Notes: generated by a model not told the origin, from the letters alone. DNA of 64,000 bases from an uncultured Aliarcobacter sp. (GCA_963664305.2 CAXXLV010000002.1:1184001-1248000); one strand, 5' to 3'. Shown: positions 1 through 64,000, numbered from the stretch's first letter. A program made the numbers and translations.

Positions 1-321
1 CCTTTTTATTTTTACTCTCTTGAAAATCTTATATATATAATGACTAAACAAAATGTTTTAAGAGCAATATGTGAATCTTATATCTCATTATTAGAACATG
101 AAGGAAGACTTCATACTAATTTTGAATGTTTATTATGTGAAACTGAGATTTTAGGAAATGTTTCATTAGTTAGAGGATTTTTACCTATTCATGAAGAGTG
201 TACTAAAACTAAATCATTTGAGATAAAAAAAATAAAAGAATTTTTTGAAAAAAAGAAAATTATAGATTTAAATGATGAAGAAGTAGAATACTTATGGAAT
301 ATTCTACTTCAAGGTTTGTAG
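1..321 (+). CDS. recO: DNA repair protein RecO, C-terminal part (gene starts before the window)
   Basis: Frame is open from base 1 (PFYFYSLENL...). It contains LLEHEGRLH followed by CxxC...HxxC, as in Campylobacterota RecO. Confidence 0.75.
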   Translation, partial: PFYFYSLENLIYIMTKQNVLRAICESYISLLEHEGRLHTNFECLLCETEILGNVSLVRGFLPIHEECTKTKSFEIKKIKEFFEKKKIIDLNDEEVEYLWNILLQGL

Positions 322-324
322 TAA

Positions 325-1149
325 TTAAAGTTCGTCTAATAATCTATCTTGTAGAGTTTGAATTGCACTTCTTAAGATTTTTGTATCAAATCCATAAGCC
401 GTTGCTTTTTTAACTGCTTTTTCAATACTGTCATCACTTAATGGTTCTCTTACGTATGCAGCTGTTTTTATTACATCTAAAATTTGTGATCTCTTTTTAT
501 ATTCTGGAACAACATTTGATATATCATCAACATTTTCAATCATATTTATTAGATTATCACTTAATTTCCAATGTCTAAATATTTTAGCAGTAATTTGTGA
601 AGTTGTAACATCTAATAGCTCTTTTTCAACTACTTCAATACTAGCACCTGAAGCTATTTTTGTTTTAAATAACTCTGTTTTCCCTTCACTTGAAATAATG
701 TCTGCTAAGATAAACTTCCCTGTTTCTTGTAAAAGTGCTGGTAAAATGATATCTTCTTTTAAATCCACATCGATTTTTGATAACCATAAACTTGCCAATG
801 TAGAAGAAATATTTGATGCTCTCATAAAGTCATCACTATTTATTCCATATGGCTCTAAATTTGTCATTAATAAATTTTGTACAGTTCCACCAATTGCAAT
901 AGAAATTGTAAAATTAATTCCAAGTAAATTTATAGCACGACTAGGTGTTTCAACTTTTGAACGAAATCCAAACATTGCAGAATTTGAAATCTTTAACAAA
1001 GTAGAAATTATTAAGGCATCTTTTTCAATGATTTTTAATAAATCTACTGCTTCTTTATTTGGTTGCTTTCTAAACTCTTCAATTTCAATAATCGTTTTTG
1101 GTAATGGAGGAAGAGACTCTATTTTTTCAAGGATACTATTAGATAACAA
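325..1149 (-). CDS. HDOD-domain signal transduction protein
   Basis: N-terminal SLPPLP, D-x5-LLKISNSAMFG, and PALLQETGK (degenerate HD motif). TTG start. Confidence 0.85.
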   Translation of the reverse strand: MLSNSILEKIESLPPLPKTIIEIEEFRKQPNKEAVDLLKIIEKDALIISTLLKISNSAMFGFRSKVETPSRAINLLGINFTISIAIGGTVQNLLMTNLEPYGINSDDFMRASNISSTLASLWLSKIDVDLKEDIILPALLQETGKFILADIISSEGKTELFKTKIASGASIEVVEKELLDVTTSQITAKIFRHWKLSDNLINMIENVDDISNVVPEYKKRSQILDVIKTAAYVREPLSDDSIEKAVKKATAYGFDTKILRSAIQTLQDRLLDEL

Positions 1150-1221
1150 ATTTAAACTCCTAATATTCGTATATTATTTCAATTGTAACAAAAAACTAAT
1201 CAATTAATAATAAATTATTAA

Positions 1222-2325
1222 CTAAACGTTAAATCTAAAATGCATAATATCACCATCTTGAACAACATAATCTTTACCTTCAAGTCTTAATTTACCTGAT
1301 TCTTTACATTTAGTTTCTCCACCTAATGCAACATAATCTTCATAAGAGATAACTTCTGCTTTAATGAAACCTTTTTCAAAATCATTGTGAATTACAGCTG
1401 CTGCTTGTGGTGCTTTTGTATTTTTTCTAATTGTCCAAGCTCTAACTTCCACTTTTCCAGCTGTGAAATAACTCATTAGACCTAATTTATCAAATGCTTT
1501 ATGAATAATTTGCTCTAATCCTGATTCTTGAACACCTAAATCAGATAAAAATTCTGTTGCTTCTTCATCTGAAAGACCAACTAATTCTTCTTCAATTTTT
1601 GCACAAAGCATAATAACATCAGCATTTACATTTGCTGCCTGTTCTTTTACTAAATCAACATATTTATTCCCACCATCTGCTAATGAATCTTCATCAACAT
1701 TTGCTCCATAAATAACATCTTTATTTGATAAAAATCTTAACTCTTTATCTAAAGCTTTAAATGCTTCATCTTCAAGTTTTTCAAAAGTTTTTACTGGTTG
1801 TAATTCACCAATGTGAGCATATAATTCTTCAGCAATTACTAATTGAGAAGCAGCTTCTTTAGATGCTTTTGCTTGTTTTTTAAGTCTGTCAATTTTTTTC
1901 TCTAATTGAGAAATATCAGCATAAATAAGTTCTGTTTCAATAATTTCAATATCTCTTAAAGGATTAACATCACCTTCAACGTGAGTAATATTTCCATCTT
2001 CAAAACATCTTACCATATGTAAAATAACTTCAACTTCTCTAATATTTGATAAAAATTGATTTCCTAAACCTTCACCTTTTGAAGCACCTCTTACAAGTCC
2101 TGCAATATCAACAAAATCGATAGTTGAATGTTGAATTTTATTTGGATTAACTATTTTTGCTAACTCATCAAGTCTTTTATCAGGTACTGGAACAATTGCT
2201 TTATTTGGCTCAATTGTACAAAATGGATAGTTTTGTGCCTCTGCATTTTGAGCTTTTGTTAAAGCATTAAAAGTTGTTGATTTACCTACGTTTGGAAGTC
2301 CTACTATTCCTACACCTAATCCCAT
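1222..2325 (-). CDS. ychF: Redox-regulated ribosome-binding ATPase YchF
   Basis: GIVGLPNVGKST, NYPFCTIEPN, DIAGLV, and C-terminal EGKDYVVQDGD..FRFNV. Confidence 0.98.
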   Translation of the reverse strand: MGLGVGIVGLPNVGKSTTFNALTKAQNAEAQNYPFCTIEPNKAIVPVPDKRLDELAKIVNPNKIQHSTIDFVDIAGLVRGASKGEGLGNQFLSNIREVEVILHMVRCFEDGNITHVEGDVNPLRDIEIIETELIYADISQLEKKIDRLKKQAKASKEAASQLVIAEELYAHIGELQPVKTFEKLEDEAFKALDKELRFLSNKDVIYGANVDEDSLADGGNKYVDLVKEQAANVNADVIMLCAKIEEELVGLSDEEATEFLSDLGVQESGLEQIIHKAFDKLGLMSYFTAGKVEVRAWTIRKNTKAPQAAAVIHNDFEKGFIKAEVISYEDYVALGGETKCKESGKLRLEGKDYVVQDGDIMHFRFNV

Positions 2326-2595
2326 TATATTCCTTTTGTCTTTTCTACAATATCCATCAAATCATTGTTTTCAAGGATTTCTTATGATTTTAGTATAAAA
2401 ATAATCTCAATATTTAGCAATATTTTTCAAATCACAAGGATTTTTAAAGACTAAAAAATGATTAATTTTAAAACTTTATCAAAAGAATTCCTGCCAATGA
2501 GGAAGGTATTTTTTATAGAAGTATTATAAACGATAATGGCAAAGAAGTAGATAAAACGTATATTATTAAATATGATGAAAAAATAGACTTTTTTA

Positions 2596-4437
2596 TTATG
2601 ACAAAAATTCTACTCTATTTCTCCCATTTTCTTTAGCTTTATATAGTGCTTTATCTGCCATATTAATTATTTGTATATGATTATTGTTTTCATCTGGGAT
2701 AATTGATGTAGTACCAAAACTTGCAGTTATATATCCAAACTCTGATAATTCATGGGGTAATTTTAAATCTAGAATTTTTTCTTTTAAAATGTTAGCTAAA
2801 TTTAAAATATTTTTTTTATCACAATCTGAAACAATTACAACAAACTCCTCTCCTCCATAACGAGCAACAAAATCACATTGACGATGTAAGTTTTCTCTTA
2901 TTGTATTTGCGAAAATGATAAGACAATTATCTCCAGCTTGATGTCCATAAAAATCATTATATTTTTTAAAATAATCAACATCAATAATCATTAATCCTAA
3001 ATATTCTTTTTTTCTCTTAGCTCTTGATACTTCTTGTACAATTATTTCATCAAAATATCTTCTATTTGCAATTGATGTTAATCCATCAGTATTTGAAAGT
3101 TTTTCTAATTTTTTGTTTAATTTTTGAAGTTCTTGTGTTCGTTTTGTCACTTCATTTTCTAGATTAACTGTATTATATTTAATATTATTTGCCATAAATT
3201 GTAAAGAATTAGATAAAGATTCTACTTCAGAAATTAAACTATCTTGATGTTTTGTTTCTTCCCATTTACCATGTCCTAATTTTGTTGCCCAAATACCAAG
3301 TTCTACAAGAGGTTTGGAAACCCAATTACTAATAAAAATACTTAAAATAAATCCTAATGTTAAAATAACTGCACTAAATAAAAAGATATTAATAAAAAGA
3401 TTACGTGAAGGTTCGTTAAATTGACTTCGAGGTAACATACTTGCAATTGTTATTGTTGGACCATCAGGTAACTTATATTGCCAAGAATCTAAAAGATAAT
3501 TATCTTTATTAGAAGTTTCTACAATTCTACTTTTAGAATTATTTTTATCATCTAAAATTATTTTTGTTGCGCTACTTATAAGTGGATTTGTACTCTCTAT
3601 AGCTTTTATACGAACTGTTTTATTTCCAATTAATTCATATTGTTTTTCTAAAGAAGAAGTTGCAAGTAAATATCCTTCTTCATCAAATAAAAAAGCTATT
3701 CCTCCATTATCTTTTGTGATATTTGCAAGAAGATTACTAAGTTGTACTAAAGAAACATCAGCAGTTAAAACTCCAATAAATTCTTTTGAATTATTATAAA
3801 GAGGTGTTGCCATACCAATACCCATTGCATTATATGAACCTTTTGGATCATCTATTGCATAACGATATGCATTATACCAAGAAGGTTTATTTGTACTAAC
3901 TGCTGCTTTAAACCATGGTCTTGTTCTTGCATCAAAATTAGGATTTCCTACAGACATTAGATTTGTTAGTTTATTATCTTCATCTACACGATATAAATAC
4001 ATTATTCTATTTTCTTTAATGGTTGATTGTAGTATTCTTAATGTTTTATCATCACCTAATGGTGGTCTACTTGCTGCAAAATATTCACCATTTGCTGTAC
4101 CAATAGATAAAAAAGTAAGTATAGGTTGCTGTTTTAATTGTAATAAAAAGTTTTTTTGTACTTCTTTTGGATGGTCTGCATCCAACATTCCAGCAGAAAA
4201 TTGTTCTTTGTTATAATTAACTACAAGACGAGATACTTCAAAAAATTGTAAAACTTTTTCATAAACTCTTGCACTAATTTCACTTGCTAATTGTTCTTGA
4301 AATTTTGTAGATGACTTTTCTGCTGTATAGTATAAAAACCAAGTTTCTATAGCAATTGTCGGGATTAAAATAAGTAAAAGGGAAATAAGTAACAGTTTTT
4401 TTAAATTTATTTGATATTTCATAAATTTATTCATCAA
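2596..4437 (-). CDS. Membrane diguanylate cyclase (Cache sensor, HAMP-like linker, GGDEF domain)
   Basis: Two TM segments, Cache signature FDARTRPWFK, DGLTSIANRR, active site RYGGEEF, and RxxD I-site (RQCD). Confidence 0.92.
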   Translation of the reverse strand: MMNKFMKYQINLKKLLLISLLLILIPTIAIETWFLYYTAEKSSTKFQEQLASEISARVYEKVLQFFEVSRLVVNYNKEQFSAGMLDADHPKEVQKNFLLQLKQQPILTFLSIGTANGEYFAASRPPLGDDKTLRILQSTIKENRIMYLYRVDEDNKLTNLMSVGNPNFDARTRPWFKAAVSTNKPSWYNAYRYAIDDPKGSYNAMGIGMATPLYNNSKEFIGVLTADVSLVQLSNLLANITKDNGGIAFLFDEEGYLLATSSLEKQYELIGNKTVRIKAIESTNPLISSATKIILDDKNNSKSRIVETSNKDNYLLDSWQYKLPDGPTITIASMLPRSQFNEPSRNLFINIFLFSAVILTLGFILSIFISNWVSKPLVELGIWATKLGHGKWEETKHQDSLISEVESLSNSLQFMANNIKYNTVNLENEVTKRTQELQKLNKKLEKLSNTDGLTSIANRRYFDEIIVQEVSRAKRKKEYLGLMIIDVDYFKKYNDFYGHQAGDNCLIIFANTIRENLHRQCDFVARYGGEEFVVIVSDCDKKNILNLANILKEKILDLKLPHELSEFGYITASFGTTSIIPDENNNHIQIINMADKALYKAKENGRNRVEFLS

Positions 4438-4477
4438 ATCCCTTTATAAAAATTTTATAAGATATTATTACAAATCT

Positions 4478-4496
4478 GTGACGGATTCGTGACGGA
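4478..4496. promoter_or_regulatory. GTGACGGA direct repeat (11-bp period), probable response-regulator binding site
   Basis: gtgacgga at 4478-4485 and 4489-4496. GC-rich motif in an AT-rich divergent promoter region. Confidence 0.6.
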
Positions 4497-4551
4497 AAAT
4501 AATTATCAAAGTTTAGCTAAAATATTTACTTTAATAAAATAAAAAGGATAA

Positions 4552-6309
4552 ATTATCAAAGTTTTATTCCTAATTCTATTTATATTTTCAACTTTATTTT
4601 CTTCTACATTTGAGATTGAAAGTGAAAATATTTATAATAAATTTCAAATACATTATTTAAAAGATGAAACTTCAAAACTAACTATTGAAGATATAAAAAA
4701 ACAAGAATTTCTCCAAACAACAAAAAATAATTTTAATTTAGGCTATGAAAAAGGAACCATTTGGTTTAAATTTAATGTAAAAAATATCAGTGAAATTGAA
4801 GATTTTATTTTAACACTAAATGAAACTTTTTACGAAACTGCAAATTTGTATTATGAAAAAAATGGAGAAATAAAAAAACTTTCCAATTCTTTATTTACTT
4901 TAATAAATCAAAGAGAAGTGAAGTCAAACCAAATAGCTTTTAATATAAATCTACCAAAAAATGAAGAAAAAACAGTTTATTTAGAACTTCATGGGAAATA
5001 TGCCTACTTTGGAAAAGTAGAGATTTTTGATAAAGACTATTTTTATTCTAAACAACCTATGGGAATAAATGCAATTTTTACTTTTTCTTTAGGAATTATC
5101 TTTATATTGATTTTTTTTACTCTCTTTTTATATTCAAAAAGCAAAGAAAAAATTTATCTTTATTATTTAGGATATAGCTTCTTTTTATTTATCTATTTTT
5201 CAAATATAAATGGCTTACTTGTTTTTTTAAATCTACAAAAATATATTTATGATTTACAACTAAGTGCTGCATTTATGGTTGGATTTTTAACTTTGTTTTC
5301 AAAAGAGTATTTGCAAACAAAAAAATATATGAAAAAAACAGATAAACTTTTAACATTTTTATCAATACCATTCTTTATTTTAGGGCTTTTAGTAGTTTTT
5401 TCTTATCAACCTTGGAATAAATTTATAAATAATTTTTCAGGGATTATTTGTATTATCCTAATCATTCTTTCAATTATGATTTATTTTAAAGGTCATAATC
5501 AAACAAAATTTTATATTTTAGCAATAGTTACATATTTTACATTTGTTGTATTGTTTACATTTATGGTAAATGGAACTTTAGAATACACTTTCATTACAAG
5601 ATATGGTTATGTTTTTGGGGTAATCGCTGAAATGATTATTTTTTCTTACTTACTTGCTAACAGATATCATTTGATGCAAGAAAATGTTCAAATTTATCTT
5701 GAAGAAGAAGTTAAAACTAGAACAAATGAATTAAATCTAATGGTAAATGAAAGAGAACTTTTATTAAGAGAAATTTATCATAGAGTAAAAAATAACTTTC
5801 ATATGATTATTGGAATGTTGCATTTAGAAAATTCAAAAAAAAGTATTGATTTTTTAGGACTTATAAATAGAGTAAAATCAATGTCATTGATTCATGAATA
5901 TTTATATAGCAATAAAAATTTATCAAATATTGAAATTGAAAATTATTTAGAAAAATTAATAAATAATCTAAAAATTAGTTATCCAAAAATAAATATTAGA
6001 TTCAAAAGTGAAAACATTCCTTTAAATTTTGATAATGCTTTGTCTTTAGGAATTATTATAAATGAAATTCTTACAAACTCAATAAAACACAATGATAAAA
6101 AAGATTTGTTTTTAGAAATCGAACTACAAAAAGAGAATTTAAAAAATATATATGTTTGTATAAAAGATAATGGAAAAGGTTTTGAAGATATAAAATATAA
6201 AGGTTTAGGATTAAAACTTGTAGAACAATTTTGTAAAAAACTTCAAAATGGGAAATATGAATTTTCTTTTGAAAACGGAGTTAAATTTGAATTACGATTT
6301 AGTATATAA
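4552..6309 (+). CDS. 7TM-DISM sensor histidine kinase (HisKA_2 type). True start lies upstream of the ORF-track start at 4846.
   Basis: Frame is open from 4552 (IIKVLFLILFIFSTLFS... signal peptide, then FNLGY..GTIWFKF of the DISM extracellular domain). Seven TM helices, EIYHRVKNN H-box, DNGKG. Confidence 0.85.
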   Translation: MIKVLFLILFIFSTLFSSTFEIESENIYNKFQIHYLKDETSKLTIEDIKKQEFLQTTKNNFNLGYEKGTIWFKFNVKNISEIEDFILTLNETFYETANLYYEKNGEIKKLSNSLFTLINQREVKSNQIAFNINLPKNEEKTVYLELHGKYAYFGKVEIFDKDYFYSKQPMGINAIFTFSLGIIFILIFFTLFLYSKSKEKIYLYYLGYSFFLFIYFSNINGLLVFLNLQKYIYDLQLSAAFMVGFLTLFSKEYLQTKKYMKKTDKLLTFLSIPFFILGLLVVFSYQPWNKFINNFSGIICIILIILSIMIYFKGHNQTKFYILAIVTYFTFVVLFTFMVNGTLEYTFITRYGYVFGVIAEMIIFSYLLANRYHLMQENVQIYLEEEVKTRTNELNLMVNERELLLREIYHRVKNNFHMIIGMLHLENSKKSIDFLGLINRVKSMSLIHEYLYSNKNLSNIEIENYLEKLINNLKISYPKINIRFKSENIPLNFDNALSLGIIINEILTNSIKHNDKKDLFLEIELQKENLKNIYVCIKDNGKGFEDIKYKGLGLKLVEQFCKKLQNGKYEFSFENGVKFELRFSI

Positions 6310-6320
6310 AGGTTATTTGT

Positions 6321-7016
6321 ATGAAAAAAAATGAATTAAATATTTTGATTGTTGAAGATGAAATTATTGCAAGTCAGTATTTATTAAATATTCTAGAATC
6401 ATTAGGCTTTATAAATATTTTTGAAGCTTCATGTTTTGAGGAAGCTTTAGAAATTGTAAAATCAAATAAAATACATTTATCTTTTATGGATATAAATATA
6501 AATGGCTCAATTGATGGAATTAACAGTTCAAGACTTTTAAATAAAGAGTATTTTTTACCTATTATTTTTACAACTGCTTATGGAGATTCACAAACTATAA
6601 ATGAAGCAACAGATACAAATATATTTGCTTATTTAATAAAACCTTTTGAAAAAAATCAAGTTGAATCTTCTTTATTGATTACTCTTAAAAGAATAAATAT
6701 CTCTTTTGATAAAATAATTGTTTCTAACAATGATATTTTAGAATTAGGAGTTAATCAAAGATATAATTTACAAAATCAAACATTTTATATCAATAATAAA
6801 GTAGTAAATTTAACTAAAAAAGAGAATGATATTTTATATATTTTATGTAAAAATCTAAATCAAAATATCTCTTATGAATGTTTATTGGAATATGTTTGGG
6901 GAGATAAAAATATTTCAAATTCCACTATAAGAGATACTATTTCAAGATTGAAAAGAAAAGTTCCTACTTTAAATATAGAAACAATAATCAATTTTGGATA
7001 TATTATAAAAGCATAA
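6321..7016 (+). CDS. Response regulator with OmpR-type winged-helix output
   Basis: ILIVEDE, FMDINI, YLIKPF. C-terminal LTKKE...VWG...ISRLKRK...GY. Confidence 0.9.
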   Translation: MKKNELNILIVEDEIIASQYLLNILESLGFINIFEASCFEEALEIVKSNKIHLSFMDININGSIDGINSSRLLNKEYFLPIIFTTAYGDSQTINEATDTNIFAYLIKPFEKNQVESSLLITLKRINISFDKIIVSNNDILELGVNQRYNLQNQTFYINNKVVNLTKKENDILYILCKNLNQNISYECLLEYVWGDKNISNSTIRDTISRLKRKVPTLNIETIINFGYIIKA

Positions 7017-7062
7017 CTAATTAAATAAATGATTGATTTACACTAATTCATAGTTAAATGCT

Positions 7063-8532
7063 CTAAATTTTTTTCAATTTTGTATTTATATCTTTAGCTT
7101 TTACTTCATCTTTTCCTATAAACTCTTTTGCATTTGCATTACTTACAACTAGTTTTGCTATATCATCTGTTAATACTGCAATATCATGTGTTTGTGATGC
7201 TATCATTGCATTTTGTTGTGTTTGTTGGTCTAAACTATTTACTGCATCATTGATTTGTTCAATTCCAGAAAGTTGTTCTTTACTTGACATTTGTATATCT
7301 TGAATTAAATTTATTGTATTTGTTATATTTTGATTTAACTCTTTATATCCATCAATCATATGGTTTGCTATCTCTTTTCCATCATTTGCTTTTTTAGTTG
7401 CATTTTCTACTATGGTTTTTATCTCTTTAGCAGCTTCTGCTGATCTTGACGCTAGATTTCTTACTTCTTGAGCAACAACTGCAAATCCTTTTCCAGCTTC
7501 ACCAGCAGTTGCAGCTTCAACTGCTGCATTTAAAGATAATATATTTGTCTGGAATGCAATTTGATCAATTACTGTAATTGCTTCATTAATAGAATTAACT
7601 TGAATATTTATCTCTTCCATTGCAATAGTTGTTTGATTTGCTAGTTTTTCACCATCATGTGCTGATTTTGTTACACTATTTGAATAACTCGCCATTTTCT
7701 GAATATTTTCTGTATTATTTCTAATATTTGAAGTAATTTGTTCTAATGCTGCTGCTGTTTCTTCTAAAGAAGCTGCCGCTTCATTCGAACTAATATTTAA
7801 TTTATCAACATTTGCTAAAAGAATATTTGAGCTTTTATCTAATGTTAATCCATTTGATTTATTCTCTACAAGCATTTCATTTACAACATTTGCAAGATTG
7901 TTTAAACCAACTGCTACTTCACCTAAGTCATTTCCACTTATTCTATGAGTAAAATCTAATTTTTGATAAGATAATAAAGCATCAGATATTTTATTTAAGT
8001 TACCATCCACTTTATTAGATACTATTTCAAATAATTCATTTACACCATTTTTAAGTTCTTCAATTCCTTGATTATGAGTTGTTTCAGTTATAGTTTGTTT
8101 TAATGCACCAGATTTTGCTAAATCAATTGCTTTTTTTACAGCATCGATTACTTTTTTTGAATCTGTTATATCTTGAGCAAATTTAACTACACGAGTTACT
8201 ATTCCATTTTTGTTTTTTACAGGAGTATATGAAGCTTGAATCCAAATAGAACTACCATCTTTTCTAAATCTCTCAAATTCATCTATTTGAGATATTCCTT
8301 TCGATAAATTACTCCAAAAATCACTATAGTCTTTAGTAGTTATATATTTTTTATCACAAAACATTTTATGATGATTACCCACAACTTCATTTAATTTATA
8401 ACCTAAAGCATTTAAAAAATTATCATTTGCATGTAGTATTGTGCCATCTGGTTTAAATGAAATAATCGCAAAGTTTTGTTCCATCGCATTTAATCTTCCT
8501 GCTTCTTCTTCTGTTTTTGTAAAATTAAACAT
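7063..8532 (-). CDS. Soluble PAS-domain methyl-accepting chemotaxis protein
   Basis: N-terminal PAS ([21 protein letters not shown]), MCP hairpin [30 protein letters not shown], no TM helix. Confidence 0.93.
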
Positions 8533-8895
8533 TATTCATTCCCTTTTTTATAATAATTTTTTTAAATGTATTTAAATACTTTATATTCTTTTATTTGCCT
8601 TTTTCTAATATTTATCATTTTTAATAAATATTTTTATTATTATTTAATTAATTCTATATACTTAAAAATTTTTACATAAGGAAAATAAAAGAAAATAACA
8701 ATCTATTAATCTTATTTATTTAAGATTAACCATTCATTTTATTATATAAAAAAATAAAAAACATTGATTTCCATCAAGAAATAATTTGATTTTTATATTT
8801 AATCTAATTTTATATTAAAATTATTTTACATTATTAAGTTAAATTCTTAATATTTAAGTATGCTATTGTGAGATAAGATAAAGAGTAGTTTAAAA

Positions 8896-10071
8896 CTACT
8901 CTTTTGTTATTTTAGCTTTTTTCTTTTTATGTCTATTTATAAATAACATAAATCCAGTTATTACAAATAATGCCATTAATGATGATGCTAAAAACATACC
9001 AATTTGCCCAGCAAGTCCAAAATATTCTCCTGTATGTAAAGGTAAAATACTTCTCATCAACTGTTCATTTAATGGTTTTTCATCAAATCTTTCATGTTTA
9101 ACTAATTGTGAAGAATTTATATCTAATTCTAAACTATTTGATTCTCTAAAATGATTAGATTGCTCATCTAAATATGAAAAACTATAAATAGTTCCTTTTT
9201 GAGGTAATTTAACTGTAAAACTGTAATATTCTCTTTGAATAAGCATATTAAACATATTTACTGCTTTTTGTAAATCATCAAATTTTGCAGATGGATTTTC
9301 TTCTCTTTGTGGTTCTTTTTGACCAAATTGTCCTTCAGGTTTTTGTCTTTGTTGCATTTGAGGAGCTTGTTGTCTTTGAGGTTTTTCTACACCTGCTATT
9401 TTATAAAGCATTGTGTTATACCATTGATAAGACCAGAAAAGTCCAGTTAAAGTTACTAATAAGTAAAAAGGAATTACCCACATTCCAACTGCACTATGCA
9501 TTGTTGATAAAAAAGCTCTTCCTTTATGTTTAAACTTAAATGTAAAACTTTTGAAAAATGAATGTTTAATTCTTCCCCAATAAATTATAATACCACTTAT
9601 AACAAGAGTAATTAAAGCAATAGTAGAAATTGCAACTATTTGTTTTCCAACTTCACCCATCATCAATCTTCTATGTAAATCTAATATTAAAGAAAAAAAT
9701 GCTTTTCCTTTTACTTCTGGTAAAACCTCAGCAGTATAAGGATTAAGATAAATATTTACACCTCTTTTAGCTTCTCTTCCCTCTCCACTTCCAGCTATAT
9801 TTATAACTGTTGATTCTTCTTTATTTGTTGAAATTGAAATACTATTTATTTTCGCTTTTGGATTAATTGTTTGGTATCTTTCTAATAACTCTTTTGGAGT
9901 TAGTTTTTCTTGATTTGAAGGAATACTTACATAAAAACTATCTTGATTGAATAGCCTTGTTAATTCTTTTTCAAATGATAATGTAGCCCCTGTTAGTCCA
10001 ACTATAAAAAGAACTATCCCTGCTGATATTCCTAAAATCCAATGTATTTTAAACCATATTGTTTTGTGCAA
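8896..10071 (-). CDS. PepSY-associated TM helix protein (PiuB-like iron-regulated membrane protein)
   Basis: FKIHWILG, YLNPYT, LDLHRRL, MHSAVG and LPLHTG His-bearing helices. Confidence 0.88.
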   Translation of the reverse strand: MHKTIWFKIHWILGISAGIVLFIVGLTGATLSFEKELTRLFNQDSFYVSIPSNQEKLTPKELLERYQTINPKAKINSISISTNKEESTVINIAGSGEGREAKRGVNIYLNPYTAEVLPEVKGKAFFSLILDLHRRLMMGEVGKQIVAISTIALITLVISGIIIYWGRIKHSFFKSFTFKFKHKGRAFLSTMHSAVGMWVIPFYLLVTLTGLFWSYQWYNTMLYKIAGVEKPQRQQAPQMQQRQKPEGQFGQKEPQREENPSAKFDDLQKAVNMFNMLIQREYYSFTVKLPQKGTIYSFSYLDEQSNHFRESNSLELDINSSQLVKHERFDEKPLNEQLMRSILPLHTGEYFGLAGQIGMFLASSLMALFVITGFMLFINRHKKKKAKITKE

Positions 10072-10132
10072 TTTTTCTCCTTTTTAATTTGTGAAAATAT
10101 AACAAATTAATTTTAATGATTTTTTAACAAAT

Positions 10133-10147
10133 TGATAATAATTATTA
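10133..10147. promoter_or_regulatory. Fur-box-like site
   Basis: TGATAATaATTATTA, 13/14 match to TGATAAT-n-ATTATCA, upstream of the PepSY gene. Confidence 0.6.
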
Positions 10148-11227
10148 AAATTTATAATTTATATTTAATTTTTTTACACTTTTTATATCTTTACAACCTG
10201 TAAAAATCATAGAAACTTCTAACTCTTCTTTTAATATTTTAAGTGTATGAGCAACCCCTAAAGCGCCTGCAGTTGCTAAACCATACATTATTGGACGACC
10301 AATCATCACAGCATCTGCACCAAGTGCAATAGCTTTTATAATATCTGTTCCTCTTTTTATTCCACCATCAAATAAAATTGGAATTTTCTTATCAACAGCT
10401 TTTGCAATTTTTGGCAAAATTTCTATACTTGGGGGAAGTGTATCTAAAGTTCTTCCCCCATGATTTGAAACAATAATTCCATCAAGTCCTAGTTCCATTG
10501 CTTTTTTTGCATAAGAAGTGTTTGTTATTCCTTTTAAAATAACTGGAAGTTTTGTATTATTTTTGATAAATTCTATATCTTTCCAAGTAGGAAGTATTTT
10601 TGCCATTTCTAAAATGTTTTCAAAATTATTTGTCGTTTGGATTGGATTATTTATGTTTACTGCACTTATATTTTCAGGTAAAGAAAAGCCATATCTTTGT
10701 TCTACATTTCTAATTCCTGAGATTGGTGCATCAATAGTTATGACTAATGCTTTAAAACCTAAGATTTCAACCTTTTGTATTAGTTCTAAATTTGTTTTCA
10801 TATCGGGTTGAATGTATAATTGAAACCAAAGAGGTGAGTTTGTAGATTTTGAAATATCTTCTAAAGTACAACTTGAAAAAGAGCTAACACACATACAAGT
10901 ATTTGTAACATCGGAAGCTTGAGCAGTTGCTATTTCGCCATTTATATCAACTAATTTTTGATAAGCAACTGGTGCTAAGATTATTGGAAAGTCATAAGTT
11001 TGCCCAAAAAGTTCTATTTTTGTATTTGCTTCACTTAAATCTTCTAAGGTATTTGTCTCTAAATATATTTTTTGAAAAGCCTCTTCATTTCTTTTAAAGC
11101 TTATTTCATCCCCTGCTCCACTACAAACATAAGCTAAAGAGTTGATACTCATTCGCTCTTTTGCATATCTTTCATAATCTTTTAGAGAGACTAAATCATT
11201 TGGAATAAAAGTTAATTTTTCTTTCAA
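10145..11227 (-). CDS. FMN-dependent alpha-hydroxy acid oxidase/dehydrogenase
   Basis: WFQLY, ITIDAP, ILKGI, VSNHGGRTLD, DGGIKRGTD, MIGRP. Confidence 0.92.
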   Translation of the reverse strand: MKEKLTFIPNDLVSLKDYERYAKERMSINSLAYVCSGAGDEISFKRNEEAFQKIYLETNTLEDLSEANTKIELFGQTYDFPIILAPVAYQKLVDINGEIATAQASDVTNTCMCVSSFSSCTLEDISKSTNSPLWFQLYIQPDMKTNLELIQKVEILGFKALVITIDAPISGIRNVEQRYGFSLPENISAVNINNPIQTTNNFENILEMAKILPTWKDIEFIKNNTKLPVILKGITNTSYAKKAMELGLDGIIVSNHGGRTLDTLPPSIEILPKIAKAVDKKIPILFDGGIKRGTDIIKAIALGADAVMIGRPIMYGLATAGALGVAHTLKILKEELEVSMIFTGCKDIKSVKKLNINYKF

Positions 11228-11904
11228 AGTTCAGCCCATTCTTGAAGAAGTTTATGATAATGAATTGATAAATTTACAGCTTCACTTGTTTCCCCATATT
11301 TTGCTCTTAAACTTTGAATAGTATTATCAAGTTCAAATAGCATACTTCTTTTCCAAGCACTTCTAATCATACTTTGAATCCACATAAAACTAACCATTCT
11401 AGCTCCACTTGTAACTGGTTCAACTCTATGTAATGAAGTAGATGGATAAAGAATCATATCTCCTGCAGGAAGTTTTACTTCATGTGTTCCAAAAGTATCT
11501 TCTATGACCATTTCACCACCTTCATATTCATCGGGTTCTGTAAAAAATAGTGAACATGAAATATCTGTACGATAATTTTTTTTCATTTTTTTATCAAACA
11601 TTATTGAGTTATCAACATGATTTCCATAGTTTCCACCATTTTCATATCTGTTAAAAAATGGTGAAATAATATGATTTGGTAAAGCTGCACTTATAAATAA
11701 AGGATTGCAACTCAAAGCATTTGTAATAACTTCTCTTAAATATGCTGTTAATTCATCATTTTCAGATAATTGAAAATTATTTTTTACATTAACAGCTTGA
11801 GTTCCAGCAGTTAATTTTCCATCTATCCAGTTTGCATTATCCAATAATCTTCTACACTCTATTAACTGCTCTTTAGTTAAAACATTTGGAATATGTAAAA
11901 TCAT
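11224..11904 (-). CDS. piuC: PKHD-type Fe(II)/2-oxoglutarate dioxygenase (PiuC/YbiX family)
   Basis: WIDGKLTAG, FNRY...YGNHVDN, LYPSTSLHRVEPVTSGAR. Confidence 0.93.
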   Translation of the reverse strand: MILHIPNVLTKEQLIECRRLLDNANWIDGKLTAGTQAVNVKNNFQLSENDELTAYLREVITNALSCNPLFISAALPNHIISPFFNRYENGGNYGNHVDNSIMFDKKMKKNYRTDISCSLFFTEPDEYEGGEMVIEDTFGTHEVKLPAGDMILYPSTSLHRVEPVTSGARMVSFMWIQSMIRSAWKRSMLFELDNTIQSLRAKYGETSEAVNLSIHYHKLLQEWAEL

Positions 11905-11959
11905 TTTTTTTCCTTTTATTACTTTATAAATAAAACAAAAATTTCATCTATAAAATAAT

Positions 11960-11983
11960 AATTCAATCCCGAAGGATTGAATT
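11960..11983 (-). terminator. Hairpin with cUUCGg tetraloop between the receptor gene and piuC
   Basis: Minus strand reads AATTCAATCC-TTCG-GGATTGAATT, a perfect 10-bp stem. Confidence 0.7.
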
Positions 11984-11985
11984 AA

Positions 11986-14145
11986 TTAAAATTTATATGC
12001 AAGAGTCAATAACCCACTTCTTGAAGCACCTGGAGTGTATCTTCTTCCAGAATTATTCATATTTGCAACATACTCTTCATCAGTTAAATTATAAACATTT
12101 AATTGATAAGTTATGTTTTTATTATATTTATATGAAGCCATAGCATCATAAACCACATACTCTTCAATTTTTGAAATAGGAGCTGTTGACGTTGTACTTG
12201 TTTTAACTTCTTGAGTTCCAACATATCTAGCACCTGCACCTACGTTAAATGCTGGTGTAAATTTATATGTTGTCCATAAAGTTGCTGTATGTTCAGGAGC
12301 AAATCTTAGACTTAATCCTTCACTTGTTGATGTTGAGTTAGTATATTCAGTATCCATTTTTGCAAGTCCTGCACTCATACTCCATTTATCAGTGATATCA
12401 CCAACAATTCCAAACTCTATACCTTTAACTTCTTTTTCTCCATTTTGAGAAGTACTTCCATCTGCTTCTGTCATAGTTTCATTTTCTACAACTGTTTTAT
12501 AAATAGCTGTTGTTAAAGAAATTCTATTATTTAATAAATCCCATTTTGTACCAATTTCATCTGTTATAGATTTTTGTGGTTCCATATCAGCATTATTTGC
12601 ACTTGTTGCACTTGAACTTAAAGTAAAGTTAGCACCACCTGGAGGTAATTGTGTAGTTGCTCTTGAGATGTAAACACTTCCATTATCAAGTGGTTTGTAA
12701 ACTAACCCTGCTTTATAACTATTTAAGTGACCATCATCTTCTAATGTTGAAGCAACTAATGTATTTGAAACTACATCATTTGTTGTTTCATATCTATCAA
12801 ATCTTCCACCACCTGTTAGGATAAATTTTTCTCCAATACTAATTGAATCAAATAAATATGCTCCAATTGTAGTTGTTTCTCCATCACTTTTTTGCCCAGA
12901 GAAAGTTAAGTCATTCCAAGAAATAGCTGTTGGATTGTATAAACTTGTTATCTGAGCAGTTTGAGAAGTATAATTTTTTGTTAATTGATTCTCTTTTGTT
13001 ATTTCTACACCAGTACTTAGATTATGAATTAACATACCAGTTTTAAATTCAGTTTTTATATTTGATTGATTTGTAAATAATTCATTTTCTTGCCATCTAG
13101 CATGTAATCTTCTATCAACAGTACTTGCAGCTGTATCATAATTAAATGGAGAAGTTAATAACATCTCTTGTCTTGTTTTTCCATATCTCATAGTATTTGA
13201 GAATGTTGAATTTGAAGCAAAATCTTGTTCAAATTTTACAGTAAATACATCACTTTTAGATTTTTCAAAATCATTAATACTTCCATAAAATGTTGAAGAA
13301 TCAACTTCTTGATTTAAACCATCTAAACCAACTGTTGGGATTCCACCATCTGGAACATCATCTTGTTCTGTGTGTTCATAATTGATAGTTGTTCTAGTTG
13401 CTGTTCCAATTCCAAATCCAACTGATGCTGCAATTCCAGTTCTATCTATTTCAACTTCATCTCTACCTGCAACATCACCTTTTTGTTTCATAACATTTAA
13501 TCTAACACCAGTAGTTTCATTTAATGCTTTATTTAAATCAGCTGTTAATCTAGCATTTTTTGCTGTACTATACCCAGCTGTTCCAGAAACTTCATCAACA
13601 TTTTTTGCAGTTTTTGTAACTTGATTTATATATCCAGAAGAAACACCTCTTCCATTATCAGCTCCAACAGCACCTTTTGTAACTTCAACAGCTTCTGTGT
13701 TATACATATCTTTTACTGCATTTGTTAAATCTCTTATACCATCTTTGAAAATACTTCCTTGAACATCAAAACCTCTCATATTAATATTATCTTTTGAGTT
13801 TGTGTTTCCATTTTCACCAAGATTTAAAGTAATACCAGGAGTATTTCTTAAAGCTTCTTGTAATGTAGTTGCTTGTTGTTCATCCATTACTTTTTTTGTA
13901 ATAACTTGTATTGTTTGAGGAGTATCAACTAATTCTTGTGTAACTTTAGATGAAGATGATTTATCAACTTTATATTTTTCTGTATAGTCATTTTTTTCAA
14001 CTTCAACAACATCGATTTTATCTAATACTGTTGTTGCTTCAGCATTTAGCATCATAGGAGTTGTTAATAATACTGTTGCTGTTACAACAGATGCACCTAG
14101 ATAATTTGTAGTTTTGTGTTTTTTACTTACGATATGATTTCTCAA
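11986..14145 (-). CDS. TonB-dependent siderophore receptor, Fiu/PiuA (catecholate) type
   Basis: ATTLQEALRNTPGIT..GENG, EAVEVTKG, DDVPDGGIP, QLNVYNLTDEEY, terminal F. Probable TTG start at 14145 after GGAGG (the track starts at 14160). Confidence 0.9.
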   Translation of the reverse strand: MRNHIVSKKHKTTNYLGASVVTATVLLTTPMMLNAEATTVLDKIDVVEVEKNDYTEKYKVDKSSSSKVTQELVDTPQTIQVITKKVMDEQQATTLQEALRNTPGITLNLGENGNTNSKDNINMRGFDVQGSIFKDGIRDLTNAVKDMYNTEAVEVTKGAVGADNGRGVSSGYINQVTKTAKNVDEVSGTAGYSTAKNARLTADLNKALNETTGVRLNVMKQKGDVAGRDEVEIDRTGIAASVGFGIGTATRTTINYEHTEQDDVPDGGIPTVGLDGLNQEVDSSTFYGSINDFEKSKSDVFTVKFEQDFASNSTFSNTMRYGKTRQEMLLTSPFNYDTAASTVDRRLHARWQENELFTNQSNIKTEFKTGMLIHNLSTGVEITKENQLTKNYTSQTAQITSLYNPTAISWNDLTFSGQKSDGETTTIGAYLFDSISIGEKFILTGGGRFDRYETTNDVVSNTLVASTLEDDGHLNSYKAGLVYKPLDNGSVYISRATTQLPPGGANFTLSSSATSANNADMEPQKSITDEIGTKWDLLNNRISLTTAIYKTVVENETMTEADGSTSQNGEKEVKGIEFGIVGDITDKWSMSAGLAKMDTEYTNSTSTSEGLSLRFAPEHTATLWTTYKFTPAFNVGAGARYVGTQEVKTSTTSTAPISKIEEYVVYDAMASYKYNKNITYQLNVYNLTDEEYVANMNNSGRRYTPGASRSGLLTLAYKF

Positions 14146-14251
14146 TTTATTTCCCTCCAAGAAAATTAAATATTTTTTATGTTTGATTTTAATTTTTGGC
14201 TGGCTACTTTTTAGGAGAACTTTAATAATTTTTGCTAGCTATATAATCTAA

Positions 14252-14386
14252 TTACTTTGTCAAAATTAATTTATTTGCTTTTGTGATTCTTAAGTGATAT
14301 GTTTGTCCATCATGAACAATAGTTATGGTATTTGTTTGATCAAAAATTTCTTTACTATCAATTTTTTTATCTTTTTTTTCTTCCAT
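14252..14386 (-). CDS. hemP: Hemin uptake protein HemP/HmuP family (44 aa, not in the ORF track)
   Basis: Hand translation MEEKKDKKIDSKEIFDQTNTITIVHDGQTYHLRITKANKLILTK carries the family's terminal KLILTK. An in-frame ATG also exists at 14398. Confidence 0.92.
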   Translation of the reverse strand: MEEKKDKKIDSKEIFDQTNTITIVHDGQTYHLRITKANKLILTK

Positions 14387-14470
14387 TTCCACTCTCATAA
14401 AATTTTTAACTAATTGTTAACAAAATATAAACGGGATATTAACGCAAGAAATCTTAAAAATAAATAAAAT

Positions 14471-14485
14471 TGATAATTAGTATCA
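14471..14485. promoter_or_regulatory. Fur-box-like site upstream of hemP-fiu
   Basis: TGATAATtAGTATCA, 13/14 match. Confidence 0.7.
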
Positions 14486-14498
14486 ATATAAGTTTATT

Positions 14499-14519
14499 AT
14501 AAAGAGAAATTCTCTTTAT
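14499..14519 (-). terminator. Probable intrinsic terminator
   Basis: Inverted repeat ATAAAGAGAA-A-TTCTCTTTAT at the stop of the 14516 ORF. Confidence 0.45.
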
Positions 14520-14995
14520 AATTTAGAGTTTTTTAGTTGTTCTAAAATTTTATTACTGTTTTTAAAACTAAAGTAGATAGTTAAAATTAATAGAATTATA
14601 ATAATAAAAAAGAATGTTAATGTTATTTTATCCCACTCATGTTCTTCATGTTCAGGTTTTGTTAATTTTTCTTTTATTTTTGGTTCAATTTTAAAATCAC
14701 TTTTTTTATTATCATAAATTCCTGATTTAACAACTTTTTCACTAGGACCTCCATCAAGAACAATTTGATATGGTTCATTAGGAATTGAAACAGTAATTTC
14801 ACTCTCTTTAGGTAATCTTTGTTTAAAAATAACTTCTCCCGTTTGCAATGACTCAAAACGAATCATTACGCCAGGAATAGTTTCTCCACCAATTAAAGTA
14901 ATTGTTTTATCATTATTTTCTATAACATTTAACATTAATTCATGCCCATAAATATATGATGTAAAAAAAATAAATATATATAAAATCTTTTTCAT
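14516..14995 (-). CDS. Exported/membrane-anchored hypothetical protein
   Basis: MKKILYIFIFFTSYIYG-H signal peptide after an AAGGA SD (start 14995 preferred), GGP motif, HEEHE and a C-terminal TM. Confidence 0.7.
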   Translation of the reverse strand: MKKILYIFIFFTSYIYGHELMLNVIENNDKTITLIGGETIPGVMIRFESLQTGEVIFKQRLPKESEITVSIPNEPYQIVLDGGPSEKVVKSGIYDNKKSDFKIEPKIKEKLTKPEHEEHEWDKITLTFFFIIIILLILTIYFSFKNSNKILEQLKNSKL

Positions 14996-15009
14996 GTTTG
15001 TTAATCCTT

Positions 15010-16587
15010 TTAAATTTTTTTTGTCCAAAAAGCTTGAATTTCTTCTCTTTTTGTTGGAAGTTTATAGGCAACAAAAAATAATATTGCACCAAATAAAAAT
15101 AATCCAATATCAACATTTAAAATAGTAAACATCTCTTCATTTAAAAGTCTAATCGGAGAAAAACCACTATTAATAAAATGTATAATTGGACTTAACATAA
15201 ATAAAATTCCACCTAAAAAAAGAAACTCTTTTGCTGTTTGATAGGAATTTAATCTATAAAATGACCAAGTTAAAGTTCCCATCCACAATATTCCAAAAAG
15301 TTCTTTTTGTATTAAAACTCTATTTTCCATATCAAAAGGGAATAGCCATTGTAAAACAAATAACAATCCAGTTGCTGGAATTACTCCAATCATAACACAT
15401 AGTGAAATCTTTCCCATTACTTGATAGATTGGTATACCATCTGGAAATTTTCTAGCTTTTTTTTCAAGCCAAAGTAAAACACCAAAACCTATAGCAAAAG
15501 TTGAAATAATCATAATTAAAGCTATTAATAATCTTGTAAAAGTATCTACTCCAAATAAAAAATGTAAAAAAAACAAACTATCATAAAGTAAACCAGACCA
15601 ATGTTTATCCATAACTTTTTGTTGACTAATCAAGCTACCATCTATTCCACTTAAAGTTATATTTGGTTTATTTGAAATTCCATTTAAAAATGGCATATAA
15701 GGGTTGTAACCTTCTATTTTTGCAGTAGCACTTGAATCTCCCCAATTTGTCAACTCAATTTCATGAATATCAAGATTTGGATTAATTTGTTTTGCTTTTT
15801 TAATCAATTCATTCATGGTTATCATTTCAACATTATCATTTTTCTTTTTTATTTCTTCAGATAGAGGAAATAAAACTGGAAATGTTAGTTGAAAAACATT
15901 TGTTGCTTCACCTTTGGATGCAATATATGCCATTGGTGAAGAACCTGTAAATCCTATATTCATTAATGCACCGGTTAAAGTTATGATTATAAAAGGAGGA
16001 AATACAAAAGTAAAAATTTTTCTGTGAAATTTTGAAAATCTACTAACAACTGTTTTTGAACTATCTTTATATTTTATTTTAGTTATTAGTATAACTCCAC
16101 CTATTACTAAAAACATAACTCCAACTGCCATAAGACCAAATAAAATATATCCAAAATCTTTAAAAGGTCTTCCATAATGCATATGATTTAGAAATTCTGC
16201 TAGATTAGAAGCTTTATCTTCATTTTCAACTTCTAAATTTGTATTTGGATTAAAAACTCTAGTCTTAGTAAAATCTGCACTTATTCTTAATGCAGGATCC
16301 CCCATATAACCAGGAAGTATAATATGAACTCCATTTATTTTTGGATATTCAGGGTCTGCTAAAACGGGATCTATCATTGCCCCATAATCTATAGTTGTAA
16401 TATCAGCTAATTTAAAATGTCTTGATGGTTTTTCCCATACTTGAATATATGGAAGTAATATTGCAAATATTCCAAAAAAAACTGCAATATACATAATTAA
16501 AGAAAGAGAAATACCAGTTGCTACATGAACTCTTTGTAATCTTTGTTTAAATAATTTATTTGATTCATTTTCTAAATTTTTATTCAT
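15010..16587 (-). CDS. PepSY-associated TM protein (iron-regulated membrane protein)
   Basis: QRVHVATG, FLNHMHY, KFHRKI, FFLHF and many TM helices. Confidence 0.85.
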   Translation of the reverse strand: MNKNLENESNKLFKQRLQRVHVATGISLSLIMYIAVFFGIFAILLPYIQVWEKPSRHFKLADITTIDYGAMIDPVLADPEYPKINGVHIILPGYMGDPALRISADFTKTRVFNPNTNLEVENEDKASNLAEFLNHMHYGRPFKDFGYILFGLMAVGVMFLVIGGVILITKIKYKDSSKTVVSRFSKFHRKIFTFVFPPFIIITLTGALMNIGFTGSSPMAYIASKGEATNVFQLTFPVLFPLSEEIKKKNDNVEMITMNELIKKAKQINPNLDIHEIELTNWGDSSATAKIEGYNPYMPFLNGISNKPNITLSGIDGSLISQQKVMDKHWSGLLYDSLFFLHFLFGVDTFTRLLIALIMIISTFAIGFGVLLWLEKKARKFPDGIPIYQVMGKISLCVMIGVIPATGLLFVLQWLFPFDMENRVLIQKELFGILWMGTLTWSFYRLNSYQTAKEFLFLGGILFMLSPIIHFINSGFSPIRLLNEEMFTILNVDIGLFLFGAILFFVAYKLPTKREEIQAFWTKKI

Positions 16588-16596
16588 TCATAAGCC

Positions 16597-16902
16597 TTAT
16601 ATATTGTATAAAATTATTATTAAAATTGAAAAAATTAAGGATGGGATTAAAACTTTTAATAATGCGTTTAATTTTGTAGAAGATAAACTAATCCATAAAG
16701 CTAAAATTGCCCAAACAAATGTATTTAAAAATAAAGGAATAATTATTGATTCTCCAACCTTTGCTGGAATTAAAAATATTAGTAAAGTCATTGAAAGATA
16801 AGCAACTAATAAACCACCAAATATCGCACAAATAGCTCTAAAAAGACCAATTTTTTTTCCGCTTGATTCAGGAATAGATAAATTTTTTATCAATTTTTTC
16901 AT
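16597..16902 (-). CDS. Small 3-TM protein of siderophore receptor operons (DUF3649-like)
   Basis: RAICAIFGG motif, three hydrophobic helices, located between the receptor and PepSY genes. Confidence 0.65.
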   Translation of the reverse strand: MKKLIKNLSIPESSGKKIGLFRAICAIFGGLLVAYLSMTLLIFLIPAKVGESIIIPLFLNTFVWAILALWISLSSTKLNALLKVLIPSLIFSILIIILYNI

Positions 16903-16918
16903 TTTTCTCCTAAAATAA

Positions 16919-16941
16919 AAAAGAGGTTTTTAACCTCTTTT
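16919..16941 (-). terminator. Intrinsic terminator or attenuating hairpin after the receptor gene
   Basis: AAAAGAGGTT-TTT-AACCTCTTTT, followed by a U tract on the minus strand. Confidence 0.7.
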
Positions 16942-19060
16942 AAAATGTATATTTCATACCAAGTGTTGCATTTCTTGGATCACCATAAACCATAGAATTA
17001 ACTCCTAAACCTGAGTAATACTCTTCATCAAATATGTTATTAATATTTAATTGTAAATCTAAGTTTTTATTTACTTTGTATCCAGCCATTAAATCTGCTG
17101 TAATAAATCCATCTTGTGTAATATCTCCGTATGAAGAAGTTTTGTAATATTTACTTTTATAATTTAATCCTGCACCAAATCTATAATCATTTACTTTATA
17201 TTTTGCAAAAATATTAGCAGTTGTACGAGAAGAAGATGTGTTAAAATCACTTCCATCACTATTTTTAGCTTCAAAATTAGCAAGTCCAAAGTCCAAACTT
17301 AATTTTTCTGTAATATTTCCTGAAACTCCAACTTCAAAACCTTTACTTACAACTCCATCTTTTGCTTCATAAATACTTTCTAGATTACCATTTACCATAC
17401 CTGAATCTTCTGCAACTCCTTCTTGTTCTATTCTAAATAGAGTTAAAGATGTATTTAAATCACCATCAAGATATTCACCTTTGATTCCAACTTCATAATT
17501 ATTTCCAGTAATTGGATCTAAATAACTTCCACTAGAATCTTTCTTGTCTTGAGGTTTGAAAATACTCGTATAACTTGTATAAATTGAGTGATTTTTGTCT
17601 AAATCATAAACTAATCCAATATATGGAGTTAGTTCATTATCAAAATCTCTATTTCCTGTTCCAAACTCATTTTCATATTTCCAAGATGAAACTCTAATTC
17701 CTGAAATTAATTTTAAATCTTCTTTTAAAGAAAATTTACCAGCCAAATAAGTTCCACTTTGAGTTGTTTCCTCTAAAGCTAAAGAATTAGTTGATGAATA
17801 AACAGGCTCACTAATTGAGATGTTATTAAAATTGATTGTTGTCCATCCAATATTACTTGAATAAGTAGCTTTATCTTTTTTTGATTTTGTATACATTGTT
17901 CCAACAATAATCTCATGATCAAGTTTGGCTAATTCAAAAGGAATTGAAGCATATAAATCTAAGCTATCTTCTTTTATTTCATTAGCAAATCCATATCCAT
18001 ATAATCCAAAATCACCTGAACCAACTACTTGATTACCTGTTGTTTTATCAACTGTCCCACCAAAGTAAGCTAAGTTTCCATCAGATTTAATTTCTCGATG
18101 AACTAAAGATGCATTTAATGAAATATCATCATATACATATTGTTTAAAATCTGCATAATTTGAAGTTGTTTGAATATTCCAAGCTGTCCAATCATCTGAA
18201 ATTGTTTTTGAATTATCAAAAGTTGCTTTTGTTCCGTCACTATAAAAAGCAGGCATTCCACCCCATCTAATACCACTTCTATCTATATCTTCAATACTAC
18301 TTCCTAAAGATAAAAAAGTTGTATCAGTTAAATCCATATCAACTACACCATACAAAATATTTGTTGTTTTGTCATAATTATCCATATAAGACTCTTTGTC
18401 TTGATGTTTAGCTACAACTCTGGCTCTAATATTTCCTTTTTCATTTAATCCAGTTTGAATATCTACAATTTGACTATAATTATTCCATGAACCTGCACTT
18501 AAGTCTATTGTTCCTGTTAACTCTTTAGAATTTGCATGTTTTCTAACAAAATTCATACCAAGTGCAGGATTTCCAGCACCTGTCATTAAGCCATTTGCAC
18601 CTTTTACTATTTCAACCCTATCATAAATTGATAAATCAGGATCATCAGCATTATCACTAATTGAATATGTTGGTACTCCATCATATAAATAATAATCTAT
18701 ATCAAATCCTCTTGCTGTTGGATATACTCTTTCATCCCATTGATTTAGAGTAACTCCTGGAGTTTTTGCTAAAAGTTCTTGATAAGATGTAATATTTTGA
18801 TCATCTAATTTTTGTCTGGTAAATACTAAAACTGATTGTGGTGTTTCTTTTAAAGACATTTCAAGTTTTGTTGCTGTGTTCATACTTCTTGTTGTATAAG
18901 AATCTATTCCTTCTGTTGTACTTTCACTTACATAATATGTAGCATCTTCTGCAACTTTTATCTCTTCTAAAACAGTTTTTTCTTCTGCAAAAACTGATGT
19001 TCCTAAAATCATTGTTGCAAATAATGATAAGTGAATTAATTTTCTTTTTTTATGTTCCAT
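16940..19060 (-). CDS. TonB-dependent siderophore receptor, FhuE/FpvA/FptA type
   Basis: TATKLEMSLKETPQSV, YDRVEIVKGANGLMTGAGNP, LTPYIGLVYDL, YGDPRN, terminal F. Confidence 0.93.
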   Translation of the reverse strand: MEHKKRKLIHLSLFATMILGTSVFAEEKTVLEEIKVAEDATYYVSESTTEGIDSYTTRSMNTATKLEMSLKETPQSVLVFTRQKLDDQNITSYQELLAKTPGVTLNQWDERVYPTARGFDIDYYLYDGVPTYSISDNADDPDLSIYDRVEIVKGANGLMTGAGNPALGMNFVRKHANSKELTGTIDLSAGSWNNYSQIVDIQTGLNEKGNIRARVVAKHQDKESYMDNYDKTTNILYGVVDMDLTDTTFLSLGSSIEDIDRSGIRWGGMPAFYSDGTKATFDNSKTISDDWTAWNIQTTSNYADFKQYVYDDISLNASLVHREIKSDGNLAYFGGTVDKTTGNQVVGSGDFGLYGYGFANEIKEDSLDLYASIPFELAKLDHEIIVGTMYTKSKKDKATYSSNIGWTTINFNNISISEPVYSSTNSLALEETTQSGTYLAGKFSLKEDLKLISGIRVSSWKYENEFGTGNRDFDNELTPYIGLVYDLDKNHSIYTSYTSIFKPQDKKDSSGSYLDPITGNNYEVGIKGEYLDGDLNTSLTLFRIEQEGVAEDSGMVNGNLESIYEAKDGVVSKGFEVGVSGNITEKLSLDFGLANFEAKNSDGSDFNTSSSRTTANIFAKYKVNDYRFGAGLNYKSKYYKTSSYGDITQDGFITADLMAGYKVNKNLDLQLNINNIFDEEYYSGLGVNSMVYGDPRNATLGMKYTF

Positions 19061-19085
19061 TTTCTTCCTCTTTTTATTTCAATTA

Positions 19086-19100
19086 TGATAATTAATCTCA
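19086..19100. promoter_or_regulatory. Fur-box-like site
   Basis: TGATAATtAATCTCA, 12/14 match, just upstream of the receptor start. Confidence 0.6.
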
Positions 19101-19185
19101 ATATTTAATGGAATTAAATCAATTAATTTCTTAATATTACCTTAGTAATTTAATAGTCTTAGAGTAAAAAAATAATTTTTTAATG

Positions 19186-19207
19186 AAGACATTTTTAAGA
19201 CATTTTT
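19186..19207. promoter_or_regulatory. Tandem AAGACATTTTT x2, probable OmpR-family operator
   Basis: Exact 11-bp tandem repeat upstream of the receptor gene. Confidence 0.55.
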
Positions 19208-19318
19208 TTTAATTAAAGAATATAAAAAGCACTATATTATAGGTCTTTTATTTTAAGACAATTGATTTTTCAAAATGATTTCTTAGTTTTATTCAAATAA
19301 AATTTAATTATTATTTTT

Positions 19319-20005
19319 TTAGAAAATTGTAGTAATTTTATATCCAACTTTTGAAAAATTTTCCAAAGTATTTTCAGGAAGTTTAGTTCTTAATTTTCTT
19401 GCTACAGAACGAATTGCATCTTCACTCATAAAAGATTCATTCCAAACAATAGCTTGTATTGTTTCATAAGATACTAAATTGTTACTATTTTCACAAAGTA
19501 AAGTCAAAAAGTCAGATTCTTTATTTGTTAATTTTACAAATTCATCATTTACATATAAAGATTTAGTCAATAGATTAAAATAAGAATCTTTTGAAAAATA
19601 TTTTAGATTTTTATTGCTATTTTTAATTTTTTTAACACATTGATTCAATATTGGAAAAATTACTTCATGCCTAATTGGTTTTACTAAATACTTTTCAAGT
19701 CTTAATTCAACAGCCTCTAATAAATAATCAGTTTTTGTATAAGCACTTAAGACAATAATTTTTGTATCTAAATCTTTTTCTCTTATTTTTTTTATCATTT
19801 CTAAACCATTTATCTTAGGGAGATTAATATCAGTTATTACAATATGAGGTTTTTTATATTCAATTATTTCAAAAGCTTCAGTTACATCTTTTGCTTCATA
19901 TACCTCATCAAATAATCTTTTTAAATAAGATATTGCATTAATTCTTATATTTTCTTCATCTTCAACAAATAAAATTTTTATATCTTTAAATTCATTTATA
20001 CTCAT
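19319..20005 (-). CDS. OmpR-family response regulator
   Basis: ILFVEDE, ITDINLP, YLVKP, LTNKE...VW...KLRTKL...VGYK. Confidence 0.93.
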   Translation of the reverse strand: MSINEFKDIKILFVEDEENIRINAISYLKRLFDEVYEAKDVTEAFEIIEYKKPHIVITDINLPKINGLEMIKKIREKDLDTKIIVLSAYTKTDYLLEAVELRLEKYLVKPIRHEVIFPILNQCVKKIKNSNKNLKYFSKDSYFNLLTKSLYVNDEFVKLTNKESDFLTLLCENSNNLVSYETIQAIVWNESFMSEDAIRSVARKLRTKLPENTLENFSKVGYKITTIF

Positions 20006-20036
20006 GTTTGAATTTTATCATATTCAAACTAAATTA

Positions 20037-20051
20037 TAATAATTACTATCA
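20037..20051. promoter_or_regulatory. Fur-box-like site between the divergent regulator and kinase genes
   Basis: TAATAATtACTATCA, 12/14 match. Confidence 0.45.
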
Positions 20052-20081
20052 ATATTAATATAAAAACTGTATAATATAAAA

Positions 20082-21776
20082 ATGAAACATTTTTTACTAT
20101 TTATTTTATTTTTATCAAACTTATATAGTTTTGATTTTATTAAAGATTATATTTCTGAAGACAATATACATTTTACTCCTGCTTCATATGATGAATATAA
20201 AACAAAAAAAATCAAAGAGTTTACATTTAAATTTAAAATTGATTTAGAAAATTTAAAAGAAAAACACAGTTATTTAGCAATTGTTTCAAATACAAATGCT
20301 CTGATTTATACTAATTTTAAATATGAAACACTCAACAATACAATATTAATAAAATTAGATGAAATTAAAAATAATGAGTTAATTCTTCAATACAAATATG
20401 AAAAAGAAAAAAGACCTGAGTTTCGATGGAATATTATTTCAGATTTTGAATATAAATACTTACTAAAATTTGAAGGTATTTTATATGGAGTGTCATATGG
20501 AATAATTTTTTGTGCATTTTTATACTACATTATCATCTATTTTTCAACAAGAATGAAATATTTTTTATATTATTCTTTAATGCAATTTTTTGTTTTATTA
20601 TCACTTATTGGTTTTGTATATTTTAGTTATCAAGCTTATCCTTCTTCAACCCCACAAATGATTGTTGATATTTGTGAAACTCTGAGTTTTATGTTTACTT
20701 TATTATTCTGTCAATCTATTTTACAAACTAAAGAAAGATTAGTAATAATTCATAAGTTTTTAAACTTTTTTATATTTTTAAATGTATTAGATATTATTGC
20801 TATTTTTATCTATAAATATTCCATTTTATATGAATATTTACCTTTTCATATAGGCTTTCTAGTTCCTTTTTTTACTGGAATGATAACCATATATAAAGGA
20901 GATAAAAATGCAATAATATATACTTTTGGATGGTTAATAGTAACTATTTTTGTTTATATTGCTGAACATCGAATAGTTCCTATTAGTAATATTTATATCA
21001 TTCATTTAGGTGCTCCTTTAGAATCTTTAATTTTTAGTTTTGCTTTAGGATTAATGTTAAGAAATCTTACAAAAGAAAAAAATGAAAAAGAAAAACTTTT
21101 AATTCATCAAAGTAAACTAGCTTCAATGGGAGAAATGATAAACAATATTGCACATCAATGGAGACAACCTCTAACCCATCTTGGTTTTATTAATATGAAT
21201 TTACAACTTGCATTTGAAGATAAACCAATAAACAAAAAGTACTTAAATGAAAAAATAGAAGAATCCTATATACAACTTGATTTTATGTCAAAAACAATTG
21301 ACAATTTTATGGACTTTTATAAATTAAATAAAAAAACTGAACTCTTTTATATAAGTAATGCAGTAAAAAAAGCTTTAGATATTATGGAACCTATTTTTGA
21401 GAATCATAAAATCAAATTTGATTTTACAGTAATAAAAGATAAACAAATAAATTCTTTTGAAAATGAGTATTCTCAAGTAATTTTAAATCTTTTAACAAAT
21501 GCAAAAGATGCCATTATTTCAAAAAAAATTGAAAATCCAAAAATAAAAATTATTATTGATGTGGAAAACAATAGTTCTATCACTAAAATCTCAGATAATG
21601 CAAAAGGTATTGATAAAAAAAATATTGAAAAAATATTTGAACCATATTTTACAACTAAACAAGCAGGAAGTGGTATAGGACTTTATATGTCAAAAATGAT
21701 TGTTGAGACACATTTTAAAGGTAAAATTAATGTCTCAAACTTAAAAGAAGGAGCTTTATTTTCAATAGTAATATAA
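20082..21776 (+). CDS. 7TM-DISM sensor histidine kinase
   Basis: Seven TM helices, IAHQWRQPL H-box, NLLTNAKDA, FEPYFTTK, GSGIGLY. Confidence 0.92.
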   Translation: MKHFLLFILFLSNLYSFDFIKDYISEDNIHFTPASYDEYKTKKIKEFTFKFKIDLENLKEKHSYLAIVSNTNALIYTNFKYETLNNTILIKLDEIKNNELILQYKYEKEKRPEFRWNIISDFEYKYLLKFEGILYGVSYGIIFCAFLYYIIIYFSTRMKYFLYYSLMQFFVLLSLIGFVYFSYQAYPSSTPQMIVDICETLSFMFTLLFCQSILQTKERLVIIHKFLNFFIFLNVLDIIAIFIYKYSILYEYLPFHIGFLVPFFTGMITIYKGDKNAIIYTFGWLIVTIFVYIAEHRIVPISNIYIIHLGAPLESLIFSFALGLMLRNLTKEKNEKEKLLIHQSKLASMGEMINNIAHQWRQPLTHLGFINMNLQLAFEDKPINKKYLNEKIEESYIQLDFMSKTIDNFMDFYKLNKKTELFYISNAVKKALDIMEPIFENHKIKFDFTVIKDKQINSFENEYSQVILNLLTNAKDAIISKKIENPKIKIIIDVENNSSITKISDNAKGIDKKNIEKIFEPYFTTKQAGSGIGLYMSKMIVETHFKGKINVSNLKEGALFSIVI

Positions 21777-21785
21777 AAATATTAT

Positions 21786-22178
21786 CTATAATCTGATATT
21801 TTTTTGTAAATATGAAATCATTTCTTTGTTTACTAAAGATAAAGCATTTCTTTCTATTTTTTCATTTTGAGAAAATCTGTTTAATCTATTTATATAGTTT
21901 TCTACTTTTTCTTCTAGTTTTCTATCATTTACTAAAAGTATAATTTTTGCAGAAATTCTTTTTATCTCTTTTAGTTGAATTTTAAAATTTTCATCATCAA
22001 TTAACATAATCTCTTCTGTTAATTTTGAATATAAATCTAATTTTGTATTTCTAAGCCATTTATTTTGTTCAATTTTATTGTTTATTTTTGAAGAAACTAA
22101 TGTATCTACTAATTTAGTTGCAACTGCACCAACTAATGCACTTTTTGCAACTGATGTTAAAAGAGTTACATTTAACAT
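21786..22178 (-). CDS. Hypothetical protein with N-terminal hydrophobic Gly/Ala helix
   Basis: 130-aa ORF with AAGGA SD and SALVGAVAT segment, divergent from the Fur-family gene. Confidence 0.7.
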   Translation of the reverse strand: MLNVTLLTSVAKSALVGAVATKLVDTLVSSKINNKIEQNKWLRNTKLDLYSKLTEEIMLIDDENFKIQLKEIKRISAKIILLVNDRKLEEKVENYINRLNRFSQNEKIERNALSLVNKEMISYLQKNIRL

Positions 22179-22236
22179 GAAAATCCTTTTTATTTTTTTT
22201 GATTATATTTATCAAAGACTTAAAAAACATTTAAAA

Positions 22237-22251
22237 TGATAATTACAATCA
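22237..22251. promoter_or_regulatory. Fur-box-like site
   Basis: TGATAATtACAATCA, 12/14 match, in a divergent promoter region. Confidence 0.55.
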
Positions 22252-22305
22252 ATATTCTTTTAAGAATTTTAATGATAAAGTTCTATTTAATAAAAGGAGT
22301 TTAAT

Positions 22306-22455
22306 ATGAAAAACTTAATTGATATAGATAATGAGTATATTTCTAATTCATCTTTATATAAAACAAATGTAAAAATTCACAAAAACTTATGGAAATTTTA
22401 TGGTTTAGCACTTAGCTTTAGTATAATATTTATTTTAATTAAAGGTATAAATTAA
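22306..22455 (+). CDS. Small membrane protein (49 aa, not in the ORF track)
   Basis: Strong SD AAGGAG. MKNLIDIDNEYISNSSLYKTNVKIHKNLWKFYGLALSFSIIFILIKGIN. Its stop overlaps the next ATG (TAATG). Confidence 0.7.
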   Translation: MKNLIDIDNEYISNSSLYKTNVKIHKNLWKFYGLALSFSIIFILIKGIN

Positions 22456-22904
22456 TGGAACCAAATCAAGATGTAGCATTTAATATATTTTTAAAAAATT
22501 TCAAAAAACAAGTTTCAAAAATTGGATTAAAAAATTCAATTCAAAAAGATTATATTTTAAAAGTTTTATATTTTTCAAAAAAACATCTAACAGCTGAAGA
22601 TATTTCAAATGAAATTAAAACTATTTATAATGTATCAATAGGTATTGCAACAGTATATAGAGCTATGAAATTTTTTCATGATATGAAACTTGTAAATCAA
22701 CTTGATATTGGAGATGGTATTTTAAGATATGAACTTAATTTATCTGACCATCATGACCATTTAATTTGTACTTCTTGTGGAACTATTATTGAATTTAATG
22801 ATGACTTAATTGAATTAAATCAAATTAAAATTGCTAGTAAAAATAATTTCATTTTAAAAGAACATGTAATGACAATATATGGACTTTGTGAAAACTGCCA
22901 ATAA
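22455..22904 (+). CDS. Fur-family transcriptional regulator
   Basis: HLTAEDI, IGIATVYR, HHDHLICTSCG, YGLCENC. Confidence 0.93.
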   Translation: MEPNQDVAFNIFLKNFKKQVSKIGLKNSIQKDYILKVLYFSKKHLTAEDISNEIKTIYNVSIGIATVYRAMKFFHDMKLVNQLDIGDGILRYELNLSDHHDHLICTSCGTIIEFNDDLIELNQIKIASKNNFILKEHVMTIYGLCENCQ

Positions 22905-22909
22905 TCCCT

Positions 22910-22924
22910 TGATAATAATTATTA
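22910..22924. promoter_or_regulatory. Fur-box-like site upstream of the fez-like operon
   Basis: TGATAATaATTATTA, 13/14 match. Confidence 0.65.
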
Positions 22925-22984
22925 GTTTATAATAAGTTTAATTTAATAATTAAAAAGAAAAAATACATCTTAGAAAGGATTATT

Positions 22985-23299
22985 TTGATAGATACAGATG
23001 ATATAATAAAAATAGCTAGTTATTTTTCTATTATTGCTCACACTCCTGGAAGATTAAGAGTTAGAGTTAATCCCAAAATAACGCAAAATGCTGGAAATAT
23101 TACCCTAAGTGATATTGAAGATTTACCAAAAAAAATTGATGGAATAATTAATATAAAAATAAATAAAATTATTGCATCAGTTACAATTATTTATGACCCA
23201 AAAATTTTTAAACCAAAACTTTGGGAAGATTTGATTAAAAATGAGAATTTGGAAGAGTTATCAGTACTAATAAATGAACTTGCTAAGGAGGTAATTTAA
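22985..23299 (+). CDS. HMA_2-like domain protein (ferrosome-cluster accessory)
   Basis: AHTPGRLRVR and IKINKIIASVTIIYD motifs, no CxxC. Confidence 0.75.
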   Translation: MIDTDDIIKIASYFSIIAHTPGRLRVRVNPKITQNAGNITLSDIEDLPKKIDGIINIKINKIIASVTIIYDPKIFKPKLWEDLIKNENLEELSVLINELAKEVI

Positions 23300-23982
23300 T
23301 GGTAGAAAATTTTGATGAACAATTACTAATCAATGCAAGAGTTGATATAAATAGTGATATTCCTATACAAACTCAAATTCTAAGAATTGCAGTTTATGAT
23401 GAGTTCAAAGCTTATGAAACATATACAAAAATCATCGAAAAATTTGGATTTGTTCAACCTTTTGTAAACATCAAAGAGGCTGAAGCTATTCACTACTCTG
23501 CTCTAATTCAACTCATGCAAAAATATAACATTGAAGTTCCAATCAATAATTGGTCTTCAAAAATTGAAATTCCAAATACATTAATTGAGTGTTGTGAAAT
23601 GGGTGTAGCAGGTGAAATTGAAAACATTTCCATGTATAACAATTTATTAAGTTATGCTACTGATGCAGATGTTAAAGATGTACTTTTTAGATTGCAAGCA
23701 GCTTCATACAACAATCATTTACCTACATTTAGGAATTGTGTATTAAACCATTATAGTAATGGAAATACACCAACTATATCTCAAGACAATATCATGGAAA
23801 AAATTGGAGAATATCAAGTTATCTTAGATGATATAATGTCTGGAAATATTGATGAAAATTCAATATCTAATATCTTTTCAAAATTAAATCTGTCTATGGT
23901 TAGTGGTGCTGTTTTAGGAGGTGCAATTATTGCTCTTTTAAACAACTATATTTCAAAAAAAGAGATTAAAGAAGAGGAGTAA
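23299..23982 (+). CDS. Ferritin-like (DUF2202-like) protein with C-terminal GxxxG membrane helix
   Basis: DEFKAYETY, EAEAIH, GVAGEIENISMY, AASYNNH. Tail SGAVLGGAIIALL. Confidence 0.8.
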   Translation: MVENFDEQLLINARVDINSDIPIQTQILRIAVYDEFKAYETYTKIIEKFGFVQPFVNIKEAEAIHYSALIQLMQKYNIEVPINNWSSKIEIPNTLIECCEMGVAGEIENISMYNNLLSYATDADVKDVLFRLQAASYNNHLPTFRNCVLNHYSNGNTPTISQDNIMEKIGEYQVILDDIMSGNIDENSISNIFSKLNLSMVSGAVLGGAIIALLNNYISKKEIKEEE

Positions 23983-23985
23983 AAG

Positions 23986-24255
23986 ATGGCTTTACCATTT
24001 ATTTTAGGGTTAGCAGTAGGTGCTGGTGCTATGTTCGCTTTTAGTAATAAAGATAAATTAAAAGATAAATCTTCAAAATTATTTGAAAAAACAAAAGATG
24101 GTGTTGAAGAAATAAAAGATAAATTTTGCGCAACAAAAGAGTGCATTGAAGAAAAAATAGAAAAAAAAACTACCAAAAAAGTTGATAAAGTTCAAGAAGA
24201 AAAACCAAAAACAAGAAAATATCAAAAAAAAGTAAAAACTGAGGAAGAAGCGTGA
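23986..24255 (+). CDS. Small GxxxG membrane protein (FezA-like)
   Basis: MALPFILGLAVGAGAMFAF followed by a charged helical tail. Confidence 0.7.
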   Translation: MALPFILGLAVGAGAMFAFSNKDKLKDKSSKLFEKTKDGVEEIKDKFCATKECIEEKIEKKTTKKVDKVQEEKPKTRKYQKKVKTEEEA

Positions 24256-24623
24256 AAGAGATAAAAGATCTAACAATTGATACAGGAACTCCTAGAAATG
24301 TTCTTGGACATGTAATTAGTGGTGCAGTTGCAAGTGCTGTAATTAGTGGTGCAATTAATTATAAAAAAACTCAAGCTAGACAAATTACAAAAAAAGAAGC
24401 TATTAAAGATACTATCAAAAGAACTTCACAAGGAGCAATTGCTACAGGAAGTGCAATTGCAACTGCAAATTATTTAGGTCAAAAAGGTGGTTTATTAAAA
24501 GCTTTAACTGCTGCATCAATTGGAATGATGGGAATATATGCAATTGAAGTAATAGAAGAAAAACTTGACCAAAAATATTTAACAAACCAAAATATTCCTA
24601 TTGAGGGGGAAGATTATGAATAA
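24252..24623 (+). CDS. Gly/Ala-rich hydrophobic protein (ferrosome-cluster accessory)
   Basis: GHVISGAVASAVISGA, GAIATGSAIATA and ASIGMMG. GTGA overlap with the upstream gene. Confidence 0.7.
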   Translation: MKEIKDLTIDTGTPRNVLGHVISGAVASAVISGAINYKKTQARQITKKEAIKDTIKRTSQGAIATGSAIATANYLGQKGGLLKALTAASIGMMGIYAIEVIEEKLDQKYLTNQNIPIEGEDYE

Positions 24624-24966
24624 TCAAACAAATCAATATGATTTAAATATTGAAAGTACAAGAAATCAAAATCTTCAAACAGGTGCAAATATTAATCAGA
24701 ATCCATACATTAATCAAAATGTAAATTCTTTACAAACTCCTGTTCAAAACCAAGTAACTTCTCAAAATGGTTTTTTAAATAATGATTTTGTAAAAGGTGC
24801 ACTTTTAGGAGCTGCTGTTACTTATCTTCTTACAAATAAAAATGCACAAGATACTATTTTCAAAGCTTTTGGAAAAGGAAGTGAACTTTTTAGTGCTGGA
24901 ATTGAAGAGTTAAAAGAGAGATACGAAGATATGAAAGCTCAAATGCAAGCGCAACAAGAACAATAA
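24616..24966 (+). CDS. GxxxG membrane protein with N/Q-rich N-terminus (FezA/YtxH-like)
   Basis: DFVKGALLGAAVTYLLTN, GIEELKERYED. ATG at 24616 after a GAGGGG SD. Confidence 0.72.
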   Translation: MNNQTNQYDLNIESTRNQNLQTGANINQNPYINQNVNSLQTPVQNQVTSQNGFLNNDFVKGALLGAAVTYLLTNKNAQDTIFKAFGKGSELFSAGIEELKERYEDMKAQMQAQQEQ

Positions 24967-24969
24967 AAA

Positions 24970-27078
24970 ATGAAAAATAAATTTGTAAAAGTACATCAAA
25001 CTGCTTTTAGAGTTAGATACAAACTTTTTTTATTAAAAGAAAAATTTATTGATGAAGAAATATTAAAAAATTACTTCAGAAAAATAAAAGAGATAGAAGA
25101 TGTAAGAATTAATAAAAAAGCTTGCAGTATTATATTTCAATTAAAAAGTGATATAACAGAAAAAATTGAAAAGATTTTAAATAATCTTTCAATTGAAGAG
25201 TTACTTAAATCTTGTGAAGAAGAAGTAGCTGCTGTTTGTGTTTCGTGTTCAAGCAGTGAAGAACCCTCTTTAAAAGGTATTGTAAGAGCTAGTTCAGCTT
25301 TAATTGCTGAAAGATTTATCACAAATAATGCTTTAAAAGCAACTTTAACAACAACTGCATCTATTCCATTATTGGTTGAAGGTTCAAAGGAGTTATTCAA
25401 AGAAGGATTAACTTCTAAAGTTTTAGAAAGTGCTGCTGTTGCTATTTCAATTTATAGAAAAGATTATTTAGCTGCAAACTCAACAAATGCTATGCTTGAA
25501 CTTGGTGAATATATAGAAGAGACAACTGTTCATAAAAGTGATGATTTATTAAAAGAACTTTCTAAACCAAATGTTGAAGAAGCTTGGGTAGAAAAAAATA
25601 TTGATGGAAAAATTACTGAAATATTAGTAAAAAGCTCAAATATTCAAATTGGAGATATTGTAGTTGTAGGAATTGGAAATACTATTCCTGTTGATGGACA
25701 TATTGTTGAGGGAACAGGAACTATAAATCAAGTTTCTATGACAGGAGAAGCACAACCTGTTATAAAATATAGAGGTGATAGGGTAATTTCTGGAACTATC
25801 GTTGAAGAAGGTAGATTTAGAATTTGGGCTGAACATGTAGGAGCTGACACGGCAACACAAAGAATCAAACACTATATTGAAAATTCATTAAACGAGAAAT
25901 CATCTGTTCAACTAAAAGCAAATAAATTAGCAAATAAATTGGTTCCTGTTACACTTGGGCTTGCTACAGCTTCATATATTTTTACAAAAGATATTGAAAG
26001 AGTTGCTTCAATTTTACAAGCTGATTACTCATGTGCATTAAAACTTGCAACTCCTGTTGCCTTTAAATCAACTATTTCAAAAGCTGGTCATAATGGAATT
26101 ATGATTAAAGGTGCAAAATCAATTGAAGCCTTAAATAGTGCAGATACTTTTGTATTTGATAAGACAGGAACATTAACAGCAGGGGAACTTGAAGTTATAA
26201 GTGTTGAATCTTATGATGAGAAATGGACAGAAGAAGAGTTATTAAATCTTACAGCTTCTACAGAAGAACACTATTTTCATCCAGTAGCTGAAGCTGTTGT
26301 AAAAGCTGCAAAACAAAGAGGTTTTGTGCATATGCACCATGAAGAAGTAGAATTTATCGTTGCACATGGTGTAAAAACTGAAGTAAATGGTAAATCTGTA
26401 ATCATTGGAAGTCGTCATTTTTTAGAAGATGATGAAAAGATTGACTTCGGTGAACATAAAGAAAAAATTGAAAATTCTTTAAAAAATGGAAAAACTCTTC
26501 TTTATGTTGGTTATGATGGAAAACTTTTAGGAACAATTGGTTTAAGTGATGAATTAAGATCAAATGCAAAAGAATCAATAACTAAACTAAAAAAACTAGG
26601 TGTAAAAAATATCATAATGCTTACTGGTGATACAAAAGAAAAAGCATTAAAAATTGCCAATGAATTAGGTATTGATGAAGTAAGAGCAGAACTTTTACCG
26701 CAAGATAAAGCAAATATTGTAAAAGAATTGATGGATGAGGGCAAAAAAGTTGCCTTTGTTGGTGATGGTATAAATGATGCGCCTGCTTTAATATCTGCAC
26801 ATGTTGGAATTTCTATGAGTAGAGGTGCTGATATTGCAAAAGCAACAGCAGATATATCTTTACTTAAAGATGATATTGCAGCTGTTGTTGAAGTAAAAGA
26901 GTATGCAAATAAAACTATGAATTTAATAAACAATAACTTTAATGCAACTGTTGGAATAAATTCTTGTATATTAGCTGGTGCAACATTTGGAGTATTTTCA
27001 CCAATTGTAACAGCAGTTTTACATAATGGTACAACTATTGGATTATTGTTCAATTCAATAAAAGGTGTAAAAATCTAA
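24970..27078 (+). CDS. fezB: P1B-6-type heavy-metal ATPase, FezB-like
   Basis: TGE, DKTGT, HP and GDGIND core motifs. TM motifs DYSCA and HNGTT, ExxE (ELGEYIEE), and an N-terminal FRVRY domain. Confidence 0.85.
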   Translation: MKNKFVKVHQTAFRVRYKLFLLKEKFIDEEILKNYFRKIKEIEDVRINKKACSIIFQLKSDITEKIEKILNNLSIEELLKSCEEEVAAVCVSCSSSEEPSLKGIVRASSALIAERFITNNALKATLTTTASIPLLVEGSKELFKEGLTSKVLESAAVAISIYRKDYLAANSTNAMLELGEYIEETTVHKSDDLLKELSKPNVEEAWVEKNIDGKITEILVKSSNIQIGDIVVVGIGNTIPVDGHIVEGTGTINQVSMTGEAQPVIKYRGDRVISGTIVEEGRFRIWAEHVGADTATQRIKHYIENSLNEKSSVQLKANKLANKLVPVTLGLATASYIFTKDIERVASILQADYSCALKLATPVAFKSTISKAGHNGIMIKGAKSIEALNSADTFVFDKTGTLTAGELEVISVESYDEKWTEEELLNLTASTEEHYFHPVAEAVVKAAKQRGFVHMHHEEVEFIVAHGVKTEVNGKSVIIGSRHFLEDDEKIDFGEHKEKIENSLKNGKTLLYVGYDGKLLGTIGLSDELRSNAKESITKLKKLGVKNIIMLTGDTKEKALKIANELGIDEVRAELLPQDKANIVKELMDEGKKVAFVGDGINDAPALISAHVGISMSRGADIAKATADISLLKDDIAAVVEVKEYANKTMNLINNNFNATVGINSCILAGATFGVFSPIVTAVLHNGTTIGLLFNSIKGVKI

Positions 27079-27083
27079 CTTTA

Positions 27084-27143
27084 TGATAATAGTTATCAGT
27101 TTTATTTAAGTTTATACAGATAGAATTATGATAATTATTATCA
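27084..27143. promoter_or_regulatory. Two Fur-box-like sites
   Basis: TGATAATaGTTATCA (27084-27098) and the perfect TGATAATtATTATCA (27129-27143), which abuts an SD. Confidence 0.8.
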
Positions 27144-27154
27144 AAAGGATTTTT

Positions 27155-27271
27155 ATGCCAATATTATTGATTGCAACAGCTTTCACAGCAATTTTAACTG
27201 TTAAAACTGTAAATAAAACTGTAAAAACAATGGAAAAAAGAAGAAAAAGGAAAATAAATGATGAAATTTGA
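27155..27271 (+). CDS. Small membrane peptide (38 aa, not in the ORF track)
   Basis: AAGGA SD. MPILLIATAFTAILTVKTVNKTVKTMEKRRKRKINDEI, overlapping the start of the next gene. Confidence 0.6.
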   Translation: MPILLIATAFTAILTVKTVNKTVKTMEKRRKRKINDEI

Positions 27272-27491
27272 TTTAGAATTACAAAGAGAAGCTGCAAAAA
27301 TTGGTATGACAGCAACACTTGGTGCAACTGTTGTGACGTCAATGTTTATGAAAAATTCTATCGCAAAAAAAACTCATGTTGTTGCAGGTGTTGCATTTTG
27401 TGGATTTGCTTTATGGCACCATATGCTTTATCAACCTAAAAAATCTAAACAAGAAAAATTAATAAAAAAAGTAAAAACAGAAATTGAATAA
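27258..27491 (+). CDS. Small 2-TM His-containing membrane protein
   Basis: AKIGMTATLG and THVVAGVAFCGFALWHH. Confidence 0.72.
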   Translation: MMKFDLELQREAAKIGMTATLGATVVTSMFMKNSIAKKTHVVAGVAFCGFALWHHMLYQPKKSKQEKLIKKVKTEIE

Positions 27492-27524
27492 CTAATTTAT
27501 TTTTGATTAAGATTCTTTATATTA

Positions 27525-27539
27525 TGATAACGATTATCA
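27525..27539. promoter_or_regulatory. Fur-box-like site
   Basis: TGATAACgATTATCA, 13/14 match, just upstream of the ankyrin gene. Confidence 0.72.
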
Positions 27540-27557
27540 TTTTTATAAAGGATTTAA

Positions 27558-28046
27558 ATGTCTAATAATCATCTTCTTCAAAAAAATCTAAATGAACTAA
27601 TTGTAACAAATATTTTTTCATCACTTGTTAGTGGAGAAAAATGGAAAATGTTAATTACTATGTTTGAACTAAAAATACTAGATATAAATGCTAAAGATTC
27701 TAGAGGTAGAAATGCTTTGTATTGGGCAATTTTAAAAAATAAAACAGATATTATAAAAAAACTACTTGAACTTGGAATTTGTACAAAAGTATCTCCAAAT
27801 TTTTCAGCAATAAATTTTGCAGTTTATTTAGACAATATCAAAGTAATCAGATGTTTAAAAAATTGTGGAATAGATATAAATGAAATTGATGATATTAACT
27901 CTACTCCTTTAATTTATGCAATTTTATATAACAAATACAATAGTATCAAATATCTTATAGAAAATGGTGCAAATGTTGAACATGAAGATTTTTTAGGAAA
28001 TAGTGCAAAAAGTTTAGCAAAAAATTTAAAAATAGAAATCTTTTAA
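27558..28046 (+). CDS. Ankyrin repeat protein
   Basis: DINAKDSRGRNALYWA and STPLIYAI...LIENGANV. Confidence 0.9.
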   Translation: MSNNHLLQKNLNELIVTNIFSSLVSGEKWKMLITMFELKILDINAKDSRGRNALYWAILKNKTDIIKKLLELGICTKVSPNFSAINFAVYLDNIKVIRCLKNCGIDINEIDDINSTPLIYAILYNKYNSIKYLIENGANVEHEDFLGNSAKSLAKNLKIEIF

Positions 28047-28058
28047 AGATTTCTATTT
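28030..28058. terminator. Bidirectional terminator between convergent genes
   Basis: AAATAGAAATCTTT-T-AAAGATTTCTATTT. Confidence 0.7.
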
Positions 28059-28061
28059 CAA

Positions 28062-29273
28062 TTATTCATATCTTAAAGCATCAATTGGATTAAGACGTGC
28101 TGCTTTTCGTGCTGGGAAATATCCGAATACAACTCCAATTAGTGTTGAGAAAAAGAATGAAATCATTATGATTTGATTATTAATTATAAATGGTAAATCC
28201 ATTGAATGAACAACTAAATAACCAATTCCAATTCCAATGAAAATTCCTATTATTCCTCCAAAAGTTGATAAAACAACAGCTTCAACTAAAAATTGTAATA
28301 ATACTTCGCTCTCCATTGCCCCAATTGCAAGTCTAGTTCCTATTTCTCTAGTTCTTTCTGTTACAGAAACTAACATGATATTCATAATACCAATTCCACC
28401 AACTAATAAAGAAATTCCTGCAATTGAACCTAAAAGATAAGTAAGCATTTTTGTTGTTGAAGTCATTGTAGAAAGTAAATCTTCCATATCACGTATGTGA
28501 AAGTTATCTGCTTCCCCTATTTTTATTGCTCTTCTTTCTTGCATCAATAAAGTTATATCAGTTTTAGCATTTTCGATATATTTTCCTTCTGTTATAGAAA
28601 TCAAAACAGAAGAGATATCTTTATCCCCTTTTATTTTTCTTTGATACATTTTAAGTGGAACTATTACTATTTCATCTTGGTCATTACCAAAAGCTGCTGC
28701 ACCTTTAGATTTTAAAACTCCAATAACATTACAAGATATATTTTTTAATCTAATATTCGTTCCAATTGGATTTTCACCATCAAATAATTGTTTTATAATT
28801 GTTGTTCCAATAATACAAGATGATTTTCCACTATTTAATTCACTTTCATCAAAACTTCTACCATCTGTTAATTCCCAATCTTTTATAATAAAGTAATCAT
28901 TTGATGTACCAATCACAGATGAACTTGTACTTTTATTTCCATAAACAATATTCATTTTTGTTGAATTCTCAGCTGCAACTGCTTTTATATTTTGTATATC
29001 ATTTTTAATTGCAAAAATATCCTCTTCTGTAAATGGTTTTGCACTATTGTCATCTCTTGGAGCTCCTCGTCTTTCTTGTCCAACTCTTAGAGTTAACATG
29101 TTTGTCCCAAGTTTAGAAATACTCTGTTTTACATTTGCAGTTGTTCCATCTCCAATCATAACCATAGCAATTACAGAAGCAACTCCTATTACAATTCCAA
29201 GAATAGTAAGAAATGACCTTAAAAGATTTCTTCTTATCTCTTTTAATGCGATTAATAAGGCATTTAATAACAT
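28062..29273 (-). CDS. MacB/FtsX-family ABC efflux permease
   Basis: RSFLTILGIVIGVASV, GGIGIMNIMLVSVTERTREIG, PARKAARLNPIDALRYE. Confidence 0.95.
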   Translation of the reverse strand: MLLNALLIALKEIRRNLLRSFLTILGIVIGVASVIAMVMIGDGTTANVKQSISKLGTNMLTLRVGQERRGAPRDDNSAKPFTEEDIFAIKNDIQNIKAVAAENSTKMNIVYGNKSTSSSVIGTSNDYFIIKDWELTDGRSFDESELNSGKSSCIIGTTIIKQLFDGENPIGTNIRLKNISCNVIGVLKSKGAAAFGNDQDEIVIVPLKMYQRKIKGDKDISSVLISITEGKYIENAKTDITLLMQERRAIKIGEADNFHIRDMEDLLSTMTSTTKMLTYLLGSIAGISLLVGGIGIMNIMLVSVTERTREIGTRLAIGAMESEVLLQFLVEAVVLSTFGGIIGIFIGIGIGYLVVHSMDLPFIINNQIIMISFFFSTLIGVVFGYFPARKAARLNPIDALRYE

Positions 29274-29977
29274 TATTTATATCCTTTCTTCAAACTATCA
29301 TCAATATGTCCATCTCTAAAATAAATAATTCTATTTGCATATTTAGCCATCTCTTCTTCATGAGTAACCATAATAATAGTAATTCCAGATTCTTCGTTTA
29401 GTTGTTTTAGTAAATTCATTATTTCAATACTTTTTATACTATCAAGATTTCCTGTTGGTTCATCTGCAAGTAAAACTAAAGGATTTGTTACAATTGCACG
29501 TGCTATTGCAACACGTTGTTGTTGTCCACCACTTAGTTCTGCTGGTGTGTTATTAACTACACTTTCAAGTCCTACTTTTTTTAAAGCTTCTAAAGCTAAA
29601 GTTTTTCTCTCTTTTGATGGAATTTTTCTATAAATTAAAGGCAACTCAACATTTTCTAAAGCAGAAGTTCTTCCTAAAAGATTAAATCCTTGAAAAACAA
29701 ATCCCAAATAATTTCTTCTTAAAATAGCCATTTGGTTTCTATTTAATTTTTCTACATTTATTCCATTAAACAAATACTCTCCGCTACTTGGTTTATCTAA
29801 ACATCCTATCATATTCATTGAAGTTGATTTTCCACTTCCACTTGCACCCATAATTGCTATAAATTCACCTTTATTTATAGTAAGACTAACACCATTTAAA
29901 GCAAATGTTTTAGCTTCACCTAATCCATAGGTTTTAACTATATTTTTAAACTCAATAATGGCTTTATTTGTTTCCAT
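29273..29977 (-). CDS. ABC transporter ATP-binding subunit (MacB/LolD type)
   Basis: [32 protein letters not shown]. Confidence 0.95.
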
Positions 29978-31238
29978 TTTCACTCTTTTGTGAAATTATA
30001 ATCTCATCATCAACTTTTAAATCATTTGATTCAACAGTTGTCAATTTTCCATCAGTATCTAAAACTTTTACCATTACACGTTTAGGTTGATTATTTTCCA
30101 TTATAAATATTGGAGAAAATTCTCTTTTACCTAACTCCTTAGTTCCATTTTCTCCTGAAGGACGTCTTGGAGGTCCTACAAAGTTCATAGTTCCTTTTCT
30201 CTCATCTGCTTGCGGTAATTTTGGTTTAAATCTCAATGCACTATTTGGAATAATTAATTTATCAATACTTTGTTTGGTAATAATATTTGCAGTTGCAGTC
30301 ATACCTGGTCTTAAAAGTAATTCTTCATTATCAACTGAAACTACAGTTTCATAAGTTACTACTCCATTTGTATCAGTTGGGTTTAGTCTTACTTGTTTTA
30401 TTTTTCCTTTAAATGTTTTGTTTGGATACGCATCAACTGTAAAAGTAACAGGTAAATCTTTTTTGATATCTGCAACATCTGCTTCATCAATACTTACAAT
30501 TAAATCCATACTTCTTAAATCTTTTGCTAAAGTAAAAAGTTTTGGTGCATTCATTGAAGCAGCTAATGTTTGACCAACTTCAACTGCTCTATCTAAAACA
30601 ATACCTTTAATAGATGATTTAACCTCAGCTTTATCCAGATTCTGTAATGCAGTTTTTAAAGTAAATGAAGCTTGTTCTACTTTTGATTTTGCAGCTTCTA
30701 AAGATGAAACTGCACCTTCATAAGAAAATTTGGCTTGGTCAAGTTCATTTTGAGATGGATATTTTCCACCTGAACTATTAAACATTTTTAAAGTTCTATC
30801 ATAAATTAATTTTTTATTTTTTAAATCAACTTCACTCTCTTTTTGATTTGCTTTAGCTATTGCAAGTGCTGCTGTTTGCCCATCAACTTCTGATTGCAAT
30901 TTTCTAGTGTCAAGTCTTGCTAAAACTTGCCCTACTTCAACTTCATCATTAAAATCAACATAAATATCTTTTATTGTTCCAGATACTTCAACCCCTATTT
31001 CAACACTATTTGTTGGACTTAAATTTCCTGTTGCACTTACAATAACAGATAAATCACCTCTAGTTACTTTTTTTGTAGAATACTCAATAACTTCACTCTT
31101 ATTTGTTTTATTCATAATAAAAAAATAATAAATAGCAATTCCTAATAAACCTAAAAACAGTATTCCAAAAATATAAACTTTTTTTGATTTTTTATTACTA
31201 TGACTCTCTAATTCTTCTAATAATTTTTTATCTTCCAT
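29964..31238 (-). CDS. Periplasmic adaptor (MacA-like membrane fusion protein)
   Basis: N-terminal TM, VSATG, VSGTI..IYVDFNDEVEVGQ, IDEADV, LRPGMTA. Confidence 0.93.
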   Translation of the reverse strand: MEDKKLLEELESHSNKKSKKVYIFGILFLGLLGIAIYYFFIMNKTNKSEVIEYSTKKVTRGDLSVIVSATGNLSPTNSVEIGVEVSGTIKDIYVDFNDEVEVGQVLARLDTRKLQSEVDGQTAALAIAKANQKESEVDLKNKKLIYDRTLKMFNSSGGKYPSQNELDQAKFSYEGAVSSLEAAKSKVEQASFTLKTALQNLDKAEVKSSIKGIVLDRAVEVGQTLAASMNAPKLFTLAKDLRSMDLIVSIDEADVADIKKDLPVTFTVDAYPNKTFKGKIKQVRLNPTDTNGVVTYETVVSVDNEELLLRPGMTATANIITKQSIDKLIIPNSALRFKPKLPQADERKGTMNFVGPPRRPSGENGTKELGKREFSPIFIMENNQPKRVMVKVLDTDGKLTTVESNDLKVDDEIIISQKSENGNK

Positions 31239-31243
31239 TTACC

Positions 31244-32431
31244 TTAGCCTTTTATCTTAAAATATAACTTTGAAAATTGCAGTTTGATATTAATATCATT
31301 TATTTGTAAATCATATTCATTTACTTTTTTTGTATTATTTAATATTTCTAAATCATAAACAGAAGTCATTCCAAATTGATTTGAAACTCTATTAGCTGCA
31401 ATTAAATCATCATATAAATTTATGTTATTTTCAATGATTTTATTTTGTTTTTTATAAGTATCAATTTGATTAATAATCTGCTCATACTCATAAGCTAATT
31501 CATTTTTCTTATCATTAGTTGAACTTTTTTGTTTAAGATATTCTAACTTTGAATCTTGTAATTTATTTGATTTATTATAATCATATAAAGGAACAGACAA
31601 AGTCAAAGAAGCACTTCCACTTGTTTCATCTTCATTTGCATTTTTTATTAAATCATCTACATTTGAATAAGAACTATTAAGTCCCAATGAAACTTTTGGA
31701 AGATAGTTAGTTTTTGTTTTTTTATAACTTGTATTTAACATTTCAACTTTTGCATCTTCAACTAAATAGTCAATATTTTTGCTTACATAATCCTCTTTTG
31801 AAATATTTCTAAAATCTAATATTTCAATTTCTTCATATTTTAAATCTGTATATTTTGATAGCTCTAAAACTTTATCTTTTAAGGAATTTTCTAAAGAAAT
31901 ATTATCTTGAATTTGACTATTCTTACTCATTAATGCATTATTTAATTCAACAATATCAGTGTCTCCTGCTTCATATTGAATTTTTTTAATACTTAATTCT
32001 ATCTCTTTATTTGCAAGTTTATAAACACCTTGTTCTATTTGAATCTTTATTTTTTTGATTTCAAGTAAAGTATCATAAATAGATTCTAAAATTTGAGAAT
32101 TTTCATTTTCCCAAGATAATAAATCATAATTCAATTTATCTTTAGCATACTGAATAGTAAACTCTATTCCCCCTGATTCATAAATACTCTGTGTAAATCC
32201 TAAAGATACACTTTTTGAGAATTTATCACTATCGGTTGAAAATGAATGGCTTCTATTCAAACCAGAACTAAGGTTAATAGGAGAAATCCAATCATTTTTA
32301 TTTGTTTCATAATTAGATTCAATATATTTCTTTTCTAATTCTCTTGTCTCTTTTTTATCTTTTTGCAATATTTCTAAATTATTTGCAAAGGCTAAACTAC
32401 AAAACAATGAACATACAATAATTTTACGCAA
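31244..32431 (-). CDS. TolC-family outer membrane efflux protein
   Basis: Signal peptide, YLPKVSL, LSVPLYD, first gene of the Mac operon. TTG start at 32431 after AAGGA is preferred. Confidence 0.8.
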   Translation of the reverse strand: MRKIIVCSLFCSLAFANNLEILQKDKKETRELEKKYIESNYETNKNDWISPINLSSGLNRSHSFSTDSDKFSKSVSLGFTQSIYESGGIEFTIQYAKDKLNYDLLSWENENSQILESIYDTLLEIKKIKIQIEQGVYKLANKEIELSIKKIQYEAGDTDIVELNNALMSKNSQIQDNISLENSLKDKVLELSKYTDLKYEEIEILDFRNISKEDYVSKNIDYLVEDAKVEMLNTSYKKTKTNYLPKVSLGLNSSYSNVDDLIKNANEDETSGSASLTLSVPLYDYNKSNKLQDSKLEYLKQKSSTNDKKNELAYEYEQIINQIDTYKKQNKIIENNINLYDDLIAANRVSNQFGMTSVYDLEILNNTKKVNEYDLQINDINIKLQFSKLYFKIKG

Positions 32432-32519
32432 CTTATTTCCTTTCATTTTTATCAATCGAAATTTTATATCAGCTTTTTTAATGATTTTTTAACAAAATAT
32501 TAATTCTTTATTTCAATTA

Positions 32520-32534
32520 AGATAATTATTATCA
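32520..32534. promoter_or_regulatory. Fur-box-like site between divergent tolC and exbB
   Basis: AGATAATtATTATCA, 13/14 match. Confidence 0.72.
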
Positions 32535-32580
32535 ATATTATATTAAAATTTTCATAATAAAATGCAAAGGATAAAAAATT

Positions 32581-33015
32581 ATGGATAGTATGAATATAGA
32601 AACTCTTAAACATTTAGTAGATTATGGGGTAATATCTCTATTAGTTTTAATGAGTTTCATAGCTGTTTGGTTTTTTATTGAAAGAATTATTTTTTATAAA
32701 AAAATCAATATAAAAAACTACAAAAATAAAAAACAATTAGATGTTGCATTAACAAAACATCTAACAATCATAGGAACAATAGCTTCTAATTCTCCTTATA
32801 TTGGATTACTTGGAACTGTTTTAGCAATTATGCTTACATTTATGACAATGGGAAGTGGAGATATTGATGCAGCAAAAATCATGGAATCTTTAGCATTAGC
32901 TTTAAAAGCAACTGCTGTTGGATTAGTTGTAGCTATAACATCAATGGTGTTTTATAATATTTTGGGAAGATACGCAGAAGTTTTGGAGAGTTTATATGAA
33001 GCTGAAGAAATATGA
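32581..33015 (+). CDS. exbB: TonB-system energizer ExbB
   Basis: IASNSPYIGLLGTV, ALKATAVGL. Confidence 0.95.
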   Translation: MDSMNIETLKHLVDYGVISLLVLMSFIAVWFFIERIIFYKKINIKNYKNKKQLDVALTKHLTIIGTIASNSPYIGLLGTVLAIMLTFMTMGSGDIDAAKIMESLALALKATAVGLVVAITSMVFYNILGRYAEVLESLYEAEEI

Positions 33016-33373
33016 TTCAATAAATGTAATCCCATTTATTGATGTTTTATTAGTACTTTTAGCTATAGTTTTATTAACTTCTACTTTTATTACAAGAGGG
33101 ATAATACCTATATCGTTGCCAAGTGCTTCAAGTGCAGACCAATTAAAACCAAATAAAGAGATTATTTTAGTTATACAAGAAAATGGTGAATTATTTTTTG
33201 AAGATAGAATAGAAACTTTAGAAAATATTGAAAAGATAATTTTACAATCAGTAAAAGAGACTCCTATTCATATTAATACAGACAAAAATACAAAATTTGA
33301 GTCATTTGTTGAAGTTCTTGATATGTTGAAAAAAAACCATTATTCTAATGTATCGATTGTGACAAAAAAATGA
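32996..33373 (+). CDS. exbD: Biopolymer transport protein ExbD
   Basis: INVIPFIDVLLVLL. Confidence 0.95.
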   Translation: MKLKKYDSINVIPFIDVLLVLLAIVLLTSTFITRGIIPISLPSASSADQLKPNKEIILVIQENGELFFEDRIETLENIEKIILQSVKETPIHINTDKNTKFESFVEVLDMLKKNHYSNVSIVTKK

Positions 33374-34107
33374 GTAGACAAACTAAACACAGATATTTAA
33401 ACTCATTTTTTATGGCAACTTCAATATATTTGATTGCATCATTTTTTTTATTTTATGTTTTCGCAGATACTTTAATAGTTCCACCTAAAGAAGAAACTGT
33501 AAAAACTATTTCTTTACAACATGTTGCTTTAAAAGAAGAACCAACTCCTCCACAAGCAGAACCTGAACCTGTTGTGGAAGAAAAACCTGAACCTGAACCA
33601 ATTGTTGAAAAACCAACTCCAATTCAGAAAAAAATTGAAAAGCCAAAACCAAAAAAAGAAAAAGTTGAACATAAAAAAATTGATAAACCAAAACCTATTG
33701 AAAAACCAATAGAAAAAGTTGAACAAAAAACTGAAGTTATACCTGTTCCAGAAGCAAAACCAGTTGAAGCACTTCCATCAAAACCAATGATGAGTGCAAG
33801 TGAAATAGAAAGTATTGAATCAGAATATCTATCAAAAGTTAGATTTCATATAGAAAAAAATAAAACTTATCCTAAAATTGCAAAAAGATTAAATCAAAGT
33901 GGAAAAGTACATGTTACTTTCTTAATCTTAAAAGATGGGAAAATAAAACATTGTAAAGTTCATAAAAGTTCAAATTTTGAGAGTTTAGACAATGCAGCAA
34001 TTGAGATATTTGATAAGATTTCTAGTTTTGAACCTATTCCAGAAAAATTAGATAAAAACTCTTGGGAAATTACTGTTCCAATAGTTTATCAAATTACAAG
34101 AAATTAA
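33370..34107 (+). CDS. tonB: Energy transducer TonB
   Basis: N-terminal TM, EP/KP-rich linker, YPKIAKRLNQSGKV C-terminal domain. Confidence 0.93.
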   Translation: MSRQTKHRYLNSFFMATSIYLIASFFLFYVFADTLIVPPKEETVKTISLQHVALKEEPTPPQAEPEPVVEEKPEPEPIVEKPTPIQKKIEKPKPKKEKVEHKKIDKPKPIEKPIEKVEQKTEVIPVPEAKPVEALPSKPMMSASEIESIESEYLSKVRFHIEKNKTYPKIAKRLNQSGKVHVTFLILKDGKIKHCKVHKSSNFESLDNAAIEIFDKISSFEPIPEKLDKNSWEITVPIVYQITRN

Positions 34108-34132
34108 AATAATGGGAAATTCCCATTATTTT
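34106..34132. terminator. Bidirectional terminator
   Basis: AAAATAATGGGAA-A-TTCCCATTATTTT between convergent tonB and pepA. Confidence 0.75.
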
Positions 34133-35550
34133 TAATCTTCTAATAAATCTTTTAAGAATCCAATAGTTGTTCTAACACCTGCTCCACTTGCACCATGTGC
34201 ATTGTATCCCCAAGTTTTTTCAACATATGCAGGTCCAGCTATATCAAAATGAACCCATTTATTTTTATTTTCATCATAAATAAAGTTATCTAAAAACATA
34301 CCTGCTGTTATTGCTCCACCATATCTAGTATTTGCAACATTACAAACATCTGCAATTTCAGATTTTATTGTTTTTCTCAGAAATCTATTAAAATCTAAAC
34401 TTGTTGCATATTCACCAGCTTTTAAGGCACTTGCAACTGCATTTCTTTTTAGAACTTCATTATTTCCCATAACTCCAGTTGTATACTCACCAACTCCAAC
34501 TACACAAGCCCCAGTTAATGTTGCATAATCAAAAATATAATCTATATCTTTTATTTCATCTTGAGCATAACATAAACAATCTGCAAGAACTAATCTTCCT
34601 TCTGCATCAGTATTTCTTACTTCTATTGTTTTCCCGTTTCTTGCAGTTAAAATATCATCAGGTTTATAAGCATTTCCACCTATCATATTTTCAACAGCTC
34701 CAACAATTCCATGAACTTCAAATGAAAGTTCAAGTTTAGCAATAGCCCACATAGTTGAAAGAACTGCACAACCACCTGATTTATCAGCTTTCATAGTTAC
34801 CATAAAATCAGCAGGTTTTAAAGATAATCCACCAGAATCATAAGTTAAACCTTTTCCAACTAAAACAATTTTGAATTTTGGATTTTTTGGTTTATATGTT
34901 AAATGAATTAGTTTTGACTCATGAATAGAAGCTCTTCCAACACTATGCATCGCCATCATTTTATGTTTTTCTAAATAACTTTCTCCATGAATTTCACATT
35001 TGATTTCTACATCTTTTGCTATTTCTTGTGCCATTTTTGCCATAACATCAGGATAGAAATCTGCAGGTGCTGTATTTACCATATTTCTTGCTTTATTAAC
35101 TGCTTTAGCAATAATTTTTGATTCATTTAAAATTGACTCTAATTTTTTAGATTTCTCATTTACAACTAAATCTAATTCAATTTTTTTCTTATCTTTTTCT
35201 GATTTATAATCAACAAATTTATATTGGCCAAGTGCTGCACCTTCAACTAAAGCTTTAAAGTTTTCTTCTAAAGTTTCATCAACTACTATTTTTGCACTTT
35301 TAAAATTTGTTGTTTGAATTTTTTTAATTGCTGTTGCAGTTGCAATTGCAATACATTCATAAGAGTTTTCTTCAAATCCCACATAAATTTTTTTAGATTC
35401 AGCTAATAAAACACAAGATTCATCTTTTGCTTTAAAATCAAGTATTTCTAAAACTTCTTTATCTTCAGTTAAACTCTCTAAATCTTTTACAAGAATTATT
35501 TCTACTTCTGAACTAACTTTTTCATTTTTTTCTACTAAATTAATCTTCAT
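34132..35550 (-). CDS. pepA: Leucyl aminopeptidase (M17)
   Basis: VGKGLTYDSGG, NTDAEGRLVLAD. Confidence 0.96.
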   Translation of the reverse strand: MKINLVEKNEKVSSEVEIILVKDLESLTEDKEVLEILDFKAKDESCVLLAESKKIYVGFEENSYECIAIATATAIKKIQTTNFKSAKIVVDETLEENFKALVEGAALGQYKFVDYKSEKDKKKIELDLVVNEKSKKLESILNESKIIAKAVNKARNMVNTAPADFYPDVMAKMAQEIAKDVEIKCEIHGESYLEKHKMMAMHSVGRASIHESKLIHLTYKPKNPKFKIVLVGKGLTYDSGGLSLKPADFMVTMKADKSGGCAVLSTMWAIAKLELSFEVHGIVGAVENMIGGNAYKPDDILTARNGKTIEVRNTDAEGRLVLADCLCYAQDEIKDIDYIFDYATLTGACVVGVGEYTTGVMGNNEVLKRNAVASALKAGEYATSLDFNRFLRKTIKSEIADVCNVANTRYGGAITAGMFLDNFIYDENKNKWVHFDIAGPAYVEKTWGYNAHGASGAGVRTTIGFLKDLLED

Positions 35551-36241
35551 TTTGACCTCTTTTTTCTACTCTTTTTGTAGCTTTATTGATATAGTAAATA
35601 ATACTACCACCAAATATTACAGCAATTGGAATTGCTAAATACCAATGCTCTTTAGCCCACTCTAAAACAACCAAAATTTCATTTCCAAAATACCAAACTG
35701 GCACTATTGTAATAGCAGCCCAACACCAAGCTGACATTAAATTTATAAACGCAAACATTTTAGCACTATATCTTGTAAGACCAATTGAAATAGGGATTAC
35801 AGTTCTCATTCCATACATATATCTTTGTACAAAAATAATTGGCCAACCATGTTTTTTTAATAAAAGATGAGCTAATGCAAATTTTCTTCTTTGACTTTTA
35901 AATTTTTTATGAACATAAGATTTATTAAATCTTCCTATATAAAAATATACTTGATCTCCTGCAAATCCACCAAGACCTGCAACAAAAATTGCAATGTATA
36001 AATTCATATCTCCTGTATGAGATAACAATCCAGCCATAATAAGACCAGCTTCACCTTCTAGCATACCCCATGCAAAAAGTATTATATATCCATATTTTTT
36101 CAATAAATAAATAAATTTCTCTTCAAAACCATCAACTGGTGCTTGATATAAATTATATGCTAAAAAAGAGAAAAACACTATCAAAAAAATTGTTAGTATT
36201 TTTCCTGAATATGGTTGGATTTTTCTAAAAAGTTCTTTCAC
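35540..36241 (-). CDS. DedA family membrane protein
   Basis: LEGE, AGDQVYFYIGR, QRYMYGMR. Confidence 0.9.
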   Translation of the reverse strand: MKELFRKIQPYSGKILTIFLIVFFSFLAYNLYQAPVDGFEEKFIYLLKKYGYIILFAWGMLEGEAGLIMAGLLSHTGDMNLYIAIFVAGLGGFAGDQVYFYIGRFNKSYVHKKFKSQRRKFALAHLLLKKHGWPIIFVQRYMYGMRTVIPISIGLTRYSAKMFAFINLMSAWCWAAITIVPVWYFGNEILVVLEWAKEHWYLAIPIAVIFGGSIIYYINKATKRVEKRGQNED

Positions 36242-36253
36242 ATTTTATCCCTA

Positions 36254-37462
36254 CTATTTAAAATCTAACAAACTTTTTGCTTGAACCATATCTTTATCTC
36301 CACGTCCTGATAAATTTATGATTACTGTCTTTCCTTTTAATTTTTCTTTTGCTTTCTTTAAATATGCAACTGCATGTGATGATTCAAAAGCAGGAATAAT
36401 TCCCTCTTTTCTACTTAACCAAACAAAAGCTTCTAAAGCTTCTTCATCAGTTATAGAATCATAACTTACTGATTTGTTATCTTTATGAAAAGAGTGTTCT
36501 GGTCCAATTCCAGGATAATCAAGTCCTGCACTAATTGAGTGAGCTTCTAAAACTTGTCCATCTTCATCTTGTAATAAATATGAACATTGCCCATGAAGTA
36601 CTCCTGGACTTCCTTTTTCTAAAGAACATCCATGTTTATCAGTATCTAACCCTAAACCACCTGCTTCAATACCAATACAAGTTACTTCTTTATCTTCTAA
36701 AAAATGTGAGAACATACCAATTGCATTTGATCCACCACCAATACATGCAACAACATAATCAGGAAGTTTTCCCTCTTTTTCAAGAATTTGTTTTCTTGCT
36801 TCATAACCAATGACTGCTTGAAAATCTCTAACCATCATAGGATAAGGATGAGGACCTGCAACTGTTCCAATTATATAAAAAGTATCCCTTGCATTTGTAA
36901 CCCAATATCTAATAGCATCATTCATTGCATCTTTTAACGTTTTGCTTCCACTTTCAACTGCAATTACTTTTGCACCTAAAAGTTTCATTCTAAATACATT
37001 TAATTCTTGTCTAGCAACATCTTTTGCACCCATAAATACCGTACATTCTAATCCCATTAAAGCTGCAATTGTAGCAGTTGCAACACCATGTTGCCCTGCT
37101 CCTGTTTCTGCAATTACCTTTGTTTTACCCATTTTTTTAGCAAGTAAGCCTTGAGCAATTACGTTATTTACTTTATGAGCACCCGTATGATTTAAATCTT
37201 CTCTTTTTAAATAAACTTTTGCACCAATTTCTTCAGAGATATTTTTAGCAAAATATAAAGGATTTTCTCTTCCTACATAATCTTTTAATAATGCATTTAC
37301 TTCTGCCCAAAACTCTTCATCAAATCTATATTTTTTATATTCAGCTTCTAACTCTTTTAAAATTGGCATTAGTGTTTCAGGAACATATTGCCCACCAAAA
37401 ATACCAAATTGTCCTTTAGCATCAGGATCAAAAATACTAGGTTTTGGAATATAATTACTCAT
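36254..37462 (-). CDS. trpB: Tryptophan synthase beta chain
   Basis: [33 protein letters not shown]. Confidence 0.98.
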
Positions 37463-37477
37463 TAATTTCTCTTTTTA

Positions 37478-38035
37478 TTAAATTTCTAATACAGAATAAA
37501 CAGGTGCAACTTCACTTAATTTTTTTGCACCATTTAAAATATGAATGTTCATTAAAAAACACATTTCAACTAAATTTACATCAAGTTTTTTGATTAAATT
37601 TGCAGCAGCATATGCAGTTCCACCGCTTACAATAATATCATCAATTAATAAAACATTTGCATTTTTTTGATGATTAAAAGCATCAAGGTGTAATTCAACT
37701 TCATCAAAACCATATTCTAATTCATATTTTTCACATACAGTTGTACTTGGAAGTTTACCTTTTTTTCTAACAGGAACAAATCCTATTCCTAATCTATCAG
37801 CAAGTGCTGCTCCAAAAATAAATCCTCGTGAGTCAATTCCTGCTATATAATCTAAGTTATAAGATTTATATCTATCTTCTAAATGATTCATCAATAATTG
37901 AAATGCTTCTTTATTATTTAACAAAGTTGTAATATCTTTAAATATAATTCCAGCTTTTGGAAAATCTTTTATACTTCTAATTGAATCTAATAATATTTTT
38001 TTACTATTTTCGTCTAATATCTTATTTTCACCCAA
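37478..38035 (-). CDS. apt: Adenine phosphoribosyltransferase
   Basis: [31 protein letters not shown]. Confidence 0.96.
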
Positions 38036-38169
38036 TTTAAGTCCTTTTATATCTATTTTCTTGTGAAAAGTGGTTAATTTTAGCTAAATAATTATTATGA
38101 TTTTATGATGTTTTCAAAATATTTAAGAATATTATAAATATAATATTTTAAATTATTTAAAGGTTTATT

Positions 38170-38970
38170 ATGAAACTTTTACTCATTTTTTTACTTTCTT
38201 GTTCACTTTTTTCTTTTGATTTACAAAAAGTGAATATTTATGATGAAAAAAAACATAATATAAATAATTGGTATATGAGTGAAAAACTTGATGGAATAAG
38301 AGCATATTGGAACGGAAAAGAACTATTAAGTAAAAATGGAAATAAGATTTTCGCTCCAACTTGGTTTATAAAAGATTTTCCTTCTTTTGAACTTGATGGT
38401 GAACTTTGGACAAAAAGAGATGATTTTGAAAATATTCAAAACATTGTTTTAGATACAAATCCAACAGAAGATTGGAAAAAAATCACATACAATATTTTTG
38501 AACTACCTAACTCAAAAGGGAATTTTCCTAAAAGACTAGAAAAATTAGAAAATTGGTTAATAAAAAATCCAAACAATTATATAAAAATCATTCCTCAAAT
38601 AATTTGTAAAGATAAAACTCATTTAAATAATTATCTAAAAGAATTAATTGAAAGAAAAGCTGAAGGTATCATAATAAAAAATCCAAATTTAGAGTATCAG
38701 ACAGAAAAAAACAATAATCTTTTGAAAGTAAAAACATTTTTGGATGATGAAGCCATAGTTATAAATCACAATCTCAAAAACAACAAATTTAAAAGTTTAG
38801 TTGTGAAATTAAAAAATGACGTTACATTTAATTTAGGAGGAGGATTTTCAGATAATGAAAAAATTAATCCACCTAAAATTGGAGAAATCATTACCTATAA
38901 ATATTATGGTTTAACAAAAAATGGTAAACCTAAATTTGCTTCATTTTTAAGAGTAAGAAAAAATGAATAA
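38170..38970 (+). CDS. ATP-dependent DNA ligase with signal peptide (LigE type)
   Basis: SEKLDGIRAYW, LDGELW, EGIII, LLKVK, GKPKFASF and an N-terminal signal peptide. Confidence 0.92.
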   Translation: MKLLLIFLLSCSLFSFDLQKVNIYDEKKHNINNWYMSEKLDGIRAYWNGKELLSKNGNKIFAPTWFIKDFPSFELDGELWTKRDDFENIQNIVLDTNPTEDWKKITYNIFELPNSKGNFPKRLEKLENWLIKNPNNYIKIIPQIICKDKTHLNNYLKELIERKAEGIIIKNPNLEYQTEKNNNLLKVKTFLDDEAIVINHNLKNNKFKSLVVKLKNDVTFNLGGGFSDNEKINPPKIGEIITYKYYGLTKNGKPKFASFLRVRKNE

Positions 38971-38973
38971 AAC

Positions 38974-39372
38974 TTAGTATAATTCATAAGTTTTAGAAAT
39001 TAAACCAGAATCTCTCAACTTTGCACAAATTGTTGTTTCTTTTGTAGTATCAACAACTAATTCTATTGTTTTTTCTCCACTATCAGAACTTTTAACTTCC
39101 AATGATAAACAACTGTTTTTATCTTCCATTTTTAAGTCGCTAATAATCCAATTTGAATCATTTAAATTCATTGTATCACTTAATTTTTCTATTTTTTGAT
39201 TGAGTAAATAATAACTTTGGATTGAGTTTATTGCAGTATTTATATCTCTTTTTATAGTTGAAACTAATGCACTATCTTTTGTGTCCATATATTTTGGAAC
39301 TGCAAATGATGCAATTATTCCTAAAATCACTATTGCAAAAATTAACTCAAGTAAAGAAAATGCAGTTTTCAT
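38974..39372 (-). CDS. Prepilin-type N-terminal cleavage/methylation protein
   Basis: KTAFSLLELIFAIVILGIIASFAVPK. Confidence 0.88.
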   Translation of the reverse strand: MKTAFSLLELIFAIVILGIIASFAVPKYMDTKDSALVSTIKRDINTAINSIQSYYLLNQKIEKLSDTMNLNDSNWIISDLKMEDKNSCLSLEVKSSDSGEKTIELVVDTTKETTICAKLRDSGLISKTYELY

Positions 39373-39445
39373 AACAAAATCCTTTAAATAATAATTTAAA
39401 AGATTATAATTTGTTATTTCTTAAAATAATATTATTAATTATTTA

Positions 39446-40888
39446 TTATAAAATATCAGGAATATCTATATTTGTCTCTTTTTCCACATCAGCAACATTT
39501 TCAAAAATTACTTCAATTGGAGCTGCACTATTTTCATTTTCTTTATCAACAAATCGTGTAAGTGCTTTTTGGAAATCTAGTTTTACTGTCCCAATAGGAC
39601 CATTTCTTTGTTTTCCAATTATAACTTCAGCTTCTTCTACTGGTTTATTTATAAACTTAGATTTATAATCTTCACCTTTATCTTTAGCTTCTTTTTCTTT
39701 TTTTGCTTCTTCTCTTTCTTTATAAACATCATCTCTATAAACAAACATGATAATATCAGCATCTTGCTCAATAGCTCCAGATTCCCTTAAATCACTTAAC
39801 ATTGGTCTTTTATCTGGTCTATTTTCAAGTCCCCTATTCAACTGAGAAAGTGCAATAATAGGAATTTTCATCTCCCTTGCAAGCATTTTTAAACCTCTTG
39901 AAATATCAGAAACCTCTTGGTGTCTATCTTTATTTCCTGTTCCTTGCATAAGTTGAAGATAATCGATGATTACAAGTCTTATATTATTTGCCTCATTTTG
40001 AGCTAATTTTCGCACCCTTGCTCTTAATTGATTGATATTTATACTTCCACCATCGTCAACAAAAAGTTTCTTTTTATTTAAATCATCAAAAGCTGCACTT
40101 AAATTTGACCATTGAGAATCATCCATATCACCTTTTCTAAGATTTTGTAATGGTATTGAAGTTTTTGCAGATAACATCCTTAACATCAATTGTTCTGCTG
40201 GCATCTCTAGAGAGAAAAATATTACACCACTTCCTCTTTCTACATTTTTTAAAGCCATATTAAGTACTAATGCAGTTTTTCCCATTGCTGGCCTTGCAGC
40301 AATAATTATCAAATCCCCTTCATTAAAACCAGTTGTTCTTCTATCAAGTGCCTCAAAACCAGTTGTTTCACCAATAAGATGTTTATTTCCAAGTTTTTTC
40401 ATCTTTTCAATATATGAAAGGGTATCACTTGTAATAGTATTCATATCTTTTAATTCAGAAGTTGCACTATCAGTTGAGATTTTATAAAGTTCACCTTGAA
40501 TAGTATCAAGTGCTTCATTTGCACTAACTTCTTCTTCAATAGCTACCTTTTTTATTGTAGTTGCTAGAGTTGCTAGTTCACGTTTAACTGAACCATCTTT
40601 TATTTCTCGTACATAAGCTAAAGTATTTGTAATTGGATTTGCTGATAAAATTTCAAGTAATATAGAATCATCTACATCTTTAGAATCAAGTCTTTTTCTT
40701 ATAAACTCTTCATCAATTGGCATATCATCATTATGAAGTTTCACCATTACTTCAAAGATTTTTTTATGAGCAGGAAGATAAAAATCTTTAGGTTTTAAAA
40801 CACCTAAAACATCTTCCAATTCTTCTGGATTAAATAAAATTGAACTTAATACAGCTCTTTCAATGTTTATACTATATACACTATCCAT
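39446..40888 (-). CDS. dnaB: Replicative DNA helicase
   Basis: AARPAMGKT, IDYLQL, LSQLNR, DLRESGAIEQDAD. No intein. Confidence 0.98.
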   Translation of the reverse strand: MDSVYSINIERAVLSSILFNPEELEDVLGVLKPKDFYLPAHKKIFEVMVKLHNDDMPIDEEFIRKRLDSKDVDDSILLEILSANPITNTLAYVREIKDGSVKRELATLATTIKKVAIEEEVSANEALDTIQGELYKISTDSATSELKDMNTITSDTLSYIEKMKKLGNKHLIGETTGFEALDRRTTGFNEGDLIIIAARPAMGKTALVLNMALKNVERGSGVIFFSLEMPAEQLMLRMLSAKTSIPLQNLRKGDMDDSQWSNLSAAFDDLNKKKLFVDDGGSININQLRARVRKLAQNEANNIRLVIIDYLQLMQGTGNKDRHQEVSDISRGLKMLAREMKIPIIALSQLNRGLENRPDKRPMLSDLRESGAIEQDADIIMFVYRDDVYKEREEAKKEKEAKDKGEDYKSKFINKPVEEAEVIIGKQRNGPIGTVKLDFQKALTRFVDKENENSAAPIEVIFENVADVEKETNIDIPDIL

Positions 40889-41949
40889 TATTTTCTTTTT
40901 TCTGCTTCAATTTCAACTTCTTGGATGAATCTATTTATAAGTGCATCTCCACTTAATTTTTCAATAATTTCACCCTTTTTCATTACAAGTCCACTACCTT
41001 TTCCAAAGGCAATTGCAACATCTGCACTTTTTGCTTCTCCGATTGCATTAACAACACAACCCATAACTGAAACATCAAGTGGAGTTTTTATGTGAGCAGT
41101 TCTTTTTTCTATTTCAGCAACTGCACTTACTAAATCTGCTTCAATTCTTCCACAAGTAGGACAAGAAACGATATTTAGTCCCTCTTTTGCAATTCCAACA
41201 TCTTTTAAAATTGCTTTTCCAACTTTAATCTCTTCTTCAAGTTCACCAGTCATAGAAACTCTTAAAGTATCACCAATTCCATCAAGTAATAAAGAGCCTA
41301 ATGCAATTGATGATTTAATTGTTGAGTGAAATTGTGTTCCAGCTTCTGTAACACCTAAATGAAATGGATAATTATTTTTAGGTCTTAATAATCTATAAGC
41401 TTCTACAGTTCTTTGAACATCACTAGCTTTTAAAGAAACCTTTAAATTCGTAAATCCTAAATCTTCAAGATATTTGATATTGTACTCAGCTGAGGCTACC
41501 ATTCCTTCTGGAGTTTGACCATATTTATCTTCAAATTGTTTTTCTAAAGAACCTGAATTTACTCCAATTCTAATTGGAATATTTCTTTGTTCGCAAGCTT
41601 TAACAATCTCTTTAACCCTACTTTTTTCTCCAATATTTCCTGGGTTAATTCTAATACAATCCACAACCTCTGCAGCAATTAAAGCAAGCTTATATTTAAA
41701 ATGAATATCTGCAACAAGTGGTAAATCTATTTGAGATTTTATATCTTTTAGTGCATTAGCTGCATCCATGTCAGGAACAGCAACTCTTACTATATCAGCA
41801 CCAGCAAAATGTAATCTTGTTATTTGTTCTACTGTTGCTTTTACATCTGATGTTTTTGAAAAAGTCATTGATTGTACTGGAATTGGTGCATCACCACCAA
41901 TAGGAACATTTCCTACGAATATTTGTTTTGTTGGGTATCTTTTTATCAT
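40888..41949 (-). CDS. ispG: HMBPP synthase
   Basis: PVQSMT, ADIHF, RINPGN, SCPTCGR, MGCVVN. Confidence 0.98.
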
Positions 41950-42062
41950 AATTGGGATTTTATCACAAAAATATTAATTTAATATGAAAAATATTTAATA
42001 AAACTACAAGAAGTTATTTCCTATAATGATTTAAAATTAATATATAAATAAGTTACTGTTTT

Positions 42063-44138
42063 ATGGAAATCAAAAAAAATATTTTTATCATGATTATGTT
42101 ATTTTTAATAATAGCTTTTTTTATAACATTTGGAAGCTATTTTTATATTTTAAATAAACAATCAAAACTATTAGATTCTATCTATTTTTCTGTACACCAA
42201 AATATTACAAAAACAACAGAAAATTTAATTAAAGATAAACAAAATACAACTTTAGCAATTGCTTTATCATTGGCTAAAAATGATAATTTATTCAATTGCA
42301 TGAAAAATGAAACCTATGAAAAATTAAATTACAAAAAGATTATTGAAGAAATTAGAAATTATTCAAAATACAAAAATGTATGGATTCAAATAGTTGATAA
42401 AAATGGAAACAGTGTATATCGTTCTTGGACAGATAAAAAAGGTGACAATTTACTTTTTAGAAAAGATTTAAAAAATACTCTTACAAATCAAAATATTTCT
42501 ACTTCTATAAGTGTAGGATTATTCAATCTTACATTAAAAGCTAGAACTCCTATTTACGACGATGAAAACAATTTTCAAGGAGCTTTAGAAGTCATAACAC
42601 ATTTTAATTCAATAACAAATGATTTAAAAGAAAACAATATTAATTCATTGATAATTACTGACAAAAAATATAAAGATATATTAAAATTCCCATACACAAA
42701 TATTTTTATAGATGATTATTATATAGCTAATCTAAATGCAAATGTTGATTTATTAAATTATGTAAAAAATAATAACATTGAAAACTACATTAGTATTCCT
42801 ACTTATAAAATTGAGAATAATCAATTAATTTCTAATTATATTTTATACAATAAAAACGGTGAAAAATTAGCTTATATATTAAATTTTATTGATTTAAAAA
42901 ATATTGATACTCAAATCATAAAATCATTTAAAGTTCAAATTATTATGATTTGCGTAATTGCCTTAATTATACTTTTTTTCTCTTTTTTAATTTATCTTTA
43001 TTCTACATATTTAAAAGATATTAAACAGCAAGAAAATAAAAAACAATCTATTTTAGATTCACAATCGAGTATCATTGTAATTACAAATGGTTTAGAAATT
43101 ATAGATGCAAATAAAAAATTATTTGAATTTTTTACTACAGTTTCAAATTTAAATGAGTTTAAAAATAAATATAAATGTATCTGTTCTGCATTTCTAGATT
43201 TAAAAGATGAAATGTATATTATAGAAAAAGATTATGATGGAAAAAATTGGGCTGAATATGTTTTTGAAAATAGTGATAAAAATTACAGAGTTGCAATGAA
43301 AAATTCATCAAATGAAGTTAGACATTTTTCATTAAATGCTTCTAAAATAAAATCTGAAAACTATATCATAACTACTTTTACAGATATAACAAAAGAGATT
43401 GAACAAATTGACAAAGATAAAGAAAAAGATAGACTTCTTTATCAACAATCAAAAATTGCTGCCATTGCAGATATTCTTAGAAATATTGCCCATCAATGGA
43501 GACAACCTTTAAGTGTAATTAGTACAATTACAAGTGGAATGAAACTTCAAAAAGAACTAAATAATCTTTCAAATGATGAATTCAATAACTCTTGTGATGT
43601 GATTATTAACAATACACAAAAACTTTCAAATACAATTGAAAACTTCACAAATTTCTTCTCAAAAGATGAAGTTGTTGTAAATTTTTCAGTCGTAGAAACA
43701 ATAAAAAATACCCTTGCATTTTTTGATTCTATTTTTGAAAAGAACAATATAAAATGTAGTTTCAATTATGATACAGATTTCGTACTAAATTGTAATAAAA
43801 ATGATTTTTCTGAAGCAATTTTAAATATAATAGATAACTCAGTTTATGCACTAATTGAAAATAAAAATGAAGAAGAAAGATTTATTTTTGTTGATTTTAA
43901 AGATAAAGTATTACAAATAAAAGATAGTGCAAATGGTATAGATGAAGATATTCTTTCTAAAATTGTAGAACCTTATTTTACAACTAAACATCAATCTTTT
44001 GGTGTTGGACTTGGTTTATATGTAGTTCATGAATTTTTTGTTAAAAATTTAGGTTATAAAATCAATATCAAAAATGTAACATTTGAACATGAAAATAAGA
44101 AATATTCAGGAACAAACTTCATAATTGACTTCAATTAA
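42063..44138 (+). CDS. Sensor histidine kinase (periplasmic Cache-like plus PAS-like), no adjacent regulator
   Basis: Two TM helices, IAHQWRQPL, PYFTTK, GVGLGLY. Confidence 0.9.
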   Translation: MEIKKNIFIMIMLFLIIAFFITFGSYFYILNKQSKLLDSIYFSVHQNITKTTENLIKDKQNTTLAIALSLAKNDNLFNCMKNETYEKLNYKKIIEEIRNYSKYKNVWIQIVDKNGNSVYRSWTDKKGDNLLFRKDLKNTLTNQNISTSISVGLFNLTLKARTPIYDDENNFQGALEVITHFNSITNDLKENNINSLIITDKKYKDILKFPYTNIFIDDYYIANLNANVDLLNYVKNNNIENYISIPTYKIENNQLISNYILYNKNGEKLAYILNFIDLKNIDTQIIKSFKVQIIMICVIALIILFFSFLIYLYSTYLKDIKQQENKKQSILDSQSSIIVITNGLEIIDANKKLFEFFTTVSNLNEFKNKYKCICSAFLDLKDEMYIIEKDYDGKNWAEYVFENSDKNYRVAMKNSSNEVRHFSLNASKIKSENYIITTFTDITKEIEQIDKDKEKDRLLYQQSKIAAIADILRNIAHQWRQPLSVISTITSGMKLQKELNNLSNDEFNNSCDVIINNTQKLSNTIENFTNFFSKDEVVVNFSVVETIKNTLAFFDSIFEKNNIKCSFNYDTDFVLNCNKNDFSEAILNIIDNSVYALIENKNEEERFIFVDFKDKVLQIKDSANGIDEDILSKIVEPYFTTKHQSFGVGLGLYVVHEFFVKNLGYKINIKNVTFEHENKKYSGTNFIIDFN

Positions 44139-44194
44139 ACTTCTATTTTGTAAAGATTGGATAAAATACCCGCATTAATAAGAAAAGGATTTTT

Positions 44195-44929
44195 ATGCAA
44201 GATTTTGCTATTTTTGATTTAATAATAATATCTATTACTCTTATTTTAGGACTAAAAGGTCTTTTTAGAGGGCTAATTAAAGAAGTATTTGGGATTATTG
44301 GAATCATTGGTGCAATTTTTGTAGCTTCAAGAATTTCAACAGAAACGGGTGAATTATTAGCTCCGGTATTAGTTTTAGAGAATCAAGCAACAATAAAATT
44401 AATTGGATTTGTGGTAGCTTTAGTTGGTGTTTGGCTTGTAGTTTATAGCGCAGGATTAGTTGTTAGTAAAATTTTCTCAGCAAGTGGTTTAGGTGTTATT
44501 GATAGAATACTTGGATTTGTTTTTGGTGCAGCAAAAATATTTTTAATTTTTTCTGTTATCTCTTATGCACTTTATCAAGTTCATTCATTTAAAAAAGTTA
44601 TGGATGAAAAATTTGCTACTTCAATAGTAATGCCACATTTAATTAGTGTTGGTTCTTACATCATAAAACTAGATACTGATTCACTAACGAATAGTTTTGA
44701 TAAAGCTGTTAAATCAGTTAAAGATACACAAATTGTAAAAGATGCTACTTCTAATCTAAAAGAAGAAGTTAATTCAACTGTTGATGGAGTACAAGAGGCT
44801 ATTAAAGATGAAGTAATTCAAAAAGTTGAAGAAAAGATTGAAGATACTACAAATACAACTTCTGAACAAGTTGATGCAGTAAAAGAAAAACTAAAAAATA
44901 TTGCAAATAAACCAGAAGAAAATAAATAA
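44195..44929 (+). CDS. cvpA: CvpA family membrane protein
   Basis: KGLFRGLIKEV, IDRILGFVFG, located upstream of lysS. Confidence 0.88.
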   Translation: MQDFAIFDLIIISITLILGLKGLFRGLIKEVFGIIGIIGAIFVASRISTETGELLAPVLVLENQATIKLIGFVVALVGVWLVVYSAGLVVSKIFSASGLGVIDRILGFVFGAAKIFLIFSVISYALYQVHSFKKVMDEKFATSIVMPHLISVGSYIIKLDTDSLTNSFDKAVKSVKDTQIVKDATSNLKEEVNSTVDGVQEAIKDEVIQKVEEKIEDTTNTTSEQVDAVKEKLKNIANKPEENK

Positions 44930-44941
44930 AGGGATTTAATA

Positions 44942-46459
44942 TTGTTTGAGAATAAATATATACAACAAAGAATAGAAAAAGCAGAAAAATTAAGAGAAGT
45001 TGGGATTAATCCTTACTCAAATGATAGTTCAAGAAATTGTACAATTGCAAAATATTTAAACGTAAATAGTGATATTTTACATAGCGAAGAAAAAAGAGAT
45101 GAAAATAGAACTTATACAGTTGCAGGAAGAATTAAATTTTTTAGACTAATGGGGAAAGCTGCTTTCTTAAAAATTGAAGATGAAAGTGGAATGCTTCAAA
45201 TTTATGTAGCAAGAGATAATTTACCAGAAGGTTTTTACAACGATATTTTCAAAAAAAATATTGAAGTTGGTGATATTATTGAAGTTTCAGGTTATCCTTT
45301 TGTAACTGGACAAGGTGAACTTTCATTACATGCAGATGGTTTAAAAATACTAACAAAAGCTATTTCTCCACTTCCTGAAAAATATCATGGAATTCAAGAT
45401 AAAGAGTTAAGATATAGACAAAGATATTTAGACTTAATCATGAATTCGGAAGTTCGAAAAACTTTTCAAATCAGAAGTAAAGTAATTAGTTTAACTAGAA
45501 GATTTTTTGAAAACAAAGGTTTCTTAGAAGTTGAAACTCCAATGATGCACCCAATTGCAGGTGGAGCAAATGCTAAACCTTTTGTTACTCATCATAATGC
45601 TTTAGGAATTGATAGATTTTTAAGAATCGCACCAGAATTATATTTAAAAAGATTAATTGTTGGTGGATTTGAAGCAGTATTTGAAATCAATAGAAACTTT
45701 AGAAATGAAGGAATGGATGCAACTCATAATCCTGAATTTACTTCAATTGAATTTTATTGGGCTTATAAAACTTATAAAGATTTAATTCTTTTAACAAAAG
45801 AGTATTTTGAATACTTATTTGAACACTTAAATTTACCAACACTATTACCTTATGGTGATTTTAAAATTGACTTTAGTAAATTTACTGAAATTCCATTAAT
45901 TCAATCTTTATATGAAATTGGTGGTGTTCCACAAGATATCGTTGAAGATAAAGAAAAAATTCTTGCATTTTTAAGAGCTAATAATTTAGAAGCTAATGCA
46001 AATTTAAATTTAGGTCAACTTCAAGGTGAATTATTTGACGAATATGTTGAAGATAAATTAATTAATCCAACATTTATCACTGAATATCCAGTTGAAATTT
46101 CACCACTTGCAAGAAGAAATGATGAAAAACCACATTTAACAGATAGATTTGAATTATTTATTGCAGGTAAAGAAATTGCTAATGCGTTTAGTGAGTTAAA
46201 TGACCCAATAGACCAACTTCAAAGATTTGAAGGTCAAATCGCTGCAAAAGAAGCTGGTGATGATGAAGCACATGAAATGGATGAAGATTTTGTAAATGCT
46301 TTATCTTATGGTATGGCTCCAACAGCAGGTCAAGGTATTGGTATTGATAGATTAGTAATGATGTTAACTAATGAACATTCAATTAGAGATGTTTTATTAT
46401 TCCCAGCTATGAAACCAATCAAACATGAAATTGATTTATATGAAGATCAAGAAAATTAA
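44942..46459 (+). CDS. lysS: Lysine--tRNA ligase
   Basis: [35 protein letters not shown]. Confidence 0.98.
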
Positions 46460-46484
46460 TTAGAAAAAAGATTAAGGAGCAAAT

Positions 46485-47747
46485 ATGAGTTATATAACAA
46501 GTGCGAATTTAGAGCAAGCAGATAATGAAGTATTTTCAATAATTGAAAACGAATTAAAAAGACAAACAAACCATTTAGAAATGATTGCATCTGAGAACTT
46601 TACTTCTCCAGCTGTTATGCAAGCTATGGGTTCTGTTTTCACTAACAAATATGCTGAGGGTTATCCTTATAAAAGATATTATGGTGGTTGTGAATTTGCT
46701 GACCAAGTTGAGCAATTAGCTATTGACAGAGCTTGTAAAATCTTTGGTTGTTCTTATGCTAATGTTCAACCTCATTCTGGAAGCCAAGCTAATGGTGCTG
46801 TTTATGCTGCATTATTAAGTGCTGGTGATAAAATCTTAGGTATGGATTTATCTCATGGTGGACATTTAACTCATGGTTCTAAACCTTCATTCTCTGGTAA
46901 AAACTATTCTGCTTTTTATTATGGTGTTGAATTAGATGGTAGAATCAACTATGACAAAGTTATGGAAATTGCAAAAATTTGTCAACCAAAAATAATTGTA
47001 TGTGGTGCTTCTGCATACGCAAGAGAAATTGACTTTAAAAAATTCAGAGAAATAGCTGATGCTGTTGGTGCTATTTTATTTGCTGATATTGCTCACATTG
47101 CAGGACTTGTTGCTGCTGGTGAACACATGAGTCCATTCCCATATGCTGATGTTGTTACAACTACTACTCACAAGACTTTAAGAGGTCCAAGAGGTGGTAT
47201 GATTATGACAAATGATGAAGAGATTGCTAAAAAAATAAATTCAGCTATTTTCCCAGGATTACAAGGTGGACCACTTGTTCATGTAATTGCTGCAAAAGCT
47301 GTTGCATTTAAAGAAATTTTAGATCCATCATGGAAAGATTATGCAAAACAAGTAAAAGCAAATGCAAAAGTATTAGCAGAAGTTCTTACAAAAAGAGGAT
47401 ATGACATTGTAAGTGGTGGAACAGATAATCACTTAATTTTAGTATCATTTTTAAATAAACCATTCAGTGGAAAAGATGCAGATGCAGCTTTAGGAAATGC
47501 TGGAATTACTGTAAATAAAAACACAGTACCAGGAGAGACAAGAAGTCCATTTGTTACTTCAGGGATTAGAATAGGAAGTCCTGCATTAACTGCACGTGGA
47601 ATGAAAGAAAAAGAGTTTGAAATTATTGCAAACAAAATTTGTGATGTATTAGATAACATTGAAGATTCAGCATTACATGCTAAAATCAACAAAGAATTAG
47701 AAGAATTAGCTTCTGGTTTTGTGATTTACAATCAATCGACTTTCTAG
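46485..47747 (+). CDS. glyA: Serine hydroxymethyltransferase
   Basis: [26 protein letters not shown]. Confidence 0.98.
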
Positions 47748-47774
47748 GATTTAGAGATAAAATAAGGATAAGTT

Positions 47775-48788
47775 ATGCAAATAAAAGGTGAAGAGTTCAT
47801 AAAGAAAGTTCAACTTCAACAAGAAAGAGAAGAACTTGAAAGAAAGCTAAGTGAACTTGAAGAAGTTGAAGTATCAATAAGTAATATTAATCTTAATAAT
47901 AATTTAAATATGAATAATAATGATTCAATTAATTTAAATAGAAATACTCAATTTGAACCAAATGAACATGAACTTGATAATATTATGTTAGGTACTTCTT
48001 CAACTGGAAGTAATGAAGAGAACAAGAAAAAATATCTAATTTTAGGTATTGTTCTTGTTGTATTATTTTTATTAACAATTATTATTATAAGACTTCTTAC
48101 AAATGATCCAGCAAAAGATGATCAATTTACTTCTAATAATGCGAACTCTTCTGAAATAAAAAAATTATCTGAAAATAGTAATATTGAAGAAAATTTCCAA
48201 AAAATCATTAATGAAAGAGTTAAAAAAGATTCTAATGAACCAATGATTCCAGAAAATGCAATTCCTGCAGATCAAAGACTTCAAAATTTACAACAAACAA
48301 ATGATAGTACAACTCAAGAAGAGAGAGAAACTATTCAAGAAGAAGCACCTGCTAATATCTCTAATGAAACTTTAGATGAAACAATTAAAAAAATTGAAGA
48401 GAAAAAAGCTACTCAAAAAGAAAAAGTAGTTCAAACTACTGAGAAAAAGACTTCACAAACAAAAGAAGTAACTCAAAATGTTGAACAAAAAAAATCTGTA
48501 AGAGATTTAATGGATTCTCCAAGTTCATCATCTACGACTTCATCAACAGCAATGTCTTCAGGATATTTTGTACAAATTGGAGCTTTTACAAAAAAACCTT
48601 CTGATAGTTATATAAATACTATTAGAAATGCAAAATTTAAATATAAAATATACCAACAAGAAATAAAAGGTGTAACTTATAATAAAGTTTTAATTGGACC
48701 TTATTCATCAAAAGCTGCTGCTAGTGAAAGTGTTGATGATATAAAAGAAAAATTAAACGTTACAAGTGCATTTGTTGTTAAATTTTAA
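47775..48788 (+). CDS. SPOR-domain cell division protein
   Basis: Single TM, low-complexity linker, C-terminal YFVQIGAF...VLIGPY. Confidence 0.88.
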   Translation: MQIKGEEFIKKVQLQQEREELERKLSELEEVEVSISNINLNNNLNMNNNDSINLNRNTQFEPNEHELDNIMLGTSSTGSNEENKKKYLILGIVLVVLFLLTIIIIRLLTNDPAKDDQFTSNNANSSEIKKLSENSNIEENFQKIINERVKKDSNEPMIPENAIPADQRLQNLQQTNDSTTQEERETIQEEAPANISNETLDETIKKIEEKKATQKEKVVQTTEKKTSQTKEVTQNVEQKKSVRDLMDSPSSSSTTSSTAMSSGYFVQIGAFTKKPSDSYINTIRNAKFKYKIYQQEIKGVTYNKVLIGPYSSKAAASESVDDIKEKLNVTSAFVVKF

Positions 48789-48800
48789 AAAGAGAGTATT

Positions 48801-50210
48801 ATGAACTTTTACAGCAAAGAAATTTTATTAGATCAATTTACACCTGTTTCAATTTATGAAAAAGTGAAATCATTATATCAACATGAAATCACTTTTTTAT
48901 TTGAAAGTACAATCAATTCAAGTGATGGAAACTACTCTTATATAATTATTGGAGATAGAGAAAGAGTTTGGTATGATAAAGATACTTGCTATTATAAAAA
49001 TGAAGAAGGCGAAGTAACAATTGTTGATTCAAATCCTCTGCTTTTTTTAAAAAAATATTATAAAAACTTTGATAAACAATTATATAAAGAAAAAGCTCTT
49101 GAATTAGGTATTGGTCTAATTGATGGATTTATTGGAAATGTAGGTTATGATATTGGAAAAGAGTTTGAACCTAAACTAAAAGAATCAATGAATAACTTAG
49201 TTGACCAATTAGATATGCCTGATTTAGACCTAATCAGACCAAACATTATTTTAGGTTTCTCACATAAAACTTCTAAACTTGTTATGGTTACGTCTGTTGA
49301 ATCAAAAAAAGATGAACTAAAAACTATTGAAGATATTCTTTATACAACATATTCTTATGCCCCATTAAAAAAAGCAACTCTATTAGATGAAGGTAAATTC
49401 AACTTTACAAAAGAAGAATTTTTTGAAATGGTAGCACGTTCAAAAGAGATGATTAAATCTGGAGACGTATTTCAGATTTTAATGTCAAATAGATTTATTC
49501 AAAAAGCTGTAGTTGATCATTTAAGTTTTTATAGAGCTTTAAGAAGTAAAAACCCAAGTCCTTATCTATTTTTATTAGAGTTTGAGAAATTTACAATTGC
49601 TGGAAGTAGTCCTGAAGTTATGATTAGACTTGTTGATGGACATTTACTTTTAAGACCAATTGCAGGAACTAGAAAAAGAGGAAAAAATCTAGATAGAGAT
49701 TTAGAATTAGAAGCTGAAATGTTAAATGATACTAAAGAAAAAGCTGAACATATTATGCTTGTTGATTTAGGAAGAAATGACGTTGGTCGTGTTGCACGTC
49801 CAGGAACTGTTAAAGTTACAGATTTGATGAGAGTTGAAAGATACTCACATGTAATGCATATGGTTTCAGATGTTGAAGCTATAATTGATGACAAATATGA
49901 CATGTTCGATTTATTTATGGCAACTTTTACAGCAGGAACAATGACAGGAGCTCCTAAAATTAGAGCGATGGAATTAATTGCTCAATTTGAAGGAATAAAA
50001 AGAAATTTCTATTCTGGAAGTATCGCATATTTTGGTTTTGATGGAAATATGGATAGTGCAATTACAATTAGAACAACTTTATTAACAGAAGATACTGTTG
50101 TATTCCAAGCAGGAGCTGGAGTTGTTGCTGATTCTAATCCTGAACTTGAATATCTTGAAGTTCAAAATAAACTAGCTGCTAATATCTCTACTTTAAAAGA
50201 CTTATCTTAA
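48801..50210 (+). CDS. trpE: Anthranilate synthase component I
   Basis: NPSPY, GSSPE, PIAGT, EHIMLVDLGRND, TGAPKIRAME. Confidence 0.92.
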   Translation: MNFYSKEILLDQFTPVSIYEKVKSLYQHEITFLFESTINSSDGNYSYIIIGDRERVWYDKDTCYYKNEEGEVTIVDSNPLLFLKKYYKNFDKQLYKEKALELGIGLIDGFIGNVGYDIGKEFEPKLKESMNNLVDQLDMPDLDLIRPNIILGFSHKTSKLVMVTSVESKKDELKTIEDILYTTYSYAPLKKATLLDEGKFNFTKEEFFEMVARSKEMIKSGDVFQILMSNRFIQKAVVDHLSFYRALRSKNPSPYLFLLEFEKFTIAGSSPEVMIRLVDGHLLLRPIAGTRKRGKNLDRDLELEAEMLNDTKEKAEHIMLVDLGRNDVGRVARPGTVKVTDLMRVERYSHVMHMVSDVEAIIDDKYDMFDLFMATFTAGTMTGAPKIRAMELIAQFEGIKRNFYSGSIAYFGFDGNMDSAITIRTTLLTEDTVVFQAGAGVVADSNPELEYLEVQNKLAANISTLKDLS

Positions 50211-50270
50211 TTTATTAATTTAATATTGGCTATTATTTCAAACATAAAAGCCAATATTAAAGGATATAAA

Positions 50271-51056
50271 TTGTTACTTGGTGTAAATATTGACCACATT
50301 GCAGTTTTAAGAGAAGCTCGAAAAATTAATGACCCAAATCCCCTTGATGCACTTGGTATTTGTAAACTAAGTGGTGCAGATCAAATTACAATCCACTTAA
50401 GAGAAGATAGACGACACATCCACGATAATGATGCAAAAGCTATCATAGAACAATCAGCATTACCAGTAAACTTAGAGTGTTCAATCAATAGTGATATTAT
50501 TGATATAGTTTGTAAACTAAAACCAAGTCGTGCTACTTTAGTTCCTGAAAATAGAAATGAAGTTACAACTGAAGGTGGACTTGATGTAAAAGGAAACTTT
50601 GAAAAACTTCAAAAAGTAATAGACAAACTTCATCAAAATGAGATTGAAGTTTCACTTTTCATTGATCCAAATGAAGAAATTATTGAATTATCAAAAGAGT
50701 TAGAAGTTGAATGGATTGAACTTCATACTGGAACATTTGCAAATATCTATGCAATGCTAAATACAAATTTATCAAACACTCATCACTCAATAAAAGAATT
50801 AGAATTAAGTAAACAAGAATTAAAAACAAAACTTGCAAAATCTGTAAAAGAGATAGAAAATTCTTCAAAACTAGCAAGAAAACTAGGATTAAAAATTGCA
50901 GCAGGTCATGGATTAAATTATCAAAATGTAACAATGATTTCAAGAATTCCTGAAGTTGAAGAGTTAAATATTGGTCAAAGTATAATAGCTCGTTCAGTTT
51001 TTACAGGACTTAATAAAGCAATAATTGATATGAAAGAATTGATTAAAAATGATTGA
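50271..51056 (+). CDS. pdxJ: Pyridoxine 5'-phosphate synthase
   Basis: LGVNIDH, HLREDRRH, AGHGL, ELNIG. TTG start at 50271 after AAGGA is preferred. Confidence 0.97.
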   Translation: MLLGVNIDHIAVLREARKINDPNPLDALGICKLSGADQITIHLREDRRHIHDNDAKAIIEQSALPVNLECSINSDIIDIVCKLKPSRATLVPENRNEVTTEGGLDVKGNFEKLQKVIDKLHQNEIEVSLFIDPNEEIIELSKELEVEWIELHTGTFANIYAMLNTNLSNTHHSIKELELSKQELKTKLAKSVKEIENSSKLARKLGLKIAAGHGLNYQNVTMISRIPEVEELNIGQSIIARSVFTGLNKAIIDMKELIKND

Positions 51057-51987
51057 AAATAATAAACCTAAAATTGCTATTAGTATTGGAGATTTAAATG
51101 GTATTGGAATTGAAATAGCATTTAAATGTCATGAAGAAATTTCTAAAATTTGTCACCCTATTTATTGTATAAATAACAAAATGCTAAAAAGAGCAGCGAA
51201 TGAACTTAAAGTTGAAATTCCAGAAGATTTTGAAATATTTAAAACAAAAGGTGAATTTGATTTAAAACCTGGAACTGTTTCTAAAAAATCAGGTAAATAT
51301 TCATTTAACTCTTTTATGGATGCAATTAATCTTGCAAATTTAAAAGAAGTAGACGCAATTTGTACTCTTCCTATAAATAAAGAATCTTGGAATAAAGCTG
51401 AAATAAAATATAAAGGTCATACTGAAGTTTTAAGAGACTATTTTGGAAAACATGCAATTATGATGCTTGGTTGCGAAAAAATGTTTGTTGCACTTTTTAC
51501 AGAGCATATTCCTCTTAGAAAAGTTGCAAAAAAAATAGATGAAGAGGATTTAACTTTATTCTTAATTGATTTATATAACAATGTAAAAAGTGAAAATATT
51601 GGTGTTCTTGGTTTAAACCCTCACGCAAGTGATAATGGTGTTTTAGGTGATGAAGAAGTTCAAATTTTCAAAGCTATAAAAAAAGCAAATAAACATTTTG
51701 AAAAAAACATTTTTAAAGGTCCACTTGTTCCTGATACTGCATTTTCTCCACTTTCAAGAAAAAATTTTAAATACTTTGTTGCAATGTATCATGACCAAGG
51801 TTTAGCTCCATTAAAAGCTTTATATTTTGAAGAAAGTATAAATGTAAGTCTAAATTTACCAATAATTAGAACTTCTGTTGACCATGGAACTGCTTTTAAT
51901 ATCGCATATAAAAATGAAAATATCAATACTCAAAGTTATATAAATGCAATAAAAGAAGCTATAAATCTAATCTCTATGAAAAAATGA
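51049..51987 (+). CDS. pdxA: 4-hydroxythreonine-4-phosphate dehydrogenase
   Basis: GHTE, GLNPHA, MYHDQGL, RTSVDHGTA. Confidence 0.97.
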   Translation: MIENNKPKIAISIGDLNGIGIEIAFKCHEEISKICHPIYCINNKMLKRAANELKVEIPEDFEIFKTKGEFDLKPGTVSKKSGKYSFNSFMDAINLANLKEVDAICTLPINKESWNKAEIKYKGHTEVLRDYFGKHAIMMLGCEKMFVALFTEHIPLRKVAKKIDEEDLTLFLIDLYNNVKSENIGVLGLNPHASDNGVLGDEEVQIFKAIKKANKHFEKNIFKGPLVPDTAFSPLSRKNFKYFVAMYHDQGLAPLKALYFEESINVSLNLPIIRTSVDHGTAFNIAYKNENINTQSYINAIKEAINLISMKK

Positions 51988-53051
51988 AAAGCCTAGAAAC
52001 TTGTTATGAAATTAATTTCTCAAAAATTAATTTCATAGAAAGAAAAGTAAAAATAACAAATCCAAAAACTATAATTAGTGGTGCTTCAAAAACTGGAAAA
52101 ACCTATTTAATTTATGATTTTTTGTCTAATTTCAAATCAAATGAATATCTTTATATTGATTTTTCTGATTTAAGAAATGATTTAATTGAAATTGCTAAAA
52201 ATTTAGAAGAATTTATCAAAAAAAATGAAATTATTGTTTTAATACTAGAAAATTTTGAATTTCAATTCTCAATTCCTGAATGTGAAAATATAATAATTTC
52301 AACAACAAATAACCAAATTATAGAAGGTTTTGAACATATAAACCTAAATGCTTTAGATTTTGAAGAGTATTTATTACATGATAATAAACATCAAAATATT
52401 ACTCAAAGTTTTAATAGTTTTTTAAAATTTGGAAATCTTCCAGAAATTATAAACCTAGAAGAACATAAAAAAATTCAACGTTTACAAGAGATAATTAGAC
52501 TGATTTGTAAAGATGAAACGCAATATGAAATACTAAAAATAATGATTGAAAATATTGATGAAAAAAAATCTCTTTTCCAATTGTTTAACTCACTAAAAAC
52601 AAAAATTAAACTTTCAAAAGATAAATTTTATGAAGTATGTAAAATATTAGAAAATAGTAGAATTATCTATTTTTTACCAAAATATAATCAAGAAAAATCA
52701 ACAAAAAAGATTTTTTGTTACAACTACTCTTTTTTAAATGCCATTACTTATACAAAAAAATTTAAAAATGAATTTTCTAATATGATTTTTTTGGAATTAA
52801 TAAATAAATATGAAGAAATTTATTACTATGAACAAATTGATTTTTATATAAAATCGAAAAATATAGCTGTTGTTTCTATACCATTTTTTAATACTTTCTT
52901 GAATAATAATTTAATAAAAAAAATTATTAAAAATGCACTTGAACTAAATATAAAAGAGATAAATATTATAACTATCTCAAATAGTGAAAAAATTCATGAC
53001 CCAAAAATCAAAATAAATGTAATTCCTTTTTATGAATGGGCAATAAGCTAA
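51984..53051 (+). CDS. AAA-type ATP-binding protein (DUF4143-like)
   Basis: GASKTGKT, LDFEEY, FGNLP, IDFY. Confidence 0.75.
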   Translation: MKSLETCYEINFSKINFIERKVKITNPKTIISGASKTGKTYLIYDFLSNFKSNEYLYIDFSDLRNDLIEIAKNLEEFIKKNEIIVLILENFEFQFSIPECENIIISTTNNQIIEGFEHINLNALDFEEYLLHDNKHQNITQSFNSFLKFGNLPEIINLEEHKKIQRLQEIIRLICKDETQYEILKIMIENIDEKKSLFQLFNSLKTKIKLSKDKFYEVCKILENSRIIYFLPKYNQEKSTKKIFCYNYSFLNAITYTKKFKNEFSNMIFLELINKYEEIYYYEQIDFYIKSKNIAVVSIPFFNTFLNNNLIKKIIKNALELNIKEINIITISNSEKIHDPKIKINVIPFYEWAIS

Positions 53052-53077
53052 GAATTTGTTAATGATTTTTTAGATAA

Positions 53078-53815
<738 letters not shown>

Positions 53816-53834
53816 ATATCAAAAGGAAAGATTT

Positions 53835-54053
53835 ATGATTAGATTAGAAGAAAGAATTTCAAAAGCATTAAAACAAGTTGATAATGATAGATATATTTTA
53901 GCAATTGCTGTTGGGCAAAGAGCAGATGAATTAAGTAAAGGTGCTAAACCATTATTAGAATTAAACACTCAAAAAATGAAATATACTGATATTGCTATTG
54001 ATGAAATTGCAGCAGGTCTTCTAAAAATTGAAGGATTTATAGATAAAAAATAG
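53835..54053 (+). CDS. rpoZ: RNA polymerase omega subunit
   Basis: DRYILAIAVGQRA, located between pyrH and spoT. Confidence 0.93.
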   Translation: MIRLEERISKALKQVDNDRYILAIAVGQRADELSKGAKPLLELNTQKMKYTDIAIDEIAAGLLKIEGFIDKK

Positions 54054-54078
54054 AGATAAGTTAAAAAACTTACCTCTA
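54051..54078 (+). other. Hairpin between rpoZ and spoT
   Basis: TAGAGATAAGTT...AACTTACCTCTA imperfect inverted repeat with no U tract. Confidence 0.4.
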
Positions 54079-54091
54079 GGTCTTAGATAAT

Positions 54092-56236
54092 ATGGATCAA
54101 TTTTTCAAAGAAATTCAACATATAAACAATGTTGATGATGCTATTAACAAATTAAAAACTCAAATTGACATTTCTCCAAAATTATATGAAATTATAAATT
54201 TTATTATTGAGGCCCATGAAGGTCAATTTAGAAAAAGTGGTGAGCCTTATTGTGTTCATCCAATCTTAGTTGCTTGTATAACTGCAAGTTTTTCAAAAGA
54301 TGAAGCTGTTATTGCTACAGCTTTACTTCATGATGTAGTTGAAGATACTCCTTATAACTTAGAATATGTAAAAGAGACTTGGGGCAGTGATATTGCTCAT
54401 ATGGTTGATGGACTAACAAAAATTGTAGAAATAAGAGAACACGAATTTGTAACTTCAAAAGATGCAAGTGATTCTAAAATTATTTCATCAGCTTTAACTT
54501 TTAGAAAAATGCTTATAGCATCAATTGATGATGTTAGAGTTTTAGTTGTAAAACTTTGTGACAGACTTCACAATATGCTTACACTTTCTGTATTGCCAGC
54601 AAATAAACAAAAAAGAATTGCAGAAGAAACTTTAGTTGTTTATGTTCCTATTGCAAATAGATTAGGTATTTCTACACTAAAAAATACTCTTGAAGATTTA
54701 GCATTTTTTTATATTTATCCAAATGAATACAAAAAGATTGATGCATTTTTAAAAGAGCATGAACACTCAATGCAATTAAGCTTTAATAATTTTATTACAA
54801 CTACAAAAACATTATTAGAAAAAAATGATTTTGATTTAAACAAAATTAAAATTTATTCAAGAATCAAACATCATTATTCTATTTATTTAAAAATGCAAAG
54901 AAAAGGAATTTCAATTGATGAAGTTTTAGATTTATTTGCAATTAGAATTTTAGTTGAAAACGATATAGATTGTTATAAAGTTTTAGGTTTTATTCATTTA
55001 GAATACAAACCTTTAATTTCTAGATTTAAAGATTATGTTGCAACTCCAAAAGAAAATGGTTATCAAACTATTCATACAACAGTATTTTACAACTCAAAAA
55101 TTTATGAAATTCAAATTCGTTCATTTGAAATGAATAAAATTGCTGAGTATGGAATTGCTGCCCATTGGATGTATAAAACTGGAGCAAAAAATACAACAAA
55201 TCTTAATTGGTTAAAATCATTAGAGTTCTCAAATGAAAATATTGAGGAATTTTATCAAGAAACAAAAGCTGATTTATATAGTGAAGAAATAATAGTTTAT
55301 TCACCAAAAGGTGAAGTATTCACTCTACCTGTTGGTTCAACTGCATATGATTTTGCTTTTGCAGTACATACAAATATAGGTAAACGTGCTGTTGCTTGTT
55401 ATATCAATAAAATTAAAAAACCTCTTTTAACTGTTTTAAAAAGTACAGATATTGTATCAATTGAAATTGGTGATGATACTGTTGTTCGATGTTCATGGAT
55501 TGAAATGGTAAAAACATCACGTGCAAAAAAACAAATAAAACTTTTATGTACGCATAGACAAAAAGAGATTGATGAACTTTCAGGAAAAAATATTATAAAT
55601 ACTATATTTTCAAGATATTATGAAGATATCACAAAAATTTATCCTATTGAATCATTATTTAAAATACCTCAAATATTAGATTTTTTAAAACACACAAAAT
55701 TAACAATTGAGAAAAATATAATAAGAGACAAGGGTTTAATGACAAGATTTAAAATTCTTACTAGTAAAATTAAAGAATTTAAATTTGATAACATCCTAAT
55801 ATATTCAAATTTTAGTATAAGTTCTGTATCATTTGACCATTGCTGTCATCCTAAATTTGGTGATGATATTGTTGCATTTAAAAATGGAAGTGAAGCAATA
55901 ATTCATCATAAAATGTGTGATAAAGCCTACAGTAAAATTAAAAACAATCAAGAAATGCTTTTTTGTAAATGGACTCAAAATAGTGTTTATCAATATAAAA
56001 TGGTAATAAGTATTCCAAATACTAGAGGTGAGTTAGCAAAAGTTCTAACATATCTAGCACAATATGAGTTTTATATTTTGGGTGTTGATTTCGGAAGACA
56101 AAAACATTCTTATATTCAATATTGTGATATTGAATTTGAAACAAATAAAGCTAATATTGATGAAGTAAGAAAAATTGTAGAGAAAAAAGTAAAGGTTATT
56201 GAATTTTTTTCAAAAAAAGATGCTTATAACAAATAA
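54092..56236 (+). CDS. spoT: Bifunctional (p)ppGpp synthetase/hydrolase
   Basis: RKSGEPY, LHDVVED, DRLHNM, PKENGYQTIHT, TGS and ACT domains. Confidence 0.97.
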   Translation: MDQFFKEIQHINNVDDAINKLKTQIDISPKLYEIINFIIEAHEGQFRKSGEPYCVHPILVACITASFSKDEAVIATALLHDVVEDTPYNLEYVKETWGSDIAHMVDGLTKIVEIREHEFVTSKDASDSKIISSALTFRKMLIASIDDVRVLVVKLCDRLHNMLTLSVLPANKQKRIAEETLVVYVPIANRLGISTLKNTLEDLAFFYIYPNEYKKIDAFLKEHEHSMQLSFNNFITTTKTLLEKNDFDLNKIKIYSRIKHHYSIYLKMQRKGISIDEVLDLFAIRILVENDIDCYKVLGFIHLEYKPLISRFKDYVATPKENGYQTIHTTVFYNSKIYEIQIRSFEMNKIAEYGIAAHWMYKTGAKNTTNLNWLKSLEFSNENIEEFYQETKADLYSEEIIVYSPKGEVFTLPVGSTAYDFAFAVHTNIGKRAVACYINKIKKPLLTVLKSTDIVSIEIGDDTVVRCSWIEMVKTSRAKKQIKLLCTHRQKEIDELSGKNIINTIFSRYYEDITKIYPIESLFKIPQILDFLKHTKLTIEKNIIRDKGLMTRFKILTSKIKEFKFDNILIYSNFSISSVSFDHCCHPKFGDDIVAFKNGSEAIIHHKMCDKAYSKIKNNQEMLFCKWTQNSVYQYKMVISIPNTRGELAKVLTYLAQYEFYILGVDFGRQKHSYIQYCDIEFETNKANIDEVRKIVEKKVKVIEFFSKKDAYNK

Positions 56237-56255
56237 TTAAAGGGTTAAAAAATTA

Positions 56256-57464
56256 ATGGAAAATAGAGTTCAAGAAGCGTTAAATGAAATAAAAAGAGGA
56301 ATTGCTGAAATTATTGATATTGAAGCAATTGAAAAATTAATAAGAAAATATTTTGAAACTGGTGAGAATTTTTTTGTAAAAGCAGGTTTTGATCCAACAG
56401 CTCCTGATTTACATTTAGGACATACTGTATTAATCCAAAAACTTGCAACTTTCCAAAAATTTGGAGGAATAGTACAATTTTTAATTGGAGATTTTACAGC
56501 AACAATTGGGGACCCAACTGGAAAAAGTGAAACTAGAAAAGTTTTAAGTAGTGAACAAGTTCTAAAAAATGCTGAAACATATAAAGAGCAAGTATTTAAG
56601 ATTTTAGAAGCAGAAAAAACACAAGTTATGTTTAATAGTACTTGGTTAAAAGAGTTAGGAACAGGTGGATTAATTGCACTTGCTTCAAATTTAACAGTTG
56701 CAAGAATGTTAGAGCGTGATGATTTTTCAAAAAGATATGCATCAAATACTCCAATTGCTGTAAGTGAATTTATGTATCCCCTACTTCAGGGTTATGATTC
56801 GGTTGCAATGAATACTGATATTGAGCTTGGTGGAACAGACCAAAAATTCAATCTTTTAATGGGAAGAACTCTACAAAAAGCTTATAATTGTAAAAAACAA
56901 CAAGCTGTTTTAATGATGCCAATCCTTGAAGGTCTTGATGGTGTTCAAAAAATGTCAAAATCATTAGGTAACTATATTGGTGTTACTGATGAACCATTTG
57001 ATATGTTTGGAAAAGTTCTTTCAATCTCAGATGAGTTAATGTGGAGATATTATGAATTATTATCAGCTAAATCATTAGTTGAAATTAATGCTTTAAAAGA
57101 AGGTGTTAATGATGGTTCTAAACATCCTAAAAAAGTAAAAGAAGAATTAGCAATGGAAATTGTTGATAGATTCCATGGTGCAGGTTTTGGAGAAAAAGCA
57201 AAAGAAGAATTTGAAAAAGTTTTTGCAAAAAAAGATATTCCAACAGATATGCCTGAATTTACATTTGAGGCCCCAGCTTGGATTTGTCAAGCATTAGTTG
57301 ATTCTAAATTAGTTGATTCAACTTCTCAAGCAAGAAGAGATATAAAAGCAAATGCAGTATCAATAAATCAAGAAAAAATAAGTGATGATAAGTTAAATTT
57401 AGAAAAAGGTGAATACATTTTACAAAAAGGTAAAAAAAGTTTCGCTAAGATAGTAATAAAATAG
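56256..57464 (+). CDS. tyrS: Tyrosine--tRNA ligase
   Basis: [23 protein letters not shown]. Confidence 0.98.
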
Positions 57465-57475
57465 AAAGGCTAATT

Positions 57476-58555
57476 TTGAAAATAGGAAAGTATGAAATAA
57501 AGCATCCAATTATCCAAGGTGGAATGGGTGTAGGTATTAGTTGGGATCAATTAGCTGGAAACGTAAGTTTAGAGGGTGGTCTTGGTGTAATTTCTGGTGT
57601 TGGAACTGGTTATTATAAAAACTTAAGTGAAAATGTTCACATCATTACAAAAAAAGATAAACCAAAAGATGTTGTGAATTTTTATTGTAAAGATGCTTTA
57701 AAAGAAATATTTGCAAATGCAAGAAAAATTTGTGGTGATGCACCACTTGCTTGTAATGTTTTATATGCAATTAATGATTATGGAAGAGTAGTTCATGATG
57801 CTTGTGAAGCAGGAGCAAATATTATAATTACAGGTGCAGGTATTCCTACAAATATGCCTGAATTTACAAAAGATTTTCCAGATGTTGCATTAGTTCCTAT
57901 TGTTTCAAGTGCAAGAGCTTTAAAATTAATTTGTAAAAAATGGCAAAGATACAACAAAATTCCTGATGCTGTAATTGTAGAAGGTCCTTTAAGTGGTGGA
58001 CACCAAGGATTTAAATATGAAGATTGTTACAAAGAAGAGTTCCAATTAGAAAACATTGTTCCTCCTGTTATTGAAGAAGCAAAAAACTGGGGAAATATTC
58101 CAATTATTGCAGCTGGTGGAATTTGGGATAAAAAAGATATTGATAAATTTTTAGCAATGGGTTGTGTTGGTGTGCAAATGGCAACAAGATTCATTGGTAC
58201 ATTTGAATGTGATGCTGATAATAAATTTAAAGATGTTCTTTTAAATGCAAAAGAAGAAGATATTCAATTAATGAAATCTCCAGTTGGACTTCCAGCACGT
58301 GGTGTTAGAACAAATTTACAATTCTCAATTGAAAATCACACAGCACCAAAGGTTCAATGTATTTCAAATTGTGTAGCACCATGTAATAGAGGACATGAAG
58401 CTAAATTGGTTGGTTATTGTATTGCAGATAGATTAGGTGCAGCATATAAAGGTGATGTTGAAACTGGTTTATTTTTCTCTGGTTCAAATGGTTATAAAAT
58501 TGATAAAATCATCTCAGTTAAAGAATTAATGCAAAAATTAACAGTTGGAGAATAG
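57476..58555 (+). CDS. fabX: Nitronate monooxygenase-family flavoprotein, probable FabX (decanoyl-ACP dehydrogenase/isomerase)
   Basis: IIQGGMGVG, SGGHQG and Cys motif CISNCVAPC...YC. Same position (tyrS-X-amiA) as Helicobacter fabX. Confidence 0.75.
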   Translation: MKIGKYEIKHPIIQGGMGVGISWDQLAGNVSLEGGLGVISGVGTGYYKNLSENVHIITKKDKPKDVVNFYCKDALKEIFANARKICGDAPLACNVLYAINDYGRVVHDACEAGANIIITGAGIPTNMPEFTKDFPDVALVPIVSSARALKLICKKWQRYNKIPDAVIVEGPLSGGHQGFKYEDCYKEEFQLENIVPPVIEEAKNWGNIPIIAAGGIWDKKDIDKFLAMGCVGVQMATRFIGTFECDADNKFKDVLLNAKEEDIQLMKSPVGLPARGVRTNLQFSIENHTAPKVQCISNCVAPCNRGHEAKLVGYCIADRLGAAYKGDVETGLFFSGSNGYKIDKIISVKELMQKLTVGE

Positions 58556-58557
58556 AA

Positions 58558-60327
58558 ATTTTTAAAAACTTTTTTATTCTAATTTTTTCATTTAATATAT
58601 TATTTGCAAATGCTAGTTTTGATGCTTTAGAACAGCAATACAGATCTGCAAAAATAGAATTTTTAAAAGCTGCTCTCAAAAAAGATGAGCAGCTAAAAAT
58701 TGATGAACTAAAAAAAGTAATAGAATTAGGTGAAAAATTAAATAAAGATACGAGACCTGACAAAAAGAAACTAGAAATACTTTTATCAAAACAAGATAAT
58801 AGTGTAAAATCAACAAATACAACTACTTCAATAAAAACTACTGAAAATAAAGAAGTAGAAAAAAATAATTCATCATCAAATATTCTTTATTCAATACAAT
58901 CTGTTTCAACATCAAGTAATACAATTATTATAGATTTTAATGTTGATGTTAGTAAAGATGATATTAAATTTTTTAGACTAAATCAAGCATCAGTATATAA
59001 AAGTATAATTGATATAAATGGTTATTTTAAAGATGCTATTCCTACAAAATTATCAATAAATGGAGTTGATAATATAACGTTAGGACAATTCAAACCGAAT
59101 GTTCTTAGAATTGTTTTATCTGATTCTAAAAAATTAGATTTTTCGTATAGTATGACTAAAAGACAAATCATAGTTAAAATCAATAATATTGCTCCAATTA
59201 TAGAGAAAAAAGAACCTGTAATAAATAAAGAAGTAGAAAAAATAGTAACTCCACCTACTGAAAAAAATGAAGAACCTTCAAATAATGAATATATTGATTC
59301 AGAAAACCCAATCAGGTCAATTTCAAGTGAAGATAATAAAATTGTTGTTAAATTCAATAAAGATTATTTTAAAGGTAATGTTAAATTCAGAACTTTAAAA
59401 CAAAATGGGAATTATGAAAATATTTTTGATATTACAGGAAAATATAAATATATTGATCCAACAAAACTTGAAATTGATGGAATTGATAAAATTATCACAA
59501 CATCAAATAGCAATAAATCTGTAAGAATAAGATTAATCAATAAATCTAATACAAAAGTAAATTACACTTTAAATAAAAGAGAATTAATCATTTCGACTAA
59601 TTCTGTAAAAAACAATGTAAACAATAATATTCCACCAAAAACTATTGATAAAACAATTGTTATTGATGCAGGACATGGTGCAGATGATGTTGGTGCAGTA
59701 GGTCCAAATAAAAGATATGAAAAAGTTATAAATCTAAATGTAGCAAAATATTTATACTCTATTTTGAAACAAAGAGGTTATACAAAAGTATATCTAACAA
59801 GAAATAATGATACTTTCATAAAAGTTATGGACAGAACTATTTTAGCAAATGAAAAAAATGCAGATATATTTATTTCTATTCATACAAATGCTGTTCCAAA
59901 AGAAAAAGCAAATGTAACAACTGGTATTGAAACATTTTTCTTAAGTCCAGCAAGAAGTGAAAGAGCAAAAAGAGTTGCTGCACTTGAAAATAAATCAGAT
60001 ATTAGAGAGATGAATGAATCAACAAAAGATACATTCTTAGAATCATTAAATAGACCAAGAATAACTGCTTCACATAAATTAGCAATTGATGTTCAAGCAG
60101 GTATTTTACAATCTGCTAGAACAAAATATAAAGATATAAATGACTCTGGTGTAAGAGAAGGTCCATTTTGGGTTTTAGTTGGAGCACAAATGCCTTCTAT
60201 TTTAGTTGAGCTTGGATATGTTTCTCATCCAGAAGAAAGTAGAAGATTATACGATAAGAACTATCAACAACTATTAGCAAATGGTATTGCTAATGGTGTA
60301 GATTCTTACTTTTTAAAAAATCCTTAA
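58558..60327 (+). CDS. amiA: N-acetylmuramoyl-L-alanine amidase. Extended to a probable ATT start.
   Basis: IDAGHG, FISIHTN, LVELGY. Frame is open upstream of 59152 to a signal peptide at 58558. Confidence 0.9.
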   Translation: MFKNFFILIFSFNILFANASFDALEQQYRSAKIEFLKAALKKDEQLKIDELKKVIELGEKLNKDTRPDKKKLEILLSKQDNSVKSTNTTTSIKTTENKEVEKNNSSSNILYSIQSVSTSSNTIIIDFNVDVSKDDIKFFRLNQASVYKSIIDINGYFKDAIPTKLSINGVDNITLGQFKPNVLRIVLSDSKKLDFSYSMTKRQIIVKINNIAPIIEKKEPVINKEVEKIVTPPTEKNEEPSNNEYIDSENPIRSISSEDNKIVVKFNKDYFKGNVKFRTLKQNGNYENIFDITGKYKYIDPTKLEIDGIDKIITTSNSNKSVRIRLINKSNTKVNYTLNKRELIISTNSVKNNVNNNIPPKTIDKTIVIDAGHGADDVGAVGPNKRYEKVINLNVAKYLYSILKQRGYTKVYLTRNNDTFIKVMDRTILANEKNADIFISIHTNAVPKEKANVTTGIETFFLSPARSERAKRVAALENKSDIREMNESTKDTFLESLNRPRITASHKLAIDVQAGILQSARTKYKDINDSGVREGPFWVLVGAQMPSILVELGYVSHPEESRRLYDKNYQQLLANGIANGVDSYFLKNP

Positions 60328-60736
60328 TATCATTTATTAAGTCTAGTTGTTTATTCTTAATTCTTGGAAGATTATCTAAAGAAAAAAACTTAACTTTAGA
60401 ATTTTCCCAAGATAAGTAATTATTTTTTAAAGTATCATTTGTAAAATATTTATCTAAGTCTTCAATATTTTTACTATTTACTAACCAAATACCAATATCT
60501 TTATCAATGTTTATTTGCTCAAAATAGTCTTCAAATAAAGCAATATCAACATTAATTGAACTCTCTTCTAAAAACTCTCTTTTAGCACATTCATATGCCG
60601 TTTCATTTTTATTTTTTGTTCCTTTTAAACAACCCCATTTATCTTTACTTGCAACTGAACGACAAAGAAGTATTTTTATAACATCATCTTTTACAGTATA
60701 CGGCACTAAGCCATAAGCTTTTACATGAGCTTTCAT
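60290..60736 (-). CDS. NUDIX hydrolase
   Basis: G-x5-E-x7-REFLEES Nudix box. Confidence 0.85.
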   Translation of the reverse strand: MKAHVKAYGLVPYTVKDDVIKILLCRSVASKDKWGCLKGTKNKNETAYECAKREFLEESSINVDIALFEDYFEQINIDKDIGIWLVNSKNIEDLDKYFTNDTLKNNYLSWENSKVKFFSLDNLPRIKNKQLDLINDIKDFLKSKNLHH

Positions 60737-60754
60737 TATTTTTTTAAGCCTTTA

Positions 60755-61822
60755 TTATGAATTTATTTTTTTATTATAGATATAAGTAGAAAGTATTAAC
60801 CAAATTAACATTGGAAAAAGTAAAGATAATTCAGGAATTATATTACCTGAACTTGTTAATTTAAATAACATAAAGAAAAATCCCCATACTATCAATGTTC
60901 CAAAAATTGAAAGAGATGTGAATTTACCTAAATTAAAAAATCTACTATTTAAAGAAGAGTATGCATAAACTAAAAGTATCATAGGCAATACAAAAAATGG
61001 AATTATGATTTGATTATAAATCACTCCTCTAATTTTTTGAGTATTAATTCCTTGTTCTTTTAATAAAATTAATGCAGATATTGCATCAAAAATAGAAAAA
61101 TCAGTTTTACTTTCATAAACATTATCCAGAATTTTAGGTTTAAATCCATCAAGTGTATGTAAAAACTTTTCATATCTGATATCTAATTTTGAATCATCCA
61201 CATTTATATTTTCAGGTTTATTTATGATTTTTACATCAACAACATACCATTTATTATTTTGGAAATATGCTTTATCTCCAATAATAGTTTCAACAACATC
61301 ACTATTATTAACTTTAAAAATATGTATATTTTCAGCTTTTTTTTCTAATGGTAATAACTTTTTAAAATATACGTAATAATCATTATATTTTAAAAAAATA
61401 TCACTTTTTGTACTTGTAAAATATTCATTATTTAAAATTTTTCTTTTTTGATCATAAGAATAAGCTAATGGAGTCATTTGCAATGCGATTAAAGAAAACA
61501 ATAAAAAAGTTGAGATAAAAACCACTGGCATAAATATCTCTTTTCTTGTTGCACCAAGAGCATTAAAGGCAACAAATTCATTGTTTCTAATAAAAACTAC
61601 TAGAGTAATTACCCACCCAAAAACTATTGATAATGGTAATGCAAGAGTTAATGTAAAAAAACTATTATATAAAACATAAAGTAACTGTAAGTTTGCAGAA
61701 GAAGGTATGTTTTTAAAGTTTTGTAAATAATCAATTCCAACAAAAAATAGTTCTAATGAAATTAAAACAATGAAAAAATTAATTATATATTTTTTTAAAA
61801 TAAATCTTGTTAGTATGCTCAT
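60755..61822 (-). CDS. lptG: LptF/LptG family LPS export permease
   Basis: 3+3 TM layout, RNNEFVAFNALG, next to pth. Confidence 0.85.
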   Translation of the reverse strand: MSILTRFILKKYIINFFIVLISLELFFVGIDYLQNFKNIPSSANLQLLYVLYNSFFTLTLALPLSIVFGWVITLVVFIRNNEFVAFNALGATRKEIFMPVVFISTFLLFSLIALQMTPLAYSYDQKRKILNNEYFTSTKSDIFLKYNDYYVYFKKLLPLEKKAENIHIFKVNNSDVVETIIGDKAYFQNNKWYVVDVKIINKPENINVDDSKLDIRYEKFLHTLDGFKPKILDNVYESKTDFSIFDAISALILLKEQGINTQKIRGVIYNQIIIPFFVLPMILLVYAYSSLNSRFFNLGKFTSLSIFGTLIVWGFFFMLFKLTSSGNIIPELSLLFPMLIWLILSTYIYNKKINS

Positions 61823-61824
61823 AT

Positions 61825-62376
61825 CTACTTCAATGAAAATTTTGATTTAACTAAATCGATTTCTTCAGTTTTAAGTGCTTCAATCGCTTTTATAGTGTGA
61901 GGTATTATATCTTGCAATTTATTTAACTCTTCTTTTGAAAAGTTACTTAATACATAATTTGCAACATCATTTTTATCAGCTGGTTTTCCTATTCCAATTC
62001 TAACTCTAATATACTCTTTTCCAATGTGTGAATCTAAAGATCTAAGTCCATTGTGTCCACCATGACCACCACCAATTTTAAACTTAACTGTGCCAAATGG
62101 TAAATCTAAATCATCATGAATTACTATGATATTTTCAATATCAATTTTGTAATACTCTTTTATTGCATGAACTGCAACTCCAGAATTATTCATATATGTT
62201 GTTGGTTTTGAAAAAAGATTGTAACCTGATTTTAATAAAGTTGATTGAAAGTTTGGATTGTTTACATTTGAAGTTGATAGGTTTTTAGTCATCTCATCGA
62301 TAACTAAAAAACCTACATTATGTCTTGTTAATTGATATTTTTCACCAATGTTACCAAGACCTACTATTAAATACAT
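61825..62376 (-). CDS. pth: Peptidyl-tRNA hydrolase
   Basis: VGLGN, TRHNVGF, GGHNGLRS. Confidence 0.98.
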   Translation of the reverse strand: MYLIVGLGNIGEKYQLTRHNVGFLVIDEMTKNLSTSNVNNPNFQSTLLKSGYNLFSKPTTYMNNSGVAVHAIKEYYKIDIENIIVIHDDLDLPFGTVKFKIGGGHGGHNGLRSLDSHIGKEYIRVRIGIGKPADKNDVANYVLSNFSKEELNKLQDIIPHTIKAIEALKTEEIDLVKSKFSLK

Positions 62377-62385
62377 AAATATTAA

Positions 62386-62922
62386 TTATTTAGCTTTAAT
62401 TACACCAACAACTGGTACTCTTGGATCTAAGAAACACTCTAAAGTTTCAGGTAAAGTTAAATCTCTAATTAAGATATTATCACCTGTATCTAAATTTGTT
62501 ACATCTAAAGTAATGTTATTTGGTAAGTTTTCAAGTGTACATTTTACAGGTACTCTTTTAGTATGAACCATTAAAAGACCTTTATTTTTAAGACCTTTAG
62601 CAATTCCTGTTGTTTTAACTGGAATTTTATATGAAGTTTTAACACCTGGTTGTGCAACCATTAAATCAACGTGTAATAACTCAGAAGTTAATGGACATTT
62701 TTGATATTCTTGAACTACAACTTTTACGATGTTTCCAGAAAGATTTACATCAAATGCTAATGTTTCTTTATTTCTTAAAAATTTAATGAATTCATTTTTT
62801 TTGAATGCCGCTGAAATGTTTTCTAAACCTTTACCGTAGATATTTGCAATTAAATATCCTTCTCTTCTTAAAGTTTTAGTAGCTTGTTTTGTCATACTAT
62901 CTCTAATGATACCCTCTAACAT
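62386..62922 (-). CDS. rplY: 50S ribosomal protein L25/Ctc
   Basis: [17 protein letters not shown], upstream of pth. Confidence 0.95.
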
Positions 62923-63081
62923 AACGATCCTTTGTGTTTAATTTTAATTTGAGTCGGGATTATATTCAAAGCTAACTAAATATTAGTTTAAGTTTTTATT
63001 AAAAATTTATTTAACTTTTATTAATAGAATTTTAGATAACATAATTGCCTCAATTAAAACAAATATATAAGGTTAAATCCA

Positions 63082-63942
63082 ATGATATTATTAGATGGAA
63101 AAGCATTATCTGAAAAAATCAAAGAAGAAGTTAAAGTTGAAGTTGCTCAACTTGTAGAAGAAAAACAAATAACTCCAGGACTTGCAGTAATTTTAGTTGG
63201 AAATGATCCAGCAAGTGCAACATACGTAGCGAGTAAAGCTAAATCTTGTAAAAATGCAGGAATTTACTCTGTTGTTCATGAAATGCCTGAAACAATTACT
63301 CAAGAAGAGTTACTTGAAACAATTGCAAGAATGAATGAAAATCCAAAATTAGATGGTATTTTAGTTCAATTACCACTTCCTAAACATATTGATACAACTA
63401 TTGTTCTTGAAGCAATTAATCCTTTAAAAGATGTTGATGGTTTCCATCCATACAACGTAGGAAGAATGGTTTCAAATCTTGATGCATTTTTACCAGCAAC
63501 TCCTTTTGGTGTTATGAGAATGTTTGAAGAGTATGGAATAGAATTAAGTGGAAAAAATGTTGTGGTTATTGGAAGTTCTGATATTGTTGGAAAACCAATG
63601 GCTTCACTTTTAATCAATGCAAAAGCTACAGTTACAGTTTGTAATAGTAGAACAAAAGATTTAAAAGCTCATACACTTGCAGCTGATATAGTTGTAATTG
63701 CTGTTGGTGTTCCATATTTATTAAAAGAAGATATGGTTAAAGATGGTGCAATTGTAATTGATGTTGGAATCAATAGACTTGATACAGGAAAACTTGTAGG
63801 TGATGCAGATTTCGAAGGTTTAAAAAACAAATGTTCACACTTAACTCCTGTTCCAGGTGGTGTTGGACCTATGACTATTGCAATGCTTCTAAAAAATACA
63901 ATTAAAGCTGCAATGTTAAGAGAAAAAAGAGAAGCTAAATAA
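63082..63942 (+). CDS. folD: Methylene-THF dehydrogenase/cyclohydrolase
   Basis: ILVQLPLP, KDVDGFHP, TPVPGGVGPMT. Confidence 0.98.
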   Translation: MILLDGKALSEKIKEEVKVEVAQLVEEKQITPGLAVILVGNDPASATYVASKAKSCKNAGIYSVVHEMPETITQEELLETIARMNENPKLDGILVQLPLPKHIDTTIVLEAINPLKDVDGFHPYNVGRMVSNLDAFLPATPFGVMRMFEEYGIELSGKNVVVIGSSDIVGKPMASLLINAKATVTVCNSRTKDLKAHTLAADIVVIAVGVPYLLKEDMVKDGAIVIDVGINRLDTGKLVGDADFEGLKNKCSHLTPVPGGVGPMTIAMLLKNTIKAAMLREKREAK

Positions 63943-64000
63943 ATGATTAAAAAAATATATAACTGGTCTTCTTCTTGGACTGGAACTGTAGTAATTGTTC
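63943..64000 (+). CDS. lepB: Signal peptidase I, 5' end (runs off the window)
   Basis: MIKKIYNWSSSWTGTVVIV matches the Campylobacterota LepB N-terminus and follows folD. Confidence 0.7.
   Translation, partial: MIKKIYNWSSSWTGTVVIV

Follow-up and report, generated by a model that had tools for sequence, protein, structure and literature searches.

A gene cluster in an uncultured Aliarcobacter sp. raises the question of whether Campylobacterota carry the genes for ferrosomes. Ferrosomes have been shown experimentally in few bacteria, and a 2025 review asks whether further pathogens or commensals possess them. A preprint describes fez genes as required for ferrosomes in three species and as enough to form them in E. 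coli (Grant and Komeili, bioRxiv 10.1101/2020.01.10.902569). The stretch analysed here, called the window, comprises 64,000 nt (GCA_963664305.2 CAXXLV010000002.1:1184001-1248000), and all coordinates are positions in it. We consider 22985-27491 probably to be a seven-gene fez (ferrosome) cluster, and document its gene content, the motifs and clade of its ATPase, the fold of its DUF2202 protein, the conservation of its gene order and the placement of its Fur boxes.

Organization of the cluster

Positions 22985-27078 hold six tightly coupled genes with a Fur gene upstream (Table 1). In gene order, successive genes overlap by 1 nt, are separated by 3 nt, overlap by 4 nt, overlap by 23 nt (shrinking to 8 nt if the 121-aa protein starts at ATG 24616) and are separated by 3 nt. 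The first-pass annotation had delimited an operon at these positions, and its reading frames were all recovered where it had placed them; the six coupled genes stand, but the conserved 77-aa gene at 27258-27491 had been omitted. The 77-aa protein occurs in 16 of 20 related loci, always just downstream of the ATPase, and judged from sequence its gene appears to belong to the conserved cluster as a seventh member. Gene order is kept in all 20 fetched loci that form the comparison set, which span at least four families, and the seven reading frames of the cluster in the window are all intact, with conserved catalytic and motif residues retained. At the edges, homologues of the 49-aa ORF stand at the equivalent place in two of the 20 loci (L017 and L019), and the ankyrin gene is present in only one.

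Table 1. Genes and predicted regulatory sites in and around the candidate fez cluster
Feature	Position	Strand	Basis or remark
49-aa ORF, one hydrophobic segment	22306..22455	+	stop overlaps fur start; gene status uncertain
Fur-family regulator	22455..22904	+	PF01475, E 2e-32
R-rich HMA2-fold soluble protein, 104 aa, FezD-like	22985..23299	+	PF19991, under cut-off
DUF2202 protein	23299..23982	+	PF09968, 27.6 bits, over cut-off
89-aa FezA-like protein	23986..24255	+	N-terminal helix with GxxxG
123-aa MamC-like protein	24252..24623	+	NF038051, under cut-off
121-aa YtxH-like protein	24601..24966	+	GxxxG helix; start probably ATG 24616
FezB-type P1B-6 P-type ATPase, 702 aa	24970..27078	+	motifs and TIGR01525
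77-aa two-helix membrane protein, DUF4405-like	27258..27491	+	resembles FezC membrane hairpin
Ankyrin-repeat gene	27558..28046	+	adjoins conserved cluster, outside it
Fur-box-like sites, 2 mismatches each, upstream of 49-aa ORF and fur	22200-22214, 22237-22251	+	pattern scan
Predicted Fur box TGATAATAATTATTA, 1 mismatch, 75 nt before operon start codon	22910-22924	+	pattern scan
TATAAT of predicted operon promoter, 3' of Fur box	22929-22934	+	sequence
Two predicted Fur boxes (1 mismatch; perfect)	27084-27098, 27129-27143	+	179-nt gap before 77-aa gene
Predicted Fur box, 1 mismatch, before ankyrin gene	27525-27539	+	pattern scan

The ATPase

The ATPase matches TIGR01525 at 496 bits, and its translation carries the DYSCA, HNGTT and ExxE (GEYIEE) motifs that the first-pass annotation had read there, along with DKTGT, TGE and GDGxND; DYSCA lies ~45 residues before DKTGT. 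The R-rich N-terminal domain also claimed for it holds as far as an RxR is present (RVR, residues 14-16, with R14 nearly invariant and R16 invariant in 42 sequences), but this RxR is a single one. Its first 80 residues resemble HMA_2 (E 1.2e-4). P1B-6 pumps have six transmembrane helices rather than eight. In the available text of the preprint, FezB is defined by D[Y/F]SCA in the fourth transmembrane helix, HNxxT in the last transmembrane helix and an R-rich N-terminus consisting of RxR or RxRxR without a CxxC metal-binding domain (Grant and Komeili, 2020). The window ATPase matches this published signature and lies within a supported, motif-dominated clade, which supports its assignment as a probable P1B-6/FezB pump.

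D[Y/F]SCA, HNxxT and RxR are found in 21 of 21 Campylobacterota orthologues examined, the window's included. Among the best 150 representatives at 50% identity, D[YF]SCA occurs in 91 and HNxxT in 119, and the first CPC-type pump appears at rank 89. A FastTree phylogeny of 137 rows places the window ATPase in a 96-row clade (SH-like support 99) in which 85 rows carry SCA, while an IQ-TREE phylogeny of 76 rows gives an SH-aLRT of 97 both to the motif clade and to the Campylobacterota clade. Sister groups with CPC, SCG and D-x-T-G branch separately from the D[YF]SCA clade, as do the host genome's two other P1B pumps. The trees were built without named P1B-1 to P1B-7 references and without the characterised FezB of D. 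magneticus, S. putrefaciens, R. palustris and C. difficile, and because of the latter the FezB clade membership rests on motifs and on uncharacterised relatives.

Alternatively, the pump and its small partners could work at the cytoplasmic membrane without an organelle, in metal export or import or in the metallation of secreted proteins, as is reported for CtpC, a related pump with an R-rich motif. The R-rich motif is not exclusive to FezB, being common, according to the accessible part of the preprint, to related non-FezB pumps such as CtpC (Grant and Komeili, 2020); the nearest solved relatives of the ATPase (CopA, sCoaT and ZntA) are all plasma-membrane exporters, and the literature searched reports no organelle for any Campylobacterota. 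However, the metal-site motifs are of the FezB type and differ from those of the CtpC-like CPC pumps, which form separate clades, and we regard a function without an organelle as unlikely.

Soluble and membrane-anchored partners

The HMA-like protein reported in the first-pass annotation is present as a 104-aa HMA_2-like protein whose PF19991 match (E 1.5e-6, 28.7 bits) falls just under the cut-off of 30 bits. It carries GRLRVRV, in which G22, R23 and R25 never vary and at least 90% of 19 sequences share R27, and has homologues in 20 of 20 related loci. By hhalign it pairs with the 113-aa protein of an Azospirillum six-gene cluster (98.7% probability, E 1.9e-16).

The DUF2202 protein (PF09968 cut-off 22 bits) is present in 19 of the 20 related loci and ends in the C-terminal stretch SGAVLGGAIIALL. 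Its profile matches the PDB entries MJ0754 (1.6e-8) and TM1526, a diiron protein (4.7e-5); its AlphaFold model is a four-helix bundle with pLDDT of at least 94 across residues 11-150, and Foldseek with this model retrieves MJ0754, ferritins and bacterioferritins. In the family E35, E106, G203 and G207 are invariant, the two glycines forming a GxxxG, so that the ferritin-like protein with a GxxxG tail described earlier is found in fold and motif alike. A ferritin-like diiron bundle is a four-helix bundle with the ligands E, ExxH, E and ExxH; the window protein has E35, E62, H65, E106 and H140, and the Glu of the fourth-helix ExxH is missing. All five residues are kept in 15 of 20 DUF2202 sequences, the window's among them, and in five Campylobacter-type copies E62 is replaced by K/R, H65 by G/A and H140 by Y. 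The model supports a ferritin fold for this predicted membrane-anchored protein. The host genome has two ferritin-family genes.

Small membrane proteins

The 89-aa protein has an N-terminal helix, MALPFILGLAVGAG, with an invariant G8xxxG12, followed by a Lys/Glu-rich tail, and is found in 17 of 20 related loci; two of 18 members give weak YtxH matches. In Veillonella, Dorea, Paralachnospira and Mailhella loci, proteins that resemble it weakly (E 8e-5 to 9e-4) are encoded immediately upstream of FezB. The 121-aa protein (19 of 20 loci) has a Q/N-rich N-terminus, an invariant NPY and a helix with an invariant G66xxxG70, then an amphipathic EELKER helix. Its profile recovers, with E 1e-15 to 5e-19, the gene that immediately precedes the ATPase gene in Azospirillum, Cereibacter, Rhodobacter capsulatus and a betaproteobacterial MAG, and both its orthologue on an Arcobacter plasmid and its Azospirillum homologue are annotated as 'YtxH domain-containing protein'. 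The 77-aa protein has invariant His40 and His54. Nine of 17 members of its family match PF14358 (E 0.002-0.009, all under the cut-off), the window's own protein giving no PF14358 match, and by hhalign the family pairs with residues 111-152, the hairpin of a FezC-like Azospirillum protein named 'HMA2 domain-containing protein' (88.9% probability, E 2.4e-6). The accessory families recur beside P1B-6 pumps in Alpha- and Betaproteobacteria.

The 123-aa protein, found in 19 of 20 related loci, is Gly/Ala/Ser-rich with two to three hydrophobic helices and matches the MamC model NF038051 at E 2.8e-5 and 24.3 bits (cut-off 100 bits). Fifteen of 20 family members match this model across the greater part of its length, the best with E 1.4e-9, as against 0/20 and 0/18 members of the other two small-protein families, used as controls; none of the family's matches reaches the 100-bit equivalog cut-off, all being far below it. 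On these profile matches the protein is best described as a remote MamC relative and not a MamC equivalog. The A. butzleri orthologue is called 'magnetosome protein MamC' in one NCBI record; the window context is a fez operon, however, and no magnetosome genes were found in window positions 1-36000.

GxxxG proteins together with a membrane-anchored ferritin-fold protein are the set tied genetically to ferrosomes, which argues against a pump working without an organelle. The HMA_2, DUF4405, YtxH and MamC matches all lie under curated cut-offs, an observation that counts against a fez cluster.

Fur gene and predicted Fur boxes

Scanning the window for the Fur-box pattern TGATAATNATTATCA with at most 2 mismatches gave 13 sites against 2.62 expected, and 0 of 100 shuffles reached 13. 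Six of the 13 flank the cluster (22200, 22237, 22910, 27084, 27129 and 27525), in agreement with the flanking Fur gene and Fur-box-like sites noted before. A Fur box is also found at -72 to -80 in seven of 20 related loci, from several genera, and 14 of the 20 have a Fur homologue no more than 7 kb from the operon. The motif further precedes TonB-dependent receptor, PepSY_TM and exbB genes in the window, and the cluster sits inside an iron-uptake island and is apparently Fur-controlled. The host genome has four Fur-family genes, of which the one adjoining the operon is only one, and this is a point against the fez assignment.

This predicted control bears on two alternatives. An iron exporter induced by iron starvation would make little physiological sense, a further argument against a plasma-membrane pump. 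The compartment or deposit might also serve another cation (Mn, Co, Zn or Ca): a transport assay for a P1B-6 pump was not found in the literature searched, as far as the accessible texts go, and the available part of the 2020 preprint calls the P1B-6 subfamily uncharacterised (Grant and Komeili, 2020). Against this, predicted Fur boxes stand at both promoters in an iron-uptake island, the cluster includes a ferritin-fold partner, and reports on other species describe granules with iron and phosphorus as the product of FezB clusters, making a cation other than iron distinctly improbable.

Comparison with characterised fez clusters

With the larger fez clusters, as described in the accessible part of the preprint (Grant and Komeili, 2020), the window cluster shares the FezB motifs, GxxxG protein(s), an R-rich accessory protein and a nearby Fur; their DUF4405-type protein has as its possible counterpart the 77-aa protein, itself without a PF14358 match. 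In contrast to them, the window cluster has neither a FeoA-domain gene nor a second pump (FezH). A FezH-like SCPC pump lies just upstream in six of 20 Campylobacterota relatives.

The six-gene fez operons of Shewanella putrefaciens CN-32 and Rhodopseudomonas palustris CGA009 are needed for ferrosomes, and the Shewanella operon is sufficient in E. coli, in the parts of those reports available. They encode, as the window does, FezB, a pair of GxxxG proteins, a soluble protein of chaperone-like type and a membrane protein with two helices. In an Azospirillum six-gene cluster of the same composition, the HMA2, MamC-like and YtxH-like proteins of the window and its 77-aa hairpin all have homologues. 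Unlike these operons, the window does not have the single-gene FezC type (HMA domain plus two helices), but keeps only the FezC hairpin, as a separate gene behind its own predicted Fur boxes, and has the DUF2202 protein in addition. The mapping of window genes onto FezC-G, made without the sequences of the model organisms, is provisional. Arcobacter species are aerotolerant, whereas ferrosomes of S. putrefaciens and R. palustris formed only anaerobically in the accounts available, which speaks against a fez cluster here.

Beside FezB, the fezABC cluster of Desulfovibrio magneticus and the FezA/FezB cluster of Clostridioides difficile encode a small protein whose hydrophobic N-terminal region holds a GxxxG, as in the window, although both clusters are smaller. 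In C. difficile, Fur is reported to repress FezA and FezB, with constitutive ferrosome formation in a fur mutant; the window has predicted Fur boxes. In the IQ-TREE phylogeny Firmicutes, Actinobacteria and Desulfovibrionaceae relatives fall in another FezB subclade than the window ATPase, and the model FezB of D. magneticus and C. difficile would presumably join them.

Distribution in Campylobacterota

Orthologues of the cluster are found in 124 of 301 sampled Campylobacterota genomes, with hosts including Campylobacter concisus, C. fetus, C. sputorum, Wolinella, Sulfurospirillum and many Arcobacter species. It is not peculiar to the window's organism, being a known type of system with a standard layout in about half of the sampled Arcobacteraceae. 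Its spread is patchy, with orthologues in 65 of 121 Arcobacteraceae genomes and in 8 of 11 from the window's own genus, and in another Arcobacter a 133-kb plasmid carries the operon next to genes for integrase, HipA and HNH, as might be expected of a horizontally acquired passenger, silent or decaying in the host strain. We give this very little credence: the seven frames are intact with their key residues conserved, gene order and promoter boxes are kept across genera, and the chromosomal flanks are common to the closest relative (L016). In the plasmid copy the genes bear the labels 'hypothetical / DUF2202 / YtxH / heavy metal translocating P-type ATPase', much as the first-pass annotation had expected of routine annotation (a heavy metal ATPase plus hypotheticals).

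Proposed mechanism and significance

By analogy with characterised systems, a fez cluster at 22985-27491 would be Fur-repressed, with iron as its substrate and vesicles and granules as its products, and the host organism would make ferrosomes. As iron falls, Fur would leave the box overlapping the -35 region (22910) and the boxes before the seventh gene, allowing transcription. The FezA-like 89-aa, MamC-like 123-aa, YtxH-like 121-aa and DUF4405-like 77-aa proteins would enter the inner membrane and give shape or stability to a vesicle, into which the FezB P1B-6 ATPase would move Fe(II) from the cytoplasm using ATP. The soluble R-rich HMA2 protein may hand iron to FezB, while the membrane-anchored DUF2202 four-helix-bundle protein may handle or nucleate iron at the membrane. 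The resulting iron-phosphate granule would be a starvation reserve beyond the genome's two ferritin-family genes.

The cluster reveals no new kind of system. For annotation, seven genes labelled hypothetical or 'heavy metal ATPase' can get names. Together with its orthologues it appears, from sequence, to be a concrete, intact and apparently Fur-controlled ferrosome candidate in Campylobacterota, and several orthologue hosts are culturable and genetically tractable. It is possible, and we suggest it tentatively, that Campylobacterota make ferrosomes in microaerobic, host-like iron starvation, with a scaffold that includes a true remote MamC relative. If so, Campylobacter fetus and C. concisus, pathogens of animals and humans, would be among the ferrosome makers, as would Aliarcobacter butzleri. 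The membranes of ferrosomes and magnetosomes would then have at least one structural protein of common ancestry, and ferrosomes would extend beyond anaerobic lifestyles.

Organization and conservation of the gene cluster

The window holds a standard gene cluster of the fez type, which in other bacteria specifies ferrosomes (membrane-bound iron-storage granules), and the identification is sound. Its core is a run of six tightly coupled genes (see table). In order, adjacent genes overlap by 1 nt, are 3 nt apart, overlap by 4 nt, overlap by 23 nt (8 nt if the ATG at 24616 is taken as the start) and are 3 nt apart. For comparison, 18-kb regions around the ATPase orthologue were fetched from 20 Campylobacterota genomes picked to cover 52-87% identity, and were searched by phmmer with the window proteins (E ≤0.01). 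The gene order HMA2, DUF2202, 89-aa, 123-aa, 121-aa, ATPase is conserved among the fetched loci (n = 20).

Features of the cluster and its surroundings, with the number of related loci (of 20) in which each protein was matched; a simple ORF caller was used on these loci and some misses are possibly artefacts
Feature	Position	Strand	Description	Loci
Histidine kinase/response regulator pairs	4846-7016; 19319-21776		7TMR-DISM kinase, OmpR-type regulator	
Iron-uptake island	8896-19100; 32520-34107			
Fur-box site	10133		precedes PepSY_TM gene	
Fur-box site	14471		within iron-uptake island	
Fur-box site	19086		precedes TonB-dependent receptor gene	
Fur-box-like site	20037		2 mismatches	
Fur-box sites	22200; 22237		predicted, near cluster	
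49-aa ORF	22306-22455	+	one hydrophobic helix; overlaps fur start codon	2 (same position)
Fur-family regulator	22455-22904	+	PF01475, E 2e-32	14 (homologue ≤7 kb away)
Fur-box site	22910		75 nt before operon start, then TATAAT	
Six tightly coupled genes	22985-27078	+	80-nt gap after fur	
104-aa HMA2 protein			HMA_2, 28.7 bits (below 30-bit cut-off)	20
227-aa DUF2202 protein			DUF2202, 27.6 bits (above 22-bit cut-off)	19
89-aa protein			no Pfam or NCBIfam match	17
123-aa protein			weak MamC match (NCBIfam)	19
121-aa protein			no Pfam or NCBIfam match	19
702-aa ATPase			heavy-metal P-type ATPase, TIGR01525, 496 bits	20
Fur-box sites	27084; 27129 (perfect match)		ahead of 77-aa gene	
77-aa protein	27258-27491		directly downstream of ATPase	16
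Fur-box site	27525		predicted	
Ankyrin-repeat protein (162 aa)	27558-28046		preceded by own Fur-box-like site	1
Fur-box site	32520		precedes exbB	

The core operon stands as delimited by the first-pass annotation, while the outer boundaries shift: the 77-aa gene belongs to the cluster as its seventh gene, and the ankyrin gene, which had been included, was rejected as a member, being kept in a single related locus. An ORF of 47 aa at 27128-27271 was likewise rejected as a gene (homologue in 1/20 loci; overlap with the perfect Fur box). The 49-aa ORF ahead of fur may encode a small membrane protein that is co-translated with Fur. With its own Fur-box-like site, the product of the ankyrin gene would be an iron-regulated ankyrin protein in a free-living bacterium.

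FezB-type motifs in the ATPase

The coupled reading frames reported in the first pass are present, and the translated ATPase contains the motifs DYSCA, HNGTT, GEYIEE and RVR. The preprint by Grant and Komeili (bioRxiv 10.1101/2020.01.10.902569) takes D[Y/F]SCA and HNxxT, both located in metal-binding helices, as the definition of the P1B-6/FezB group and also remarks on an N-terminal RxR motif. When the window ATPase was scored against 1.84 billion representatives, D[YF]SCA was found in 91, HNxxT in 119 and RxR in 126 of the best 150; among the top 50 the first two motifs occur in 43 and 46, respectively, and the earliest pump of the CPC type appears at rank 89.

Representatives outside the range of 600-900 residues (16 of the 150) were left out of the trees. 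A FastTree tree of 137 rows, rooted on the two other P1B pumps of the window's genome, places the window ATPase within a 96-row clade (support 99) with SCA in 85 rows, separate from sister groups with SCG, D-x-T-G or CPC sites. A quick IQ-TREE tree of 76 hand-picked rows agrees, with a support of 97 for the motif clade; it holds a largely proteobacterial subclade of 29 rows (support 100), within which the Campylobacterota clade is nested (support 97). Names looked up for 20 cluster representatives were only Methylobacter, Thioalkalivibrio, Methylocystis and MAGs, with no characterised FezB. A scan of genome contigs returned at least 601 stretches, and among the matches listed, which were mostly other P-type ATPases, there was none from a model organism; Arcobacter, Azospirillum, Vibrio and Cereibacter records from a plasmid tblastn search served as uncharacterised comparators. 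Judged by its motifs, the window ATPase is of the FezB type, within a clade of uncharacterised relatives that is recognised by motifs alone.

Accessory proteins

The accessory genes are of the kinds catalogued as partners in fez clusters in the Grant and Komeili preprint (bioRxiv 10.1101/2020.01.10.902569), and the window proteins would correspond to FezA and FezC-G. The 89-aa family has an N-terminal helix with an invariant G8xxxG12, and the 121-aa family combines an NPY motif and G66xxxG70 with an amphipathic EELKER helix. In the HMA2 family G22, R23 and R25 are invariant within GRLRVRV, and the window protein aligns with a 113-aa soluble protein of the Azospirillum cluster (hhalign 98.7%, E 1.9e-16). 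The 77-aa family, a set of two-helix membrane proteins, gives sub-threshold DUF4405 matches in 9 of 17 members, and its profile aligns with a different protein of that Azospirillum cluster, the 'HMA2 domain-containing protein', over its C-terminal hairpin of two helices (hhalign 88.9%, E 2.4e-6).

The DUF2202 profile matches diiron-type four-helix-bundle proteins in the PDB (MJ0754, 1.6e-8; TM1526, 4.7e-5). Its AlphaFold model, with pLDDT ≥94 at residues 11-150 and a poorly modelled C-terminal third, retrieves MJ0754, ferritins, bacterioferritins and Dps-like proteins in Foldseek, and the C-terminal helix carries G203xxxG207 in the alignment. Putative metal ligands E35, E62, H65, E106 and H140 are retained in 15 of 20 sequences, the window's included. 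Five Campylobacter-type copies (loci L029 and L031-L034) have E62 replaced by K/R, H65 by G/A and H140 by Y and retain the C-terminal GxxxG helix; in those species the protein may be structural, not catalytic.

The 123-aa family resembles the magnetosome protein MamC: 15 of its 20 members match the NCBIfam MamC model (best E 1.4e-9), all below the 100-bit cut-off, and as a control the model was matched by 0/20 and 0/18 sequences of the remaining two families of small proteins. A profile search with the 123-aa protein found 233 relatives, and each of the 120 listed is Arcobacter-like and assigned to PF26373; NCBI names one relative 'magnetosome protein MamC [Aliarcobacter butzleri]'. Passages retrieved from two papers that mention both ferrosomes and MamC draw no connection between them. 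One 124-aa relative of the MamC-like protein (P0436, 66% identity) is recorded in the transcriptome set of a eukaryote, Anaeramoeba flamelloides, and most likely comes from an Arcobacter-like associate.

Predicted Fur boxes and genomic surroundings

The window was scanned for the 7-1-7 Fur-box consensus. With up to 2 mismatches it gives 13 matches against 2.62 expected, a number reached in 0 of 100 shuffles. Since sites precede the genes for a TonB-dependent receptor, a PepSY_TM protein and ExbB, the motif is valid for this organism. These genes belong to an iron-uptake island around the cluster, which contains two TonB-dependent receptors, two PepSY_TM proteins, a PiuC-like 2OG-Fe(II) oxygenase and ExbB-ExbD-TonB. 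Among the related loci a Fur box lies at -72 to -80 in 7/20, Sulfurospirillum and C. sputorum among them. A promoter and terminator scan of the AT-rich window gave promoter-like sites at about the number expected (46 against 44.1). The window also encodes two pairs of a histidine kinase and a response regulator, and a Fur-box-like site lies between the second pair.

In C. difficile, according to published work, Fur represses FezA and FezB, and ferrosomes are constitutive in a fur mutant. The window's genome has two ferritin-family genes and four Fur-family genes, three of them outside the cluster (C1:70096-70458, C2:1055291-1055629 and C1:29419-29676). Because the strongest Pfam match in the genome lies elsewhere, the cluster-adjacent Fur may be a dedicated paralogue.

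Distribution, a second pump in relatives and possible mobility

The closest named relatives of the ATPase are those of Arcobacter ellisii (94%), A. venerupis (89%) and Aliarcobacter butzleri (87%). At E ≤1e-150 an orthologue is present in 65 of the 121 Arcobacteraceae genomes sampled (61/103 of the high-quality genomes; 15/22 by genus). At E ≤1e-110 one is present in 124 of the 301 Campylobacterota genomes sampled, among them 63/63 within one genus. Exact look-up of orthologue names returned Campylobacter concisus, C. fetus, C. sputorum, C. blaseri, Wolinella and Sulfurospirillum.

Six of the 20 relatives (L022, L023, L024, L029, L033 and L034) differ from the window cluster in having a second P1B pump upstream of the HMA2 gene. 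This pump combines an SCPC site with an N-terminal NRxRLKS, falls in a separate long-branched clade in the tree and probably corresponds to the FezH described in the literature.

In Arcobacter sp. DSM 115972 a 133-kb plasmid carries the seven-gene set (CP129951.1, 128912-133388; locus L036) beside genes for an integrase, a HipA toxin and an HNH endonuclease, a location that suggests horizontal movement of the cluster. The base composition of the window gives no reliable sign of recent transfer. The first reading had expected routine annotation to see a heavy-metal ATPase plus hypotheticals, and the annotation of this plasmid-borne operon bears it out.

By analogy with other bacteria, the cluster would form an organelle, with iron as its substrate and Fur as its regulator. 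A literature search found 'ferrosome' nowhere paired with Arcobacter, Wolinella or Epsilonproteobacteria, and Campylobacter is not named in the ferrosome passages retrieved from a paper that mentions both. The main text of the Grant and Komeili preprint mentions none of the genera Campylobacter, Wolinella and Arcobacter. The cluster is chiefly of value as a candidate with which ferrosomes could readily be sought by experiment in Campylobacterota, pathogens included.
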